From an uncultured bacterium (GTDB taxonomy: Bacteria; Chloroflexota; UBA5177; JANWHV01): 64,000 nucleotides of DNA. The DNA lies in the NCBI GenBank assembly GCA_963729625.1, contig CAVSOU010000011.1:512001-576000 (forward strand), given 5' to 3'. Below, piece after piece: positions 1 to 64,000 of this stretch. How positions within the stretch are numbered: position 1 is the stretch's first letter; each line of letters starts with the position of its first letter. The notes below the pieces were generated by a model. The model made no database searches. It was not told the origin of the DNA and was given only the letters and a program-made list of their open reading frames with translations. Made by a program: the position numbers and the translations under genes.

Positions 1-235
1 AATCCTGGCAGATTCATCGAAAGACTGCTAATCGCGACCAGCCATGCTGCCCCGCGGTGGCCGGCGACTGGACAGCTCGAATGGGAGCGAGGCGTCGCGA
101 AAAGTGCGATACTGAGTCGCGAGGTACGCAGTGGCTCTCAACTGAAAACCCTGCGACCTGGACAAGCACTTCGAGGCGGTAGTAGAGTGACGATGGTCAC
201 AGTGCAGCGACGTCTGAGTGAAAGGACTTCGAGTG

Positions 236-640
236 ATGGTAACCATTCCCTCGCAGATTCAGGCATTCCTCACGGGGAAGATGGCCTGGGTAGCCACCGC
301 GGCCGGCGACGGCACTCCCAACACGACACCGAAGGGCTCTCTTCGGCTGTTGGACGACCAGCATTTGCTGTTCGCCGACCTGTTTTCATGCAAGACCCGG
401 CAGAATCTCGAGCAGAATCCCAAAGTGGCCGTCACGGTAATTGACGCAGCGACGAACGCAGGCTACCAGTTCAAGGGAACAGCCGAGCTCATTGCATCTG
501 GCCCGCTCTACGAGCAGGTCGCTCTAGAGCTGAAGCAGCGAGCCGCAACGTTGCCGGCTCCGGCATACGTCGTGAAGATCGCCGTCGACGCCATCTACGA
601 TCAGTCGGCAGGACCGAATGCGGGACAGCAGATTGCCTGA
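236..640 (+). CDS. pyridoxamine 5'-phosphate oxidase-like (FMN-binding split barrel) protein
   Basis: WVATAAGDGTPNTTPKGS...KTRQNLEQNPKVAV...GYQFKG pattern typical of the PNPOx-like family; ATG at 236 chosen over GTG at 218. Confidence 0.85.
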   Translation: MVTIPSQIQAFLTGKMAWVATAAGDGTPNTTPKGSLRLLDDQHLLFADLFSCKTRQNLEQNPKVAVTVIDAATNAGYQFKGTAELIASGPLYEQVALELKQRAATLPAPAYVVKIAVDAIYDQSAGPNAGQQIA

Positions 641-719
641 CGCGTGCTCCCTGCCTCTCCGAGGGTGTTCCGCCGAGCGCACGTCCCTGCGGTCCAGCTG
701 GGCCGCCGCTGCAAGGTTG

Positions 720-1100
720 CCCCGGTGATGGCGCAAATAACGTCACGCCTGCCGCTTGGGCGGCGGCGATAAGCCGTGTGTCGAGGGTGGCAAGCGGCAG
801 CTCCAGCCGCAGGGCAAGATCTGGGTAGGCCGCGTCGTAGGCTGAAAGCGCGTGCAGTCGGGCCACTTGAAGCGCGGTGAGCAGGAGATCCGCGAATGGG
901 CGTGGCTCGACGTCGATAGGCAGCGTCGCAAGGAGCTGTACGAATTGGTCGCACTGCGCCTTCGCCTCGTGCGATTGGAAAGGACAACCATGGCTACGCT
1001 CGTGTGCAGGGCCAGAAGCCCGAGTCGACGACCGCATGGGGCACCGGCAGACGGTGAAGCGAGGCCCTGGGGCGGTCTGTAAGCAGCGGCCGAGACGCTC
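720..1100 (-). pseudogene. vapC: 3' part of a VapC/PIN toxin gene, degenerate
   Basis: QFVQLLATLPIDVE...ALQVARLHALSAYDAAYPDLALRLELPLATLDTRLIAAAQAAGV is a PIN C-terminal half; the upstream part (SLHRLPVPHAVVDSGFWP) is frameshifted; no N-terminus here; boundaries approximate. Confidence 0.75.
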
Positions 1101-1103
1101 TGT

Positions 1104-1778
1104 TCAGCGAATCGTCAGGTGGTACGTGCCATGATAGGCACCCCAGGTGCCCCGGGCTCGCATTTCGATCGTATGCTGGCCCGGCGGCAGCGGAGCCAGC
1201 ATGACGTAGACGCCGATGCTCACCCCAAAGTCGGTTCCAGGCCCTCCAGGGATGCCGGCGATGTTCCCGGACGGATACGCAAAGGTGAAGCGGGGAGTCG
1301 TGAGCTGGTAGCGGGTAAACACGTTCGGAATTTGAATCCCATCCACCGCGAGCTCAGCCTCTTTGAAGCCGCGCCAGATGCCTTGGGCGTCGCTGCGCAA
1401 CTTCTCGAGGGTGTTGAAGGGGGCAGGGTGCGACACTTCGACGTTGGCCGGCGTGACGAGCACGGCCTTGCCGGCGGGCACCGTGCAGACCAAGGTGCCG
1501 GCGAAGGCCTGGACGAGGTACCAGACCGGGCCGGACTGGCCCTGGGCGCAGATAGCGGGGGTGACCTTGTTGGTCATGGGGCTCGTCGCCTTGGGTATGG
1601 CGTTCAACCACTGCTGCCACTGGACCGCCCATTCGACGTACGTGTGCCCGTAGGGACGCGCCTGGGGCGGGAAGATGTGAAGCGGTGCGCCTGCCGCGCG
1701 GGTGGTAGGCGCGGGTCCCAGGGCGAGGACTGCGAGCATGACGGCCGGCAATGCAACCAGCTTGCCGGTGATCTTCAT
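1104..1778 (-). CDS. secreted hypothetical protein (paralog A)
   Basis: RBS AAGGAG; signal peptide MKITGKLVALPAVMLAVLALGPAPTTRA; motifs PYG.TY.EW..QWQQW, C..GQSGPVWYL, CTVPAGKA, VMLAPLPPGQHTI. Confidence 0.85.
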   Translation of the reverse strand: MKITGKLVALPAVMLAVLALGPAPTTRAAGAPLHIFPPQARPYGHTYVEWAVQWQQWLNAIPKATSPMTNKVTPAICAQGQSGPVWYLVQAFAGTLVCTVPAGKAVLVTPANVEVSHPAPFNTLEKLRSDAQGIWRGFKEAELAVDGIQIPNVFTRYQLTTPRFTFAYPSGNIAGIPGGPGTDFGVSIGVYVMLAPLPPGQHTIEMRARGTWGAYHGTYHLTIR

Positions 1779-2039
1779 TGCCTTCTCCTTTTCCTTCCTG
1801 CGCCGTGTACAAGGTACCCGGCACTCGAGCATGCCGTCGTGGCCGGGTGCACCAGTTGCTCGATGCAGTCCAACGGTGGCCAGGCGTCAGCGGGAAGGAG
1901 CGGCAGTGCCGCGCGCGGAGCGTAGCGGCGTCGAACCCTTTCCAGGACGGCAGGTCAGCGCATCCACTCCGGTTCAATTCTATACCTCACGTCAAGGAAC
2001 GGCCGAACGTGACGTTTTCGGCCATCGGCGCTTGAGGGC

Positions 2040-2330
2040 CGAACCGCACCCGCCTCAGCACCGTGTGCTGTCCTGCTGCCAGCGGAGCCGGCATCACGAC
2101 TATACCGTCACCGACCGACTGGTGGTCCCAGGCCCAAACACGTTGAGGATGGCCTGGCGCCGTTATCCTGGTACGTGCGTGGAGTGCCCCGCCACCCAGA
2201 TCGTGATCGACTCGACGGCGCGAAAGCGGAGACGCTCGCAGACGGGTGGAGCGCCTCGGTGGCACCGAAGTAGAAGAGGCGCGCTCCAGACGCGGGGTGC
2301 TGGGCCACCACCCGACGCAGCAGCGCGCCG
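2040..2330 (-). pseudogene. decayed third paralog of the secreted protein family
   Basis: residual VGDGIVVMPAPLAAGQHTV matches AEGLFVMLAPLPAGQHTI of paralog B; upstream sequence heavily frameshifted or deleted; boundaries approximate. Confidence 0.6.
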
Positions 2331-2583
2331 CCAGCCCCGCGCCGTTGGGGGGGCGGCGGCCATACACCAGATCCCCACAGTGGTGCCACGCTGAGACGTG
2401 GCGATAGCACCGACCAACGTCTCCACGCGGTGAGCCAGGAAGATCGCGAGACCGAGGGCGTCGAGCACGGCCGGGCTCCACGCGCGCTGGGCGCATCCAC
2501 GGGAACGACTCGCCCCAGGGCCTCGCACCGGCAGGCGATGTTGCGAGGCCCTGAGGCGGTCGGCTGTGCCTGGGACGCTCTCC

Positions 2584-3312
2584 TCAGTTGCGAATCGTCA
2601 GAACGTACGTGGCACTCCACCAAGCACCCCCGGTCCTCGAGCCTTGCAGCTCGATGGTGTGCTGCCCCGCCGGCAACGGCGCCAGCATGACGAACAAGCC
2701 TTCAGCCATCGCCTTGGTAATCCCGGGTCCAGGCCCGTCAACGATATTGTCCGCAGGATACCTAACAATGAAGACAGGGGTCGTGAACCGGTAGCGGGTC
2801 AACACGTTCGCGACGTGAACCCCATCCACGGTAACGTCAGCTCCTGTCATCGTACTCATAGCCCCGTCGACGGCACTGCGCAATGCCTCGGGGGTGTCGC
2901 CGCACTGCGGTACCACGGCTGGGCAGAAGAAAGCCACCACCGAGAGGAGCAGCGCCTCGCCGGCCGGCACCGTGCAGGTCCGGACTACGGTGGGAGTCTG
3001 CCTGTCCCAGGCGATGAGGTACCAGACGGGGCCGGACTGGCGCTCGGTGCAGCGCGCCCCGGTGATGTCGTCCATGGGCGTCTTCGGCGCGGGTATCCCG
3101 TTGAACCATTGCTGGAACCGGACTTCCCATTCGGTGTACGAGAGGCCATATGGATGGGCCCAGGGCGGATACACGTAAGGCTGCGCGCTCCACGCCGGGG
3201 GTGGGTTGACACCGGGGTTGTCGTTCCCCGCCTGGACGACCCGCGCGGGTCCCAGGGCGAGGACGGTAAGTGTGACCATCAGCAACGCGAGCAGCTTCCT
3301 CATGTGTTTCAT
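2584..3312 (-). CDS. secreted hypothetical protein (paralog B)
   Basis: RBS AAGGAG; signal peptide MKHMRKLLALLMVTLTVLALGPARVVQA; same conserved motifs as 1104..1778. Confidence 0.85.
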   Translation of the reverse strand: MKHMRKLLALLMVTLTVLALGPARVVQAGNDNPGVNPPPAWSAQPYVYPPWAHPYGLSYTEWEVRFQQWFNGIPAPKTPMDDITGARCTERQSGPVWYLIAWDRQTPTVVRTCTVPAGEALLLSVVAFFCPAVVPQCGDTPEALRSAVDGAMSTMTGADVTVDGVHVANVLTRYRFTTPVFIVRYPADNIVDGPGPGITKAMAEGLFVMLAPLPAGQHTIELQGSRTGGAWWSATYVLTIRN

Positions 3313-3934
3313 GTCTCTCTCCTTGTGGCTCAACCCGAATGCGGACCGGCCCGGCCGGTTACTGCTTGGCTTGCCAGGGCATGTCGTAACTCATTCCCTC
3401 CTTTGCTACCCACCACGAGGTGCTCCAGTGCCGGGGGCGAGAAGTGCCGGTTTCAATGGCAGCCGCCGGCCGGTTCCATCTTCACTCTGCGCCTCACACG
3501 ACCCTGCCCGCCACACAGGCCGGCACATGAGAGTGCATCTGGACTCACATGATCCTGTGGGCATCCGGGCGCCCGGGCGCCGGCGCGTTGGACATACCAG
3601 AAGCGTGATCCGGTTCGGGGCTGGCGTGCCCTGGACCGCGGGCATCGTGCACGCCCCTGTCCGTCATGCCGACGAGACGGCCGCGGTCCTGCTCGGCCTG
3701 CGATCACATAATCCGGCTATGCCCCGCCGCAAAGGGCACGTCACGGCCATAGGCCCCGAAGAACTACAATGGGCGATCGCCTCTTGCGCCGGCTTGCCCG
3801 GAACGGTATGCTCGGAGCGGACGCGGATCCGGTGTAGCTCCTGCCCAGTTGGCGACGAGCGTCTGGCCCACAAGGTGTGAAGCGACAGGGACCGCCGCCG
3901 CCGGGCAGGCCAGGCACAGCCGCGTGGAGGTGCT

Positions 3935-5539
3935 ATGCAGCGCGGGGATCCTGGTCCCCCCTTCGCGGTGCTGCTGCGACGCTACCGGGAGGCTGCCGGC
4001 CTGACCCAGGAGGCACTGGCCGAGCGGGCAGGGGTGAGCGCGCGTGCCGTCAGCGACCTGGAGCGCGGGATCAATCGCGCGCCCCGCGTGGATACGCTCG
4101 GACTGCTGGCGAGGGCTCTCCAGCTCACGCCGGAGGACCGCGCCCGGTTGGAGGCGGCTGCCAGCGGGGTGGACGAATACGGCGTCGCCCTCACGGGCGC
4201 CGAAGGGCCAGGCACACCCACCACGTCCGATCAGGGGCGAGCGACGCGCACAGCGCGCACCCCGGTTGCCTTCCTCTCGTACGCGGCGGAGGACGGTGCG
4301 TTCGCGACACGGCTGCGGAGCGATCTGGCCACGCACGGTGTCACCGCCTGGGCCGACCGCGCCGAAGCGCGGACCGGATCCGGGCAGCCGGAGGCACTGC
4401 AGGCGGCCATACGCGCCTGCCCGGCGGTGCTGCTGGTGGTCTCTCCTGCTGCCCGCTCCTCGCACTGGGTCGGCAGGGAGCTGGGCCTGGCCGAGATGTA
4501 CGGCCGCCCGATCGTGCCCGTCTGGTCGGCCGGGGAGCAGTGGCTCGATTGCGCGCCGGCGGCGCTGGCCGGCGTGCCCTACGTGGACGCCCGTGGGTCC
4601 CGCTACTCCGAGGCGACCGTCGCGCTCGTGGCGGTGCTGGGCACGGTAGGCGCCGGCTCTGGCCGGGAGGACACGCCAAGCGCGACGCCGACACTGTTTG
4701 TGCCGCGCAACCCGTACAAAGGCCTGCGCGCGTTTGGTGAGGAGGACTCGGGCGACTTCTTCGGGCGGACCGCTTTCGTGCAAACGCTGGTGGAGGCGGC
4801 GGCGGCCACCCTCGCCCCGACACAAGCGGCGGCGCCCCGCCTGCTGGCCGTGGTGGGACCCAGCGGCTCGGGCAAGTCCAGCCTGGTGCGCGCCGGGCTC
4901 ATCCCGCGCCTCAAGGCGGGCGCTCTGCCTGGCAGCGACGGCTGGGTCTACCTCGATCCGGTCCTCCCCGGCGCCCGGCCCCTGGAGGCCCTGGCCGTGG
5001 CCCTGGCAGGCAAGCTCGACCGCAGCATCCATACTCTGTGCGAGGACCTCGGCGACGACGTCGCCCGTGGCCTGCACCTCTGGGCGCGGCAACTGGCGCC
5101 TCATCCCGACCAGCATGTGGTGCTGGTGATCGACCAGCTCGAGGAGCTGTTCACGCTCACCACGGATGAGGAGGAACGCCGGCAGTTCATCGACCTCCTG
5201 CTCACCGCGTTCGGTGAGCCGCGCGGCCCTCTGCTGGCCATCCTCACCCTGCGTGCCGACTTCTACGACCGGCCGATGGCCTATCCCGCGCTGGGCGCGG
5301 CGTTGGAGGCACGGAGCAGGTCGGTGCTGCCGCTGAGCGTGGCCGAGCTGCGGGAGGCCGTCGAGCGGCCCGCTGCCCTGCCCGACGTGCGGCTCGACTT
5401 CGAGCCCGACCTGGTGGGCGACCTGCTCTTTGAAGTGGCAGGGCAGGCGGGGGCGCTGCCGCTGCTGGAGTTCACCCTCGAGCAGCTCGCTGACCGCCGG
5501 CAGGGATTCGGAGTTGATCCGGTTCGGTGGAGGGATTGA
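3935..5539 (+). pseudogene. N-terminal part of an XRE-HTH/TIR/STAND NTPase protein, truncated by IS3 at about 5508
   Basis: LLRRYREAAGLTQEALAERAGVS (XRE HTH); AFLSYA...SHWVGRE (TIR_2); NPYKGLRAF...FFGR, Walker A GPSGSGKSS, Walker B VLVIDQLEE, TLRADF, GALPLLEF; RBS GGAGG. Confidence 0.9.
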
Positions 5540-5843
5540 GACTAGGTGGTTAGTCGCAAGGTACCTCCTTTCGTCGCGCGGAGAAAAGGCCGTGCTGGCA
5601 CGTCCGCGCTGCCTGTTTCGGTCGGAGGTGTGACCCTTCCGGCACCCCCTGCTGCGTCGTCGGTGCGGCGCGGGGGACGGTGATGGACGATCTGAACGCT
5701 GGCGCCCCGCGCCGCCCTCCAGCCTAGCAGGGGGGCCCGCCGGCGGGTCAACCCCGCTCCCTGCACGACGGCGCCGCTTTTGCCGGGCACGGGGAGGAGA
5801 CGGCGGCCGGTGGGTGCCGATGATGGGACGAGCAGGCAATGGT

Positions 5844-6713
5844 TCAGGCTGCGCATGCTGCCGCCTCTCGTTCGTAGGCTGCCGGACTCTGGTAGCCCAG
5901 GGCGGAATGCCGGCGATGGGTGTTGTAGAAGCCCTCGATAAAGTCAAAGACCGCCAGACGGGCGGCGGCCAGGCTGGGGAAGGTGTGGCGAGCCAGCAGC
6001 TCGGTTTCCAGGGTGGCGAAAAAGCTCTCGGTGATCGCGTTATCGTAACAATCCCCCACCGAACCCAAGGACGGCAGGACGCCGGCCAGTTGACAGCGCT
6101 CGCCGAAGGCCACGGACGTGTACTGGCAGCCGTGGTCGGAGTGATGGATGACCCCAGCGGCAGGGCGGCGGGTGGCGATGGCCATGTCCACGGCGTCCAG
6201 GACCAGCTCGGTGCGCAGATGATCGGCCATGGCCCAGCCAACAATCTTCCGGCTGAAGACATCGAGCACGACTGCCAGGTAGAGGAAGCCGTCCCAGGTC
6301 GGGATGGCGGTGATGTCGGCCGTCCAGAGGCGATTGGGTGCCCTGGCCACGAACTGCCGTTGCACCCGGTCGGGCACGGCTGTGGCCGTCGCCGCGCGCT
6401 CGGTGGTGACGACGAACCGTCGACGATGGCAGCCCACCAGTCCGGCACCCCGCAGCAACCGCGCCACGCGCCGGCGGCCGCAGTGTACCCCGGCCGCACG
6501 CAGCTCGGCATGGATGCGTGGTGCCCCATAGGTCCGCCGGCTCGCCTCGTGCGCCGTGCGGATGCGGACCAGCAGTGCTGCGTCCGCTTGCGCCCGGGCC
6601 GACGGTCCGCGCGTGCGCCATGCATAGTAGCCGCTAGGGGAGACACCCAGCACCCGGCAGAGCATGGCCACGGCATGAAAGGCCTTCTCGCACGCGATGA
6701 ACGCGAAGATCAT
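5844..6713 (-). CDS. IS3-family transposase OrfB (DDE/rve integrase core)
   Basis: LCRVLGVSPSGYY, TYGAPRI, W.ADIT, LDVFSRKIVGW, HHSDHGCQY, DNAITESFF..LETE. Confidence 0.95.
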   Translation of the reverse strand: MIFAFIACEKAFHAVAMLCRVLGVSPSGYYAWRTRGPSARAQADAALLVRIRTAHEASRRTYGAPRIHAELRAAGVHCGRRRVARLLRGAGLVGCHRRRFVVTTERAATATAVPDRVQRQFVARAPNRLWTADITAIPTWDGFLYLAVVLDVFSRKIVGWAMADHLRTELVLDAVDMAIATRRPAAGVIHHSDHGCQYTSVAFGERCQLAGVLPSLGSVGDCYDNAITESFFATLETELLARHTFPSLAAARLAVFDFIEGFYNTHRRHSALGYQSPAAYEREAAACAA

Positions 6714-7012
6714 CGCCGGGGTAGCCCCGTCTCCTGGGCGAAGAAGGCCGCGGCTTTTAGCAAGATTTCCCGCTCTTCCCGCAGGATGCGATTCTCCCGT
6801 CGCAGCTGGCGCATCTCCTCCGTCTCTTGCGTGGTCAGGCCGTCGGCACGACGGCCTTCATCAACATCGGCTTGCCGCACCCACAGACGCAGTGTCTCGG
6901 TTGAAACCTCCAGGCGGCGGGCGATCTCTGCCGCCGGCCTCCCGCTGCTCCGCACCAGCCGGATCGCCTCAGCGCGGAACTCGCGTGGATAGGGGGCATG
7001 ACTCTTTGGCAT
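6710..7012 (-). CDS. IS3-family transposase OrfA (HTH_Tnp_1)
   Basis: YPREFRAEAIRLV...EIARRLEVSTETLRLWV...LRRENRILREEREILLKAAAFFA; ATGA overlap with orfB; RBS AGGAGG. Confidence 0.95.
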   Translation of the reverse strand: MPKSHAPYPREFRAEAIRLVRSSGRPAAEIARRLEVSTETLRLWVRQADVDEGRRADGLTTQETEEMRQLRRENRILREEREILLKAAAFFAQETGLPRR

Positions 7013-7078
7013 GATGGAACCTCCTCTTCTTGTTCAGTACCAAGCGTTGAGGTCTCCACCAAGTCGGATCAGGTCCAA

Positions 7079-9907
7079 TCGACCCTGACCCAAGCCGCCT
7101 ACAGGGAGCTGGGCGGGGTCAGCGGCGCGCTGAGCCGGCAGGCCGAGGCGACCTACACCGCTCTTCCCACCGACGAGCATCGACGGCTGGCCCGCGCCCT
7201 CTTCCTGCGCCTGATCGACCCGGGCGCCACCGAGCAGGACACCACCCGCCGCCGGGCGGCAATGAGCGAATTGGCCCTGCCCGAGGAGCACGAGACCACC
7301 TTGATGCGTGAGGTCGCCGACGCCTTCGTGGCGGCGCGAATGCTGACGGCGAGCGAGCAGGGCGGCACCAGCCGGCTGGAGGTCAGCCACGAGGCACTCA
7401 TCCGCGAGTGGGCGCGCCTGGCTGGCTGGCTGCGCGAGGCGCGCGAGGACGTGCGCCTGCAGCAGAGCGTCAGCGCGGACGCAGCGACCTGGGCAGCGCG
7501 GGGCCGGCCGGCGGACCATTTGTACCGCGGCAGTGCGCTGGCCGAGGCACAGGGTTGGGCGGCGCGGAACACGCCGAGCGCCGAGGAGCAGGCCTTCATG
7601 GAAGCGGCGGCAAGAGAGGAGCGGGAGCAGGCGGCGGCGGAGCGGGAGCGGCAGGCGCGCGGGCTGGCCCTGGCACGCGTGGCAGCCACCCGGCTGCGCC
7701 TGCTGGCTGGCGTGCTGGCCCTCTTCCTGGCAGTCGCCGCGGGCCTGGGCGTGGTCGCTCGCAACAACGCCTCGGTGGCCTCGGATGAACGGGCACGTGC
7801 GGTGGCCGCCCGCGATGCGGCGGTCGCCGAGCTGGCGCGCGAGCTGGGTCTGCGGGCCGGCACGCTCCTGGACAGCGACCTGCGGGTCGCGTTGCTGCTG
7901 AGCGCGGAAGCCGATCGGCTGAGCAGCTCGGCGGAGACCCATGCCGACCTTATCCGCGCCATCGACTACCGTCCCCGGCTTCTGTCGTTTCTCACCGCGC
8001 AGGCTGGCCCCGTGCGGAGCGTCGCCTTCAGCCCAGGAGGAGCGATCCTGGCGGCAGGGAGCGACGACGGCACGATACGGCTGTGGGACGCGCGCAGCCG
8101 GCAGCCCCTCGGTCCGCCGCTCGCCGGCCATACCGAGTCGGTGAGCAGCCTAGCCTTCAGCCCGGATGGCACGGAGCTTGCCTCGGCGAGCAACGACGGC
8201 ACGGTGCGGCTGTGGGAGGTGGCCCGCCAAAGGCCCCTCGCGCCACCGCTGGCGACAGAGGGAGGCCCCGCGACCAGCGTGGCCTTCAGCCCCAATGGCA
8301 AGATCCTTGCCGCCGGCGACAGTGCCGGCTCGATCCGGCTCTGGGACGTCGCGGGCCGCCAGGCGCTCGCTCCCCTCCCGCAAGGGGGGCTCTGGTACGT
8401 GTATCACGTAGCCTTCAGCCCGGACGGCAGGATCCTGGCCGCCTGCGGCGAAGGCGGCACCATCGCGCTCTGGGACGTGGCGCGCCATATGCTCCTCCCG
8501 CCCTTGCGCGGCGGGCCCAGCTTCCTGGCGCAGAGCCTGGCCTTCAGCCCCGACGGCCGCACGCTGGCCGCCGGCAGCGAGACAGGCGCGATCCTGCGAT
8601 GGGATATGGCGAGCCGGCGGTTCTCCGGCCGGGTGCTCGCCGCGGGCTCCGGTCCGGTGTACGACATAGCCTTCAATCCCAATGGCACGGTGCTTGCCGC
8701 CGGCGGCCAGGACGGCATCATCCGGCTGTGGGACGCGGCGACCTGGCAACCACTCGATGCGTCCCTCACCGGCCATGCGGGTCCGGTGGACGGCCTCGCC
8801 TTCAGCCCCGACGGCCGGACGCTCGTGTCCGCCGGCGACGACGGCACGCTGCGCCTCTGGGACGCCACGGGCGCAGGCGTGCCCGGCCGGGTGCTGGCCG
8901 GCCACAGCGGTCAGGCCAATAGCCTGGCCTTCAGCCCGGACGGCACGACCCTGGCCTTGGGCAGCGCCGACGCGACCATCCGCCTGTGGAGCGTATCCAG
9001 CGGCCAGGCGCTCGGTCCACCGCTCGCCGGGCACGCCGGTGCCGTACTGAGCGTGGCCTTCGGTCTGGACGGCAAGAGCCTAGCCTCCACCAGCGCTGGT
9101 CCCGCCACCGGCAGCGCCACGTTCCGCCTGTGGAGCGTGCGGACCGGCCGGCCGCTCGGCCCGGCCCTCGCCGTGCGGGGTGCCGGCAGCGCCGCGTACA
9201 GTCCCGACGGCTCGGTCCTGGCTACGGGCAGCGCCGACGGCACGGTGCGGCTGTGGGATGTGGCGCGCCGCCGGCCCCTCGGCCCGGCGCTCTCCGGGCA
9301 TGGCGGCCGGGTGAATAGCTTGGCCTTCAGTCCCGACGGCCACACGCTGGCCTCCGGCGGCGCGGACGGGACCATTCGCCTGTGGCACGTGGCAACCCGG
9401 CAAGCGCTCGGTCCACCGCTCACGGGGTGCACCGGCCCGGTGTTGGACGTGGCGTTCAGCCCGGATGGCCGGATCCTGGCCTCGGGCAGCGCCGACTGCA
9501 CGATCCGGCTGTGGAATGTGCAGAGCCGGCTGCCGATCGGCCCGCCCCTCGGCCACGCCACCAGCCCGGTGTACAGCGTGGCCTTCAGTCCCGACGGCCA
9601 GTCCTTGGCCTCCGGCAACTCCGACGGCACGATCCAGCTGTGGGACGTGGCGAGCGGGCAGGCGCTTGGTCCGGCCCTCGCCGGGCATGGAGACAGAATC
9701 ATGAGCCTTGCCTTCAGTCCCGACGGCCGGCTGCTGGCCTCGGGCACTGCCGGGGTGTTCGGCGCGCCCCTCCGGCTGTGGTCCATCGGACCGCTGTCGC
9801 TGGCACAGCGTGCCTGTGCGATCGCCAATCGCAACCTGACCGCTCAGGAATGGAAGCAGTACCTCGGCGACCTGCCTTACCAGAGGACTTGCCCCAGCGT
9901 GCATTGA
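7079..9907 (+). pseudogene. C-terminal part of the STAND protein: helical region, TM segment and 14 WD40 repeats
   Basis: resumes STLTQAAYRELGGVSGAL...HEALIREW; hydrophobic LLAGVLALFLAVAAGLGVVA; 14 repeats of the AFSPDG..LA.GS.DGT.RLW type; C-terminal ACAIANRNLTAQEWKQY. Confidence 0.9.
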
Positions 9908-9950
9908 AGCACCACTGTGACATAACCCCGCCCGTGTCTAGCACGAGCAT
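9906..9950 (-). pseudogene. vapC: 5' fragment of a VapC/PIN toxin gene
   Basis: MLVLDTGGVMSQWCF resembles the PIN N-terminus (hhhDxSxxxxWCF); ATG overlaps the antitoxin stop (TGATG); similarity ends at the stop codon of the STAND gene. Confidence 0.65.
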
Positions 9951-10195
9951 CAGAAGCGGCGTCCCTCTCCACGCATAGCGCGAAGCTCCTGCTGATTAAC
10001 CGGTGCAACGCTCTGCCGAAGCGCCTTGATCTGCGCGATTGTCGATGCAAAGGAGGCCTCAGCACGTCTATGTGGGGGAACCATATGCGCTACCGGCACG
10101 CCATGACGCGTTATCTCGATCGTCTCGCCACGTGCCACCTCGTCAAGCAAGCGCGCAAGTTGCGTCTTCGCCTCGAATGCTCCAACCTGACGCAT
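9950..10195 (-). CDS. Phd/YefM-family antitoxin
   Basis: MRQVGAFEAKTQLARLLDEVARGETIEITRHGVPVA; RBS AGGAG. Confidence 0.92.
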   Translation of the reverse strand: MRQVGAFEAKTQLARLLDEVARGETIEITRHGVPVAHMVPPHRRAEASFASTIAQIKALRQSVAPVNQQELRAMRGEGRRF

Positions 10196-10473
10196 ACCAC
10201 TGCTCCTGTTTAGCTAGTCTCCATCTGGTTGATTATCTCGCATGCAGATTTCGTCGGCAGGACCCAGACCCACATCACGCACGCGCGTGGTTGAGCTCTG
10301 CTACACTCCGCGGGAAATACGCTCGTGCCACAGCTTCGTTCCACGGGTGGAATCGGCGGGAGATCCTGATCGCGACTTCGGCAAGCACGAGCATGCATGG
10401 CATCGTGGTCGGATTCCTGTACGATGACAGCAGGACGGCGTGCAGTGTGTCCGCCTCCTGAGGAGGGATACGT

Positions 10474-11946
10474 TTGAGCCCGCGCGTGCCGCCAACGGAT
10501 CTTGCCCGGATGAGTATTGTCGAGTTGCGTGCCGGGTACGCAACGCGCGCCTTCTCGCCGGTAGAGGCCGTCGCGCGCATGCTCGAGCGCATTGAGGCGG
10601 GCAACTCAGTCGTCAATGCTTTCACGACGCTTGCCGCTGAGAATGCCCTGGCGGAGGCGCGATCGCGCGATGACGAGCTGTCCCGTGGCTACACGCGCGG
10701 CCCTTTGCATGGCATCCCGTTCGCGGCAAAGGACCTGTTCGATTCCGCCGGACTGCGCACGACGTATGGATCGCGCTTATTCGCCGAGCACGTCCCTTCA
10801 GAAGACGCGACCGCTATCCGGCGGCTCAAGGACGCCGGCGCCATACTCCTCGGCAAAACGGCCACGCATGAGTTTGCCTGGGGGATCACCACCGTCAGCT
10901 CGTACTTCGGCCCCACGCGCAACCCCTGGCAGCTGAACGTCGTGGCGGGCGGGTCGAGCGGCGGCTCCGCGGTGGCACTGGCAACGGGCATGGCCCCCGC
11001 CGCCCTGGGCACCGACACTGGAGGATCGATTCGTATCCCGGCCGCCTTCTGTGGGGTGGTGGGGCTCAAGCCGACGCATGGACGCGTCAGCGCCGGCGGA
11101 GTCTTTCCGCTGGCGCCGTCGCTGGACCATCCGGGCCCTATGGCGCGGACCGTCGAGGATGTCGCGCTCCTCTTGCAGGTGCTCGCCGGATATGAGCGCG
11201 GCGATCCCTCAACCGCCGCCGTGGCCGTACCACAATACTCCGACGCGCTTCACGCAGGGATCACGTCGTTGCGCGTGGGGATCTGCCCGGACCTGCACCC
11301 CGTAGCGCTTAGCGCGGCGGCGCGGCGCGCGCTGGACAAGAGCACCAGCACGCTCGTCAGTCTGGGCGCGGCCCTCGTCGAAGTTTCGCTTCCCTCGGCG
11401 ACGCTGATCGGCGACGCGTACCGCGCCATTCAGCAGGCGGAAGCCTATCATGTTCACCATCATCAGCGCCGGCTTTACCCTGCTCAAGAATCGCTGTATG
11501 GTCGTGACGTTGCTGCGCATCTCGAACAGGCATCCGAAGTCTCCCTCGCCGAGTACCTCGAGGCCCTGCACGTTCGGCGCCGGTTGCGCGCAGACTTCGC
11601 GCGACTTTTCGACGAAGAGATCGATCTGCTGATTAGCCCAGTCAACGCCGGCTCACCTGTGGCCATCGGCGATGAGACCGTACAGCACGAGAATCAGAGC
11701 ATATCATTCAGGAGCCTGGTGCTGCCGTATACCGTGCCCCAGGACGTGGCGGGACTGCCCGCGTGCGCGATTCGCGCGGGCTTCGATGGCAGCGGAATCC
11801 CTGTCGGCATACAGCTTACGGGGCCGCCCTGGAGCGAGGCGCTCGTCCTGCGCGCTGCCCACGCGCTATTCTCCGCCACGCCCGACGTTCAGCAGCGGTG
11901 GCCTCCGCTCACCGACGACGTTACCCCGGCTGCCGGTTCCCGCTAG
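10474..11946 (+). CDS. amidase (amidase signature family, GatA-like)
   Basis: GPLHGIPFAAKDLF, GKTATHEF, GGSSGGSA, GTDTGGSIRIPA; RBS AGGAGG with TTG start. Confidence 0.93.
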   Translation: MSPRVPPTDLARMSIVELRAGYATRAFSPVEAVARMLERIEAGNSVVNAFTTLAAENALAEARSRDDELSRGYTRGPLHGIPFAAKDLFDSAGLRTTYGSRLFAEHVPSEDATAIRRLKDAGAILLGKTATHEFAWGITTVSSYFGPTRNPWQLNVVAGGSSGGSAVALATGMAPAALGTDTGGSIRIPAAFCGVVGLKPTHGRVSAGGVFPLAPSLDHPGPMARTVEDVALLLQVLAGYERGDPSTAAVAVPQYSDALHAGITSLRVGICPDLHPVALSAAARRALDKSTSTLVSLGAALVEVSLPSATLIGDAYRAIQQAEAYHVHHHQRRLYPAQESLYGRDVAAHLEQASEVSLAEYLEALHVRRRLRADFARLFDEEIDLLISPVNAGSPVAIGDETVQHENQSISFRSLVLPYTVPQDVAGLPACAIRAGFDGSGIPVGIQLTGPPWSEALVLRAAHALFSATPDVQQRWPPLTDDVTPAAGSR

Positions 11947-11975
11947 CGCGAGATCGTCGCGCTAGGGGCAAAACG

Positions 11976-12368
11976 TCAAAAGGTGTAGTGCGTGCGGCGC
12001 TTCTCCGAAAGGTTTCTGATGATCCTGCTCTTCAGCGCGTCAGCCATGGTCAGAATCTCAGGCACGACCTGACGCAACCGGTCCAGCCGGGAAGTCAGTC
12101 GCAGGATCTCGTCCTGCTGGCTCTCGGTGAGCTCCAGGTCGCGCCACCGCTGGAGCTGCTCGTCAAAGACAGGGAGATCCACTCGTTCCCGCGAGTAGAC
12201 GTCCACGACTTGCCGGAGTGCATATTCGTCGAGCTCATGCGTCCCGTCCTGAGCGCGTCGAAGTGCCTCGTACTGTTGCTCCGCCGCGTGCGACAAGTCA
12301 TCGATCAAGGCGGCGACAAACGGCAGTTGTCGAACAGGCTGCCAGACTGGTGGCGGGCGCTGGGCCAT
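11976..12368 (-). CDS. hypothetical helical protein
   Basis: coherent 130-aa ORF (WQPVRQLP...HELDEY...EQLQRW) with an upstream GGAAGG RBS-like site. Confidence 0.7.
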   Translation of the reverse strand: MAQRPPPVWQPVRQLPFVAALIDDLSHAAEQQYEALRRAQDGTHELDEYALRQVVDVYSRERVDLPVFDEQLQRWRDLELTESQQDEILRLTSRLDRLRQVVPEILTMADALKSRIIRNLSEKRRTHYTF

Positions 12369-12529
12369 CGTGTGCCTTCCCTATTACTACTCTCAGCCTA
12401 CGCGCAGTGCGACCCGCTGGGCGGTCTGAGAGTAACTCTCCATGTCATTATCGCGGAGGATGGGCCACGCGGGGCGTCACTGCCCGCCTCCGCTACGTTA
12501 CTCGCTCGTTTCGTCACGCTCAGCGTCAT

Positions 12530-12730
12530 TCATGCGTGCTGTGCCACTCTCAAGTGCCTTCGAGCCACGCGGCGGAGCGCAGCCTTGAGCTCGTCGGGAC
12601 GTCGGACCACGATCGAGCAGCCGAGCCGAGCCAAATAGGTCCTTGTGCGCTTCCTCCGCGACACGTACGCTGTGAACGTGACGCGGTGCCGGCCGGCGCC
12701 CGCCCAGGGGAGCCTGACACGTGCGGGCCG
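12530..12730 (-). pseudogene. C-terminal (WCX-like) remnant of a WYL/YafY-family regulator
   Basis: frame reads VTFTAYVSRRKRTRTYLARLGCSIVVRRPDELKAALRRVARRHL*, matching the YafY C-terminal pattern; in-frame stop upstream and no start. Confidence 0.6.
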
Positions 12731-12934
12731 TCATGGTGAGCATGGGCCAGTCGGGCAAGCAGCACCTGAGGCGTTCGCGTGCAGGGCTTTGGAGCGCCTG
12801 CACCCTGTTGCTTAAGAAGCGCGTGAGGCGCGATGGATAATCTGTGACCGCGCGAACGTATCACTGTGGTGAAGCCAGGTGCTGGCTCGACCGCAGCCCG
12901 TCTGGCCGCGAGCGCGGCAGGAAAACCTAACCGT

Positions 12935-14194
12935 ATGATTGCGAGCAGCCATCAGGTCGAGGCTCTTGTCATCGAGGGATCGCTAGAGACGGCGCGCTAC
13001 GTATCAGAACTGCTGGCGGAAGGCTCGGTCTCCGCGCGCGTGCTCGAGCCTGGAGGTGCGCTCATCACTTCCCCGGGCTGGAGTGGGCCGCAGGTTGTGC
13101 TCGTGGGCCTGGACGGCGATCGGGCGCGTAGCATCGCCTACGCTAAATGGACGCGCGACACCTATCCTGCGGCAGGGATTATCGCCTATACCGAAGACTA
13201 CACGGCCGAGACTCTTGAAGCGGCGATGGCGGCAGGGATCAGGCGCGTGCTGAGCTATCCGTTCGATTTCGAGACACTGCTTATGACGGTAGAGGCGGTT
13301 AGGAGAGAGCTTAGAGGGACGCTGGATCAGCAGGTGTTGCGCAGCAGGCTCGCTCAAGTGAGACATGGACCGCACGTCGGTTCTGAGGAGCCGGGCAGCG
13401 CTGCCCTGCCCCACACCGTAGTAGCCGTTTGCGGCTCGAAAGGTGGGGTAGGCTCGACCACGTTGGCGGTGAATCTAGCCGTTGCGCTCCAGACCTCGGG
13501 GCAGTCGACAGTCCTGGTCGATGGAAATTTCAGTTTTGGCTGTCACGATCTCTTCCTCAAGCTAGCACCGATGCGAAGCATCATGCAGACGCTCGACGAC
13601 TCGCAGCAGGTGCGAGACGATCTCGTGCTGCAATCCCTGATCAAGCATCAGACAGGCCTGCAGGTGTTGCTCGCGCCGTTACGACCTGAAGAGGCTGAGC
13701 TGATGCTGCCCACGCACTTCGAGCAGATTATCGCGGTGCTGAAGGACCGGCACGCGTTTACCGTGATCGACGCATGGCCGCCGAACGATCCACGCATGCT
13801 GGTCGCGTTGCGGAAAGCCGACGTCCTTCTGATACCGGTGGGGCCGGATCTCCCAGCAATGAAGAATCTTACGTCGTTGCTCCACGTTATCGGCCTGATC
13901 GATCCCGACCCGCGCAACGTTACTCCAGTCCTGATCGGTGCCGACGGCGCTCCAGCCGACCGTATCAAAGCGCTGGAAGCGACCATCAAGCGCGATTTAA
14001 GATGGCGGATCGCGAGCGACGAGGCAAGAGTGCGGGAAGCTGCCAACACCGGTGTTCCATTCGTCCTGAGCAGTCCCACGGCTGAGATCAGCCGAAACGT
14101 GAAGGAGCTCGCCAGATATTGCATGGAAACGACGAATGACGAGGGCGGGACGGAGCGAGCGCGCACCCTTATTGGCCGGCTGCTCAGACGCTGA
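12935..14194 (+). CDS. CpaE/TadZ-like receiver plus MinD/ParA-type ATPase
   Basis: atypical receiver domain; deviant Walker A GSKGGVGSTT; VLVDGNFSFG; EAANTGVPFVL. Confidence 0.85.
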   Translation: MIASSHQVEALVIEGSLETARYVSELLAEGSVSARVLEPGGALITSPGWSGPQVVLVGLDGDRARSIAYAKWTRDTYPAAGIIAYTEDYTAETLEAAMAAGIRRVLSYPFDFETLLMTVEAVRRELRGTLDQQVLRSRLAQVRHGPHVGSEEPGSAALPHTVVAVCGSKGGVGSTTLAVNLAVALQTSGQSTVLVDGNFSFGCHDLFLKLAPMRSIMQTLDDSQQVRDDLVLQSLIKHQTGLQVLLAPLRPEEAELMLPTHFEQIIAVLKDRHAFTVIDAWPPNDPRMLVALRKADVLLIPVGPDLPAMKNLTSLLHVIGLIDPDPRNVTPVLIGADGAPADRIKALEATIKRDLRWRIASDEARVREAANTGVPFVLSSPTAEISRNVKELARYCMETTNDEGGTERARTLIGRLLRR

Positions 14195-14342
14195 GGGAAA
14201 GCCACGACGACATCTCCATTGACGCACACGATCCTGGGGGCGCAGGCCGTCTCGCCCGCCCTCGGTCGGTGGCCGGCACACCTGCGGATCCTACCACGGC
14301 GTTAGTTCAGGTGCGTGACTGCAGCTGGGTGATGCTGCGCGT

Positions 14343-15578
14343 TCAGGAGATAGCCAGCGGCGCCGCCAGGTAGTCAGAGATAACCTGTCCCGCCGCGCCG
14401 ATAATCTTGGCGTGCGCGCCGAGTGTCGACCGCGCGATGCTGATACTGCTGGCTCCGCCGCCCGGCTTCAGCACAAAGCGCTGTTCAAGCGCCTTGATCT
14501 CTTCGAACAGCCCGCCCCCGCCTCGTATCACGGAGCCACTCAGCACGACCAGCTCCGGGTCCCAGTTGTCCACCATGTTGGCTACGGCAATACCCAGGTA
14601 GGTAGCTGCCCGGCTCAACAACTCCATCGCCAGGGAATCGCCCAGTTCAGCTGCGCCAAATATGTCGTCGATGGTAACGGACTCCGCGCAGCTTGGCTTG
14701 AGCATCGTAGCTCGTCCCGCGGCCAACGCCTCGCTCGCGCGCGCGACCAGCCCATGCGCGGACGTAAAGACCTCCAGGCAGCCGCGGTTGCCGCACCCGC
14801 AGAGCGGTCCCCCCAGCTCAACCGTGTTGTGCCCGATCTCGGCGGCGGCGCCGTGGGTGCCGCGATACACAGCTCCGTCGATGATCACTGCGCCGCCAAC
14901 GCCAAAGCCCACGTCGATGAACACCGCCGATCGCGTGCCACGCGCGGCTCCGAATTCATACTCGGCAAGGGCGACCGATCGGACTTCATTGTCGACGAAC
15001 GTGGGAAGCGAAAGCCTTGACTCGAGCATGGTTTTGAAGGGGACGTTGTGCCAGCCAAGATTGGGAGAGAACAGGCAGAGGCCATCGGGCCAGCGTATCA
15101 TCCCAGGGAACGCCACGCCCACTCCAAGCACGGACTCGGGGCTCTCCTCGGCAAGAATGCGGTCCGCCAGGCGCGCCACGAGATCCAGCGCGACCTCCGG
15201 CGTGGCCCCAACCGGGACGGACGCGTGAAGTACCTCGCCCACGGCGCCACCCATGTCCACCGTCGCCGCCGTGATATCCCGCACGTCCAGGTCAATGCCG
15301 AGCGCGAATCGAGCGCTGGGGTTGAAGCGCAAGTTGACCGGTCTTCGGCCCACGGTCCCCGTCACTACGGTCGACTCTTCACGGACCAGTTCTTCTTCGA
15401 GCAAGTGATCCACAATGGCGCTCACCGTCGCCGGGCTCAAACCCGTGTTTCGCGCAATCATCGCGCGCGAGAGGGCTGGATCGGCCCGGATCAGGTTGAG
15501 CACCATGGCACGATTAGCCTGCTGCATCAGGCGTCCACTCACCTTGCGATGTACAAACCGCCGCGGCGAGTTGATCAT
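14343..15578 (-). CDS. ROK-family transcriptional repressor (XylR/NagC-like)
   Basis: N-terminal HTH SRAMIARNTGLSPATVS, GRRP, EIGH...CGCGNRGCLE. Confidence 0.93.
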   Translation of the reverse strand: MINSPRRFVHRKVSGRLMQQANRAMVLNLIRADPALSRAMIARNTGLSPATVSAIVDHLLEEELVREESTVVTGTVGRRPVNLRFNPSARFALGIDLDVRDITAATVDMGGAVGEVLHASVPVGATPEVALDLVARLADRILAEESPESVLGVGVAFPGMIRWPDGLCLFSPNLGWHNVPFKTMLESRLSLPTFVDNEVRSVALAEYEFGAARGTRSAVFIDVGFGVGGAVIIDGAVYRGTHGAAAEIGHNTVELGGPLCGCGNRGCLEVFTSAHGLVARASEALAAGRATMLKPSCAESVTIDDIFGAAELGDSLAMELLSRAATYLGIAVANMVDNWDPELVVLSGSVIRGGGGLFEEIKALEQRFVLKPGGGASSISIARSTLGAHAKIIGAAGQVISDYLAAPLAIS

Positions 15579-15771
15579 CGGACCACCTTTCGCGCGCCCA
15601 CACGGCACACGCCTGACGCATGACACCCGTTCGTCCGCGCGCAGGCCCTGCACGGGCCGTGCCGGCTCGGCCCCATTTGGGTCCGGCGCGGCAACCGGCG
15701 GAGCGTGCTGGGCTTCATAGGATTGAGGATACCTCTCCCTGTCCCGGCCATGCGCGTGGTCCTCGTCGAAC

Positions 15772-15800
15772 TTGACACCCGCGCACGCGCCTGGTATTGT
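15772..15800 (+). promoter_or_regulatory. sigma70-type promoter for the isomerase gene
   Basis: TTGACA-N17-TATTGT. Confidence 0.7.
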
Positions 15801-15802
15801 GT

Positions 15803-15829
15803 TTATTAGTTTACCGGCTGAATTAATAA
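15803..15829. promoter_or_regulatory. putative ROK (XylR-like) operator
   Basis: AT-rich imperfect palindrome TTATTAGTTTA-CCGGC-TGAATTAATAA directly after the -10 box, between the divergent ROK and isomerase genes. Confidence 0.7.
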
Positions 15830-16025
15830 TGAATAGTAGCGGCTTGTGGCGCCGCGGTCAACTAGCTCGACTCGGTGCGGCGTACTCACCACGGCAGAAC
15901 CCTCAGGCGTTCGGGCAGCAATGGCGTCAGAGCGGCGACACGAGCTTGACCCGACCCCAGTGGTCCTACCCAGGTGGGATTGGCCGTCTCGCGAAGGGCC
16001 AATGAATCCCGTTTGAGGTGAGGTT

Positions 16026-17489
16026 ATGGCTACTGCAAGCACCACGGCACTGAAAGACAGCTCGGTTTCCCTGTTGGCTCGGCCGGTTACGCTCGGCGTG
16101 ATCGTCGGCAATCGCGGCTTCTTTCCGCATCATCTCGCGGCAGAAGGGCGCACCCAGGTGCTCGAAGTGCTCGCGAAGGCGGGAATCCGCGCCATCATCC
16201 CCGACCAAGGCGAGACCGACCACGGCGCGATCGAATCGTTGGCCGAAGCGCGCCTTTGCGCGGACGTGTTTCGCGCACATCGAGATGAGATAGATGGAAT
16301 CCTCGTGACGCTCCCGAACTTCGGCGACGAGCGCGCGATCGCCAACACGATCCGCTTCGCGGGCCTCGACGTGCCGGTGCTGGTGCACGCCTTCCCCGAC
16401 GACCCCAAACATATGACGCTCGAACACCGCCGGGACAGCTTCTGCGGCAAGATGAGCGCGTGCAACAACCTGCGCCAGTACAACATCAAGTACTCGTTGA
16501 CCACGATGCACACGGTCGATCCGAGCCACGAGTCGTTCCAGGCCGATCTCAAGAAGTTCGCGGCGGTGTGCCGCGTGGTGCGCGGCATGCGCAAGGCTCG
16601 TGTCGGCGTTGTCGGCGCGCGGCCCGCCAACTTCACTACCGTGCGGTTCAGCGAGAAACTGCTCGAGCACGCCGGCATCAGTGTAGAAACGCTCGACCTG
16701 TCAGAGGTCTTCGGTCGCATAGCCCATCTCGAGGACTCGGACCCGGTGGTTGTGGCCAAGCGCGCGGCCATCTCCCGCTATGCCAACACAAGCGCCGTGC
16801 CTGAAGCGGCCGTGGTCAAGATGGCCAAGCTTGGCGCCGTGCTCGACCGATGGCAGGCTGACCACCAGCTTGACGCCACCGCCATCCAATGCTGGACAGC
16901 TATGGAGGAATACTACGGCGTTGTCCCGTGTACGGTGATGAGCATGGCCAGTGATAGCCTGTTGCCTTCCGCGTGCGAATCGGACGTGGCCGGCGTGGTC
17001 TCGATGCTGGCGTTGGTGCTCGCCTCCGGCAAGCCCAGCGCTATCGTGGACTGGAACAACAATTACGGAGACGATCCCGACAAGGGCGTGGTGTTCCACT
17101 GCTCGAACCTGCCCAAGACCATCTTCGTCGACGACATCGCGGTCATGGACTACCAGGCGATCATCGCCGGTACAGTGGGACGCGAAAACACCTATGGCAC
17201 GGTTGTGGGCCGTGTGCGCAAGAATCCTTTCACCTACCTGCGGATCTCGACGGACGACCTGGCGGGCGAGATCGTGGCATACCTGGGCGAGGGCGAGTTC
17301 ACCAACGATCCGTTGGAGACATTCGGCGGATACGGAGTGATCAGGGTGCCCCGATTCCAGGATCTGCTGGCGTTCATCTGCGAGAATGGTTTTGAGCATC
17401 ACGTGTCTGTCAACCAGACCCGCGTGGCCGCCACGGTGGACGAGGCGCTGAGCAAATACCTCGACTGGTCGGTCTATTACCACAAGTAA
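16026..17489 (+). CDS. L-fucose/L-arabinose isomerase family protein
   Basis: GNRGFFP, LPNFGDE, RRDSFCGK, ACESDV, FHCSN, FEHHV. Confidence 0.9.
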   Translation: MATASTTALKDSSVSLLARPVTLGVIVGNRGFFPHHLAAEGRTQVLEVLAKAGIRAIIPDQGETDHGAIESLAEARLCADVFRAHRDEIDGILVTLPNFGDERAIANTIRFAGLDVPVLVHAFPDDPKHMTLEHRRDSFCGKMSACNNLRQYNIKYSLTTMHTVDPSHESFQADLKKFAAVCRVVRGMRKARVGVVGARPANFTTVRFSEKLLEHAGISVETLDLSEVFGRIAHLEDSDPVVVAKRAAISRYANTSAVPEAAVVKMAKLGAVLDRWQADHQLDATAIQCWTAMEEYYGVVPCTVMSMASDSLLPSACESDVAGVVSMLALVLASGKPSAIVDWNNNYGDDPDKGVVFHCSNLPKTIFVDDIAVMDYQAIIAGTVGRENTYGTVVGRVRKNPFTYLRISTDDLAGEIVAYLGEGEFTNDPLETFGGYGVIRVPRFQDLLAFICENGFEHHVSVNQTRVAATVDEALSKYLDWSVYYHK

Positions 17490-17495
17490 GGGCTG

Positions 17496-18119
17496 CTAGC
17501 GCACGAGCTTGCCAAGACCGTCCCGTCGGAGCGCTTGCGGCTGGCCGAGCTGAAGAGCAAGATGGTAGGCCTTCGCGCCTTCTTCCACGAAACAGGATAA
17601 CTCAAACGCGCTGGCCAGCGTGGGCCCGACGGCGAGGAGCCCGTGGTGAGCCCATATGACGGCGGGAGCATCGCCCATGGCATGCAGCATGTTATACGCG
17701 AACGCCTCTGAGCCGCTGGCCGCGAACGGCATGACAGGAACTGCGCCGCGCACCGTCGTCAGAAGGCTGGTCAGCACGGGCGGGATCTCACGTCCCAGCA
17801 TGCCAAACGCGTTCACATATGGCGGCTCGGTGTGCACAATACCATGGGCAGCGGGTCGCTCGCGGTACACTACGCAGTGCACGGGCGTCTCCGACGACGG
17901 CGCGTGCCTGCCGGCAATCACGCGCCCGCGCGCATCTATCTCCACCAGATCATCGGGCGTCATCACATCGTACCGAAGGGCGCTGGGCGTGATGAAGATG
18001 CGTCCAGTCTTCTCGTCGCGCGCGCTGACGTTCCCGCTCATGTTCGCCACGAGGCCCAGCTCGGACATGCGCCGCGCGACGTAGATAATCTCTTCTTGCA
18101 ACCCCAGAAAAGTACTCAT
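17496..18119 (-). CDS. class II aldolase/epimerase (FucA/AraD family)
   Basis: GNVSAR, ITPS, PSSETPVH, IVHTE, HHGLL. Confidence 0.9.
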   Translation of the reverse strand: MSTFLGLQEEIIYVARRMSELGLVANMSGNVSARDEKTGRIFITPSALRYDVMTPDDLVEIDARGRVIAGRHAPSSETPVHCVVYRERPAAHGIVHTEPPYVNAFGMLGREIPPVLTSLLTTVRGAVPVMPFAASGSEAFAYNMLHAMGDAPAVIWAHHGLLAVGPTLASAFELSCFVEEGAKAYHLALQLGQPQALRRDGLGKLVR

Positions 18120-18321
18120 TGCTTCCACCCTGCCATTTCCTGGCTTCAGTACCGGCTCGGAGGGCCGCATCCCGCGATCGCCGTGCCGCGGCTCCCCGAC
18201 CACCCGAACAGCGTAACGGTTCCACCCGGACAGGCGACCTCGGACGTCCCGCCGGCGGTCGCCGTCGCCTTACCTTGCGATGACGGCTGGCCGCTGGCAT
18301 CCGCTCGACGGCATCAACGCG

Positions 18322-18903
18322 TCAGGCGGTGTTTCCCCCAACCAACTGTTGGTAGCGGAAGCAATCCACCGTGTGATCGTTGACAAGTCCCGTTGCCTGC
18401 ATGAAAGCGTAGCAGATGGTCGGGCCGACAAAACTGAAACCACGGCGTTTGAGATCCTTGCTGACAGCCTCCGCCTCGGACGTGACCGCGGGTACCTGTG
18501 CAATCGAGATCCAGGCGTTCACGCGAGGACGGCCATCCACAAACCGCCAAATGTACTTGTCGAAGCTGCCGAACTCCTCCCGCACAACGAGGAAAGCACG
18601 CGCGTTGGCGACAGCGGATACGATCTTGGCCCTGTTTCGGATTATGCCGGCATCGGTCACGAGCATCTCCACCTTATCCTGGCCATAGCCGGCGATCAGC
18701 GTGTAGTCGAAGTCGTCGAATGCCCGCCGGTAGTTGCTCCTCCGATTGAGTATTGTGCTCCAGCTTAGGCCCGCCTGCGCGCCTTCAAGCAAGAGAAACT
18801 CGAACCACTTGCGGTCGTCGTGCACAGGCTGGCCCCACTCAGTATCGTGGTAGAGCGTGTACTGTTCACCCGATACCCACGCGCAACGAACCAGATCCGT
18901 CAT
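18322..18903 (-). CDS. tag: DNA-3-methyladenine glycosylase I
   Basis: RCAW, YHDTEWG, LEGAQAGLSW, IIRNRAKI, GFSFVGPT, NDHTVDC. Confidence 0.96.
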   Translation of the reverse strand: MTDLVRCAWVSGEQYTLYHDTEWGQPVHDDRKWFEFLLLEGAQAGLSWSTILNRRSNYRRAFDDFDYTLIAGYGQDKVEMLVTDAGIIRNRAKIVSAVANARAFLVVREEFGSFDKYIWRFVDGRPRVNAWISIAQVPAVTSEAEAVSKDLKRRGFSFVGPTICYAFMQATGLVNDHTVDCFRYQQLVGGNTA

Positions 18904-19170
18904 TGCAGCCTCGCATCAGTCCTACAACTTCTCAACTGCACAGCCCAAGCGGTCTGGAGCTGCGCCAGCTTTGTCGCCATCGACGAGCAGCCCGCCCTTG
19001 TGTCCGAAACGCTGACCGTGCCACGGGAATGCTATCAGACTGCGCAGGCAACAGCACGCCGTTCCATCCGCAGGCTACCTGGGTCTATGTGCAGACCGCG
19101 GCAGCGCACAGCGTAGCCTTGCCTCGGGGCAATGCGGATATGCAGCCGATCCGTCAGGGTGCCGGTTGAG

Positions 19171-20208
19171 TCACTGCGGCAAGCTGATCGATACCTTGAC
19201 CGATGTCGGCGGCATATGCGACGCGAACTCAAATGCCTTGATGCCGTCCTCGAACGCAAAGCGATCGGTGAGCAGCGGCTTGACGTTGATTCGTCCGCTG
19301 CCGAGCAGTTGCAACGCCCGCGGATAGACATGCGCATAGCGGAATACAGTCTCGATACGCGCCTCCTTGGCGGCGGCTGCCACGAGGTCGAAAGGAATCG
19401 GCTCGCCAGGCATGCCGATGTACACGATACAGCCACCCGGGCAGAGCGGCTCGATGGCCCCCGCGGCCGCTTGCACGCTGCCGCTGGCTTCGAACACCAT
19501 GTCGGCGCCCCATCCGTCGGTCATCTCGCGCACTACTTCGGACAGGCTCTGCTCCCGCACGTTGACCGGTGTGATCGGCCCCAGTGTGGCAGCCAGGTCG
19601 AGCTTCGGCTGCTGGACATCGGTGATGATCACGCGGCCGCAGCCGCCAGCCAGCGCCGCCAGTGCCGTGACCACGCCGATCGTGCCGGCGCCGGTGACCA
19701 CGGCTATCTCGCCGGGCTTGATCCGCGCCTTGGTGGCCGCGTGCATGCCGACCGCCAGAGGCTCAACCATGGCGCCTTCGGCAAAGCTGATGGTGTCCGG
19801 CAGCTTGAAGGTGAACGCCGCGGGGTGTACGACGTAGGGGGTCAGGCACCCATGTACGGGTGGCGTGGCCCAGAATCGCACGGCGGGATCGAGATTATAC
19901 AAGCCAAGTCGCGACGCCTTGCTGTTGGGGTCGGGGATGCCCGGCTCCATGCACACGCGATCCCCGGCATGCAGGTTCGTAACCTCCGACCCTACTTCGA
20001 CCACGGTGCCCGAGCCTTCGTGGCCCAGTACCATCGGTTCCCGCACGACAAATGGGCCGATTGCGCCATGCTCGTAGTAATGGACGTCGCTGCCACAGAT
20101 GCCAACCGTATGCATCTTGATCCGTACGTCGTGCGGACCCAGTGCCGACGGTACGTCGATGTCGCGCAAAGCAAGCTCGTGCGTTCGCTCGAGCACCAGT
20201 GATGTCAT
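19171..20208 (-). CDS. Zn-dependent polyol dehydrogenase (xylitol/sorbitol dehydrogenase family)
   Basis: [35 protein letters not shown]. Confidence 0.92.
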
Positions 20209-20286
20209 CTTCGTTCCTTTCTGGACGTGTCTCGAGCGATTCCCGCTCGCTTCATAGAACCATCGCCATTGTCCCAGAACCCGCCG

Positions 20287-21144
20287 CTACTGGCCGCTCA
20301 TGGCGCCCATAGTCAGGCCGCGCACCAGCCATTTGCGGATCGCCACGCCGCATATCATGATCGGCACCAGAATAACTGTGCCCGTAGCCATGAGCTGGCC
20401 CCAGACGATGCCTTGCTGCGAAACCAGCTGCGACGCTGCTACTGGGATAGTCTGTGTATCAGCCCCAGTGAAGGTTGTAGCGAAAGCGAAGTCATTCCAG
20501 GCAAAGACAAGGCACAGAACGCCGGTTGCCACGACACCGGGAGCCGCCAGCGGCAGCGCCACGCGCCAGAAGCTGCCGAATGTCGAGCATCCATCCACCT
20601 TTGCCGACTCTTCGAGCTCTTTCGGGAGATCCCGGAAGAAAGCCTGCATGATCCAGATCGCGAACGGAAGGTTGAACGTGCAGTAGGCGACGATAAGGCC
20701 CTTCAAAGAGTCCAGCAGGTCGAGCTCACGGAACGTCATGTACAGCGGAATGATCACGGCAGCTATCGGCGCCATGCGTGTGCTGATAATCCAGAACGAC
20801 AGGTCGGATTTGCGTTTCCAGTTCACGCGCGCGAGGGCGAAGCCTCCGAGAGAGCCGAAGGCCAGCGAGATAATGGTCGATCCACCTGCCGCGATCACGC
20901 TGTTGCTCAGAAAAGTAGTGAAGTTTCCGCCTCCGAAAAACATAAACCTGTACGAGTACGTATCGATGGGCACGAACAGCTTCGGCGGCATCGATAGCAT
21001 GCTGGCCTGCGTACGGAACGACGACAGCACCATCCACACGATTGGCACCATCGTCCACAGCAGGAACACCAGAATGAAGGCGTAGATGCCTATGCGTGCC
21101 GGCGTAAGGCTCGAGCGTTTCTTATGCGGCATCGCGATCGACAT
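20287..21144 (-). CDS. carbohydrate ABC transporter permease (MalG-like)
   Basis: EAA loop LPKELEESAKVDG; multiple TM segments. Confidence 0.93.
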   Translation of the reverse strand: MSIAMPHKKRSSLTPARIGIYAFILVFLLWTMVPIVWMVLSSFRTQASMLSMPPKLFVPIDTYSYRFMFFGGGNFTTFLSNSVIAAGGSTIISLAFGSLGGFALARVNWKRKSDLSFWIISTRMAPIAAVIIPLYMTFRELDLLDSLKGLIVAYCTFNLPFAIWIMQAFFRDLPKELEESAKVDGCSTFGSFWRVALPLAAPGVVATGVLCLVFAWNDFAFATTFTGADTQTIPVAASQLVSQQGIVWGQLMATGTVILVPIMICGVAIRKWLVRGLTMGAMSGQ

Positions 21145-22075
21145 TCGTATCTCCCTTCATCATGAATCCCACGAACACCTTGCCCAGAATGATGGTCACG
21201 ACCAGCATGCTGAGACCGATCGCCGCCGCATAGCCGAGATTGAAGAAGCGGAATGCCGTTTCGTAGAGGCGAATCGGAATGATCTTCGTGGCGTCGGCCG
21301 GCCCGCCTGCCGTCGTGATCGTGATGATGTCGTAGTAGCGGATCGCGTCCATCGAGCGAATCAAGAGAGCCACGAGGAGCGTGGCCCGGAGCATCGGCAG
21401 AATCACGAACCACAGGCGCTGCAACGACGAGGCGCCGTCGACGCTCGCCGCCTCCAGGGGCTCGCGAGGCAGGGAGCTCAGGCCCGCCGCCACAATCAGG
21501 ACGATCAGCGGCGTCCATTCCCAGGCGTCCATCAGCACGACTGCCGGCAGCGCGGTGGCTATCCCCAGGATGTCGGACGTATTGAAGAAGCCGAGCTGGT
21601 GCAGAAAGTAGGCGTACAGTCCGTATGAGGAATTGGTCAGGAACAGTCCAAGCAGCCCTACCACGATCGGCGCCATGAACATGGGCAGGATCACCATTGT
21701 GAGGACGGCATTGCGGAAGGCGCCCATCGCGGTGATCGCCAGCGCGACGCAGATGCCAAGCAGCATCTCGACCGTGAGCGTCGCGCCCACGTACTCGACG
21801 GTAGTGAGCCAGCTGCTCCACACCTGGGAGTCGCTGAACAGTGTTCTCCAGTTGTCGAGTCCGACGAAGCTGAAGCTGATACCGCCGACCAGGGTTATGC
21901 TGTTGAAGCTCATCCAGATCAGGTAGAAGAACGGATAGATGCTCAGCGCCGCGAGCAGCAGCAGGGCCGGCAATAGCATCCAGAACTCGGCTGAAGGTGG
22001 GCGCAGCCTGCGTTTCTTCGCGGGGACGAATGCACCAGCACCACCCGCCGGCTGTATGTCAGATGCAACTGCCAT
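21122..22075 (-). CDS. carbohydrate ABC transporter permease (MalF-like)
   Basis: WEWTP, LEAASVDGAS, GYAAA; multiple TM segments. Confidence 0.93.
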   Translation of the reverse strand: MAVASDIQPAGGAGAFVPAKKRRLRPPSAEFWMLLPALLLLAALSIYPFFYLIWMSFNSITLVGGISFSFVGLDNWRTLFSDSQVWSSWLTTVEYVGATLTVEMLLGICVALAITAMGAFRNAVLTMVILPMFMAPIVVGLLGLFLTNSSYGLYAYFLHQLGFFNTSDILGIATALPAVVLMDAWEWTPLIVLIVAAGLSSLPREPLEAASVDGASSLQRLWFVILPMLRATLLVALLIRSMDAIRYYDIITITTAGGPADATKIIPIRLYETAFRFFNLGYAAAIGLSMLVVTIILGKVFVGFMMKGDTNVDRDAA

Positions 22076-22120
22076 CTACTTATCCTTCACAGATGATGCC
22101 GTCATGGCTTCCTCGACAGC

Positions 22121-22149
22121 GCCGGGGCAGCACGCGGTGCTGCCCCGGC
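22121..22149. terminator. perfect 13-bp stem-loop after the solute-binding protein gene
   Basis: GCCGGGGCAGCAC-GCG-GTGCTGCCCCGGC; no U-tract, so possibly an mRNA stabiliser. Confidence 0.6.
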
Positions 22150-22169
22150 TTGCCCTGGCTAACGTGATG

Positions 22170-23630
22170 CTAGGCGCCGTTAGCCGCGTCGAATTGTGTG
22201 GCGGCATTCTTCATCGCGTCCGCGGACCCTTGCTTCCCGGCAAGCATCTTGGAGAGCTCGGTGAAGATAATGGTATCGCACTTGAGCCACGTGGACACCT
22301 TGGGCCGGAAGCCGATATTCTGCGGCAGCCAGGCGGTCAGGCATCCTTGCATGGATACAAGGTTCGGGTACTTCGAGCTGAACGTCTTCTCGGCGGCCTT
22401 GATGTCCGGTCGATTGTAGACAGACGTGCGAACCGGCGTCTCGCCGCCGACCTTCGAAGCGGCGCAGAGAACCTCAGTATCCGGCGAAGTGACCCACAGA
22501 ATGAACAGATAGGCGGCGCCCTGCGCGTCCGCGCTGGCGTTTGCATTGATGCCCACGCCCGTGCCGCCCCAGAGGTTGCAGCTGCGCTTTGGACCGCGCG
22601 GCAGGGCGGCGTAGCCGACCTTGCCTGCCACCTTCGAGCTGCTCGGGTTCTCCAGACCCGAAGCGAACTCGTGCCACTCCGGCATCATGGCGATGTCGCC
22701 GGCCGCGAACGCGTTGTTCACGCCCGTCCAGTCCCATGTCGTGCTGCTGGGATGCGCGATCTTCAGCAGCTTCTGGTAGAACGCGGCGGCCGCCAGTGCC
22801 TGGGGCGAGGTCAGCTGGCACTTGCCAGGCTTGAGCACGCCGACTGAGCCGACCGGGTCGGGCTCGCCGGGGAAGTACTTCCCGCCGTAGGCGTACAGAA
22901 CGTTGGAGAAGTCGCACTGCAGCGAGTCATACTCTTGGGCCTGGTGGCCGGTGCCGTACTTGACCTCGTGGACGTTCGCATTCATCCAGTCGGCCATGGC
23001 GTAGTACTGCTCCCAGGTCAGGTGCGGTCCCGGGGTCCAGTCGAAGCCCTTCGCCTTCATGAAGGCATCTTTGTACTTGGCGATGAGGTCCTTACGGTAG
23101 ATCCAGATCATCGTCGGGCAGTCGTAGGGGAACGTGTACAGGTGGGTCTTGTCCAGGAAGTAGCTGCAGCCGACCAGCTGCGAGGGAATGAAGTCCTTGA
23201 TGCCGCCGGGACCTGGAACTGCCGGGAACTTGGGATCCTTGACGAACTTGGTCAGATCGACCAGGCCCTTGAAGTACGGTGCCATGATCTGGTAAGGGTC
23301 CGCGTAGATGAGCTCGTACGCTGCGGCGCCGGATCCCATGTCGAGCGCGACCTTCTCCACCACATTGCCGAGCTGAGTCTGCGTGATCTTGACGTCGATG
23401 CCGGTAAGGGCCTTGAAGGCGCCGATGTTCGCCGACGCGGCAGAGCTTGGCGCCGTGTTCTCGGAGATGAAATTCAGCTTGCCGCCGCTGAACTGTTTCC
23501 ACATGTCGGCGTTTGCTCGCTGCGCTAACGTCGTCCCTCGATACCAGCTGAACGAGCTGCCTGCAAATGCCGCACCGGCGGCAGTTGCCGCGGTGCCGGC
23601 AATGAAGCCTTTGCGCGTGATCGTACTCAT
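22170..23630 (-). CDS. sugar ABC transporter solute-binding protein with a Tat-like signal
   Basis: MSTITRKGFIAGTAA (twin-arginine variant RK); SBP_bac_1-like motifs FAAGDIAMMPEW, SKVAGKVGYA. Confidence 0.9.
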   Translation of the reverse strand: MSTITRKGFIAGTAATAAGAAFAGSSFSWYRGTTLAQRANADMWKQFSGGKLNFISENTAPSSAASANIGAFKALTGIDVKITQTQLGNVVEKVALDMGSGAAAYELIYADPYQIMAPYFKGLVDLTKFVKDPKFPAVPGPGGIKDFIPSQLVGCSYFLDKTHLYTFPYDCPTMIWIYRKDLIAKYKDAFMKAKGFDWTPGPHLTWEQYYAMADWMNANVHEVKYGTGHQAQEYDSLQCDFSNVLYAYGGKYFPGEPDPVGSVGVLKPGKCQLTSPQALAAAAFYQKLLKIAHPSSTTWDWTGVNNAFAAGDIAMMPEWHEFASGLENPSSSKVAGKVGYAALPRGPKRSCNLWGGTGVGINANASADAQGAAYLFILWVTSPDTEVLCAASKVGGETPVRTSVYNRPDIKAAEKTFSSKYPNLVSMQGCLTAWLPQNIGFRPKVSTWLKCDTIIFTELSKMLAGKQGSADAMKNAATQFDAANGA

Positions 23631-23755
23631 CGTCTGGAATGATCCCTTCTCCATTGGCGAGATGGCGTATGCCATCTCTCACAGAATCAGGTGGATGACC
23701 TCCGGCCCGGCCCTGCCATCCGGCAGTGCCGCAGACCTTGGTTGGCGGACTGCTA

Positions 23756-24580
23756 TCACCCCCCTTCCAGAGCGCCGACCAGCTTGACTCCGGATGGCGC
23801 GGCGTGAACAATGTGCACCTCAACACCGATCTGGCGAAAGTGCCTCAACGCGGCATCGTGCACGCCATCGTCAGTGACCAGAATCTGGCCCGCCTCGAGC
23901 AGGCCCACCCTTGCCAGGAAGCGCTTCCCAATCTTGGTGCTATCGGCCACGATGATCACGCGATCCGCGGCGCGAATCATCGCCCGCTTCGTCTCAGCCT
24001 CGCTGAGATCGCCGCACGACATGCCCAGAGTGAAGTCGATCCCACTCATTCCCACCACGATAGTCGAGAAGTGAAGCCGCGACAGCGCGGCAACCACGTC
24101 AGGTCCGGAAAACAGCAGAGACGAGTGATGGAGGGTGCCGCCCAACGACACAACGGTGACGTTGGCATGGCGGGCCAGCTCCACCATGGCCGAGAGTGAG
24201 TGTGTCGCAACGGTGAGCCCGGGGTGACGCGTCAGGTGCCGCGCCACCTCCAGCGCCGTGGTCCCGGCGTCGATGCCGATTGCCTCTCCTGATTGGATCA
24301 TGGCGGCAGCATGCGCGCCGATAGCTACTTTCTCCGGCCGCTGCTCGGCGCTTCGAACGGCATTGTCGCCCTCCAGCACGGCAGATTGGTTGAGTCGCGC
24401 ACCGCCATGCACGAGGATGAGCACGCCCATCTGAGCCAGCTCCTGCAAATCGCGGCGCGCCGTCATGGCAGACACGCGAAGCAAGTTGCTTAACTCGACC
24501 GTGCTGTAGTAAGAGCGGTGATCGAACAGCTCGATAATGCGGGCCTGGCGCTCGGTCGGCGAGGTCCGATGTTCCCGCAT
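23756..24580 (-). CDS. DeoR/GlpR-family transcriptional regulator
   Basis: VSAMTARRDL, VHGGA, EKVAIG, IDAGTT, ADSTKIG. Confidence 0.93.
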   Translation of the reverse strand: MREHRTSPTERQARIIELFDHRSYYSTVELSNLLRVSAMTARRDLQELAQMGVLILVHGGARLNQSAVLEGDNAVRSAEQRPEKVAIGAHAAAMIQSGEAIGIDAGTTALEVARHLTRHPGLTVATHSLSAMVELARHANVTVVSLGGTLHHSSLLFSGPDVVAALSRLHFSTIVVGMSGIDFTLGMSCGDLSEAETKRAMIRAADRVIIVADSTKIGKRFLARVGLLEAGQILVTDDGVHDAALRHFRQIGVEVHIVHAAPSGVKLVGALEGG

Positions 24581-24805
24581 CGTCCCGCCGTATTTGCCTG
24601 GTATGGCAGCAACCGACGAACCTTCCATTTCACCGCAGCCTCAGCAGACCGACAGCACCTACCACATAGAGCAGAACAGAACCGCGATACTGGACGCCAA
24701 CGGGTACGACATGTCCCGCCAGCTTCTATCACCAACTGCATCTTCCATCGGTTTCGCACAGTCAGTGGCAAATAACTAACAGTGGCGAGCCTTCAGTGCA
24801 AGAAA

Positions 24806-24834
24806 ACTATACGCTCTGCCCGATCATCTGTCAA
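24806..24834 (-). promoter_or_regulatory. sigma70-type promoter of the DeoR-ABC operon
   Basis: minus strand TTGACA-N17-TATAGT. Confidence 0.7.
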
Positions 24835-24962
24835 TAAATGCACAGATAGGTACCTGTTTGTGTATTTGCGCACGTCAATGGTGCTCGGGCTAGTACGAAC
24901 AGTTGCGGGGGCTTGCGGGCGCATTCTAGGCGAGGTTCGCGTCGTGGCGTGCGGATGACGCG

Positions 24963-26465
24963 CTAGTGGTCCCCGAGACCGGCCAGCCAAGCCTGATAGA
25001 TCGACTCGTAGCGATCGTGCTCGGCCGGACGCGATGCCACGACGCTATGCCGCGCAAGTTCTCGACTGACCGAGGTCAGGCTCTCTGCGCGGTCGGCGCC
25101 GACCCACGCGCACATCGCGGCCCCCAGCGCGGCAGCTTCCGGAACGCCTACGAGGAGAGGAACGTCAAGGACATCGGCCAGGATCTGGCGCCAGAGCGTA
25201 CTGCGCACCTGGCCACCTCCTACGTGCAGGACGGATGCCCGCGAACCTGACACTTCGCGGATCAGATCCCAGTTGTAGCGCATGGCAAAGACAATGCTCT
25301 CGAGCGCGGCGCGAACGAGGGCAGCGCGCGTTGCCGCAACTGGTTCTAGAACGTGCATGCCCAGGAACGACACGCTGCGCTGCACTATCTCGCGTCGGCG
25401 GAGATCCATTCTGTTGGCGCCAAGATAGAGCCGAATACCGTCTGCGCCGGCCGGCGCCATAGCCGCGGCCTCGTCCATTTCGTCAAAGCTCGTGCCGAGC
25501 CCGGGCTGGCCGGCGCTATGCGGCCAAAGCAGTTCACGGAGCCAACGAAAGCTCATGCCGGTACATCCCGCGTTGGCTTCGACCGCCCACAACTGGGGCA
25601 CGACATGGCACTGAGTCCACGTGCGCTCCTTCGCGTCGAGCAGGCAATGGCCAACAATCTGCAGCATCGGTGTCGTCGTCCCCGAGACGGCTCCCACGGC
25701 GCCGAGGTCGACGACGCCCAGTCCAAGCAGTCCGCACTGACCATCGCCTCCGGCCAGTACAACGCGCGTTCCAGGCAGAAGACCCAGATCCTCGGCCGCG
25801 GCGTGTGTCAGTGTGCCAATCACCTGTCCAGCCACCCCGATCGCGGGAAGCGAATCCATCGCAACCCCGACGAGATCGCAGACTGAAGACGACCACTGCT
25901 GCTTCCTGATGTCGAACAGCAAGCTGGCCGAAGCGCTGGACGGCTCGGTTACGGCAACGCCACTCATGCGATAGCCAAGCCAGCTATCGAGCGAGAATAT
26001 AAGACTTGTCGCTTCGCGAAGGTCGGGCTGATGGCGACGAAGCCACTCCAGTCGTCCCGGAGTGTGCTCGGAGCTCAAGGGATGTCCGGTGATCCTGTAA
26101 ATGAGATCCCCGTGGGACCGAAACAGCGCATCGTTCTCGGCACTGGCCCGAGAATCGAGCGAGGAATATCCCGCCAGGGCGCGGCCATCCCGATCGACCA
26201 GCACGAGGCCTTCGCGCTGACTCGTGGCGCTGATGGCCTGCACGGCCTGAGGGGGAAGGTCGGCGAGGGCCATGGCTTCGCGCGTGGCCGCGCACATCTC
26301 GAGCCAGAGGCTCTCGGCATCGAACGTGCTGGCGCCGGGCACCGTCCGCGGGGAGTCGTACGACCACTCGCGATAGACCGATGCGAGTACATGCCCTGAT
26401 GCATCGCACGCCACACTGCGCCCGCCGCCAATGCCGGCGTCGAGCGCGATCACACACTCCCTCAC
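24963..26465 (-). CDS. FGGY-family carbohydrate kinase
   Basis: IALDAGIGGGRS, ATSQREG, AGGDGQCG, SGTT, VGGGQVRS..WRQILADV; start uncertain. Confidence 0.9.
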   Translation of the reverse strand: MRECVIALDAGIGGGRSVACDASGHVLASVYREWSYDSPRTVPGASTFDAESLWLEMCAATREAMALADLPPQAVQAISATSQREGLVLVDRDGRALAGYSSLDSRASAENDALFRSHGDLIYRITGHPLSSEHTPGRLEWLRRHQPDLREATSLIFSLDSWLGYRMSGVAVTEPSSASASLLFDIRKQQWSSSVCDLVGVAMDSLPAIGVAGQVIGTLTHAAAEDLGLLPGTRVVLAGGDGQCGLLGLGVVDLGAVGAVSGTTTPMLQIVGHCLLDAKERTWTQCHVVPQLWAVEANAGCTGMSFRWLRELLWPHSAGQPGLGTSFDEMDEAAAMAPAGADGIRLYLGANRMDLRRREIVQRSVSFLGMHVLEPVAATRAALVRAALESIVFAMRYNWDLIREVSGSRASVLHVGGGQVRSTLWRQILADVLDVPLLVGVPEAAALGAAMCAWVGADRAESLTSVSRELARHSVVASRPAEHDRYESIYQAWLAGLGDH

Positions 26466-26848
26466 CGAAACCCTACTTTCAGTGCGCCAGTACAACGCGC
26501 GGCCGTTCGGTACTCCCGGATCCGGTAGCGCGGTCGTGTCTCGCCACACCAAGGCTCGTCCGGGCGACGACACTCCGTGAGACGTTCTCAGCATCGGGCT
26601 GAAACGTCACACCCAAGGCTATCACAGTAGTGACCGCCCTGACGACGGTTTGCGATGTCTTCGACGTGTGATCGAGCGGTCGTGGGCACCGCGGTTTGCA
26701 GTACGCTGCATGGCGGTGAGGAAGACCGGTATCGCCTCACTGCGCGCGAGCAATCGTGAACCGATGTGCACGACGTTCGTGTCTGACCGATAGCGGGTAT
26801 TGGCCGGGGAATTGTCGCCCGGCCGCACGGAGCGAGAGGATGATGAGG

Positions 26849-27418
26849 GTGGCTGATAAGATGTCGATAGCATCACTCGGACACGTCGCCGCCGGCGAGA
26901 TAGCCGCGGTCGTGGCAAATGTTCCCGAGGACCAGGTAGCGCGCTTGCGTTCTGAGCTGCGGACAGCGCGCTATATCCTGACACATGGCCTGGGACGCGA
27001 AGGGCTGGTGATGCGCAGTTTTGCTATGCGCCTCATGCACCTTGGCCTGCCGGTCGGAGTTGTCGGTGACATGACGGCGGGTCCCAGCGGCGCGGGAACG
27101 GTCTTCGTGTGCAGTGCCGGTCCGGGCATGTTCGCGAGTATTGCCGCCCTCATGGACAACGCCCGCCATGCCGGCGCGTCGATTGCGTTGCTGACGGCGC
27201 ATCCAGAGGCCGGAGGCGCGAACATGGCGGACCTTGTGGTTGAAATACCTGCACAGACAATGATGGGCTCTCGGAAGGGGCAGGCTTCCGAGCAAGTCAT
27301 GGGTTCGATTTACGAGCAGGCCATGTGGGTGCTTCTCGACTGTATCGTCTGGCAGTTGGCGCAAGAGCTTGGCCAGACGCAGCAGCAGATGGCCGCGCGC
27401 CACACCAATATGGAATGA
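26849..27418 (+). CDS. SIS-domain sugar-phosphate isomerase (6-phospho-3-hexuloisomerase-like)
   Basis: GLGREGLVMRSFAMRLMHLG, VGDMT, SAGPG, MGSIYEQ, RHTNME. Confidence 0.88.
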   Translation: MADKMSIASLGHVAAGEIAAVVANVPEDQVARLRSELRTARYILTHGLGREGLVMRSFAMRLMHLGLPVGVVGDMTAGPSGAGTVFVCSAGPGMFASIAALMDNARHAGASIALLTAHPEAGGANMADLVVEIPAQTMMGSRKGQASEQVMGSIYEQAMWVLLDCIVWQLAQELGQTQQQMAARHTNME

Positions 27419-27422
27419 CAGA

Positions 27423-30342
27423 TCAGCTGCGCTTGAATGTCGCCATGCCCGCGGTCCAGCCGCCGGCTGCGCTCATGGTCATGGCGGCGGTTTGGGCACC
27501 ATTGGTTGCGGCGGTGACGTCCTCAAGGGCCACGGTTCCGTTGCTGCCGGTGGCCTGCACGTGCAGCGCGGCGGGCGTATTTCCGATACTTCCGGCTATT
27601 ATGCTGAGTGGGTTGCTGCCCGTGCCAAGTCCGGCCACCGCCAGCTCACCGTTGGCACTGGCCGTGCCGGCGATAGTCACGGCAGCGGTAGAGCCCTGAC
27701 TGCAGGCCGTGGCGTCCAGCGGACTGGCGCTTGCCACACCGGTGTACTCAGCCAGGCCGGCTCGAATCTGGCCGGTAACGGAGGCCGTGAGCGAGACGAT
27801 GGTCGCGCCCGGTCTGGCGTTGGCTACGTACCATATGGAGAGCACGCCGCAGTTGACGGCCTCGGTCCAGGGGCCGTTGAGGTTGTCGGTCACAGTTGTG
27901 CCGCTCTGGGTGCGGAAGAAGCCCACAAGCAGATCTCCGGCCGCGACGGGACTGGTGAAGCTCGTACCCAGGCTGGTGCCGCTGCCCAGCTGAGCCACTC
28001 CTTGCACGTAGGTAACGCGGGTTGCGGAGACGATCGAGGTCGCCGATGGCGGCGCAGCTATCGCGGTGCTGGTCGGCGGCACGGCTGTCGCGGTGCTGGT
28101 CGGCGGCATGGCTGTCGCGGTGCTGGTCGGCGGCACGGCTGTCGCGGTGCTGGTCGGCGGCACGGCTGTCGCGGTCTTGGTCGGCGGCACGGCTGTCGCG
28201 GTCTTGGTCGGCGGCACGGCTGTCGCGGTCTTGGTCGGCGGCACGGCTGTCGCGGTGCTTGGTCGGCGGCATGGCTGTCACGGTCTTGGTCGGCGGCACG
28301 GCTGTCGCGGTGCTGGTTGGCATAGCGGCCGAGCTCGCGCCACGTTTAAACGTGGCCATGCCCGCGGTCCAGCCACCGGCTACACTCATGGTCATGGCGG
28401 CGGTTTGAGCGCCATTGGTTGCGGTAGTGACGTCCTCAAGGGCCACGGTTCCGTTGCTGCCGGTAGCCTGCGCGCGCAGAGCGGCGGCCACGCTACCGAC
28501 AGTCCCGGCCGCGATGCTGAGCGGGTTGCTGCCCGTGCCAAGTCCGGCCACCGCCAGCTCACCGGCGGCACTGGCTGCGCCGGCGATGCTCACGACGGCG
28601 CTAGTGCCCTGACCGCAGGCCGCGACGTCCAGTGGACTGGCGCCGGCAACGCCGGAGTACTCGGCCAGGCCGGCTCGAACCTGGCCCGTCGTGGAGCCCG
28701 TGAGCGTGACCGTGGTCGCGCCCGGCTTGGCGTTGGCGACATACCATATGGAGACCACGCCGCAGTTGACAGCCTCGGTCCAGGGACCGTTCAGGTTGTC
28801 GGTCACAGCTGTGCCGCTCTGGGCGCGGAAGATGCCCACAAGCAGGTCACCGGCCGTTACGCGACTGCTGAGCTGTGTGGCCAGGGTGGTGCCGATGCCA
28901 AGCTGAGCGCCACCTTGCACGTAGCTACTGCGGCCCGCTGACACTATTGGCGTCGCCGTCGGCGGCACGGCTGTCGCGGTACTGGTCGGCGGCACGGCTG
29001 TCGCGGGACTGGCGTATTGTGGCGGGACAGGCGTATTGGTCGGCAGGACCGGCGTATTGGTCGGTGGGACCGGCGTATTGGTCGGTGGGACCGGCGTATT
29101 GGTCGGTGGGACCGGCGTATTGGTCGGCGGGATGGTCGTACTGCTTGGTGGCACAGACGTGCTGGTCGCCGTGGCAGCCGGCGGTGTCTGTGTTTCACCG
29201 GACATCGCGGCAAACCACTTGGCCACAATCTGCCCGGCTGGCGTCATCTGCCCCGTGTTGTAGTCGACCGCGGCGGACTGCGCGCCGTTGCCCTGCCCGG
29301 TCTCATACCAGTATTCAAATCCGCCGACGTAGGGCTGCTGCGCCAGGTATGCCAGGTACTGGTCGGTGGTGTTCGCTACCATCTGCGGCGTGTTGTCGGC
29401 ACCGTTAACGTCGCCCCACTCCAGGGTTATGGGCAGGCTCGGTACGGCGTTGTGGCTGTTCACGATGCCGCTCGTCCAGCTGGCGTAGCTCTGGGCGAAG
29501 TGGTCCATGTTGTATTCGCCGGCGTGCTGCCAGGTGGCCGCCGGCGCGTACGTGTACGTGTCGGCGGCAACGCCGAACCAACCCGAGCTGACTTGCTTGC
29601 CGATCTTCTGGAAGGCGGCCTGATCGGCCTGCCCGAAGTCGCTGAGCCAGCGGTTGAAGCTGGGCACGTCGGGGAACTGGCAAATGCCGTTGGGGCAGTT
29701 ATTGGCGCTGGTGCCGTAGCAGCTGCCGTAGCCTCCTTGGGCCGCGCAATTGGCGATGCCGTTGTTCTGCGGCTCGCCGAAAGGCTCGAAGATGTCCCCG
29801 TCCTGAAAGACGTCGGCATGGTTCAGAATCCACTGGTAGGTCATGCCCATATAAGATGTGGTGTCCTGGCCGGAGAGGACCGCCTGCAGCCCGCCGCTGC
29901 CCTCGTAGGGAATGGCGGGACTGGTGCTGTAGGAGAGCTTGCTCATGCCATAATCGCCGGCCCATTTGTTCCAGTTGCCACGGTAGATGACGTGGAGGCC
30001 GGCGGCGTGCATGGTAGCGGCCCAGGCCTTCATATAGCCGTAAGGAGAGAGAGGCTTGGGCGTGCAGGTGTATCCGGAGGCGTCGTCGAGGGGCACATCG
30101 TCGGAGGCGAAGTTGGCGTGGAATTGGGGAATATAGCTGACCAGTCGGGTCATGGTTGCCTGGCTTGCCTGGTTGCAGACCGTATCGTGGGTCATGGCCG
30201 TCATGCCCATGTCGCGCACCGACCAGCTTCCGGTTGTGGCCGCGCGGGCGTGCGACGGCTGAGATAGTGTGGCGGGCAGCACCACGGAGGACGGGACGCT
30301 CAAGGCCACCGTCAGTAGCATCAGCGAGACTGACTTGATCAA
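27423..30342 (-). CDS. secreted GH clan-A-like protein with Pro/Thr linkers and a duplicated C-terminal domain; +1 frameshift at about 28258
   Basis: signal peptide; HVIYRGNW, FEPFGEP, ITLEWG, GFEYW; ORFs 27748..30363 and 27423..28244 join across one extra base in a repeat; RBS AAGGAG with TTG at 30342. Confidence 0.8.
27427..28928 (-). repeat. duplicated domain of about 195 aa (about 27427-28012 and 28343-28928)
   Basis: YVQG.AQLG.GT...AGDLLVG.FR.QSGT.VTDNLNGPWTEAVNCG...GWTAGMATFKR occurs twice, diverged. Confidence 0.9.
28061..28320. repeat. 27-bp coding tandem repeat (PPT[S/K]TATAV), about 9 copies
   Basis: unit GGTCGGCGGCACGGCTGTCGCGGT(GCT/CTT). Confidence 0.95.
29020..29130. repeat. 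21-bp coding tandem repeat (PPTNTPV), about 5 copies
   Basis: unit GGTCGGTGGGACCGGCGTATT. Confidence 0.92.
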
Positions 30343-30393
30343 GACTCTCACTCCTTGTCCCACGGAGCGCGAGTCATGCCTGGATTGACCACC

Positions 30394-30470
30394 GTTTCGG
30401 CAACCTGGCTGGCTCAGAGAGCTCCATGGCTTTGCGCCCCCGCCTCACGACGGGTTTGCCCTTGTCGACC
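30394..30470 (-). ncRNA. cyclic di-GMP-I (GEMM) riboswitch
   Basis: minus strand GGUCGACAAGGGCAAACCCGUC-GUGA-GGCGGGGGCGCAAAGCCAUGG...CCAGCCAGGUUGCCGAA: GGCAAAC, GNRA-capped P2, CGCAAAGC and GGUUGCCG as in GEMM-I; about 50 nt upstream of the CDS start. Confidence 0.88.
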
Positions 30471-30590
30471 TGAATCCGAGGCATATTGGCGGCCGGGTAG
30501 CCCTCATGTGAAGGTCGCCCGGCAGTCACGTGCCTGCCTCGCCTTGGTGATAGATGCCCTACCCCCATGGATGTTGCGTGCAACAACAGC

Positions 30591-30619
30591 ACTATAGAGT
30601 CCACTGGCCGGCGCGGCAA
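30591..30619 (-). promoter_or_regulatory. putative promoter for the riboswitch transcript
   Basis: minus strand TTGCCG-N17-TATAGT. Confidence 0.55.
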
Positions 30620-30981
30620 GGACCCACTTGTCCTATGTGCACCTGGTGAGCCCCTGCCGAAGCCTACAGCAGCACTGCCGCGCACCGTAGGAAGCAGCCT
30701 GTTCAGCACGGGCTTCTATTCCATTGGGTGCGAATTCGTATACCGGATGGGTGTTTCGCCTTGATTCGCCCGCCGACTACGATAGGTACGATCGGCGAGG
30801 TGCGGAGCATCGCGCGGTCAAACAGTCGCGGCTGCTATCGGCGAACGCCGCATATGGTGCATTGCGTACACCTTCGTCTCCGAATACGCGCTCTTCTTTG
30901 CTTCGTCAAGGATCGCGCGATCTTGCGCGTGGCTTGTGACGCGATCGGCGACGACCACCGCGAGTAGTGATTGAGTGAGTA

Positions 30982-32607
30982 ATGAGTGCGGTAGCCACTG
31001 CAGTCCTGGGAGCACGCGGGGTTCCAGCATCCGCCGTCGTGCGTCGCGAGGTGGCGCACGCGCAGGGCGGTGTCTGGGATCGGTCGGCGTTGCTGGCAGC
31101 CATGCTGGCGGCCCTCGCCGGCACAATCGCGCTGGTGTGGTCGTTCAGGAGCGACTGGATCCTCATATACAGCGACGCCATCTCGCATCTGAATATTGCC
31201 CGCCGCGTGCTCGACAATCGCACGCCCGGTATAGCGCAACTCGGCACCGTGTGGCTGCCGCTGCCTCACGTGCTGATGCAACCGTTCGTCGCCAATTCCA
31301 CTCTCTGGGGCGACGGCCTTGCTGGCAGCTTCGTGGGATTGCCGTGTTTCGTCGTCGCGGCGACGATGGTGTTCCAGACCACCAGGCTGGTTGTGCAGCG
31401 CGAGGCTGCCGCGTGGGTGGCGTTACTGGTGTTCATCACCAATCCTAACGTCCTGTACCTGCAGACTACCGCGCTGACCGAACCTGTGCTACTGATGACG
31501 CTCACAACCTCGACCTACTATCTCGTGCGCTGGAGCCGGATGGAATCCAACGCTGACTTGGTCAAGGCGGCGTTCTTCGCCTCGCTCGCCGTCGGAAGCC
31601 GGTATGACGGCTGGTTCTTTTCCATTGCCTGCGGCGGGCTTGTGCTGTTCAGCACGCACCTTCGGTGGCGCGACGTGGATCGGACCGAAGGCACGACGCT
31701 CGCGTACCTGACGCTGCCGGTATTCGCCATGGGCTGCTGGGTGTTCTATAACTGGCTCATTTTCGGCGATCCGCTGGCATTCCAACATGGTAGGTACTCT
31801 GCTGCCTACCAGCAGAGCCAGTACGCCGCGGCAGGGTTGCTGCCCACCAAAGGGCACCTGTTGGTCGCCCTCCAGGCGTACAGCGGTGCCGTCCTCCTCG
31901 ATTTGGGCAGCATCGTTACCGTGCTCGGTGCGACTGGGCTGATCATCTACATCGCCCAGAACAGGCTGCGGCCACAGTCGTTCGCTATTTACTCATACCT
32001 CTCGGCATATGTGTTTAACGTGATCGCGCTCTTTCTCGGCCAGACGATCATCGCGACGCCGCTGTCTCATCCGGCCGGCTATTTCAACACCAGATATGGG
32101 CTCGTGGCGCTTCCGGCAGCCGCGTTTATGTCGGGGTACGCCGTGGATTTCTTTATTCGACGGTATCGGCTCCTGCTAAGCGGAACGGTTCTCGCCGGCT
32201 TGCTGGTGGTCCAGGCAGCCCTGTGGGCGCCTGCGTGGCCGATGCGCGTCGTGTCGATCGCTGACGGCCTGGATCAGACCTCCGCAGCGAGCGCACCGCT
32301 TGCCTCAGCCCACTGGCTGCGCGCGCACTACCATGGCGGTGGGATTCTCTACAACGATGCCCATTCGCAGTTCATCGCCGTGGCCGGCATCAACATGGGC
32401 GAGTATTATCTCATCGGTCCTCAGCAGACCGCCGCGCTCGCAGATCCGGCCCACTACGCGAAGTGGATGGTCCTTGAAGGCAAGAACTCAACAGACCCGG
32501 TGGACACGGCGCTGTGGGGCACGCCCTATCTTCGACGACACTACACCCTGCAGTTCTCGGCTTCCGGCTATGAGATATATCTGCGCATTGGAGGAGCGAC
32601 GAAATAG
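30982..32607 (+). CDS. polytopic GT-C fold glycosyltransferase (ArnT/PMT-like)
   Basis: YSDAISHLNIARRVLDNRTPGIAQLGTVWLPLPH, NPNVLYLQTTALTEP, RYDGW, RYGL; many TM helices. Confidence 0.82.
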   Translation: MSAVATAVLGARGVPASAVVRREVAHAQGGVWDRSALLAAMLAALAGTIALVWSFRSDWILIYSDAISHLNIARRVLDNRTPGIAQLGTVWLPLPHVLMQPFVANSTLWGDGLAGSFVGLPCFVVAATMVFQTTRLVVQREAAAWVALLVFITNPNVLYLQTTALTEPVLLMTLTTSTYYLVRWSRMESNADLVKAAFFASLAVGSRYDGWFFSIACGGLVLFSTHLRWRDVDRTEGTTLAYLTLPVFAMGCWVFYNWLIFGDPLAFQHGRYSAAYQQSQYAAAGLLPTKGHLLVALQAYSGAVLLDLGSIVTVLGATGLIIYIAQNRLRPQSFAIYSYLSAYVFNVIALFLGQTIIATPLSHPAGYFNTRYGLVALPAAAFMSGYAVDFFIRRYRLLLSGTVLAGLLVVQAALWAPAWPMRVVSIADGLDQTSAASAPLASAHWLRAHYHGGGILYNDAHSQFIAVAGINMGEYYLIGPQQTAALADPAHYAKWMVLEGKNSTDPVDTALWGTPYLRRHYTLQFSASGYEIYLRIGGATK

Positions 32608-32673
32608 AGCCGGCGAACGGTGCTCTCTGGAGGGCCTCGCGCGACACTCGCGTTTCGTCCGACCAATCGATAC

Positions 32674-32709
32674 GGTACAGTCGCCGCGGCGCTGCGGCGA
32701 CCGTACTGT
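32674..32709. terminator. GC-rich stem-loop between the GT gene and the large surface protein gene
   Basis: CGGTACAGTCGCCGC...GCGGCGACCGTACTG. Confidence 0.45.
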
Positions 32710-32787
32710 CATTTCCAGCTGATTCGAGCGCAAGAGTGGGCGCCGCGGCGCTGAACGCGATGCGCGATACGAATACAAGTTCTTGCG

Positions 32788-35700
32788 ATGGAGTCCACAA
32801 TGCAGCGCTCGAGCCGTAGCCTTCCATTTAGCCGTGCCCTTGCCGTAGCCGCGATAGTAGCGGCCCCGCTCTTGACGACGGCGGGCGATTGGCCGACCTA
32901 TCTGCATGACGCGAGCCGCAGTGCGGCCAGTCTGGGCGAGACGACGCTCTCGACGGCCAACGCCGGCCAGCTGGTCGAACACTGGGCGTACAAGACCGGG
33001 GGCATGATCGCGGCGTCGCCGACGGTGGTGGGCAACACGGTGTACGTGGGCGCCTGGGACGGCTACGAGTACGCGCTGAACGCCACGACCGGCGCCCTGG
33101 AGTGGAAGACCTTCCTGGGCATCACGGGACCGTACGCCACCTGCAATCCGCCATCGGCAGGGGTCACCTCGGGCGCGGCGGTGGTGAATGGGGTAGTGTA
33201 CGTGGGCGGCGGCGACCACACCGGTGGCACGAACACCTCCTTCTATGCGCTCGACGCCGGCAGCGGCGCCATCCTGTGGACGGTGAATACGGGGGATGGC
33301 AGCGCCGCGGGCGGGCACTACGACTGGGCCTCGCCGCTGATTGTCGGCAACTACGCCTACGTGGGCATTGCCAGCTTCGGCGATTGCCCGCTGGTGCAGG
33401 GCCAGTTGCTGAAAGTGGACCTCACGGCGCACACCGTCGTGGCCACGGCGAACCTGGTGTCGAACGGTGAGCTGGGCGCTGGGGTGTGGACGTCGCCCAC
33501 CTACGACGCGGCCACCAACACGGTCTACGTGACCACCGGCACGAAGTTCGCCACGGACCAGACGATGTCGCAGGCGGTGGTGGCGCTGGCGGGGACGGAC
33601 CTGACGATCGAGAGTGCCTGGCAGATCCCGGAGGACCAGGCGCTGAGCGACGCGGACTTTGGCACCACGCCGATCCTGGTGACCGACAGTGGCGGGCACC
33701 GGCTGGTGGTGGCGATGAACAAGAACGGCTATCTGTACGCCTTCAGCCAGCCGGCCAGCGCGACCACGGCCATCGACCTGGCGGCGGGACCGACGTGGGA
33801 GGAACAGCTGGACCCGGGCGGGTCCAACCCGTCGGCGGGGGACGGCACGGTGTCCAGCGCCGCCTTCGCCAACGGCACGCTGTACCAGGCGAGCGGCAAT
33901 ATCGTGGTGAACGGGGTGGGCTACGGCGGCGCGGTGAGCGCGATCAATCCGGCGAACGGGGCCATCGCATGGCAGCACCCGACCGCCTACCCCATCGTGC
34001 CGGCCATTGCCTACGGCAACGGGTTCATCGTGGACGGGGAGGGGCCGACGGTGGAGGTGCTCGACGCCGGCACCGGCACCCGACTGTACAGCTACACGAC
34101 CGGGGCGCCGCTCTACGGGCCGCCGGTGGTGGCCAACGGGCAGATCGTGATCGGCGGCACCGACCACAGCGTCTACGCGTTCGGGCTGCCGGCCAGCACG
34201 CCCCCGACCCCGCCCGCGGATGGGAACTGCCCGAGCGGCTGGACCTGCCAGGACGTCGGCTCGCCGGCGCCGGCGGGCTCGGAGTCGGTGGTGAGCGGCG
34301 CCTGGACCGTGCTCGCGGGCGGCGGCGGTCTGGCCGGCGCTGCGGATGCCTTCCGATTGCTGACCGAACCGGCTACCGGTGACGCGCAGGTCACGGCCAG
34401 GATACCCGCGCTGCCCACCGGCACGAGCAACGCCCTGGCCGGTCTGATCGTGCGACAGAGCAACGACCCCGCAGCACCGTACTACGCGGCATTCATGGCG
34501 GCGTCGGGCACGCTCGTCGTGCAGTATCGCGCCACGCCCGGGGCGGCTCCGGCCATAGTGACCCAGCAGGCCCGATCGGCGCCGGTCTATCTCGAGATAC
34601 AGCGGGTAGGCGACCACTTCTCCGCCGCGACGTCCACCGACGGCTCCAGCTATGCGCTGGTGCCGGGTACGACCGTTACGGCAGCCATGCCGGCCACGGT
34701 GCTGGCGGGGCTGGCCGCCGGAGCCGGATTGGGCGCGAACGGCGCCGCTGCCACCGCCACGTTCAGCCAGGTGGTCGTCGGTCCCCGCACGAACGCGCCC
34801 GCTGCCGCGTCCGGGGGCACCTGCCCGAGCGGCTGGACCTGCGGCGATATCGGCAATCCGTCGCAGGTCGGCACCCAGTCACTCAGCGCGGGAACCTGGA
34901 CGGTGCAGGGCGGCGGTACCTATATTGCCAACCAGTCCGACCAGTTTCACTCTGTCTGGCAAAGCCTGAACGGCGACGGCACGATGGTCGCGCGGGTAGC
35001 CAGTCAGTCAAACACGGACCCCAACGCGGAAGCGGGCATCATGTTCCGCCAGAGCACGGCGGCCGACTCGCCGATGTACGGGCTGCTGGTGACCCCGGGG
35101 AATGGGGTGGTGGCGCTCTACCGCTCGAACGGCTCGTTCAACACGCTGGGGCTGGCGTCGCCTTCCGGCACGGCGCCCGTGTACCTGAAGGTGACCCGCG
35201 TGGGCGCCGTCTTCACCGCGTACACCTCAAGCGATGGCAGTACCTGGACCGCGCTGGGGACCAGCCAGCAGATCGCGCGCTTCCCCAGCACCCTGCTGGT
35301 CGGGCTGGCCGTCAGCGCGCACAATACCGGTACCCTGGGCAGCGCGCAGTTCAGCAACGTGTCCATTACCCCGACCACCCCCCTGTTCTGCCCAGCGGGC
35401 TGGACGTGCGCGGACCTGGGCGGTCCTAACACGCAGGGCAGCGACGCGGCCAGCGGCAGCACCTGGACGGTGCAGGGCGGCGGCGGCGACATCTGGGGAG
35501 CCAGCGACCAGTTCCACTTCGACTGGCAGACCCTGCCGGCCGGGGACGGCAGCGTGAGCGCCAAGGTGGTGGCGCAGTCCAACTCGAACGGTTGGGCCAA
35601 GGCGGGTCTGATGGTCCGCAGTGCAAACACCGCGTACGCGGCGTTCTACGCTGTCCTGGTGACCCCGAGCAACGGCATCGTCGTGCAGTACCGGGGCTAC

Positions 35701-38085
35701 ACCGGCGAAGGGGCAAATGCCGTGCAGGCGGCGTCCAGCACCGGCACCGTGCCGACCTACTTGAAGGTAGCCAGGGCGGGAACCACGTATAGTGCGTACA
35801 CCGCGAGCGATGGGGTCACCTGGACGCTGCTACCCGGCTCCAGCATCACCTTGCCCGCATTTGCCGGGCCACTCCTGGCCGGCGTCGCGGTCACCGCCCA
35901 TACCGCGACCGGACTGAGCACGGTGACCTTCACCGCGGTAACTGTCGCGAGCGGCGGCGCGCCTCCACCAACGGCGACAGCCACGGTGACAAGTACGAGC
36001 GTCCCCGGAGCCACCGCTACGAGCACGCCGGTGAGCGCGAGCGGCTGCCCCGCGGGGTGGCTCTGCACGGACATCGGAGCGCCGACCGTACCCGGCTCCG
36101 AGTCGGTAGCCAACGGCACCTGGACGGTCGTCGGGGGCGGCGGCGATATCTGGGGCACCGGAGACCAGTTCCGCTTCGACTACCAACCATTGACCGGCGA
36201 CGGCAGCGTCAGCGCCCGCGTCGTGACCCAGACCGAGAGCGACCCCTGGGCCAAGGCCGGCGTCATGCTGCGCGGCAACACCGGTCCGGGTGCCGCGTTC
36301 TACGACGCTCTGGTCACGCCCGCTAACGGCATCACTATCCAGTATCGCTCGCCACAGGGCGTCGCCGCGGCCGTGCTGGCCTCGCTGGCCGGCACCGTGC
36401 CCGTATACCTGCAGGTGACGCGCACCGGCACCTCGTTCAGCGCCTATACTTCCAGCAATGGAACTACGTGGTCCCTCGTTCCAGGCTCGACCGTCACGCT
36501 GACCGGCCTCACCGGCTCGCTGCTGGCCGGCCTCGCAGTGACCGCCCACAACCTGAGCGGCTCCAGTACCGTGACCTTCACCGCGGTGAGCGTAGCAGCG
36601 GGAAGCACGCCCACGCCCACCGCACCACTCACCGCTACGTCTACGCCGCTACCGGCGACACAGACGGCGACAGCCACGGTGACAAGTACGAGCGTCCCCG
36701 GAGCCACCGCTACGAGCACGCCGGTGAGCGCGAGCGGCTGCCCCGCGGGGTGGCTCTGCACGGACATCGGAGCGCCGACCGTACCCGGCTCCGAGTCGGT
36801 AGCCAACGGCACCTGGACGGTCGTCGGGGGCGGCGGCGATATCTGGGGCACCGGAGACCAGTTCCGCTTCGACTACCAACCATTGACCGGCGACGGCAGC
36901 GTCAGCGCCCGCGTCGTGACCCAGACCGAGAGCGACCCCTGGGCCAAGGCCGGCGTCATGCTGCGCGGCAACACCGGTCCGGGTGCCGCGTTCTACGACG
37001 CTCTGGTCACGCCCGCTAACGGCATCACTATCCAGTATCGCTCGCCACAGGGCGTCGCCGCGGCCGTGCTGGCCTCGCTGGCCGGCACCGTGCCCGTATA
37101 CCTGCAGGTGACGCGCACCGGCACCTCGTTCAGCGCCTATACTTCCAGCAATGGAACTACGTGGTCCCTCGTTCCAGGCTCGACCGTCATGCTGACCGGC
37201 CTCACCGGCTCGCTGCTCGCCGGCCTCGCAGTGACCGCCCACAGCCTGAGCGGCTCCAGTACCGTGACCTTCACCGCGGTGAGCGTAGCAGCGGGAAGCA
37301 CGCCCACGCCCACCGCACCACTCACCGCTACGTCTACGCCGCTACCGGCGACACAGACGGCGACGGCAACCGCCACCCAGACTGCGACGCCCACGAGCAC
37401 GCAGACGGCAGTGGCCACCAGCACATCGTCAGCGACGGCCACGAACACACATGTGCCGACCACAACGGCTGTTCCGACGAGCACAAGCGCACCCACAGCA
37501 ACGAACACCAGCACGCCGGTGGCCGTGGCCGGCTGCCCCGCGGGGTGGCTCTGCACGGACATCGGAGCGCCGACCGTACCCGGCTCCGAGTCGGTAGCCA
37601 ACGGCACCTGGACGGTCGTCGGGGGCGGCGGCGATATCTGGGGCACCGGAGACCAGTTCCGCTTCGACTACCAACCATTGACCGGCGACGGCAGCGTCAG
37701 CGCCCGCGTCGTGACCCAGACCGAGAGCGACCCCTGGGCCAAGGCCGGCGTCATGCTGCGCGGCAACACCGGTCCGGGTGCCGCGTTCTACGACGCTCTG
37801 GTCACGCCCGCTAACGGCATCACTATCCAGTATCGCTCGCCACAGGGCGTCGCCGCGGCCGTGCTGGCCTCGCTGGCCGGCACCGTGCCCGTATACCTGC
37901 AGGTGACGCGCACCGGCACCTCGTTCAGCGCCTATACTTCCAGCAATGGAACTACGTGGTCCCTCGTTCCAGGCTCGACCGTCACGCTGACCGGCCTCAC
38001 CGGCTCGCTGCTGGCCGGCCTCGCAGTGACCGCCCACAACCTGAGCGGCTCCAGTACCGTGACCTTCACCGCCGTACTTGCCTGA
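32788..38085 (+). CDS. large secreted protein: PQQ-type beta-propeller plus six ConA-like (DUF1349-like) domains and Thr/Pro linkers
   Basis: signal peptide; DWPTYLHD, ASPTVVGNTVYVGAWDGYEYAL, DADFGTTP; six CPxGWxCxDxG...KAGxMxR...GLAVTAH modules. Confidence 0.88.
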   Translation: MESTMQRSSRSLPFSRALAVAAIVAAPLLTTAGDWPTYLHDASRSAASLGETTLSTANAGQLVEHWAYKTGGMIAASPTVVGNTVYVGAWDGYEYALNATTGALEWKTFLGITGPYATCNPPSAGVTSGAAVVNGVVYVGGGDHTGGTNTSFYALDAGSGAILWTVNTGDGSAAGGHYDWASPLIVGNYAYVGIASFGDCPLVQGQLLKVDLTAHTVVATANLVSNGELGAGVWTSPTYDAATNTVYVTTGTKFATDQTMSQAVVALAGTDLTIESAWQIPEDQALSDADFGTTPILVTDSGGHRLVVAMNKNGYLYAFSQPASATTAIDLAAGPTWEEQLDPGGSNPSAGDGTVSSAAFANGTLYQASGNIVVNGVGYGGAVSAINPANGAIAWQHPTAYPIVPAIAYGNGFIVDGEGPTVEVLDAGTGTRLYSYTTGAPLYGPPVVANGQIVIGGTDHSVYAFGLPASTPPTPPADGNCPSGWTCQDVGSPAPAGSESVVSGAWTVLAGGGGLAGAADAFRLLTEPATGDAQVTARIPALPTGTSNALAGLIVRQSNDPAAPYYAAFMAASGTLVVQYRATPGAAPAIVTQQARSAPVYLEIQRVGDHFSAATSTDGSSYALVPGTTVTAAMPATVLAGLAAGAGLGANGAAATATFSQVVVGPRTNAPAAASGGTCPSGWTCGDIGNPSQVGTQSLSAGTWTVQGGGTYIANQSDQFHSVWQSLNGDGTMVARVASQSNTDPNAEAGIMFRQSTAADSPMYGLLVTPGNGVVALYRSNGSFNTLGLASPSGTAPVYLKVTRVGAVFTAYTSSDGSTWTALGTSQQIARFPSTLLVGLAVSAHNTGTLGSAQFSNVSITPTTPLFCPAGWTCADLGGPNTQGSDAASGSTWTVQGGGGDIWGASDQFHFDWQTLPAGDGSVSAKVVAQSNSNGWAKAGLMVRSANTAYAAFYAVLVTPSNGIVVQYRGYTGEGANAVQAASSTGTVPTYLKVARAGTTYSAYTASDGVTWTLLPGSSITLPAFAGPLLAGVAVTAHTATGLSTVTFTAVTVASGGAPPPTATATVTSTSVPGATATSTPVSASGCPAGWLCTDIGAPTVPGSESVANGTWTVVGGGGDIWGTGDQFRFDYQPLTGDGSVSARVVTQTESDPWAKAGVMLRGNTGPGAAFYDALVTPANGITIQYRSPQGVAAAVLASLAGTVPVYLQVTRTGTSFSAYTSSNGTTWSLVPGSTVTLTGLTGSLLAGLAVTAHNLSGSSTVTFTAVSVAAGSTPTPTAPLTATSTPLPATQTATATVTSTSVPGATATSTPVSASGCPAGWLCTDIGAPTVPGSESVANGTWTVVGGGGDIWGTGDQFRFDYQPLTGDGSVSARVVTQTESDPWAKAGVMLRGNTGPGAAFYDALVTPANGITIQYRSPQGVAAAVLASLAGTVPVYLQVTRTGTSFSAYTSSNGTTWSLVPGSTVMLTGLTGSLLAGLAVTAHSLSGSSTVTFTAVSVAAGSTPTPTAPLTATSTPLPATQTATATATQTATPTSTQTAVATSTSSATATNTHVPTTTAVPTSTSAPTATNTSTPVAVAGCPAGWLCTDIGAPTVPGSESVANGTWTVVGGGGDIWGTGDQFRFDYQPLTGDGSVSARVVTQTESDPWAKAGVMLRGNTGPGAAFYDALVTPANGITIQYRSPQGVAAAVLASLAGTVPVYLQVTRTGTSFSAYTSSNGTTWSLVPGSTVTLTGLTGSLLAGLAVTAHNLSGSSTVTFTAVLA
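35971..38073 (+). repeat. near-identical intragenic domain triplication (693-bp unit at 35971 and 36664; third copy 37531-38073)
   Basis: copies identical at DNA level apart from three substitutions I could find in the middle copy. Confidence 0.93.
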
Positions 38086-38090
38086 CATGT

Positions 38091-38121
38091 GGGGATACGC
38101 ATCTCGAGGATTCGTGTCCCC
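38091..38121 (+). terminator. stem-loop downstream of the large surface protein gene
   Basis: GGGGATACG...CGTGTCCCC. Confidence 0.45.
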
Positions 38122-38372
38122 GACGCAGTCTTCTGCCCGACAAGTGGGAATTCCAGCGCGGGTGAATAGCGCCGGACAACTACGCGGTCGCACGCCGTTG
38201 GACCGCCGATGCGAGAAACCGTACCGGTTGTGCGGCAGTGTTGAAGATGTTCGCTGCTGGCGGCGGCAGGCAACGCAGGGATTGTGCCTGCCTCGGCGCA
38301 TGACGAAGCCAACACGCATGGTATCCGGTGGATCGATCGATACAAGTCCGCACGCACCGGTGCCGTGGGTAC

Positions 38373-39911
38373 CTAGCTGGAAGTACTCGAATCGAGTCGA
38401 CCCGCTGGTGTTATCTCGTGTGTTTGCACATCGCCAGGGATCTGGAAGGAGAGATCCCCGTTCCGTCCGCCTAGCGCAGTGATCGACGTTGCACCGGGAA
38501 GCCTGATGGTGTACGCGTGAAACTGCCCGCTGGGATCGTACAATACGACGCTGTTCGTCTGTCCCGTGAGCCAGATGTAGTCGCCCTGAGTGGCGTCCGG
38601 GCCGCTGATTGGCGTTACCGTGTCCACCTGCCGAACGGAAACCGGCACCGCGGCTATGCCGGTCACGCTGCCGTCAAACGCGACGTGTGTGAGAACGCCC
38701 CGCTGCGTATCGAGCAGCCAGGCGCTGCCGTCGCTGCTGCAGCCCATAATAAACGACGACAAGCTGCTGCTCAAATAGTCGCCACCACATTGAGATGCAG
38801 GTGTGCTTCGCACATTCACGGACGGCATAGAGGTGATGCCGGGCCCCCCAACCACCGAGCTTCGCCAGTCCTGGTCCGGTGGCGTCGTGACAAAGGCGGC
38901 GATGCGCGAGAGCAGAGAGATGCCGACCAGCGCCGCGGCGACCGCCATCCAGGTACTGTCAAACAGCGATGCCCGATTCCTCCGGTACGCCGGCACATGC
39001 AATGCCGGCGGCGCAAGCTTGCATAACGCGGCGTGCATGTCGTGCGCCGTACTGAAACGCTCCGACGGATTGAGCGCCGTCGCCCGGGCGACGACCGCTG
39101 CCAGACCGCTCGGCACGCTGGGGTTCAGCGACTGCACGGGTGGGAATGCGAAGGGCGTGCCGAGCTCCGGATCGTACCCGGTGAGCAGCCGGTGCAACGT
39201 GACTCCAAGGGCATAGATATCGCTCTGCGGCGTAGCCAGTCCCTGGTATTGCTCTGGTGGGGCATATCCCGGAGTTCCGATAACAGTACCTACAGTATCA
39301 CGCAGGAACGAGCGCGCAATGCCGAAGTCAACCACCGCAAGCCGCCGATCCGGGGAGCTCCACATTGAGCGCAGCACTATGTTCGAAGGCTTAAGGTCGC
39401 GAAAGACCACCGGCTCCGGCAGATCGTGAAGGTACTGCAACATCTGGGAAAGCGCGATGCCCCAGCTGACCACCAGGTCGGGCTCGATCGGCCCCTGCCG
39501 CTTCACGAGATCTTCCAGATTCTCACCCGCCACGTACTCCTGGGCAATGTAGCTGCGGCCCTCTTCGCGGAAGACGCTGTAGAACACGGGAATCAAGGGA
39601 TGGCGCAACATGCTCAAGAGCGCGGACTCACGCGCAAACCAAGCCTCGGCTTCTTGCACGTCATCCTCGGATGCGCCGTCTGGGAGTCTCAGCTCCTTGA
39701 GCGCAATCTCGCGGCCATTAAGCTTCCTGTCTTCGGCCAGATAGATCACGCTCATCCCGCCGCGGTGGACTGCACGGCTGATCTGGTACCGGCCGGCCAG
39801 CAGTGTGCCGGGTTGCAGAATGCTCTGCTGCTCGCCGACGCCGAGATTCATGGAGATACAGGGCGCGGTCGCGGGATGAAACAGGCCGCAACGCTCGCAG
39901 GTTTCATGCAT
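38373..39911 (-). CDS. Hanks-type Ser/Thr protein kinase with a TM segment and extracellular tail
   Basis: GGMSVIY, IALKE, FRDLKPSN, DFG, GTPGYAPPEQ, SDIYALG; N-terminal CERC..H..C; TM WMAVAAALVGISLL. Confidence 0.93.
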   Translation of the reverse strand: MHETCERCGLFHPATAPCISMNLGVGEQQSILQPGTLLAGRYQISRAVHRGGMSVIYLAEDRKLNGREIALKELRLPDGASEDDVQEAEAWFARESALLSMLRHPLIPVFYSVFREEGRSYIAQEYVAGENLEDLVKRQGPIEPDLVVSWGIALSQMLQYLHDLPEPVVFRDLKPSNIVLRSMWSSPDRRLAVVDFGIARSFLRDTVGTVIGTPGYAPPEQYQGLATPQSDIYALGVTLHRLLTGYDPELGTPFAFPPVQSLNPSVPSGLAAVVARATALNPSERFSTAHDMHAALCKLAPPALHVPAYRRNRASLFDSTWMAVAAALVGISLLSRIAAFVTTPPDQDWRSSVVGGPGITSMPSVNVRSTPASQCGGDYLSSSLSSFIMGCSSDGSAWLLDTQRGVLTHVAFDGSVTGIAAVPVSVRQVDTVTPISGPDATQGDYIWLTGQTNSVVLYDPSGQFHAYTIRLPGATSITALGGRNGDLSFQIPGDVQTHEITPAGRLDSSTSS

Positions 39912-40090
39912 GGGGTTCCTCCCCTTGGCTGGAGAAGCGAGATGGACCGTGCAGAGACTATCTGTGTTCTAGCGTATCGCATCTCGCTGTATGGAGGAAA
40001 AGTGAGGTACGAATTTACGAATTCCGGACTTCAGACCCTTTGCCTCAATGTGCGCCAAAGGTGGCGCCCGTCGTCGGCGCGGCCCTGTAG

Positions 40091-41458
40091 TCAGAGGCGT
40101 GGTCCGGATAACTCGTAGTCACCGCGTGGCGGCGGTGGCTCGATCGTAACCGAGGCGGACCGCGTCGTGATGCCATTGCTCCCGCGCGATGTGACGGTCA
40201 GTTGAGCTTTTGCCGAGCTCTTGGGGCGATAGGTGATGCGCAGCGGGGCGTCCGCCACGCCCTTTGCCGTCGCGACTCCATTCCAGGCTGCCTGGTACAC
40301 GATCTTCTTCACAGTGAGGCGCTTGCGCCGTGCGCCCGTGCCGACATACGAGACCGTCGTCACCTGTACCACCACCGCAGCGCGAATACGCGCCTTCGGG
40401 CTGGTAGTAATGTGTACTTTCAGCACGTCGCCACTGATGATTTGGGGCGCGACGCGCAGGGTGAGCGGTGTGGCCGGCTTCGTCGCATGCGTTGCCGCAG
40501 GGGTTACGGCATGTGCTGAGCCTGCCGCTGCCGGAGTCCGGCTCGGCAGGCTGGTCAGGGTAGCCGTGGGTGTTCGCGTTGCGCTTCTGGTCGGTGTTCG
40601 CGTTACGGTTCTTGTCGGCGTGAGCGTGGGGGTCTTGGTGGGGGTAAGGGTTGCGCTTGCGGTCCTGGTCGGCGAGGCCGTAGATGTAACGCTCGCAGTC
40701 TTTGTGGCTGTCAGGGTCGGCGAGTTGCTCGGCGTGGCGGTCACCGTCGCGGTCTTCGTCGCCGTTGGGGTGGCCGAGGGGGTCGCGGTCCTGGTGGGCG
40801 TGGCCGTCGGCGTGTTGGTCGGGGTGGCGGTGAATGTCCTGGTGGGCGAGCTTGTCGGCGAATCGGTTGGGGACCTCGTCATGGTCGGCGTAAGTGTGTT
40901 CGTAGGGGTCTTTGAGGGAGTCGGTGAGATCGTCGCCGTGGACGTCCGCGTGGGCGATTGAGTTGGCGTGCTTGTGAGCGTTATTGTCGGGGAGTTGACC
41001 GGCGTATTTGTAATGGTTGCCGTGGGCAACGGTGACGAGATCGTGGCAAGGGGATAGAACTTTGTGGCGGAGAGCTCTGTGCCGGCAGGCACGTAGCTGA
41101 CGGTGACCACCATGGCGTATGATCCGGCGAGCGCATACCTGTGGGAACCGCTTATTACGAAGCCTCCCGGCTGGCCAGTATTGACCGTCGCGCTGCCTGC
41201 CGAGGTCGAGCCGTCGCCCCAATCGATCACTGTGGCCAGGGCAGACGGAGGAATCGAGGTGTCGTCGGTCATTACCGTGCCGATAGCCTCAGAAAAATAC
41301 ACGTCCGCCGCCTCTGTGATATTCGTGCAAGTTGCTCCGGTGAGTTCCGCCGCAACAGCGGGCCGCACGCGGGTGAAAGCGGAAATGGAAAGGGCGCTTG
41401 CCACACTAGCCAGGAGCAGGCACAAGGCGATGCGGTATGGAATCGATCTCGAACGCAT
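40091..41458 (-). CDS. secreted protein with an Ig-like domain and a long Thr/Pro-rich mucin-like stalk
   Basis: signal peptide ending PAVA; [10 protein letters not shown]...GSHRYA.AGSY; TPT/TAT repeats; basic C-terminal domain. Confidence 0.82.
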
Positions 41459-41925
41459 CGCCGCTCTCCAAAACGACTTGTCTCCTGCCTGTCACGGAAT
41501 GCCACTATCAACACGAGCTCTACCCGACGTGATGGCAAAGCCATGAACGGCGTTCCGCGCAGGCATCCACGCTCTCGCGGTTCCAGTATGATATGGTCGG
41601 TTTCTTGCCGCAAGGACACGATTTGGCTACTGTGCTATACTGCAGAGGTCTGGCGCCAATCGCGCTCCGCGCGCTGGCGCTTGGTACTGACGCTGTTTTC
41701 TGGTGTCCGCTCCCCGCGCAGTGCTTGTCGCTGCCAGATCGGGTTTGCCAGTCGGACCCATTCAGCTAGATCCAGAGTGCAGCCGGTGGTCACGCCGTGC
41801 CCGGCGGCAATTCGTTCCCGCCGTGAGCAGCGATACGCGTATGCCACAGTTGGTCGACGCTGTTCTGCGATCGCACGATATTGAGCGGCCAAGTGATGGC
41901 CGCATGAAAGTATGGAGAACTCATA

Positions 41926-43155
41926 GTGACAACAGAGGTACTTGCTGCTGAGCAAGATCTACGTTTCGGCAGCATACCTGTCGACGCTCGCATCGCCCGA
42001 GCGCTGAGCGCGCTTGGCTACACGAGCCCAACGCCGATCCAGGAACAGACGATTCCGCTGATGCGTCAGGGTCGAGACGTCATCGGCCTTGCGAAGACTG
42101 GATCGGGCAAGACGGCCGGCTTTGGTATTCCACTGATCGAAGGCATTAGGACGCACGACCGGTACGTGCAGGCTATCGTGCTGACGCCGACACGAGAGTT
42201 GGCGTCGCAGGTGGCGGCGGCGCTCAGTGCACTTGGACATGCGTCGGGCGTGCGCATCGTGGCAATCTACGGGGGAGTCAGCATGCTGCCGCAGCTTCAA
42301 GCCTTACGCGGCGGAGCCCAGGTCGTGGTCGGCACTCCCGGCCGCGTGCTCGATCATGTAGCACGTGGAACGCTGGACCTGAGCCGTACGCGGCTTGTCA
42401 TTCTGGACGAAGCCGATCGCATGCTCGATGTGGGCTTCGTGCCCGACATCGACAGGATCTTGCGCGCAGTGCCCGCCGGTCGGCAAACCGGCTTGTTCAG
42501 CGCCACGTTTCCCGCCGAGGTGGAGGCGCTTGGCGCCCGCCATACGCGCGACGCCGCGCGAATCTCGCCTGCTGCTGAGGATGCTCAGCTCGACACCCTG
42601 GACGAGCGGTTTCTTCGCGTCGGCGCGGTGGGCGAGAAAGTTGACAAGCTGCACGACATTCTCATCGGCTCGGAATGCCGGCTGGCGCTGGTGTTTCGCC
42701 GAACGACCCACAAGGCGGACCGGCTCGCGAAGGATCTGGAGCAACGCGGCTTCAAGGTGGCAGCTCTGCATGGTCGGCGCTCTCAGGCTCAGAGGGAGAA
42801 GGCACTCGGCGCGCTGCGATCCGGGCAGCTCAAGGTCCTTGTCGCCACGGATATTGCCAGCCGAGGCATCGACATTACCGGCCTGACGCACGTGGTCAAC
42901 TATGACTTGCCGGATACGGCCGAGGCCTACACGCATCGCGTTGGCCGCACCGCGCGCATGGGCGCCAACGGCATCGCCATCACGCTGGTGGCGCCGGAGG
43001 ATGAGGTCGATTTGCGCAGCATCCAGCGGAAGCTTTCGCCCCAGCCAGCCCGCGTTCAGGCAACACAGGCGCCTCGCCGCGGCCGCGACATGACATTCCG
43101 GCGGCGAGCAGGTGGGGCCGGTGCGCCGTACCGCCTTAGCAGAGCACCCAGTTGA
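41926..43155 (+). CDS. DEAD-box ATP-dependent RNA helicase
   Basis: PTPIQ, AKTGSGKT, PTRELA, TPGR, DEAD, SAT, SRGID, HRVGRTAR. Confidence 0.96.
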   Translation: MTTEVLAAEQDLRFGSIPVDARIARALSALGYTSPTPIQEQTIPLMRQGRDVIGLAKTGSGKTAGFGIPLIEGIRTHDRYVQAIVLTPTRELASQVAAALSALGHASGVRIVAIYGGVSMLPQLQALRGGAQVVVGTPGRVLDHVARGTLDLSRTRLVILDEADRMLDVGFVPDIDRILRAVPAGRQTGLFSATFPAEVEALGARHTRDAARISPAAEDAQLDTLDERFLRVGAVGEKVDKLHDILIGSECRLALVFRRTTHKADRLAKDLEQRGFKVAALHGRRSQAQREKALGALRSGQLKVLVATDIASRGIDITGLTHVVNYDLPDTAEAYTHRVGRTARMGANGIAITLVAPEDEVDLRSIQRKLSPQPARVQATQAPRRGRDMTFRRRAGGAGAPYRLSRAPS

Positions 43156-43348
43156 GACTCTCGCGGCGCACGTCACGCTCACGCCGCCGCGCATAGCACG
43201 AGGCCAGCGCCTGCTGCCGGCCGTCAGTGCCCTGCAACACCTGTCGTTGCAGGGACCGGATCTCGGCAGAGATGGCGCTGAGGCGCGCGCCAGTTTCGCC
43301 CAGTTGCGCCACGGTGACTCGCTCACTCACTATCACCATGTCACTCAC
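43136..43348 (-). CDS. small hypothetical coiled-coil protein
   Basis: 70-aa ORF with an upstream AGGAGG; start uncertain. Confidence 0.45.
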   Translation of the reverse strand: MSDMVIVSERVTVAQLGETGARLSAISAEIRSLQRQVLQGTDGRQQALASCYARRRERDVRRESLNWVLC

Positions 43349-43423
43349 TGCGTGTCCAGACGGGTTCCCTCCTGATGGGCCACCTCATGACATGGAAAGT
43401 TCCGCGAGTAACTAGGATGTGAT

Positions 43424-44545
43424 TCACAGTGTGCTCTTAAGTTTCTGAGGAATCGCTGGGCGCCGCAGGCGCGCCCGTATATCCGCAGCGCGGTCCTGGA
43501 TCTCCTGCCGTGAGATCGAGGCCGCCTCGTACATCGCGAATATGTTTTCGTCAGGCGTCTCCGGGGAGATCGTGTGCGAGGCTGCCAGGATGTACCCGCC
43601 TCCATCTGCCGTCATGCCCGCCAGCAGGCGCTCGGTCTCGCGACGTACGTCGAGCGCCGACCCATTCGGCAGAAGTTCTTGCGTGTCCACCCCGCCCATG
43701 AAGGCGAGCCGATCACCGTACTCACGCTTCAGCTCCAGAGGCTCCATACCCGGACAATTGCTCTGCACCGGGTTGAGCACGCTCAGTCCAATCTCGATCA
43801 GGTCGGGGATGATGGAACGCAACGCTCCGCAGCAGTGGTAGGCCACCGGCAGGCCGTGCGCGTGGCCCACCTCGAACACGCGCGCGAGATGCGGCTTCAC
43901 CAGGGCGCGCCACGATCGCGGGCTGAACATCATATTCTGCTGGGATGCGACGTCGTCCCCGGTCCAGAACCAGTCCAGATCGAAGCGCTCGCAGGCCAGC
44001 CGGCCCAGCTCGCACGAGAAGTCCGCGCAGCGTCCGAACATCTCGCTCGCCAGATCGGGATCGCCGGCCATGTCCAGCATGGCGTCCTCCATGCCGCGCA
44101 GGCGCCAGTACATCTCAAAGACGCATGGCGATACGTCGCAGCCGATGTACGCGCCGTCGTGCATGCCCACTATCGGGTCCATGTTGGCCAGCAAATCGTT
44201 CACGTGCTCCCGCGGAAAGGCGTAGCCCAGCACCATGTCGCGCGATGCGCCGGCCAGTGGGTAGTTCGCGATCTGGTTGAAGCCGTAGCGCCTCTCCCAG
44301 GTGATGCCCCACCAATCGCAGTGTCTGTCGCCGTCCGAGTCGTGCACGATCCCTTCCATAGCATAGTTATTGTTCACCCACGCCTGGCGGATATCGTTGC
44401 CCATCGCTTCGCCGACATACCCTGCAGGTACATCGAGTAGGCGCGCCAGGCGCTCGTTGGTCGAAGGATGAAACCACATGTACACCGGCACCCTGTCGAC
44501 CGGCTGCTTCTTGAGAGCCCTGACTACCCTTTCACGCGATTTCAC
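43424..44545 (-). CDS. uroporphyrinogen decarboxylase-family (MtaA/CmuA-like) protein
   Basis: MKSRERV...VDRVP, D.WG..W, LRGME..M.D, GDDVASQ, YHCCG, NPVQ, GGVDTQ, GGYILAASH. Confidence 0.9.
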   Translation of the reverse strand: MKSRERVVRALKKQPVDRVPVYMWFHPSTNERLARLLDVPAGYVGEAMGNDIRQAWVNNNYAMEGIVHDSDGDRHCDWWGITWERRYGFNQIANYPLAGASRDMVLGYAFPREHVNDLLANMDPIVGMHDGAYIGCDVSPCVFEMYWRLRGMEDAMLDMAGDPDLASEMFGRCADFSCELGRLACERFDLDWFWTGDDVASQQNMMFSPRSWRALVKPHLARVFEVGHAHGLPVAYHCCGALRSIIPDLIEIGLSVLNPVQSNCPGMEPLELKREYGDRLAFMGGVDTQELLPNGSALDVRRETERLLAGMTADGGGYILAASHTISPETPDENIFAMYEAASISRQEIQDRAADIRARLRRPAIPQKLKSTL

Positions 44546-44675
44546 GGCACGCCCCCATCGTCCTGCGAGGCTGGTCGTCCTGACCGCGCCTCTTGCATGC
44601 TGTCCGTCCTAAACCATTGGCCCGTGTGTCGCAGCACACAGTGCGCCGCCTGCGGAGCGGGTCGAATGGATTCTC

Positions 44676-45779
44676 CTATATCTCCCCGTCCAGGCCCGAG
44701 GGCAGTGCTGACGGGCGGAGGCACATGCTCGTGAGCTCGACGTGGCTACCAGTGCGAGCCGCATCGTCGATCGACGTCATAATGTCCAGTACGTGATACG
44801 TGAGATCGCCGCTGGCCCGATGCGGCCTCCCCCTGCGGAGTGCGTCGGCCATGTCTGCCACTCCGATGCCGCGACTATTGGTCGTGTAGCCATGCGTCAG
44901 GGGAATTTCGCTCCAGCCGGCGGAGCCGGCCCGCCTGAGGCTCACGGGACCGCCATACGTGTTGGGATCGGGAACGCCGAGCGAGCCCTCGGTACCGTAA
45001 ATCTCAATGGTCGGCACGTTCGCGGCCCAGACATCAAAGCTGGTGACCAGGGTGGCGATGGCGCCCGTGGCGAACTCAAGTATCCCTGCCACGTGCGTCG
45101 GCACCTCGACACCGATCGTGGCGCCGTACTGTGGGGCGCTGGTAATCGTCCGTTCCGGGAATGTGATGCGCGCGGCGCCGGTGACGCGCCTGACCGGCCC
45201 GATCAGCGAGACAAGGGCACTCAAGTAGTATGGTCCCATATCCAGCATCGGCCCTCCGCCGCGCTTGTAGTAGAAGGCCGGGTCGGGGTGCCAGCTTTCG
45301 TGACCGTGGCAGAGCATAAAGGCAGTGGCCGCGACCGGCGTCCCGATCCATCCATCGTCGATCAACTTCCGGCACGTCTGCAGGCCGCCGCCCAGGAAGG
45401 TGTCCGGCGCCCCGCCTAGCAGCAGGCTGCGTTGGTGAGCCAATTCCACCAGGTCCTTCGCATCGTCGCGCGACACCGCCAGAGGCTTCTCATTGTACAC
45501 GTGCTTCCCGGCCTGGAGTGCCTTGCGCGCAACCTCGGCGTGTGCTGCTGGGATTGTCAGGTTGATGATTAGCTCGATCGACGGATCCGCCAGCATGGCG
45601 TCGACGCTGACGGCCGAGATGCCGAACTGAGCCGCCCGTGACTCAGCACGGCTCATATCGAGGTCGGCGCAAGCCAACAGGTTGAGAGATTTCAGGCGCT
45701 TGGCGTTTTCTAGATAGATGCTGCTGATGTTGCCGCAGCCGACGACTCCGACCCCTACCGCGTTCTGCACACCATTCAT
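44676..45779 (-). CDS. Gfo/Idh/MocA-family oxidoreductase
   Basis: [41 protein letters not shown]. Confidence 0.95.
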
Positions 45780-46498
45780 GCCAGCGCCCTCCCCTGCACC
45801 GCGGCAGGGCCGCCGTTTGGAAACGCGGATGCCACGTCCTCAGCGCGCGCCGCCCAGAGCAATCCACGCAGGCAAAGTGCATGCACCTCGGCAATGGCTA
45901 CGACATCTGCGTGGTGCCCGAGCGAACAATAGAACACCCGGCCCCGGCCCCAGAGACGTGTCCAGATCACCGGGACGTCGACCGGGCCGTTGGCGCTATG
46001 CGGGCCATCCACGACAGGGAAGCGGGTAGTCGCCAGCACATGGTTCGCGGGATCCACATGCATGTAGTACTGCTCGGTGACTACCTCGAAGTCGCTCGCC
46101 CCGGACGTGATGAAATGTTCGTGATCGACGATGGTTATGCCGTGCCGGATGCCGTCCCCTCCCGGGTGAGCCACCCATTGACCACCGACCATGAATTGAT
46201 AGTCCGTGGCCTGGCGGAAGGAGTCGCCCATACCGCCGTGGCAGCCGCCAAGGCCTGCACCGCTCTCCACGGCGGCCAGGAGATTCTCAAGCTGGACCTG
46301 CGTGATCTCACCCATGGTCCAGACCGGGCAGATCAGGTCCAGCCCCATCAGCTTCTCGCGGTCCAGCAACGAATCAAGCGTGTCCGACACGGCAACGTCG
46401 AAGCCCGCCACGCGTAGGCTATCGGCAAAGACGGCGGCGACTTGCCGCGGTTCATGTCCGTCCCAGCCACCCCATACGATCAACGCTTTCTTGTCCAC
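45776..46498 (-). CDS. ThuA-domain protein
   Basis: [50 protein letters not shown]. Confidence 0.93.
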
Positions 46499-47248
46499 CT
46501 GGACCTATACCTCTCTACTAGACTTCAGCGCATTTGAGCCTCACCGGCGCTCCACTCAAATCGGGACTCGCTCGACCGCGCGCCAGCATGAGCGGTCCAT
46601 CGGCCGAACGCGCACTGCATGGTCGGCATTCACATCCCCTGACAGGAACGGATCACCAGCTCTCAGCTGTTCGGGAATCAGATTACCATGAACGGGTCGT
46701 GACCTATTCCCCTGGTGGGTCGGTTGTCACGCTCGTGGCCATTGGCCCAGCACCGTTCTGACACCGCACTGTCGGGTACCGGGTACCCACAAGAGTGGGT
46801 GATGAGTGGGTGATGCTGCCATGATGGTAGAGTCGAGGACGAGCGCGGTGGCCTCCTCGTGGTGGCTCCGTTTCCCGTCCCCGCTCATCAAGTCGGGTAG
46901 GCCGCCGGCGAGCCACGACCTCGGCCAGTCCCGCGAGCGTCCGTCATTGCCGGCCGGGTTGATATGCGCCGGGATCGCCTCGGACGCAAGGAGCGGGAAG
47001 CGCACCACGCCAGGCAGGAGGAAGCCGGTCCTCGCCGGTGCGCCAAAAGCGTGGAACGGGGCGTTCGGGTCGCCTGCGCACCGCGTGAGCATGCCCTCGA
47101 CGGTGGTATTGCTGCATCGAAATGCATCAGCCTGCTGATCGGTTCGGCGCTTGCTGACCCACTCTTGGCACTGGCCGACTGTGAAAAAAGAACAAGAGAG
47201 ATGGGCGCATGTCGAATATCGCGTGTCGCCATGTGCTATATCCAGGCA

Positions 47249-47284
47249 TCCCACTTGACAGAGAAAGTGGGAGACTGGTAGACT
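47249..47284 (+). promoter_or_regulatory. vapBC promoter with an overlapping inverted-repeat operator
   Basis: TTGACA-N18-TAGACT; inverted repeat TCCCACTT-N8-AAGTGGGA (47249-47272) over the -35 box. Confidence 0.7.
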
Positions 47285-47291
47285 TGCCCAT

Positions 47292-47567
47292 ATGAAAGGC
47301 GTGAGTGGGACAGCACGTTTGGACGAGCGTGGGCGCTTGGTGGTGCCGGCAGAGCTGCGTCGCCGGCTTGGCCTCCGTGCCGGCGATGAGATGAAGATCA
47401 GCGAGGAGGCCGACGGCGTCCTCCGCGTAGAAAGCCACCGCGCTGCTGCCCGCGCGCTGATCGGCTCGGCCGGGCACATGAAGGGCTCAGCCGTCGAGGA
47501 GTTGCGGGCTGAGCGTCGCCGACAGGCGGCGGCAGAAGACCAGGCTGCACAGCGCGGATCTCGATGA
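47292..47567 (+). CDS. vapB: AbrB/MazE/SpoVT-family antitoxin
   Basis: RLDERGRLVVPAELRRRLGLRAGD; ATGA coupling to the toxin. Confidence 0.92.
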   Translation: MKGVSGTARLDERGRLVVPAELRRRLGLRAGDEMKISEEADGVLRVESHRAAARALIGSAGHMKGSAVEELRAERRRQAAAEDQAAQRGSR

Positions 47568-47974
47568 CCGTCGCGATCGACGCGTCGGCGCTGTTGGCGC
47601 TGCTGTTCGCTGAGCCCGGTGCCGAGTTGGTCGCCGACGCGATCGCCGGCAGAGCAGCGACGAGCGCCGTCAATCTCAGTGAAGTGGCAACCGTCCTTGT
47701 GCGCCACAAGAAGGATCCCGCGACGGTTCTTGGCCCTGTCCGCGAGCTTCTCGCAGTAGAGCCGTTCACGGACGCGGATGCGATGGCGGCCGCTGCGCTC
47801 TATCCGAAGACGACAAGCAAGGGTCTGTCGCTCGGCGATCGCGCTTGCCTCGCGCTCGCGCAGCGACTAGGGGCTCCAACACTGACGGCCGAGCGTGTCT
47901 GGGCCGAGCTTGACCTCGACATCGACGTGCAGCTGATCAGGGGGTCTGTGGAGGACGAGGCGGTGGAGCGATGA
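47564..47974 (+). CDS. vapC: VapC PIN-domain toxin
   Basis: IDASALLALLFAEPG, SAVNLSEV, GLSLGDRACLALA, LTAERVW. Confidence 0.94.
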   Translation: MTVAIDASALLALLFAEPGAELVADAIAGRAATSAVNLSEVATVLVRHKKDPATVLGPVRELLAVEPFTDADAMAAAALYPKTTSKGLSLGDRACLALAQRLGAPTLTAERVWAELDLDIDVQLIRGSVEDEAVER

Positions 47975-48264
47975 AGAAGACCAACGACACCTACTGTGTG
48001 ACCTTCACGGGCAAGCGGACGACGGAACGCTACTACCGCGACAGGCAGGGTTGGGTGAAGGTGTCGAACCGGGGTCGCGTGTTCAGGGCGAGCGCCGAGC
48101 AGGTACTCAACCACCTGCTGCCGGCGCTCGCGTTCGCGGAACGACTCGGCCTGGCCGTGACCGTCGGCCATACCGAGACTCCGTACTGGCAGACCCCCGC
48201 CGCACAGGCGGACTCTCCCTGCCCGCCTGGAGAGATGCGCTCGACAACGCTTCACAATGAGTGA
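47971..48264 (+). CDS. hypothetical protein translationally coupled to vapC
   Basis: ATGA overlap, RBS GGAG; motif SAEQVLNHLLPALA. Confidence 0.7.
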   Translation: MKKTNDTYCVTFTGKRTTERYYRDRQGWVKVSNRGRVFRASAEQVLNHLLPALAFAERLGLAVTVGHTETPYWQTPAAQADSPCPPGEMRSTTLHNE

Positions 48265-48508
48265 TGACTGATCGATGCTGTTGGCGAACCGGGCCAGCAA
48301 CGCACGATCCTGGGAGCGCGGGCCTCTCGCCCAATACGCCTTAGATAAGCGAGATACAGGTTCAGCCTAAGGGCCGGCCTCGGCGGCGACCGCTATGGAC
48401 GTGATCATCGTGCGGTCATGTGGGCAAGCAATAATGGGACTATGTGACTGAAGTCGCCCAGTGCCACCACAGACAATCCGTGCGCTGGGCGCGACACGAG
48501 GGAACAGG

Positions 48509-49927
48509 ATGCACTGGATCCCGGTCAAGCGACCGATTGGAATTGGCCTCGCTGTCTTGGTCGTGGCCACTGGCTTTCTCACGCGCGGCGGCATGCACAC
48601 ACTTGCAGCGAGCATGCTGTCGGCGCTGATCCACGTCCGGCCGGCTACGATCCTCGAGATCGTGGCGCTTGGGAGTGCCGCTGCCCTCCTGAGCGGCGTT
48701 GAGTGGTGGCGGCTGCTGCATCGTCTCGGTTACTCGGTACCGTTTCGCGCGGGGTTCACGGCATATCTCAGCGCCGGTCTTGGCGGCTACGTGGTGAATT
48801 CGGTCGGTCCTGCCCTGGGATCGGCCGCGAGCTTGCGCCAGCACGGCGTCACGCCGGGCAGGGCTGCGCTTCTCACCTTGATTGCCAACGCCCTTGGCTT
48901 TTGCGGCATCCTGGTCTGGACGCCGCTGGGGCTGGTCGTGTTGGCTCGTACCGGCGTGGACCGCTCGCTGCCGATCATCGGCGGCAGGGGACCAATCGCG
49001 GCGGCCCTGGCGCTGCTGAGCCTTGCGCTTATCATGCTGTTCGTGCTCAGAGCGTTGGCTTCGGCGTCGACGTCGCGCAACCGGTTGGCGCGCCGGCTGT
49101 TGGGTAGCGTGCCCAATGGTGATGGGGATGCGCGACCGCTGTCAAGTCGCCAGTTGATCGCGCTGGTCCCCTGGAGTGCCGCTTCATGGGTCGTGGGTAT
49201 TGGCGCCCTGTACGTTGCCCTTTCCACGATGAGTCCCGGTATCGCAGTCAGCTTCGGCACGGTTATTGGCGCGGCAGCGCTCGCAGCGGGGCTCGGATCG
49301 CTGGCTTTCATCGTGCCCGAGGGCGTGGGGGTAAGCGAGAGCGCGGTGGCTGTCCTGCTCGCGCACGCAAGTGGCGTGCCCGTTACCACGGGTCTTGCCG
49401 CGGCACTCGCCGTGCGCGCGCTCGACCCATTGACCAAGCTGTGTCTGCTTGGCGCGCTGGCGCTCAGCGGCGCCCCAGCCACGAGGCTGGTTGCCCGCGT
49501 GCACCCTTGGTCGCCACGATTTGACCTGCGCGGCACTGCTTCGTCACTTGTAGCCACGCGGCAGGCCTTCCTCGCGTTGCCTCGCCAGGCATCTTTCCAT
49601 AGTTCTGCGCTGCTTGCCGACGTTCTTCCCCTGGCACGTGCGCTTGCGAAAGCACTGGGCAGCCGCGGCGGTCGATTCCTCGACGATATTCTGGGAAGCA
49701 AGCGGACAGCGTTCAGCACGTTGCGTGCGCGCGGCGTCGCCTTGCTCGCTTGCGGAATGCTGCTCTTGGGCGTCGCCGGATCGTTGCCGCGCACCGCGCA
49801 GGCACATGCAACGCGCGATTGGCACCTACGCGGCTATGTTCGCGCCGGTGACGACCGCCAACACGCTGCCACGTCCATCACTTTCGACCGCTCCATCCCG
49901 CGCAATGGCTCGATTACTGCGCTCTGA
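48509..49927 (+). CDS. lysylphosphatidylglycerol synthase TM-domain (flippase-like) membrane protein
   Basis: WWRLL..LG, AFIVPEGVGVSE, ALAVR pattern; many TM segments; atypical C-terminal extension. Confidence 0.75.
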   Translation: MHWIPVKRPIGIGLAVLVVATGFLTRGGMHTLAASMLSALIHVRPATILEIVALGSAAALLSGVEWWRLLHRLGYSVPFRAGFTAYLSAGLGGYVVNSVGPALGSAASLRQHGVTPGRAALLTLIANALGFCGILVWTPLGLVVLARTGVDRSLPIIGGRGPIAAALALLSLALIMLFVLRALASASTSRNRLARRLLGSVPNGDGDARPLSSRQLIALVPWSAASWVVGIGALYVALSTMSPGIAVSFGTVIGAAALAAGLGSLAFIVPEGVGVSESAVAVLLAHASGVPVTTGLAAALAVRALDPLTKLCLLGALALSGAPATRLVARVHPWSPRFDLRGTASSLVATRQAFLALPRQASFHSSALLADVLPLARALAKALGSRGGRFLDDILGSKRTAFSTLRARGVALLACGMLLLGVAGSLPRTAQAHATRDWHLRGYVRAGDDRQHAATSITFDRSIPRNGSITAL

Positions 49928-50013
49928 GGACTCCTCGACACGCTGCTCGCGGTCGATCGCACGACCGGAAGCTTGGCCCTCTGGCGCGCTGCTGGTGGCG
50001 TTGGGACTGTTCG

Positions 50014-50742
50014 TCATTGATGCGCACCGTGAGCTTCCGATTCAGAGACGGCCCCATATCTGGTGCCATAGAGTGCCGGTTCGAATGGCGCTCGTCGGCC
50101 GGGGCAATTCTCCCGCGGACAAAGCTGGCAACTCTCGAAGTGTTCGGTTGTCGGGAATCGGATACCTGAGACCGTCTTGGTCGGTACCATCAGCAGGCTT
50201 TCGGTTAGGCGCACGCCGATCGTCCGAGCGCCTGTCCCAAACAGACCAAACAGGACTTGCTGCTGCTGAATCTGCCAATCGGCAAGCGATCCGGGATTCA
50301 TAACACTCGTCTCGCCTGGGTTATATGTCGCGGCAATGTGTTCCGACAGTGCCTGACTTGCTGCCACCAGGGCGAGCTGCTTCACTATCTCTGCCCAGAA
50401 GCGGTGCAGCGGATCCGCGATGCGTTCACCCCACTCCTGCAACTCCGCCCCGCACGTGGCAAGGTACGGAAACACCCGATACGCTTTGGCAAGATTCACG
50501 CTCAGGACGCGACTGGAGAAGCGTTGACTCTCGACCTCGACGAAATCCTCGCCCCGATCGGTAACATACGCCACCAGGTAGAGGGCTTTGGGCCGGGCAA
50601 GCCGTGCTCCGTCCGCTGCCAACGGCAACAATTCCTGAGCAAGTGCGCTGCCCTCTTCGATTCGAGCCTCCCTGAACAAGGCCGGTGCATCCAGATCGAA
50701 GGCAATGTTCTCCAGCACATGAGACACCACTGCGGCCGTCAT
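50014..50742 (-). CDS. stand-alone B12-dependent methionine synthase activation-domain-like protein
   Basis: ARPKALY, FPYLATCG.EL, MNPGSLADW.I.QQ..LF, LTESLLMVPTKTVSGI, SCQLCPRENCPGRRAP. Confidence 0.85.
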   Translation of the reverse strand: MTAAVVSHVLENIAFDLDAPALFREARIEEGSALAQELLPLAADGARLARPKALYLVAYVTDRGEDFVEVESQRFSSRVLSVNLAKAYRVFPYLATCGAELQEWGERIADPLHRFWAEIVKQLALVAASQALSEHIAATYNPGETSVMNPGSLADWQIQQQQVLFGLFGTGARTIGVRLTESLLMVPTKTVSGIRFPTTEHFESCQLCPRENCPGRRAPFEPALYGTRYGAVSESEAHGAHQ

Positions 50743-50869
50743 ACTGTGGCCCCCTCTACTAGGAAACTTCCTCCACGCCGCCTGCACGTGGTGTCGCCGC
50801 CTGAAGTGAAGCCGGCAACCCCTGCATGTTGCCGCGCTGCCGGCGAACGATTCAGGCAAGCCGCGCCGA

Positions 50870-51000
50870 TCACAGATCGATCCATCGTCGCTCCGCATCC
50901 GACCTGACCGCCGCATCGATCACCTGCTGACAACGCACGCCGTCCTCGAAGCTCGGGGACATTTGGCGTCTCTCAAGAGCAGCGTCAACCAACAACATCG
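50870..51000 (-). pseudogene. C-terminal remnant of a Gfo/Idh/MocA oxidoreductase
   Basis: LVDAALERRQMSPSFEDGVRCQQVIDAAVRSDAERRWIDL* matches the family C-terminus; rest of the gene absent. Confidence 0.7.
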
Positions 51001-51105
51001 GCGGCATAGAAACAGTCCTTGCAAATGTAGCGTATAAGCGTCGAGCTGACGCCTTAAATCCCTGGCGTGCATTGACTCACTGAGTGAACCAGACTCTGCG
51101 GGCGA

Positions 51106-51825
51106 TCAGCGAGATGTCTCGCTTTCAGCCCTGGCCAGACCGGCGAGGAAAGCATCCAGCCCTGCCGCAAACGCCAGATCGTTGTCGATTCCCTCCGTCT
51201 CCATTCCAGCGGCAACAGCGGCGACAAGAGGATACTCATGTGGCTGAGCGTCCTGTAGACGGGCAGCCAGACCGCCGGCCGGGATCCCGTTCACCTCCGC
51301 CGGCGTGTTTCCCACTTCGAGCAGGACGTAGCCCAGCACGTACGCGGTCAGCGCGGTGGCGATGTTCCAGGCACCGGTCGGACCAAGACCGCCACGTCGC
51401 ATCACGGCGAGAAGAGTCTCGGTTACCCGCAAGCTGCGCGCGCGCGACGGTCGCGACACGACGATCGGCAGCGCCTTTGGATGGCGAAGCAACGCCGACC
51501 GGTACGCGCAGGCGACGTCGCGCACGCGATCGAGCCACGAAGATCCCGTCACAAGGGGTGGAAGCGCTATCTCCGCCAGCACTGCATCGACGACGCTGTC
51601 AAGCAGCTCGTCTTTGCCTCCGGTGTGGTAGTGCACCACGGAAGGCACGACCCCGAGCTCGACGCTCAGGCGACGAAGCGACAGACTGCCGGCGCCTTCA
51701 CGGTCGATCAGGCTCAGCGCCACACGCAGAGCGGTCGCACGTGTGATCGCGGCGGATGGCGAGTCACCCGCTCGGCGCTCGTCTTCAGCTCGACTGACAA
51801 TGCTCGCATCGTCTGATGTAGCCAC
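51106..51825 (-). CDS. TetR-family regulator with a TetR_C domain
   Basis: ALSLIDREGAGSLSLRRLSVELGV...YHTGGKDELL; YRSALLRHP; AYVLGY; RBS AGGAGGAG with GTG start. Confidence 0.92.
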   Translation of the reverse strand: MATSDDASIVSRAEDERRAGDSPSAAITRATALRVALSLIDREGAGSLSLRRLSVELGVVPSVVHYHTGGKDELLDSVVDAVLAEIALPPLVTGSSWLDRVRDVACAYRSALLRHPKALPIVVSRPSRARSLRVTETLLAVMRRGGLGPTGAWNIATALTAYVLGYVLLEVGNTPAEVNGIPAGGLAARLQDAQPHEYPLVAAVAAGMETEGIDNDLAFAAGLDAFLAGLARAESETSR

Positions 51826-52958
51826 GCCGCACTCCTCCTGGCCGCGAGAGATGTGGGCGCCGGTAGCGTTGCTGGCGCGGCGCCCTACACCCATCCTACC
51901 CTGCACGGCTGGTCCTGTCTTTGGTGCTCGGCCATCAACCTCGGCATCCAATTCTACGGTAGCGCCTCTTCCTGCCCTATGGTTTGCCGGTGGCGTGACC
52001 GTGAACGGCCATAGCAGGCGGGCAGCCTGTCAAGGAGCGTTCGCCTTTGCGGCCCACCATGCGCCTTCATGTGCGGGCTACAAGCTCGGGCGGCCTGATT
52101 TCGCACACAGCAACGCGCCGACATCTGTGGCACCTGAGCCGCATCTGTGACATCTGCGCTTCTGGAACACGTCGAACGCAGCGCGTGAAGTAAGCAGGAA
52201 TCGCCCCGCTCGCCTGCGATCAATTGCCGATCATTTGCCCCCGGCCGGACTCTGAGCCGTTGAGGCCGGGTTTCGCGTAGGAGGGGCACGATATGCGCCA
52301 CGGGGCCGTCTTCGCACGCATTAGCGGCGGCATCGACCTGTATATGCTCCCCCAGTAACACTAATCTGCGGTAGGAGAATGGGAGCGGGGTCACTGCCGT
52401 GCCGCTACTATTGACCTGATGGTGCCGAAGCCGGCACTTGCAGAGTGTCCGAAACGGGCTAGCCTCTGCCGAGTTTGGAAGCCGTTCGGCCCCCTCCCCA
52501 CGCTAGTGCTAGGCGATCTCGATGAGAGACCACGCTTTCCTCCATCTGCATGGCGCGCTGCGAGCGTGCAACGCCGTAACCATCAGCTTGACGCGATCGT
52601 TCAGGCGTGAGATGGGGTGCTTTGGGGTTGGCAGGCGAGCCGGCGAAGAGGCAGACGACGCAGGAATCCTCAGGAGGTGGGCAACCACTTTTCTGTCCCG
52701 CAGGCTGGAGAAAAGGCGTGATGTCGGGTAGATGGACGGCAGGCGATAGGGTAGGATGATGGAACCGAGCCACATCTCCATGGACTTTGGCTGCGGTCTT
52801 GTTCTCCCACCCGTGCCTGTGCGGCAGCGGCGCGCTGCAGCTCCGGCCTAGCGTCTTCTGGCTGGATGTGTGCCTAAGGGGTGCCGAAATACATGCACAC
52901 AGGATCAAACTTCAGATTGCCTGGAAGTGAGAAACCCAGAATGGGCCGAGGCTAGCCA

Positions 52959-54377
52959 TTGATCTTCCCGACCATTCAGTTCGCGGCGTTCTTCGCCATC
53001 GTTCTTCCGATCTCCTGGCTCCTCATGCCGCGGGCCAGACTCTGGAAGCTGTTCATCATTGCCGCGAGCTATGTCTTCTACGGCTATGCGGATTGGCACT
53101 TCGTCTTTCTGCTGGCGAGTTGCACGATTTGGAACCAGGCGATGGGCGTCGCGCTGGGCCGTCCAAATGTGCCCGAGCGTGCGCGTACTTTGCTGCTTGG
53201 CCTGGCCCTGGCGGGCGATCTCGGATTGCTCGGATGGTTCAAGTATTACGGGTTCTTTGCCAGCAACTTCGCTACGCTGAGTGCTAAGTTCGGCCTGGCG
53301 GCGCCGCTGCCGCTTCTCCAGGTGGTCCTCCCCGTGGGCATCTCCTTCTACACGTTCCAGGCGATGTCCTATGTCATCGATATCCGCAGGGGGCGAGCAA
53401 AGCCGGCCGGCTGGCTGGACTTCGCTGTGTACGCGTCGTTCTTCCCGCACCTGATCGCCGGACCTATCGTGCGCGCCAGCGAGCTCGTGCCGCAATTTGC
53501 CTCGCCGCGCGACCCCACCAAGATTGAGGCGGCACGCGCGTTTGAGCTCATCGCGGGAGGCCTTCTCAAGAAGGTCGTCCTCGCGGACATGATCGCCTCC
53601 AAACTCGTCGACCCCGTGTTCGGCTCGCCTAACGCGCACTCTCGCATTGACATCATCGCCGCGGTCTATGGCTATGCTATTCAAATCTATTGCGACTTCT
53701 CGGCGTACTCCGACATGGCAATCGGCCTGGCGCTGCTGCTTGGCTTCCAGTTCCCTGCCAACTTCAACAAACCCTACGCGGCGTTGACGCTGCAGGAATT
53801 CTGGCACCGGTGGCATATGAGCCTCTCGCGCTGGCTGCGTGACTACCTCTACATCGGGCTCGGCGGCAATCGAAAGGGACGTGGCCGGACATACATCAAC
53901 CTCATGCTGACGATGCTCTTGGGCGGGCTGTGGCACGGGGCTGCGTGGAACTTCGTGCTTTGGGGCGGAATCCATGGCGGTGGGCTGGCGACCGAGCGGT
54001 GGATTGAGGAGCGACAAGGAACCCGGAAGAGCGGCAGGCCGGTACGCCGACCCGTTCTCCGCTGGCTGATCACGTTTAACGTGGTATGCCTCTCATGGAT
54101 CTTCTTCCGCGCCTACAGCCTGGACACGATCGGCGAGATGTTCAATCGCGTCGCGTACGGCGGCGGTGTCACGACCCTGACAACACCCGTTCTGGCGGCC
54201 ATTCTGGCCGGACTCGCCCTGCAGTTCGTGCCAACCGCTCCCGTGCTCCAGGCGCGGCTGCTGTTCGCCCGCATCGGCCCCGTGCCCCAGGGCATCGTTC
54301 TGGCATCGATTCTGCTCATCAGCGGTGCACTGGTCAGTGGCCAGGGTGTCGCGCCATTTATCTACTACCAGTTCTGA
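52959..54377 (+). CDS. MBOAT O-acyltransferase (AlgI/DltB/PatA-like)
   Basis: LPVGISFYTFQAMSY, FFPHLIAGPI, YCDFSAYSDMA, FWHRWHMSLS, GLWHGA, FIYYQF. Confidence 0.95.
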   Translation: MIFPTIQFAAFFAIVLPISWLLMPRARLWKLFIIAASYVFYGYADWHFVFLLASCTIWNQAMGVALGRPNVPERARTLLLGLALAGDLGLLGWFKYYGFFASNFATLSAKFGLAAPLPLLQVVLPVGISFYTFQAMSYVIDIRRGRAKPAGWLDFAVYASFFPHLIAGPIVRASELVPQFASPRDPTKIEAARAFELIAGGLLKKVVLADMIASKLVDPVFGSPNAHSRIDIIAAVYGYAIQIYCDFSAYSDMAIGLALLLGFQFPANFNKPYAALTLQEFWHRWHMSLSRWLRDYLYIGLGGNRKGRGRTYINLMLTMLLGGLWHGAAWNFVLWGGIHGGGLATERWIEERQGTRKSGRPVRRPVLRWLITFNVVCLSWIFFRAYSLDTIGEMFNRVAYGGGVTTLTTPVLAAILAGLALQFVPTAPVLQARLLFARIGPVPQGIVLASILLISGALVSGQGVAPFIYYQF

Positions 54378-54387
54378 GGGAGTACAG

Positions 54388-55956
54388 GTGTCCGCGCTAC
54401 CCGACACCGAGTTCAAGCAGATACCGCCGATGGTGATGGCCCGCAGAGAGCGGGTCCGCATCGCGCCTGCCCGACCGGTAGCCATAGACTACAGTGCGGC
54501 GCGGGCGCTCTCGCCAACTACCTCGATCCAGAAGGTGTTGCTGACGGTCGGCATCGCCCTTGTATTGGGGCTGCTGCTCAATGCCCGTTCCATCAGACAC
54601 GACGCCGACGGCATGAATGACGGTATCTTTCGGGATGCGACAATCCGCGTGGGAGACACTGCCCTGTGGATCTCCGAGCATACCGGCCTCACTTGGCCGC
54701 GCGACCAGGTGGATGCCGCACTGGGTAACACAATCCAGCCCTCGATACCTCCGCTCCTGCAGATGGACGGCAACGGGGCCCAGACAGAGCTCGATATTCC
54801 CGCCGCCGATCCGCCCATGCAGCAATTCGGCACTCTTGGTGGCGACCCGCGCTTCGGCCCTCCTGTGACTGCAGGGCTCGTCGCCGTCGTCGCGAGGCCG
54901 AGCGCAACACGCGCGCCTCCCACGCCGTCGCAAACACCGCTCCCGACGACCACCGCCGTACCCACCTTCCCGACGAGCACTCCCATACCGAGCGCCACGC
55001 GTGCGACCACCTGCGCCAGGACGCCCGCCTCGACAACATGCGGACGATCCGCGACCAAGGGCCCACTGAGCGCTATCCGGGAACAAAGCGCCGCGCATCC
55101 GGCTTTGAACGGGACGCACCTGGACGAGTCGGCCTGCGCGCGCTTGCCCGCCAGCCCATGCCGGCCCTGGCCGAAATTGCCGGCGGTACCGATCCGCACG
55201 AGCACGCCGCGACCCTCCGCCACGATTCGCGCAACTGCCACCTCGACAATACTGCCGACTGCCACTGCCACCGCCCGGCCTACGATCACCCCGACGGCCG
55301 GACCGCCGCCTCGCGTGGTAACGAGCAACGCCCCACTTCGCCTGTTGGTTACCGGAGACTCGCTCTCGGGCTATCTTGCGCCTGAGCTGGTAGATAGGGC
55401 CGTGGCGATCGCGCCCGTAACCGGCTTCGTGGATACGCACAACGGCACCGGGCTCACGCGTCCGGACTTCGTCGACTGGTCGATCGTCGCGGCACAGCAG
55501 GTTGCCTCTGACAACCCGGACGCGGTGGTGGTAATCATGGGTGGGAATGACTTCCAGAACATGACCATGCCGAACGGCCAGATCTTCCTGGCGGGTACTC
55601 CGGCATGGAGGCGCGAGTACGAGCGTAGGGCCGAGATCTGCATGCGTATATGGACGCAAGGCGGCAGCAAGCGGGTCTACTGGCTGTCTATGCCACCTGC
55701 TCGCAACAGCACGTGGGCGTTCGATGACCATCAGATCAACGCTGCCCTGCAGGCCGCGGCGGCAGCCGTGCCTGGCGCGCGGTTCCTCAATGTTCTGGGT
55801 CCGGTCACCGACCACGGCAAGTATGTCGACTACGTTCACTGGCACGGGAGCTGGCTGCTGATCCGCGAGCCGGACGGCGTGCATCTCAACCAAGATGGCT
55901 CGCTCATCGTCGCGGGCGAAGTCTTGAGTGTGATCGAGCGCGAGTGGCACCTGTAG
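54388..55956 (+). CDS. SGNH/GDSL-family (DUF459-like) membrane-anchored protein with a Thr/Pro linker
   Basis: GDSL, GLTRPD, GGND and DGVH blocks; N-terminal TM segment. Confidence 0.88.
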   Translation: MSALPDTEFKQIPPMVMARRERVRIAPARPVAIDYSAARALSPTTSIQKVLLTVGIALVLGLLLNARSIRHDADGMNDGIFRDATIRVGDTALWISEHTGLTWPRDQVDAALGNTIQPSIPPLLQMDGNGAQTELDIPAADPPMQQFGTLGGDPRFGPPVTAGLVAVVARPSATRAPPTPSQTPLPTTTAVPTFPTSTPIPSATRATTCARTPASTTCGRSATKGPLSAIREQSAAHPALNGTHLDESACARLPASPCRPWPKLPAVPIRTSTPRPSATIRATATSTILPTATATARPTITPTAGPPPRVVTSNAPLRLLVTGDSLSGYLAPELVDRAVAIAPVTGFVDTHNGTGLTRPDFVDWSIVAAQQVASDNPDAVVVIMGGNDFQNMTMPNGQIFLAGTPAWRREYERRAEICMRIWTQGGSKRVYWLSMPPARNSTWAFDDHQINAALQAAAAAVPGARFLNVLGPVTDHGKYVDYVHWHGSWLLIREPDGVHLNQDGSLIVAGEVLSVIEREWHL

Positions 55957-55964
55957 GTTTTGTA

Positions 55965-57122
55965 ATGTCTGGACCTTTGCCCGACCTCTATCCACTTCGT
56001 ACCGATCCCGTCTATCGATACTACGTGTGGGGCGGCACTCGGCTGAGCGATCTCATGCGGAAGCCCACCGGACCGGAAGGTACGCTGGCCGAATCCTGGG
56101 AGATCGGCGACGACGCGCGCATCGCGGAAGGCGACTGGCGAGGCAAGACCTTACGCGAGGTCGACGAAGCGACCGACGGTGGTATCTCGGACGGGGCTCC
56201 CCACTATCCCAATGCCCGCCTGCCGCTCCTCATAAAGCTCTCGGGATCGTCGCAGGATCTGTCCGTCCAGATCCATCCGAACGACGAACAGGCGCTGCGC
56301 GACGATCCCGGGCGCGGTTTTCCCGGCAAGACCGAGATGTACCTGATCCTGGATGCCGAGCCGGGCGCCGGGGTCTACTGGGGGCTGCGCTCCGGCGTCA
56401 CGGCCGAGCAGCTGCGGGAGGCATGTCGCACCGGCCGCGGCGTGCCCGAGCTGATCAACTTCGTGCCGGTGAAGGCAGGCGACGTGCTCTTCTCGCCAGC
56501 GGGCGTCGTGCATGCCCTGGGAAAAGGTATCGTCTTCTGCGAGGTGCAGCAGAACTCGGACATAACCTACCGCCTCTACGATTGGGGCCGCGCCGGGACA
56601 GACGGCAAGCCGAGACCGCTGCACCTGGACCGGGGTATCGCAGTTCTTGACATAAGTCAGCAGCCTCGTGCCGCAATTCGGCCGCTATCGTTGCCTGTAT
56701 CCGACGCCACTGTGCGGCGCACGATGCTTTGCGCTTGCCGCTACTTCGCCGTCGAGCTCCTGGAGTTTTCCGGTGAGGCCGCCGTTGCTGGGAGAGCGCC
56801 GCACGCCGGTGCGGAGCACGCCGATCTGGCCGCGGCCGGAATCGTGCATGCGTTTGGCTTGCGCCGCGCGCGGCAGTCCATGCGCGGCATTGTCGTGCTC
56901 GACGGTGAAGTGGCCGTCGCCGCCAACAGGCGAGTCGTCGTTGCCGGCAAAGGTCGCAGCATTGTGGTCCCGGCGTCTCTCGCAGATGCGGCTCTGGGCT
57001 CAAGCGGCCGGGCTCGCGTGGTGCTGGTGTACGAACCGGACCTCGCGGCCGACGTCGTCGCTCCCCTGCGCAGCCAGGGGCATGCCGCCGAGCTGATAGC
57101 TCAGCTGGGCGAATTGGGCTGA
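55965..57122 (+). CDS. manA: mannose-6-phosphate isomerase, class I
   Basis: VWGG..L, AESWE, PLLIK, LSVQIHP, GKTE, GVVHALG, EVQQNSDITYRLYDW. Confidence 0.92.
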   Translation: MSGPLPDLYPLRTDPVYRYYVWGGTRLSDLMRKPTGPEGTLAESWEIGDDARIAEGDWRGKTLREVDEATDGGISDGAPHYPNARLPLLIKLSGSSQDLSVQIHPNDEQALRDDPGRGFPGKTEMYLILDAEPGAGVYWGLRSGVTAEQLREACRTGRGVPELINFVPVKAGDVLFSPAGVVHALGKGIVFCEVQQNSDITYRLYDWGRAGTDGKPRPLHLDRGIAVLDISQQPRAAIRPLSLPVSDATVRRTMLCACRYFAVELLEFSGEAAVAGRAPHAGAEHADLAAAGIVHAFGLRRARQSMRGIVVLDGEVAVAANRRVVVAGKGRSIVVPASLADAALGSSGRARVVLVYEPDLAADVVAPLRSQGHAAELIAQLGELG

Positions 57123-58030
57123 GACGGCAGATCCCGAGCCAGGGCACGCCGCGCCAACTCGATTGCGCCGAGCATGCCGCACTGCGATCCGAGGTCGGGA
57201 GGAACAATGTACGAATCGATGGCGCCTGGATTCACGGCGGAGTGCCGCAGGTAGCCGTTAGTAATCCGGGTCACACGATCGCGGATGCGCGGGAACAGGT
57301 GCCGCTGCTCCATGACACCGCCGCCGAGCACGACGCGCCGCGGCGACAGCGTGTACATGATATCGGCGACCGCTGTGGCGAGATAGAATGCCTCCAGATC
57401 CCAGAGCGGATCGTCTGGCGCCAGCTCCTGAGCCGGCTTCCCGGCGCGAGCGCCCAGTGCCGGTCCGCTCGCCACACCTTCCAGACAGCGGTCGTGAAAC
57501 GGGCAGACGCCGCGGAACGTATCGCCGGCCACTGCCGGCATGACCAGATGCCCCATCTCGGGGTGGATAAGCCCGTGGAGCGGCGCTCCGTTGACGTACG
57601 CTCCGCCGCCTATACCGGTCCCAACGGTGAGATACACGACCGGATCGACGCCCTGCGCCGCTCCCCACCGGTGCTCGGCCAGCGCGGCGGCATTGACATC
57701 GGTGTCAAAGCCGATTGTCACGCCGAGGCGATCCCGCAGCGCTCCCACGATGTTGAGCTGCTGCCAACCCGCTTTGGGCGTGGACGTGATATACCCGTAC
57801 GTCGGCGACGTTGCATCGAGATCGATCGGACCGAATGACGCGAGGCCGACCGCTGCCAAGCGCCTGTCCGCACCGGCCGTCTGGAAGAAGTCGAACACAG
57901 CCTCCAGCGTGGTCTCAGGGTCCGCGGTAGGAATCGTGGCGACCGCCAGGATATCGAGCGGACCCGTGCCGAGCATGCACTTGAACTTGGTGCCACCGCC
58001 CTCGATGCCGCCATATATGCTGCTCTCCAT
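57101..58030 (-). CDS. ROK-family sugar kinase (fructokinase-like)
   Basis: GGIEGGGTKF, SFGPID, DTDVNAAALAE, TVGTGIGGG, HPEMGH, CPFHDRCLEG. Confidence 0.92.
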   Translation of the reverse strand: MESSIYGGIEGGGTKFKCMLGTGPLDILAVATIPTADPETTLEAVFDFFQTAGADRRLAAVGLASFGPIDLDATSPTYGYITSTPKAGWQQLNIVGALRDRLGVTIGFDTDVNAAALAEHRWGAAQGVDPVVYLTVGTGIGGGAYVNGAPLHGLIHPEMGHLVMPAVAGDTFRGVCPFHDRCLEGVASGPALGARAGKPAQELAPDDPLWDLEAFYLATAVADIMYTLSPRRVVLGGGVMEQRHLFPRIRDRVTRITNGYLRHSAVNPGAIDSYIVPPDLGSQCGMLGAIELARRALARDLPSQPNSPS

Positions 58031-58060
58031 CGTTCTCCCCGTCACGGTACCCGTAACCCT

Positions 58061-59023
58061 CTAGTACACAACCAGCTTGGTAGGCAGCACGACCGTCTGC
58101 TGTGGGCCGCTGTCACCGGCCAAGCGCGCCAGGAGTAGGCGCGCGCCAACGCGACCCATCTCCGCGGGATCGTGCACGATCAGCGCATCGATCGCGGAGA
58201 TCATGTCTGCCAGTTCCAGCTCGTCAAACCCGAGCACCGCGATCTGGGCCTTGCGCGCGATCACGGCGCGGAGCACGCCCACACACGCCCTGTTGTTCAT
58301 GGCGAACACAGCAGAGGGAGGCCTGGCCATCGCCAACAACTGGTGAGCGCATGCTTCCGCCCCGGCCACAGTCCAAGCGCCAAGCTTGATCAGCGACTCG
58401 TCGCACGAGAGGCCGACAGTGGAAAAAGCCGTTCGGTAGCCGGCCAGGCGCTCGCCCGCCGTGTAGAGCGAGAGGTCGTCTCCCACCACTCCGATGCGCC
58501 GGTGGCCTTGCATGACCAGGTACGAGATGCCTTGCTGCGCGCCACCTCGGTTGTCGAGAAGCACGCAGTCGGAAAGCCTGTCCGGCGCTGGGCGATCGAG
58601 AAACACTTTCGGGATGCGACTCTCGGAGCCTGGCCCTGCGCGACCGCTGGCTGGCACGACCAGGAGTCCGGCAATATGCTGCCTGCACAATGCCTTTACC
58701 AGGTCGTCTTCACGCCTGGCATGCTCCTCCGAGCTGCCCGAAACGACCAGGAACCCCGCCTGGGCAGCAACGTCTTCCACGCCACGGGCAATCCCGGAGT
58801 AGAAGGGATTCGCCAAGTCGCCGATGACGAGCCCAAGCAGCGGCTGCGAGTGGCCTCCTCGCAGGCTTCGCGCCACCGCGCTGGGGTGGAACTGCAGCGC
58901 CGTGACTGCCGCCTGTACTCGTTCAGAGGTCTCCGCGCGCACGCCGGGCTCGCCGTTGACCACGCGCGAGACGGTCTTCAGGCTTACGCCTGCCATGGCA
59001 GCCACGTCGCGCATAGTTGCCAT
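58061..59023 (-). CDS. LacI-family transcriptional regulator
   Basis: ATMRDVAAMAGVSLKTVSRVVN, NPFY, DNRGG, GFDE. Confidence 0.96.
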   Translation of the reverse strand: MATMRDVAAMAGVSLKTVSRVVNGEPGVRAETSERVQAAVTALQFHPSAVARSLRGGHSQPLLGLVIGDLANPFYSGIARGVEDVAAQAGFLVVSGSSEEHARREDDLVKALCRQHIAGLLVVPASGRAGPGSESRIPKVFLDRPAPDRLSDCVLLDNRGGAQQGISYLVMQGHRRIGVVGDDLSLYTAGERLAGYRTAFSTVGLSCDESLIKLGAWTVAGAEACAHQLLAMARPPSAVFAMNNRACVGVLRAVIARKAQIAVLGFDELELADMISAIDALIVHDPAEMGRVGARLLLARLAGDSGPQQTVVLPTKLVVY

Positions 59024-59142
59024 ACAGCCCTCATCCCCGGTCCGACCTGCAGCGAACCCACGTGGGCAGAACGAACAAGCCAGTCCGCGACATATCCCAC
59101 CTCGGGACAGCGCGGCTGCCCATCCTCTAGTCTACACCACGT

Positions 59143-59233
59143 TGACAACGTTGTCACCATGCTGCCGCAGCCAGTTGACAACGCCCGGGATGGGTGCCAT
59201 AATAGGGCGCAGTCGTGCAGGACAACGTTGTCA
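59143..59233. promoter_or_regulatory. LacI operators and ABC-operon promoter
   Basis: perfect palindrome TGACAACGTTGTCA (59143-59156); second site GGACAACGTTGTCA (59220-59233); TTGACA-N17-CATAAT (59175-59203). Confidence 0.85.
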
Positions 59234-59344
59234 TGCCGCGTGAGCGCGTGACGGCAGCGCGATTGGCCGCATCGTTGCCCAACACTACTGGCAAACTATC
59301 GACGGCCGGAGGTCGTCTCGCCACGAGCGTCGCGGAGGACTCGG

Positions 59345-60124
59345 GTGGTAGAAGACAATCAACCGATTTTGGAGGCGCGCGGCATCACCCGCAGCTTTGG
59401 GCGGGTGGTGGCCCTGCGCGGGGCGGACTTCTCAGCCAGGCTCGGCGAGGTGTCGGCGTTGGTCGGCGATAACGGGGCCGGGAAGTCGACATTGATCAAG
59501 ATGTTCTCGGGTGCCCTGCAGCCGGACGCCGGGACCATGCTGCTGGAAGGAAAACCAATCACCTTCCACTCGCCGCAGGATGCTCGCCGGCACGGCATCG
59601 AGACGGTCTATCAGGACCTCGCTCTTGCGCCGCACCTCGACGTGACGTCGAACCTCTTTCTTGGTCGTGAAGCGCGTGTCCCCGGACCCCTGGGCAAGAT
59701 AGGCTTTCTCAACGACGGCGCCATGCGCAGGCGCGCTGCCCAGGAAATGGCAAGCCTGCAGATCGGTTTGTCGACCGTGCGGCAGCCGGTTTTCACGCTT
59801 TCCGGCGGCCAGCGCCAGGCCATCGCCGTCGCGCGCGCCACGGCCTGGGGCAACAAAGTCGTGATCATGGATGAGCCCACCGCCGCTCTCGGGGTGAGGG
59901 AATCGAAGATGGTGCTCGAGTTGATCTTGCGCGTTCGTGAGTCTGGAGCCGCCGTGATCATGATCAGCCACAGCATGCCTGAGGTCTTCGAGGTGGCCGA
60001 TCGGATCACCATTCTCAGGCTGGGCCGCACGGTCCGCCAAGTAAAACGCAGCGATTCGACGATGACCGAGGTCGTGGCATTCATGACCGGTGCTGCCGTT
60101 GAGCGACTGGCGGAGATCGAGTAA
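59345..60124 (+). CDS. monosaccharide ABC transporter ATP-binding protein (FrcA-like)
   Basis: GDNGAGKST, ETVYQDLAL, LSGGQRQ, MDEPTAALG. Confidence 0.95.
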   Translation: MVEDNQPILEARGITRSFGRVVALRGADFSARLGEVSALVGDNGAGKSTLIKMFSGALQPDAGTMLLEGKPITFHSPQDARRHGIETVYQDLALAPHLDVTSNLFLGREARVPGPLGKIGFLNDGAMRRRAAQEMASLQIGLSTVRQPVFTLSGGQRQAIAVARATAWGNKVVIMDEPTAALGVRESKMVLELILRVRESGAAVIMISHSMPEVFEVADRITILRLGRTVRQVKRSDSTMTEVVAFMTGAAVERLAEIE

Positions 60125-61213
60125 ATGAGCGTATCAGCTGAGCGAGAAGCAAGCAGTCCCGATCCGGCTCCGCCGGGACCTTTAGCTGGCTACCGTCGCG
60201 CGATTCGACTCGTCGTTCGCGCCAGCAACCTGTATATATTCCTTGTATTGGTCATACTTCTAGGCCTGTTTAGCCTGATCAGTCCCGGTCATTCGTTCTG
60301 GGGCATCACGAACTTCAAGAACATCGCCTGGGACAGCGCGGAAACGCTCTTGCTGGCCATCGGCGAGACCTTCGTGATCATCACCGCCGGCATCGACCTT
60401 TCCGTCGGCACGGTGCTGATGCTCTCAGCCATCGTCGCCTCGTGGGTGATGGCGGAAACCGGCGGCACGTCCCAGCAGGTTGCCAACGGCGTGTTTCCTC
60501 ACGCCGGCCTGGCGATCGCGCTCGGCATTCTGGCTGGACTCGTGGTCGGGATCTTGGCAGGCGCGCTCAATGGGCTGCTGGTGACCCGACTGAAGCTGCC
60601 TGCATTCATCGTCACCCTGGGCACGTACAGCATCGCCTATGGCTTTGCCGAGCTGATCTTCTCGGAAGGCGCGGCGGGCCAGAATGCGATTCCGGTCGGC
60701 CCAAGCTCGTTTGCCAACTCCTTTGGTGCCGACAGCTTGGTCTGGGGTATACCCACGTTGGTGTTCGCGGCGGCAGTGGCGGCGCTGATCGCGCACGTCA
60801 TTCTGACCCGCACGATTTTCGGCCGCCGTACGTTTGCCGTGGGCAGCAATCTCGAGGCATCTCGCCTGGCTGGCGTGCCGGTAAACGTACATGTCTGGAT
60901 GGTCTACGCACTCTGCGGCGGCATGTCGAGCCTCGCCGGCATCTTCGACCTGGCTCGGTACCAGACCATCGATATTTCGGGCCACACGACTGACAACCTG
61001 AACGCTATTGCCGCGGTGGTGATCGGAGGCACCAGTCTCTTTGGCGGCGTCGGCTCCGTGCTCGGCACGGTGATCGGCGCCTTTATCCCGACCACGCTCC
61101 GGTATGGATTCACAATTCAGGGCGTCTCGTCGTTCTGGCAAGACGTTGCCGTAGGAACGATCATTATCTTCGCCGTGTTGGTCGATCAGGTCAGACGATC
61201 GCGCGCTACCTGA
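60125..61213 (+). CDS. monosaccharide ABC transporter permease (RbsC-like)
   Basis: IITAGIDLSVG, PAFIVTLG, AVGSN, IAAVVIGGTSLFGG. Confidence 0.95.
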   Translation: MSVSAEREASSPDPAPPGPLAGYRRAIRLVVRASNLYIFLVLVILLGLFSLISPGHSFWGITNFKNIAWDSAETLLLAIGETFVIITAGIDLSVGTVLMLSAIVASWVMAETGGTSQQVANGVFPHAGLAIALGILAGLVVGILAGALNGLLVTRLKLPAFIVTLGTYSIAYGFAELIFSEGAAGQNAIPVGPSSFANSFGADSLVWGIPTLVFAAAVAALIAHVILTRTIFGRRTFAVGSNLEASRLAGVPVNVHVWMVYALCGGMSSLAGIFDLARYQTIDISGHTTDNLNAIAAVVIGGTSLFGGVGSVLGTVIGAFIPTTLRYGFTIQGVSSFWQDVAVGTIIIFAVLVDQVRRSRAT

Positions 61214-61348
61214 CGAGTAGCCTCCGGCCCACAGCCGAAGGCCCAGTCGCTGCCCCGGAAGGAGGTGGAAGCCGGCGCATGGGATCGCCGAACCGTGCAG
61301 GAACTGTTATTGTGACGACATCCGAGTAATCGCGAAAGAGGGTCACGC

Positions 61349-62326
61349 ATGCTGAAGCGAGCGCTAATCGGCGGCCTGCTCACCGCCGCACTACTCCTCA
61401 CGACCGCCCCTGTCATGCAGTCGACGCATGTGCAGGCCGCCAAGCAGTATAAGATTATCTTCGTCGCCGGCATTGCTTCCGATGCCTTCTACATCACCAT
61501 GAACCATGGCATCCAGGCCGAGGCGAAGGCGGAAGGCCTTCCGGCCCCGCAGTTCACCGGCTCTACGGCCGCCTGGGGCCCGAGCTACCAGACCCCCTTC
61601 CTCAATGCCGCCATCGCCAGGCACCCGGATCTCATCATCACCGCGCCGACCGATACCGTCGCCATGCGTGCTCCGATTCTGGCCGCGGTAAAAGCGGGAG
61701 TGCCGGTTCTCTTTGTCGACACTACCCTCAACGACCCGTCCATGGCTGTAACCACCATCTCTACCGACAACATCGCCGGTGGCAAGGCCGCGGCCGACGC
61801 CCTGGCGAAGGCGATCGGCGCGAAGGGCGGCAAGGTCGCGGGCGTAAACACGGTGCCCGGCGTCAGCACGACCGACCAGCGCATGCAGGGTTTCAACGCT
61901 GAGCTGAAGAAGTATTCTCAGCTCACCAATCTCGGCACGACCTTCACCGGCGACGTTTCGACGCGCGCTGGCATAGCGCTCAAGGCACTCGTGACTGCTC
62001 ACCCGGACCTCTCCGGCGTCTTTGCCATGAACGTGGTGACCGGTGACGGCGTCACCGCCGCGGCCAAGGAAGCAGGCGTCAAGGGCCTCAAGCTGGTTGA
62101 GTTCGATGCCGGACCGGCCCAGGTTGCAGCGCTCAAGAAGGGGCAGATCTCTGCTCTCATCGCGCAGTACCCCTATGGAATCGGCCAGATGGCCGTCAAG
62201 CTGGGCGTCCAGTACCTCAACAACCCCAAGATCAAACTGCTGCGGCACTACGGCACGCCGACCGGGATCATCACCCCGGCCAACGTGAGTAGCCCGTCGA
62301 TGGCGAACTTCCTGTACACGCAGTAA
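61349..62326 (+). CDS. monosaccharide ABC transporter substrate-binding protein (RbsB-like)
   Basis: signal peptide; DAFYITM, APTD, VDT, TDN..GG, EFDA, AQYP. Confidence 0.93.
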   Translation: MLKRALIGGLLTAALLLTTAPVMQSTHVQAAKQYKIIFVAGIASDAFYITMNHGIQAEAKAEGLPAPQFTGSTAAWGPSYQTPFLNAAIARHPDLIITAPTDTVAMRAPILAAVKAGVPVLFVDTTLNDPSMAVTTISTDNIAGGKAAADALAKAIGAKGGKVAGVNTVPGVSTTDQRMQGFNAELKKYSQLTNLGTTFTGDVSTRAGIALKALVTAHPDLSGVFAMNVVTGDGVTAAAKEAGVKGLKLVEFDAGPAQVAALKKGQISALIAQYPYGIGQMAVKLGVQYLNNPKIKLLRHYGTPTGIITPANVSSPSMANFLYTQ

Positions 62327-62360
62327 TCGTTCACTGACCGGGCACGGACCCGGCAAGATG

Positions 62361-62400
62361 CGGGGGATGGGCGCAAAGGCGCCCATCCCCCGTTACTTTA
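62361..62400 (+). terminator. Rho-independent terminator
   Basis: perfect 14-bp stem CGGGGGATGGGCGC-AAAG-GCGCCCATCCCCCG followed by TTACTTT. Confidence 0.85.
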
Positions 62401-62692
62401 CCGCGAGCATGAGCGCGCAAAATGTGACGGGCGATGTGTGGGCGTCTCGTAGGGCCGCGGACATCCTGTCCGCCTGCTCGTAGGGTCGCAACTTGCCGCG
62501 ACGGGCTGCCGGGCGGACGGCGGCACCGGGGCCCGCGCGCGCACCGGTCGGGACGGGCACAATGTCCGCATGCGGGTACCCGCGATCCCAGCAAGCCGGC
62601 GATCACACGATGCAGGTGCGCCCGTTACAGAAGCGGGTCAGTTTCCGAACAGCGCGATCTCGGGTACAGTGCATGCCAAGTGGAGGATCTGT

Positions 62693-63589
62693 ATGCAGGA
62701 TATGCGCTGCGTGATCGCCAATCCGGTGGCGGGCAGTGGCCGGGTTGCGCGGCTCCTGCCGCGAGTGCTGGCGCGACTGCGCGACCGCGGTTGCGATCCG
62801 AATATCCAGCTGACTGAAGGCGCGGGCGACGCGCGCCGCCATGCTGAGCGAATCCCCCCCGGCGCTCTCGTCGGCGTGTTCGGCGGCGATGGAACGCTCA
62901 ACGAGGTGGTCAACGGCCTGCGCGGAAAGAATTGCTGTGTGCTATTGCTTCCGGGAGGCAGTGGGAACGATTTGGCTCGCGGGCTCGGGATGCCGAGGGA
63001 TCCTCTCGCGCTGCTCGCGGTTCAGGATTGGCAAGAGCGTAGCATCGACCTGGGCGAGATCTTGGGCCGTCTGTTTGCCAACAACGCGGGTGTGGGCCTC
63101 GACGGTGAAGTCTGCCGGCTGATCGAGAACTGCGACCGGGCCTTCCAGGGACATCTCGGCTATGTACGGGCCACGGTTTCCTGCTCGCTCAACCTTCGCG
63201 CCACGCCGGTGCGCGTGGAATGCGCCGGAACTATCCATCAATTTGACATGCTGATGCTGACCTTCGCGAACGGCGAGTTCTACGGACGCGGCATGCGTAT
63301 CGCTCCACATGCCAGACTCGACGATGGAGAGCTTGATGCCTGCGCGATTCTTCGCCTTGGTCGCATTTCGCTGCTGAGCGCGTTTCCGCGCGTCTATGCC
63401 GGGGGTCACGTGCGTCACCGCGCCTTCCGGCTCTGGCGAGCTCGTTCACTGGCCCTGTCCGGCGTGCGACCGCTCAGCGTACACACCGACGGCGAAGTCG
63501 TGGGAAGGCTCAGTACGGACCCGCTCGCGCCAACGCGCGTGCGGATCGCAGCCGATCGGCAGCGATTCCTTGTTCCCCGGAGCCCGTAG
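62693..63589 (+). CDS. diacylglycerol kinase-family lipid kinase (YegS/BmrU-like)
   Basis: NPVAGSG, GGDGTLNEV, PGGSGND, G.GLDG, DDGELD, TDGE; RBS GGAGG. Confidence 0.93.
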   Translation: MQDMRCVIANPVAGSGRVARLLPRVLARLRDRGCDPNIQLTEGAGDARRHAERIPPGALVGVFGGDGTLNEVVNGLRGKNCCVLLLPGGSGNDLARGLGMPRDPLALLAVQDWQERSIDLGEILGRLFANNAGVGLDGEVCRLIENCDRAFQGHLGYVRATVSCSLNLRATPVRVECAGTIHQFDMLMLTFANGEFYGRGMRIAPHARLDDGELDACAILRLGRISLLSAFPRVYAGGHVRHRAFRLWRARSLALSGVRPLSVHTDGEVVGRLSTDPLAPTRVRIAADRQRFLVPRSP

Positions 63590-63699
63590 ACAACGAACGG
63601 CCTCGATCGCCGCGACCGCGGTCGCCGCTGGTCCCTCCCATCCAGCCGCAACTGGAGTTCACTTTCAAGCGAGCGAGAGAGTCATGGTAACCGCTCGCG

Positions 63700-63894
63700 T
63701 CATCCTTCGGCTTCGCCGGCAGGCTTGCTGGGGTTGCCCTCCTGGGCGTCGCGCGCGCGCTCCGCGGCCGCGCGCTCGGCTGCTTCCTTCTGACGCCGGC
63801 GGCGTATGCGTAGCAGCGCCACGGCCCCCAGACCTATTGCCAACGCCTCGTTGACCCCGATGGGAGATCTCTTGCCGGTCTCTTCACCGCTCAT
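63700..63894 (-). CDS. small hypothetical membrane-anchored protein
   Basis: RBS GAGGAG; hydrophobic ALAIGLGAVALL followed by basic RIRRRR. Confidence 0.55.
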   Translation of the reverse strand: MSGEETGKRSPIGVNEALAIGLGAVALLRIRRRRQKEAAERAAAERARDAQEGNPSKPAGEAEG

Positions 63895-64000
63895 GGTGCT
63901 GCTCCTCGCGATTCGTTGCGCGTTCCGCGCCATGACGTAATGGTACCGCGCTACGGTCTTCAGATCTCCCAATCCGCCTTGGTCTGTGCGACCTCACGTA

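Follow-up and report, generated by a model that had tools for sequence, protein, structure and literature searches.

The locus analysed here contains a dead, interrupted copy of a receptor-type gene whose intact paralogues exist, next to genes of a family of predicted exported proteins. When the interruption is removed, the encoded domains are, in order, an XRE-type HTH, a TIR_2 domain, an nSTAND1 NTPase, one strongly hydrophobic helix and 14 WD40 repeats. We put the chances at about even that this is a broken gene for a single-pass membrane NLR-like (STAND) signalling protein beside genes of a lineage-expanded exported Ig-like family, with the mechanism set out below operating in the intact paralogues. 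A new element, a conserved 153-nt leader with a predicted structure, precedes one of the exported-protein genes, here called secA, and many of its paralogues. The features of the window, by which we mean the whole 64,000-nucleotide stretch of DNA that was analysed, are as follows.

1104 to 1778, minus strand: secA, signal-peptide protein of 224 residues (open reading frame; family HMM score 275 over profile positions 3–230; start at MKITGK, with a ribosome-binding site)
1822 to 1984, minus strand: putative structured 5' leader of secA, c-di-GMP-II-clan-like (covariance models; Rfam match 1832–1974)
2005 to 2127, minus strand: remnant of a third secreted-family gene, C-terminal ~40 residues only (family HMM positions 185–225, score 30)
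2584 to 3312, minus strand: secB, signal-peptide protein of 242 residues, secA paralogue (open reading frame; family HMM score 295)
3313 to 3934, no strand: divergent intergenic region between secB and the receptor gene, 622 bp (comparison with paralogous and orthologous intergenic regions)
3935 to 5506, plus strand: 5' part of the receptor gene, codons 1–524 (Pfam; alignment to P0071)
3962 to 4150, plus strand: XRE HTH (Pfam)
4271 to 4612, plus strand: TIR_2 domain, with Glu182 in WVGRE (Pfam)
4712 to 5506, plus strand: P-loop part of nSTAND1 (Pfam)
5510 to 7076, minus strand: IS3-family insertion sequence (inverted repeats; Pfam rve and HTH_Tnp_1; NCBIfam transpos_IS3)
5844 to 6713, minus strand: orfB (rve) of the element (NCBIfam transpos_IS3, 337.3 bits against a cut-off of 160)
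6710 to 7012, minus strand: orfA (HTH) of the element (NCBIfam, 52 bits; Pfam HTH_Tnp_1)
7085 to 9907, plus strand: 3' part of the receptor gene (Pfam; P0071 alignment from Leu30; hydropathy and flank charges; repeat parsing)
up to 7513, plus strand: remaining nSTAND1 (Pfam)
7700 to 7756, plus strand: predicted membrane helix (hydropathy, flank charges)
7988 to 9784, plus strand: 14 WD40 repeats (repeat parsing), joined to the membrane helix by a helical linker

Are the open reading frames at 3935–5539 (534 residues) and 6998–9907 (969 residues) halves of one gene? They lie in the same phase, and residues 1–524 of the first align with residues 1–525 of the intact relative P0071, while residues 30–968 of the second align with its residues 528–1478. 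The nSTAND1 profile (PF20703) matches residues 260–524 of the first (profile 1–242 of 379, E = 1.2e-68, 233 bits) and residues 27–172 of the second (profile 242–378, E = 8.3e-36, 124.9 bits); both matches exceed the cut-off of 27.1, abut at profile position 242 and cover the full profile. Because intact relatives cover both frames from end to end, taking out the insertion leaves one protein of ~1466 residues, as the preliminary description had proposed. The break is bounded by codon 524 on one side and, in the downstream frame, by the codon for Leu30 on the other. The 23-nt terminal inverted repeats of the IS3 element (5510–5532 and 7054–7076) are imperfect, with 18 of 23 positions complementary; its left end was set by an identical 309-nt copy at another place in the genome, and no clean target-site duplication was found at the element. 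Since the gene is interrupted, no working receptor can come from the window locus now.

The XRE HTH spans residues 10–72 and was recognised as both HTH_3 (PF01381; residues 14–67, E = 1.3e-15, 57.6 bits against a cut-off of 23) and HTH_31 (PF13560; 57 bits against 27). It is followed by TIR_2 (PF13676; residues 113–226, E = 2.7e-18, 67.1 bits against 28), whose WVGRE motif (residues 178–182) falls opposite WVHKE in the alignment to the TIR domain of SARM1 (E = 1.5e-4). The catalytic glutamate of WVHKE is matched in position by that of WVGRE, and this residue is kept in 22 of 25 aligned sequences. In the NTPase, the Walker A Lys314 (GSGKS) and the Walker B region residues Asp400, Glu403 and Glu404 (DQLEE) are each present in all 25, the window copy included. 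The WD40 match (E = 3e-132) resolves into fourteen units of 34–48 residues (residues 331–929 of the second frame), 47% identical to one another, and the C-terminal tail beyond them carries two Cys. The nSTAND1 family is large (3528 matches at E ≤ 1e-20), and the about ten nSTAND1 loci of the genome differ in their N-terminal modules, which are HTH plus TIR, TIR alone or, as in paralogue C14, HTH alone.

The hydrophobic segment (residues 235–253 of the second frame) has a Kyte–Doolittle value of 2.64 over 19 residues, and this value lies between 2.1 and 3.1 in 25 of 25 aligned sequences, i.e., the window copy and 24 database relatives. Each full-length receptor-type protein has one such segment, at an identical position in a Frankia homologue, in the 24 database relatives and in all full-length paralogues of the window genome that retain the region. 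Its N-terminal flank is Arg-rich, with a net charge of +2 to +5, compared with −1 to +3 on the C-terminal side. The segment thus behaves as a predicted single-pass membrane helix and fits a topology with the N-terminus inside and the WD40 repeats outside, a prediction from hydropathy and flank charge; hydropathy by itself cannot prove membrane insertion. With this, the whole architecture given in the preliminary description, from the HTH and the TIR_2 with its WVGRE glutamate to the single hydrophobic segment and the 14 repeats, is borne out by Pfam, hydropathy and repeat parsing.

In the intact paralogues, the HTH, TIR and NTPase domains would be cytoplasmic, and the WD40 blades would face outward, probably as two seven-bladed propellers. 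Binding of a ligand outside would lead to NTP-dependent oligomerisation inside, which would bring the TIR domains together for NAD+ cleavage or signal production and would also join the HTH domains, giving control of the shared divergent promoter of the receptor gene and its secB-type neighbour. The membrane-bound one-component regulators ToxR and CadC and the M. tuberculosis receptor kinase PknD likewise join a cytoplasmic output through a single membrane helix to an extracytoplasmic sensor, which in PknD is an outward beta-propeller; neither type is known to contain a STAND NTPase switch or a TIR. In one paper on conflict systems, HTH domains count among the effector modules (PMC7159879). 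The receptor resembles the conflict-system STANDs of the nSTAND1 clade (PF20703, including TIR-nSTAND1), a clade named by Kaur et al. 2021 (PMC8195603, available in part), in its full NTPase profile with intact Walker A and B, its N-terminal effector-type TIR, its C-terminal repeat sensor, its large family and its filamentous, large-genome bacterial hosts. It differs from them in an extra XRE HTH before the TIR, in its disruption by the insertion sequence and in the conserved helix between NTPase and WD40. Such a helix goes unmentioned for this family in the consulted passages of papers about STAND and WD40 proteins, which counts against the membrane reading.

Could the protein instead be a purely cytoplasmic anti-phage sensor of the Avs or bNACHT type? 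In that case, the WD40 domain would sense a phage protein and the TIR would deplete NAD+ and cause abortive infection, the helix being buried or a tether, the HTH autoregulating only, and the secreted-protein genes being chance neighbours. Avs, bNACHT and Apaf-1-like WD40 sensors share the succession of effector, STAND switch and repeat sensor, and the parts of two papers available to us describe TIR-STANDs and WD40-sensor STANDs as defence-associated (PMC13581612; PMC10907252), with WD40 beta-propeller sensors occurring in defence-associated STAND clades (PMC13581612). A search of PADLOC-DB 2.0 also gave domain-level matches of at most 32 bits to ThsB-type TIR and capH-type HTH, together with a WD40 match to HEAT-ARM_XIII and none for the NTPase or the secreted proteins. 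On the other hand, the whole protein matches no PADLOC system model, and the surrounding 54 kb holds housekeeping and sugar-metabolism genes, not a defence island. Furthermore, these known sensors are reported to detect phage proteins inside the cytoplasm, whereas the sensor of this receptor is predicted to lie outside the membrane, and so strongly hydrophobic a segment with an Arg-rich flank, conserved in every aligned sequence, is hard to fit into a soluble protein. We regard the anti-phage explanation as unlikely and favour the membrane receptor.

The neighbouring genes secA and secB encode proteins that are 47% identical, have signal-peptide-like N-termini and match no family in Pfam, NCBIfam or PADLOC. 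Their starts likely lie at 1778 and 3312 instead of at 1832 and 3333, where they had been placed before. The AF2 model of secB (pLDDT 88.1) is an Ig/FN3-like sandwich. Its similarity to Chagasin/ICP inhibitors (Foldseek E = 9.7e-5) comes with TM values of only 0.25/0.45 and an rmsd of 8.5, and the VIA-align Z of 5.8 is level with many unrelated Ig/FN3 domains (best Z 6.5). The predicted fold of the two secreted proteins is a generic Ig-like one. Both genes sit on long branches (1.07 for secA and 0.82 for secB, compared with a median of 0.36), and paralogues of the family are shuffled among loci of the window genome and a sister genome. By sequence, secA and secB are predicted exported proteins belonging to a lineage-expanded Ig-like family. 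The preliminary description had both as secreted paralogues transcribed divergently from the receptor; they are paralogous and secB is divergent, but secA is not and has its own leader.

Is the pairing of receptor and secreted family a conserved one? In the window genome, four of six secreted-family loci adjoin XRE-HTH nSTAND1 genes, three divergently at ~0.3–0.6 kb and one convergently (C17). This is far above the ~3% per locus that we estimate for independent placement, which speaks against mere chance neighbours as the anti-phage explanation has them, although paralogy inflates the contrast and, as the loci are paralogous in one genus and hence not independent, recurrence within the genus overstates the linkage. 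The sister genome, G004, has one divergent and one convergent pair (C12). Outside the genus, an nSTAND1 gene lies within 10 kb of a secreted-family gene at 1 of 43 genome loci (in Frankia, with an integrase gene intervening) and at 0 of 80 metagenome loci; this lack of linkage in most other lineages favours the anti-phage explanation. Among 401 sampled genomes of the phylum, the secreted family occurs in 9, close receptor relatives in 26, either in 32 and both in 3, so that 23 of the 26 genomes with receptor relatives are without the secreted family. The linkage that had been proposed is thus recurrent in the genus and mostly absent beyond it, which is in part the lack of linkage named in advance as counting against it. 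The pairing is lineage-specific and unlike what one would expect of a conserved two-gene system. Most likely, the secreted proteins are neighbours under common regulation with the receptor, in variable parts of the large genomes of Chloroflexota, and probably neither its ligands nor its obligate partners.

A further alternative is a STAND transcription factor in the style of MalT, AfsR or GutR, which would mainly activate the neighbouring secreted-protein genes, with the TIR as an oligomerisation scaffold only. In those regulators, too, one protein unites a DNA-binding domain with a STAND ATPase and a sensor made of repeats, and the DNA-binding domain of AfsR is also N-terminal; theirs, however, is a LuxR or SARP HTH with TPR, as opposed to XRE, TIR, membrane helix and WD40. 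Transcription regulators of the STAND class have been described (work cited in PMC13581612), the HTH-only paralogue C14 fits such a role, and an XRE-HTH-headed class without a membrane helix is also found divergent from secreted-family genes. In G004 this is an XRE-HTH-NB-ARC-TPR protein; in other Chloroflexota, where linkage was seen at L041, L048 and L205, an XRE-HTH NB-ARC/AAA_16-TPR gene is directly divergent from a secreted-family gene at L041 and, at L048, from an operon whose last gene belongs to the family. Against this explanation, retention of the TIR glutamate argues for catalysis, receptor relatives are far commoner than the secreted family, and the convergent pairs C17 and C12 are at odds with a shared promoter. 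In addition, genes of the secA type come with a promoter-like box and a riboswitch-like leader of their own, and secA does not have to be among the outputs of the HTH. We consider the transcription factor quite unlikely and retain the membrane receptor.

The intergenic region 3313–3934 is ~150 bp longer than its orthologue in the sister genome and contains a short conserved leader of the secB type and, on reading by eye, promoter-like boxes. A consensus promoter scan over 900–10500 gave 0 sites. Counting against the favoured explanation, no shared palindromic operator was seen among the intergenic regions compared. Separately, the mixed orientation of the pairs, divergent or convergent, is unexplained by a simple shared-promoter model.

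The leader of secA is the most diverged copy of the conserved 153-nt element. It scores 143 bits against our own model R1, 30.2 bits against RF01786 (gathering score 53.5; E = 0.001–0.0035; whole model covered) and 25.1 bits against RF03169 (gathering score 40), and thus, with full-model alignments, stays below the Rfam gathering scores of the c-di-GMP-II clan in both models. The 153-nt form overall reaches 25–39 bits compared with gathering scores of 40–53.5 (sister copies 29.8–39 compared with 40), and two compact 86-nt copies in the window genome score above gathering. Our model of 19 copies shows covariation at 14 of 49 pairs, compared with 4.3 in shuffles. The copies lie ~50 nt upstream of exported-protein genes, immediately past a TATAAT box; in the window genome, which has 20 GGDEF matches, the genes behind them mostly encode signal-peptide or membrane proteins. 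Like the members of the clan (Rfam CL00127: RF01786, RF03169 c-di-GMP-II-GAG and RF03170 c-di-GMP-II-GCG), the leader matches the full model with a conserved core (GGA.GC..UGAcc ... GAGC.A.UGG.G...CCG.CC). Unlike them, the long form has a ~71-nt insertion within a hairpin loop and sub-gathering scores, and the trinucleotide that discriminates within the clan (GCA, GAG or GCG in the Rfam consensus lines) is GAA in 16 of 19 long copies; the window copy has GCA, and no such motif was found in two others. The long leader resembles the c-di-GMP-II-clan riboswitches.

Least probable of all is cell–cell or kin recognition by analogy with fungal HET-E/HET-C incompatibility, in which an outward WD40 domain would bind the polymorphic Ig-like proteins that adjacent filaments secrete, a mismatch causing death through the TIR: a predicted outward WD40 does adjoin an exported, fast-diverging multigene family with long branches and paralogues shuffled between two genomes' loci, but the WD40 units are not of the highly repetitive, recently homogenised type (just 47% mutual identity), the TPR-type partners of the family have no membrane helix, and the two families seldom co-occur.

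Both the interruption of the window copy and the lineage-specific pairing were counted against a wider importance of this locus. Bacterial NLR-like STAND proteins are usually treated as cytoplasmic sensors. A conserved helix between switch and WD40 would put the sensor of a family of thousands outside the cell and, if true, would change which cues can be detected: neighbours, matrix or phage at the surface. In a very improbable extension, the nSTAND1-WD40 proteins found in Chloroflexota and Actinomycetota would form a class of transmembrane NLR-like receptors, with cytoplasmic HTH, TIR and NTPase and a double WD40 propeller outside, and would translate an extracellular cue into NAD+-derived signalling and into transcription of the exported-protein genes nearby. 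The long GAA leader before those genes would sense a nucleotide other than c-di-GMP, possibly the TIR product, closing a loop from receptor to riboswitch. The natural module swaps (HTH plus TIR, TIR only, HTH only) provide material for testing receptor outputs, and the riboswitch-like leader marks what may be a small exported-protein regulon in the genus and is a candidate for variant ligand specificity.

The receptor locus lies in a high-GC window from a 5.4-Mb assembly (21 contigs, 87% complete, 5% contamination); going by the database names of relatives, the DNA is from Chloroflexota. The locus consists of the following features:

1104–1778, minus strand: secA, an ORF for a signal-peptide protein
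1822–1984, minus strand: structured leader (153-nt element) before secA
2005–2127, minus strand: remnant of a third secreted-family gene
2584–3312, minus strand: secB, an ORF paralogous to secA
622-bp intergenic region between secB and the receptor gene
3935–5506, plus strand: 5' part of the receptor gene (Pfam)
5510–7076: IS3-family element splitting the receptor gene
7085–9907, plus strand: 3' part of the receptor gene (Pfam)

The remaining genes of the window encode an amidase, sugar catabolism, ABC transport, kinases and similar functions, and a defence-island context is therefore absent. A 1776-aa ORF at 32755–38082 (plus strand), with PQQ/BamB-like beta-propeller and DUF1349 matches, has no relation to the receptor locus.

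Pfam placed HTH_3/HTH_31 at residues 10–72 of the first receptor ORF, TIR_2 at 113–226 and the beginning of an nSTAND1 NTPase at 260–524 (profile positions 1–242). In the second ORF of 969 aa, the rest of nSTAND1 was found at residues 27–172 (profile positions 242–378), followed by WD40 repeats. The two nSTAND1 matches join at the same profile position, and the two ORFs are in one phase. When aligned to the best intact relative, P0071 (1479 aa), residues 1–524 of the first piece corresponded to 1–525 and residues 30–968 of the second to 528–1478. Because this alignment runs end to end, the IS is the sole lesion found, and the uninterrupted protein has ~1466 residues. This is the length that the preliminary description had obtained by removing the IS, and its domain order of HTH, TIR_2, STAND NTPase and WD40 was recovered as well. 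The window copy is a pseudogene that is unable to work as a receptor; the 969-aa ORF begins inside the IS and, if expressed, would be without the HTH, the TIR and the P-loop.

In the IS, orfA matches HTH_Tnp_1, and orfB matches rve as well as NCBIfam transpos_IS3, the latter at 337 bits (cut-off 160). The IS has 23-nt terminal repeats that are 78% complementary. Its left end was set at 5510 by comparison with a second, identical copy of 309 nt in the same genome. A clean target-site duplication was not found, the flanks GGGATTC and AATCGAC showing no clean 3–5 bp repeat. The lone copy of the first ~309 nt of the left end (locus L003, G000:C16:5220–5518, G000 being the window's own genome) lies inside another gene and is 100% identical to window 5510–5818 over the 299 nt compared, and a related IS copy on contig C8 (83% identity) is without the first 84 nt. 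The left end itself may be a mobile or composite piece. Furthermore, compared with its orthologue in the sister genome of the same genus (G004), the region between secB and the receptor gene has gained or kept ~150 bp more; the extra DNA, at about 3560–3710, is possibly an IS or MITE scar because it holds TGATCCGGTTCGG, a string identical to the IS terminal repeat.

Could the WD40 sensor of this family face the outside of the cell? A hydrophobic segment (LLAGVLALFLAVAAGLGVV, residues 235–253 of the second ORF) averages 2.64 on the Kyte-Doolittle scale. All own-genome paralogues that keep the region, and a Frankia homologue, have an equivalent segment (2.45–2.99) between NTPase and repeats, and none of these proteins has another segment of such strength. 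The segment scores 2.1–3.1 in 25 of 25 aligned relatives, its hydrophobicity being conserved despite many residue changes, as a membrane helix would show. In the same relatives, the net charge ranges from +2 to +5 in the 15-residue N flank and from −1 to +3 in the C flank, and 24 of the 25 have at least as many positive residues on the N side as on the C side. The sequence thus agrees with the single transmembrane helix that had been proposed for the receptor, and it fits a predicted single-pass, N-in/C-out topology with the WD40 domain outside. The available text of PMC10907252, PMC8195603, PMC7159879, PMC13581612 and PMC5587647 makes no mention of such a membrane helix.

In the TIR domain, WVGRE (residues 178–182) aligns with WVHKE of the SARM1 TIR domain. 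Its Glu, which we take to be the catalytic one and which had been reported as retained, is present in 22 of 25 aligned sequences, and the Walker A Lys and the Walker B Asp are present in all 25; the catalytic and NTP-binding motifs are intact in the relatives. Repeat parsing gave 14 WD40 units, the number first described (ten exactly 43 aa; mean mutual identity 47%), and from the repeat count alone two seven-bladed propellers would be a reasonable reading. In the C-terminal tail (window 9785–9904, plus strand, …RACAIANRNLTAQEWKQYLGDLPYQRTCP…), two Cys, C940 and C965 of the second ORF, are invariant or nearly so in relatives; as a speculation, a disulfide between them would fit an extracytoplasmic location.

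The receptor is of a known kind: it belongs to the NLR-like STAND NTPases of the nSTAND1 clade that carry a TIR effector. At least 3528 database clusters matched its first ORF at E ≤ 1e-20 (8000 candidates examined). Among 120 matches listed, 34 cover at least 96% of the 534-aa query and therefore include the HTH; other listed matches begin at the TIR, and their C-termini differ (trypsin-like, beta-helix, FGE-sulfatase, kinase, GAF). The own genome holds 14 nSTAND1 matches above the cut-off at ~ten loci; one intact paralogue is P0072 (G000 C11:370082–374557). The N-terminal modules of the paralogues vary between HTH plus TIR (window, C17, C11:372k, C9, C10:43k), TIR only (C10:984k, C8:695k) and HTH only (C14), and thus the HTH occupies the effector position of such proteins. 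For related conflict systems, the available portion of PMC7159879 includes HTH domains among the listed effector modules. None of the PADLOC system models fits the receptor protein. Genome-wide, 26 own-genome ORFs of at least 500 aa match the N-terminal part of the HTH-TIR-nSTAND1 profile, and those checked are XRE-HTH-AAA_16/NB-ARC-TPR or XRE-HTH-nSTAND1-WD40 proteins; the 26 would amount to a large expansion of STAND proteins with an HTH head.

The neighbours of the receptor gene are exported. Their family alignment shows a signal-peptide-like N-terminus, motifs including GPVWYL and CTVPAGK, and two nearly invariant Cys. With secB as query, a search of 5.8 billion clusters yielded no more than 70 proteins at E ≤ 1e-3, and a Pfam domain was present in none of them. 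The AF2 model of secB (pLDDT 88.1, pTM 0.78) consists of an Ig/FN3-like sandwich together with a helix at the N-terminus and a short helical part. Its top Foldseek match was a chagasin-type inhibitor (E 9.7e-5, yet TM 0.25), and the top VIA-align match reached Z 6.5; matches by both methods were generic Ig/FN3-like only, and ESM Atlas clusters were unnamed or called 'lipoprotein family'. As far as this evidence goes, secB is best described as a predicted 'exported Ig-like protein'. In the paralogue tree, secA (1.07) and secB (0.82) have the longest branches (median 0.36). A 421-aa protein (locus L208, G000:C21:22561–23826, minus strand) combines the signal peptide and first ~45 residues of the secreted family with a YncE/lactonase-type beta-propeller, and its gene also stands behind a 153-nt leader.

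The preliminary description had further proposed that the secreted family is linked to HTH-STAND genes. In the own genome, four of the six loci with real secreted-family genes adjoin an nSTAND1 gene. Three of these pairs are divergent: the window pair, with 622 bp between the genes, the C11:372k pair, with ~0.3 kb, and the C11:752k pair, whose receptor gene is broken. The C17 pair is convergent, with ~1.1 kb in between.

The unlinked loci (C7 and a broken copy at C11:205k) lie amid unrelated genes. The order is represented by five genomes only, all of one genus, and besides the own genome only G004 carries the family. There, C10:1048–1052k holds a divergent pair that is the apparent orthologue of the window locus, C12 a broken secreted copy ~60 bp past the end of a receptor gene, and C16 a secreted gene divergent from an 831-aa XRE-HTH-NB-ARC/AAA_16-TPR protein without a membrane helix; a secreted-family fragment diverges from a further receptor gene. 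As samples for this linkage, loci of a single genus are not independent. Recent block duplication as its sole cause was rejected because identity among the secreted paralogues is only ~50% and their tree is not arranged by locus.

Outside the genus, on the other hand, the proposed linkage is mostly absent. A profile of the HTH-TIR-nSTAND1 region from six own paralogues matched at 3 of 43 genome loci: in Frankia (an nSTAND1 gene, with a phage-type integrase between it and the secreted gene), at L041 of a Chloroflexia MAG (a directly divergent gene for XRE-HTH plus TPR) and at L048 (an HTH-AAA_16-TPR gene 3.6 kb away). Only one of 80 metagenome loci matched, with a TIR-like ORF 6 kb away, just 22 of the 80 being at least 6 kb long. 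A Pfam survey of 66 of the 130 ORFs of at least 600 aa (loci L038–L068 only) found occasional other STAND-type regulators within 10 kb, none of them adjacent and divergent. Among 401 sampled genomes of the phylum, nine carry the secreted family (seven outside the genus, one copy each, of which only L205 has XRE-HTH large ORFs nearby) and 26 carry close relatives of the receptor N-part. Both occur only in G000, G004 and G396, and in the last they lie on different contigs. Given this near-absence of linkage and co-occurrence in 3 of 401 genomes, the families are not obligate partners. The recurring pattern, seen in a few large Chloroflexota genomes, is that genes of the secreted family stand beside XRE-HTH-STAND genes, and these belong to more than one class.

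The leader ~50 nt upstream of the secA start gave a full-model but sub-threshold match to the Rfam c-di-GMP-II aptamer (1832–1974, minus strand; 30.2 bits against a gathering score of 53.5, E 0.001–0.0035). Eight further copies of this 153-nt element were found in the retrieved loci, ahead of secreted-family genes or gene arrays:

L081: 10965–11137
L173: 5733–5905
L214: 883–1055
L174: 6761–6934, 10811–10983 and 18569–18741
L175: 2430–2602 and 5226–5398

These eight score 31–39 bits against RF03169 or RF03170 (gathering 40 and 47.9). The nine copies are 92% identical and their downstream proteins ~50% identical; all nine have a TATAAT-like box in front and an insertion of ~71 nt in a hairpin loop. 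A model built from them found 11 copies in the own genome, 19 in G004, and 3, 1 and 1 in the three genomes without the secreted family. The leader is structured: across 19 copies, both partners change in 14 of 49 pairs, compared with 4.3 ± 1.6 in shuffles (0 of 500 reach 14) and 3–8 when partners were slid. The Rfam consensus lines diverge at one trinucleotide, which reads GAA in 16 of the 19 long copies and GCA both in the window copy and in the two compact copies (described below); in two of the 19 the motif was not found.

Own-genome genes after the leader mostly begin with a signal-peptide-like or membrane segment and include the secreted family, a BAAT-like hydrolase and the beta-propeller protein with a secreted-family N-terminus. 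Of the 11 own-genome elements, four (window, C17, C9, C8) have an XRE-HTH-STAND ORF less than 4 kb away. The genome also has 20 GGDEF matches and two compact 86-nt copies that pass the RF03169 gathering score (46.3 and 45.8 bits). The compact aptamers, at G000:C11:917912–917997 (+) and G000:C17:322086–322171 (+), are each followed by a U-rich terminator-like stretch, and the genes downstream of them encode a 480-aa membrane protein and a 968-aa secreted protein. We found no description of the long leader in the available text of the literature on c-di-GMP-II variant riboswitches.

A leader of another kind, short and conserved, stands before the secB-type genes, the group that diverges directly from receptor genes (window about 3330–3420, minus strand, with equivalents in L082 and L173). 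After a strong Shine-Dalgarno-like box it has a tiny ORF, of 11 codons in the window and of 5 in L082, and then a GC hairpin, and it could be a leader peptide or other regulatory RNA. A sigma-70 consensus promoter scan of 900–10500 gave no sites, terminator-like sites in the scanned region were not in excess of chance, and no shared palindrome that might be an HTH operator was seen across six intergenic regions.

How might the intact paralogues work? With the WD40 domain facing outward, binding of an outside ligand would lead to NTP-dependent oligomerisation of the cytoplasmic part, which would activate the TIR domains and alter the action of the HTH at the divergent promoter region. The secreted genes would be co-regulated neighbours, some under a cyclic-dinucleotide-type riboswitch. 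We regard the identity of the parts at the locus as very likely right and this overall picture as evenly balanced; direct contact between the WD40 domain and the secreted proteins is much less likely.

The pairing of HTH-TIR-nSTAND1 with the secreted family is not described in the available text of the literature on nSTAND1/STAND proteins. Compared with that text, a conserved membrane helix that would place the sensor outside, the HTH-plus-TIR double head, and the genus-level pairing with an exported family belonging to a riboswitch-like regulon are apparently new. The weight of the finding is reduced by the window copy being a pseudogene and by the pairing not holding outside the lineage; its value is raised by the testable idea of a transmembrane NLR and by the variant leader.
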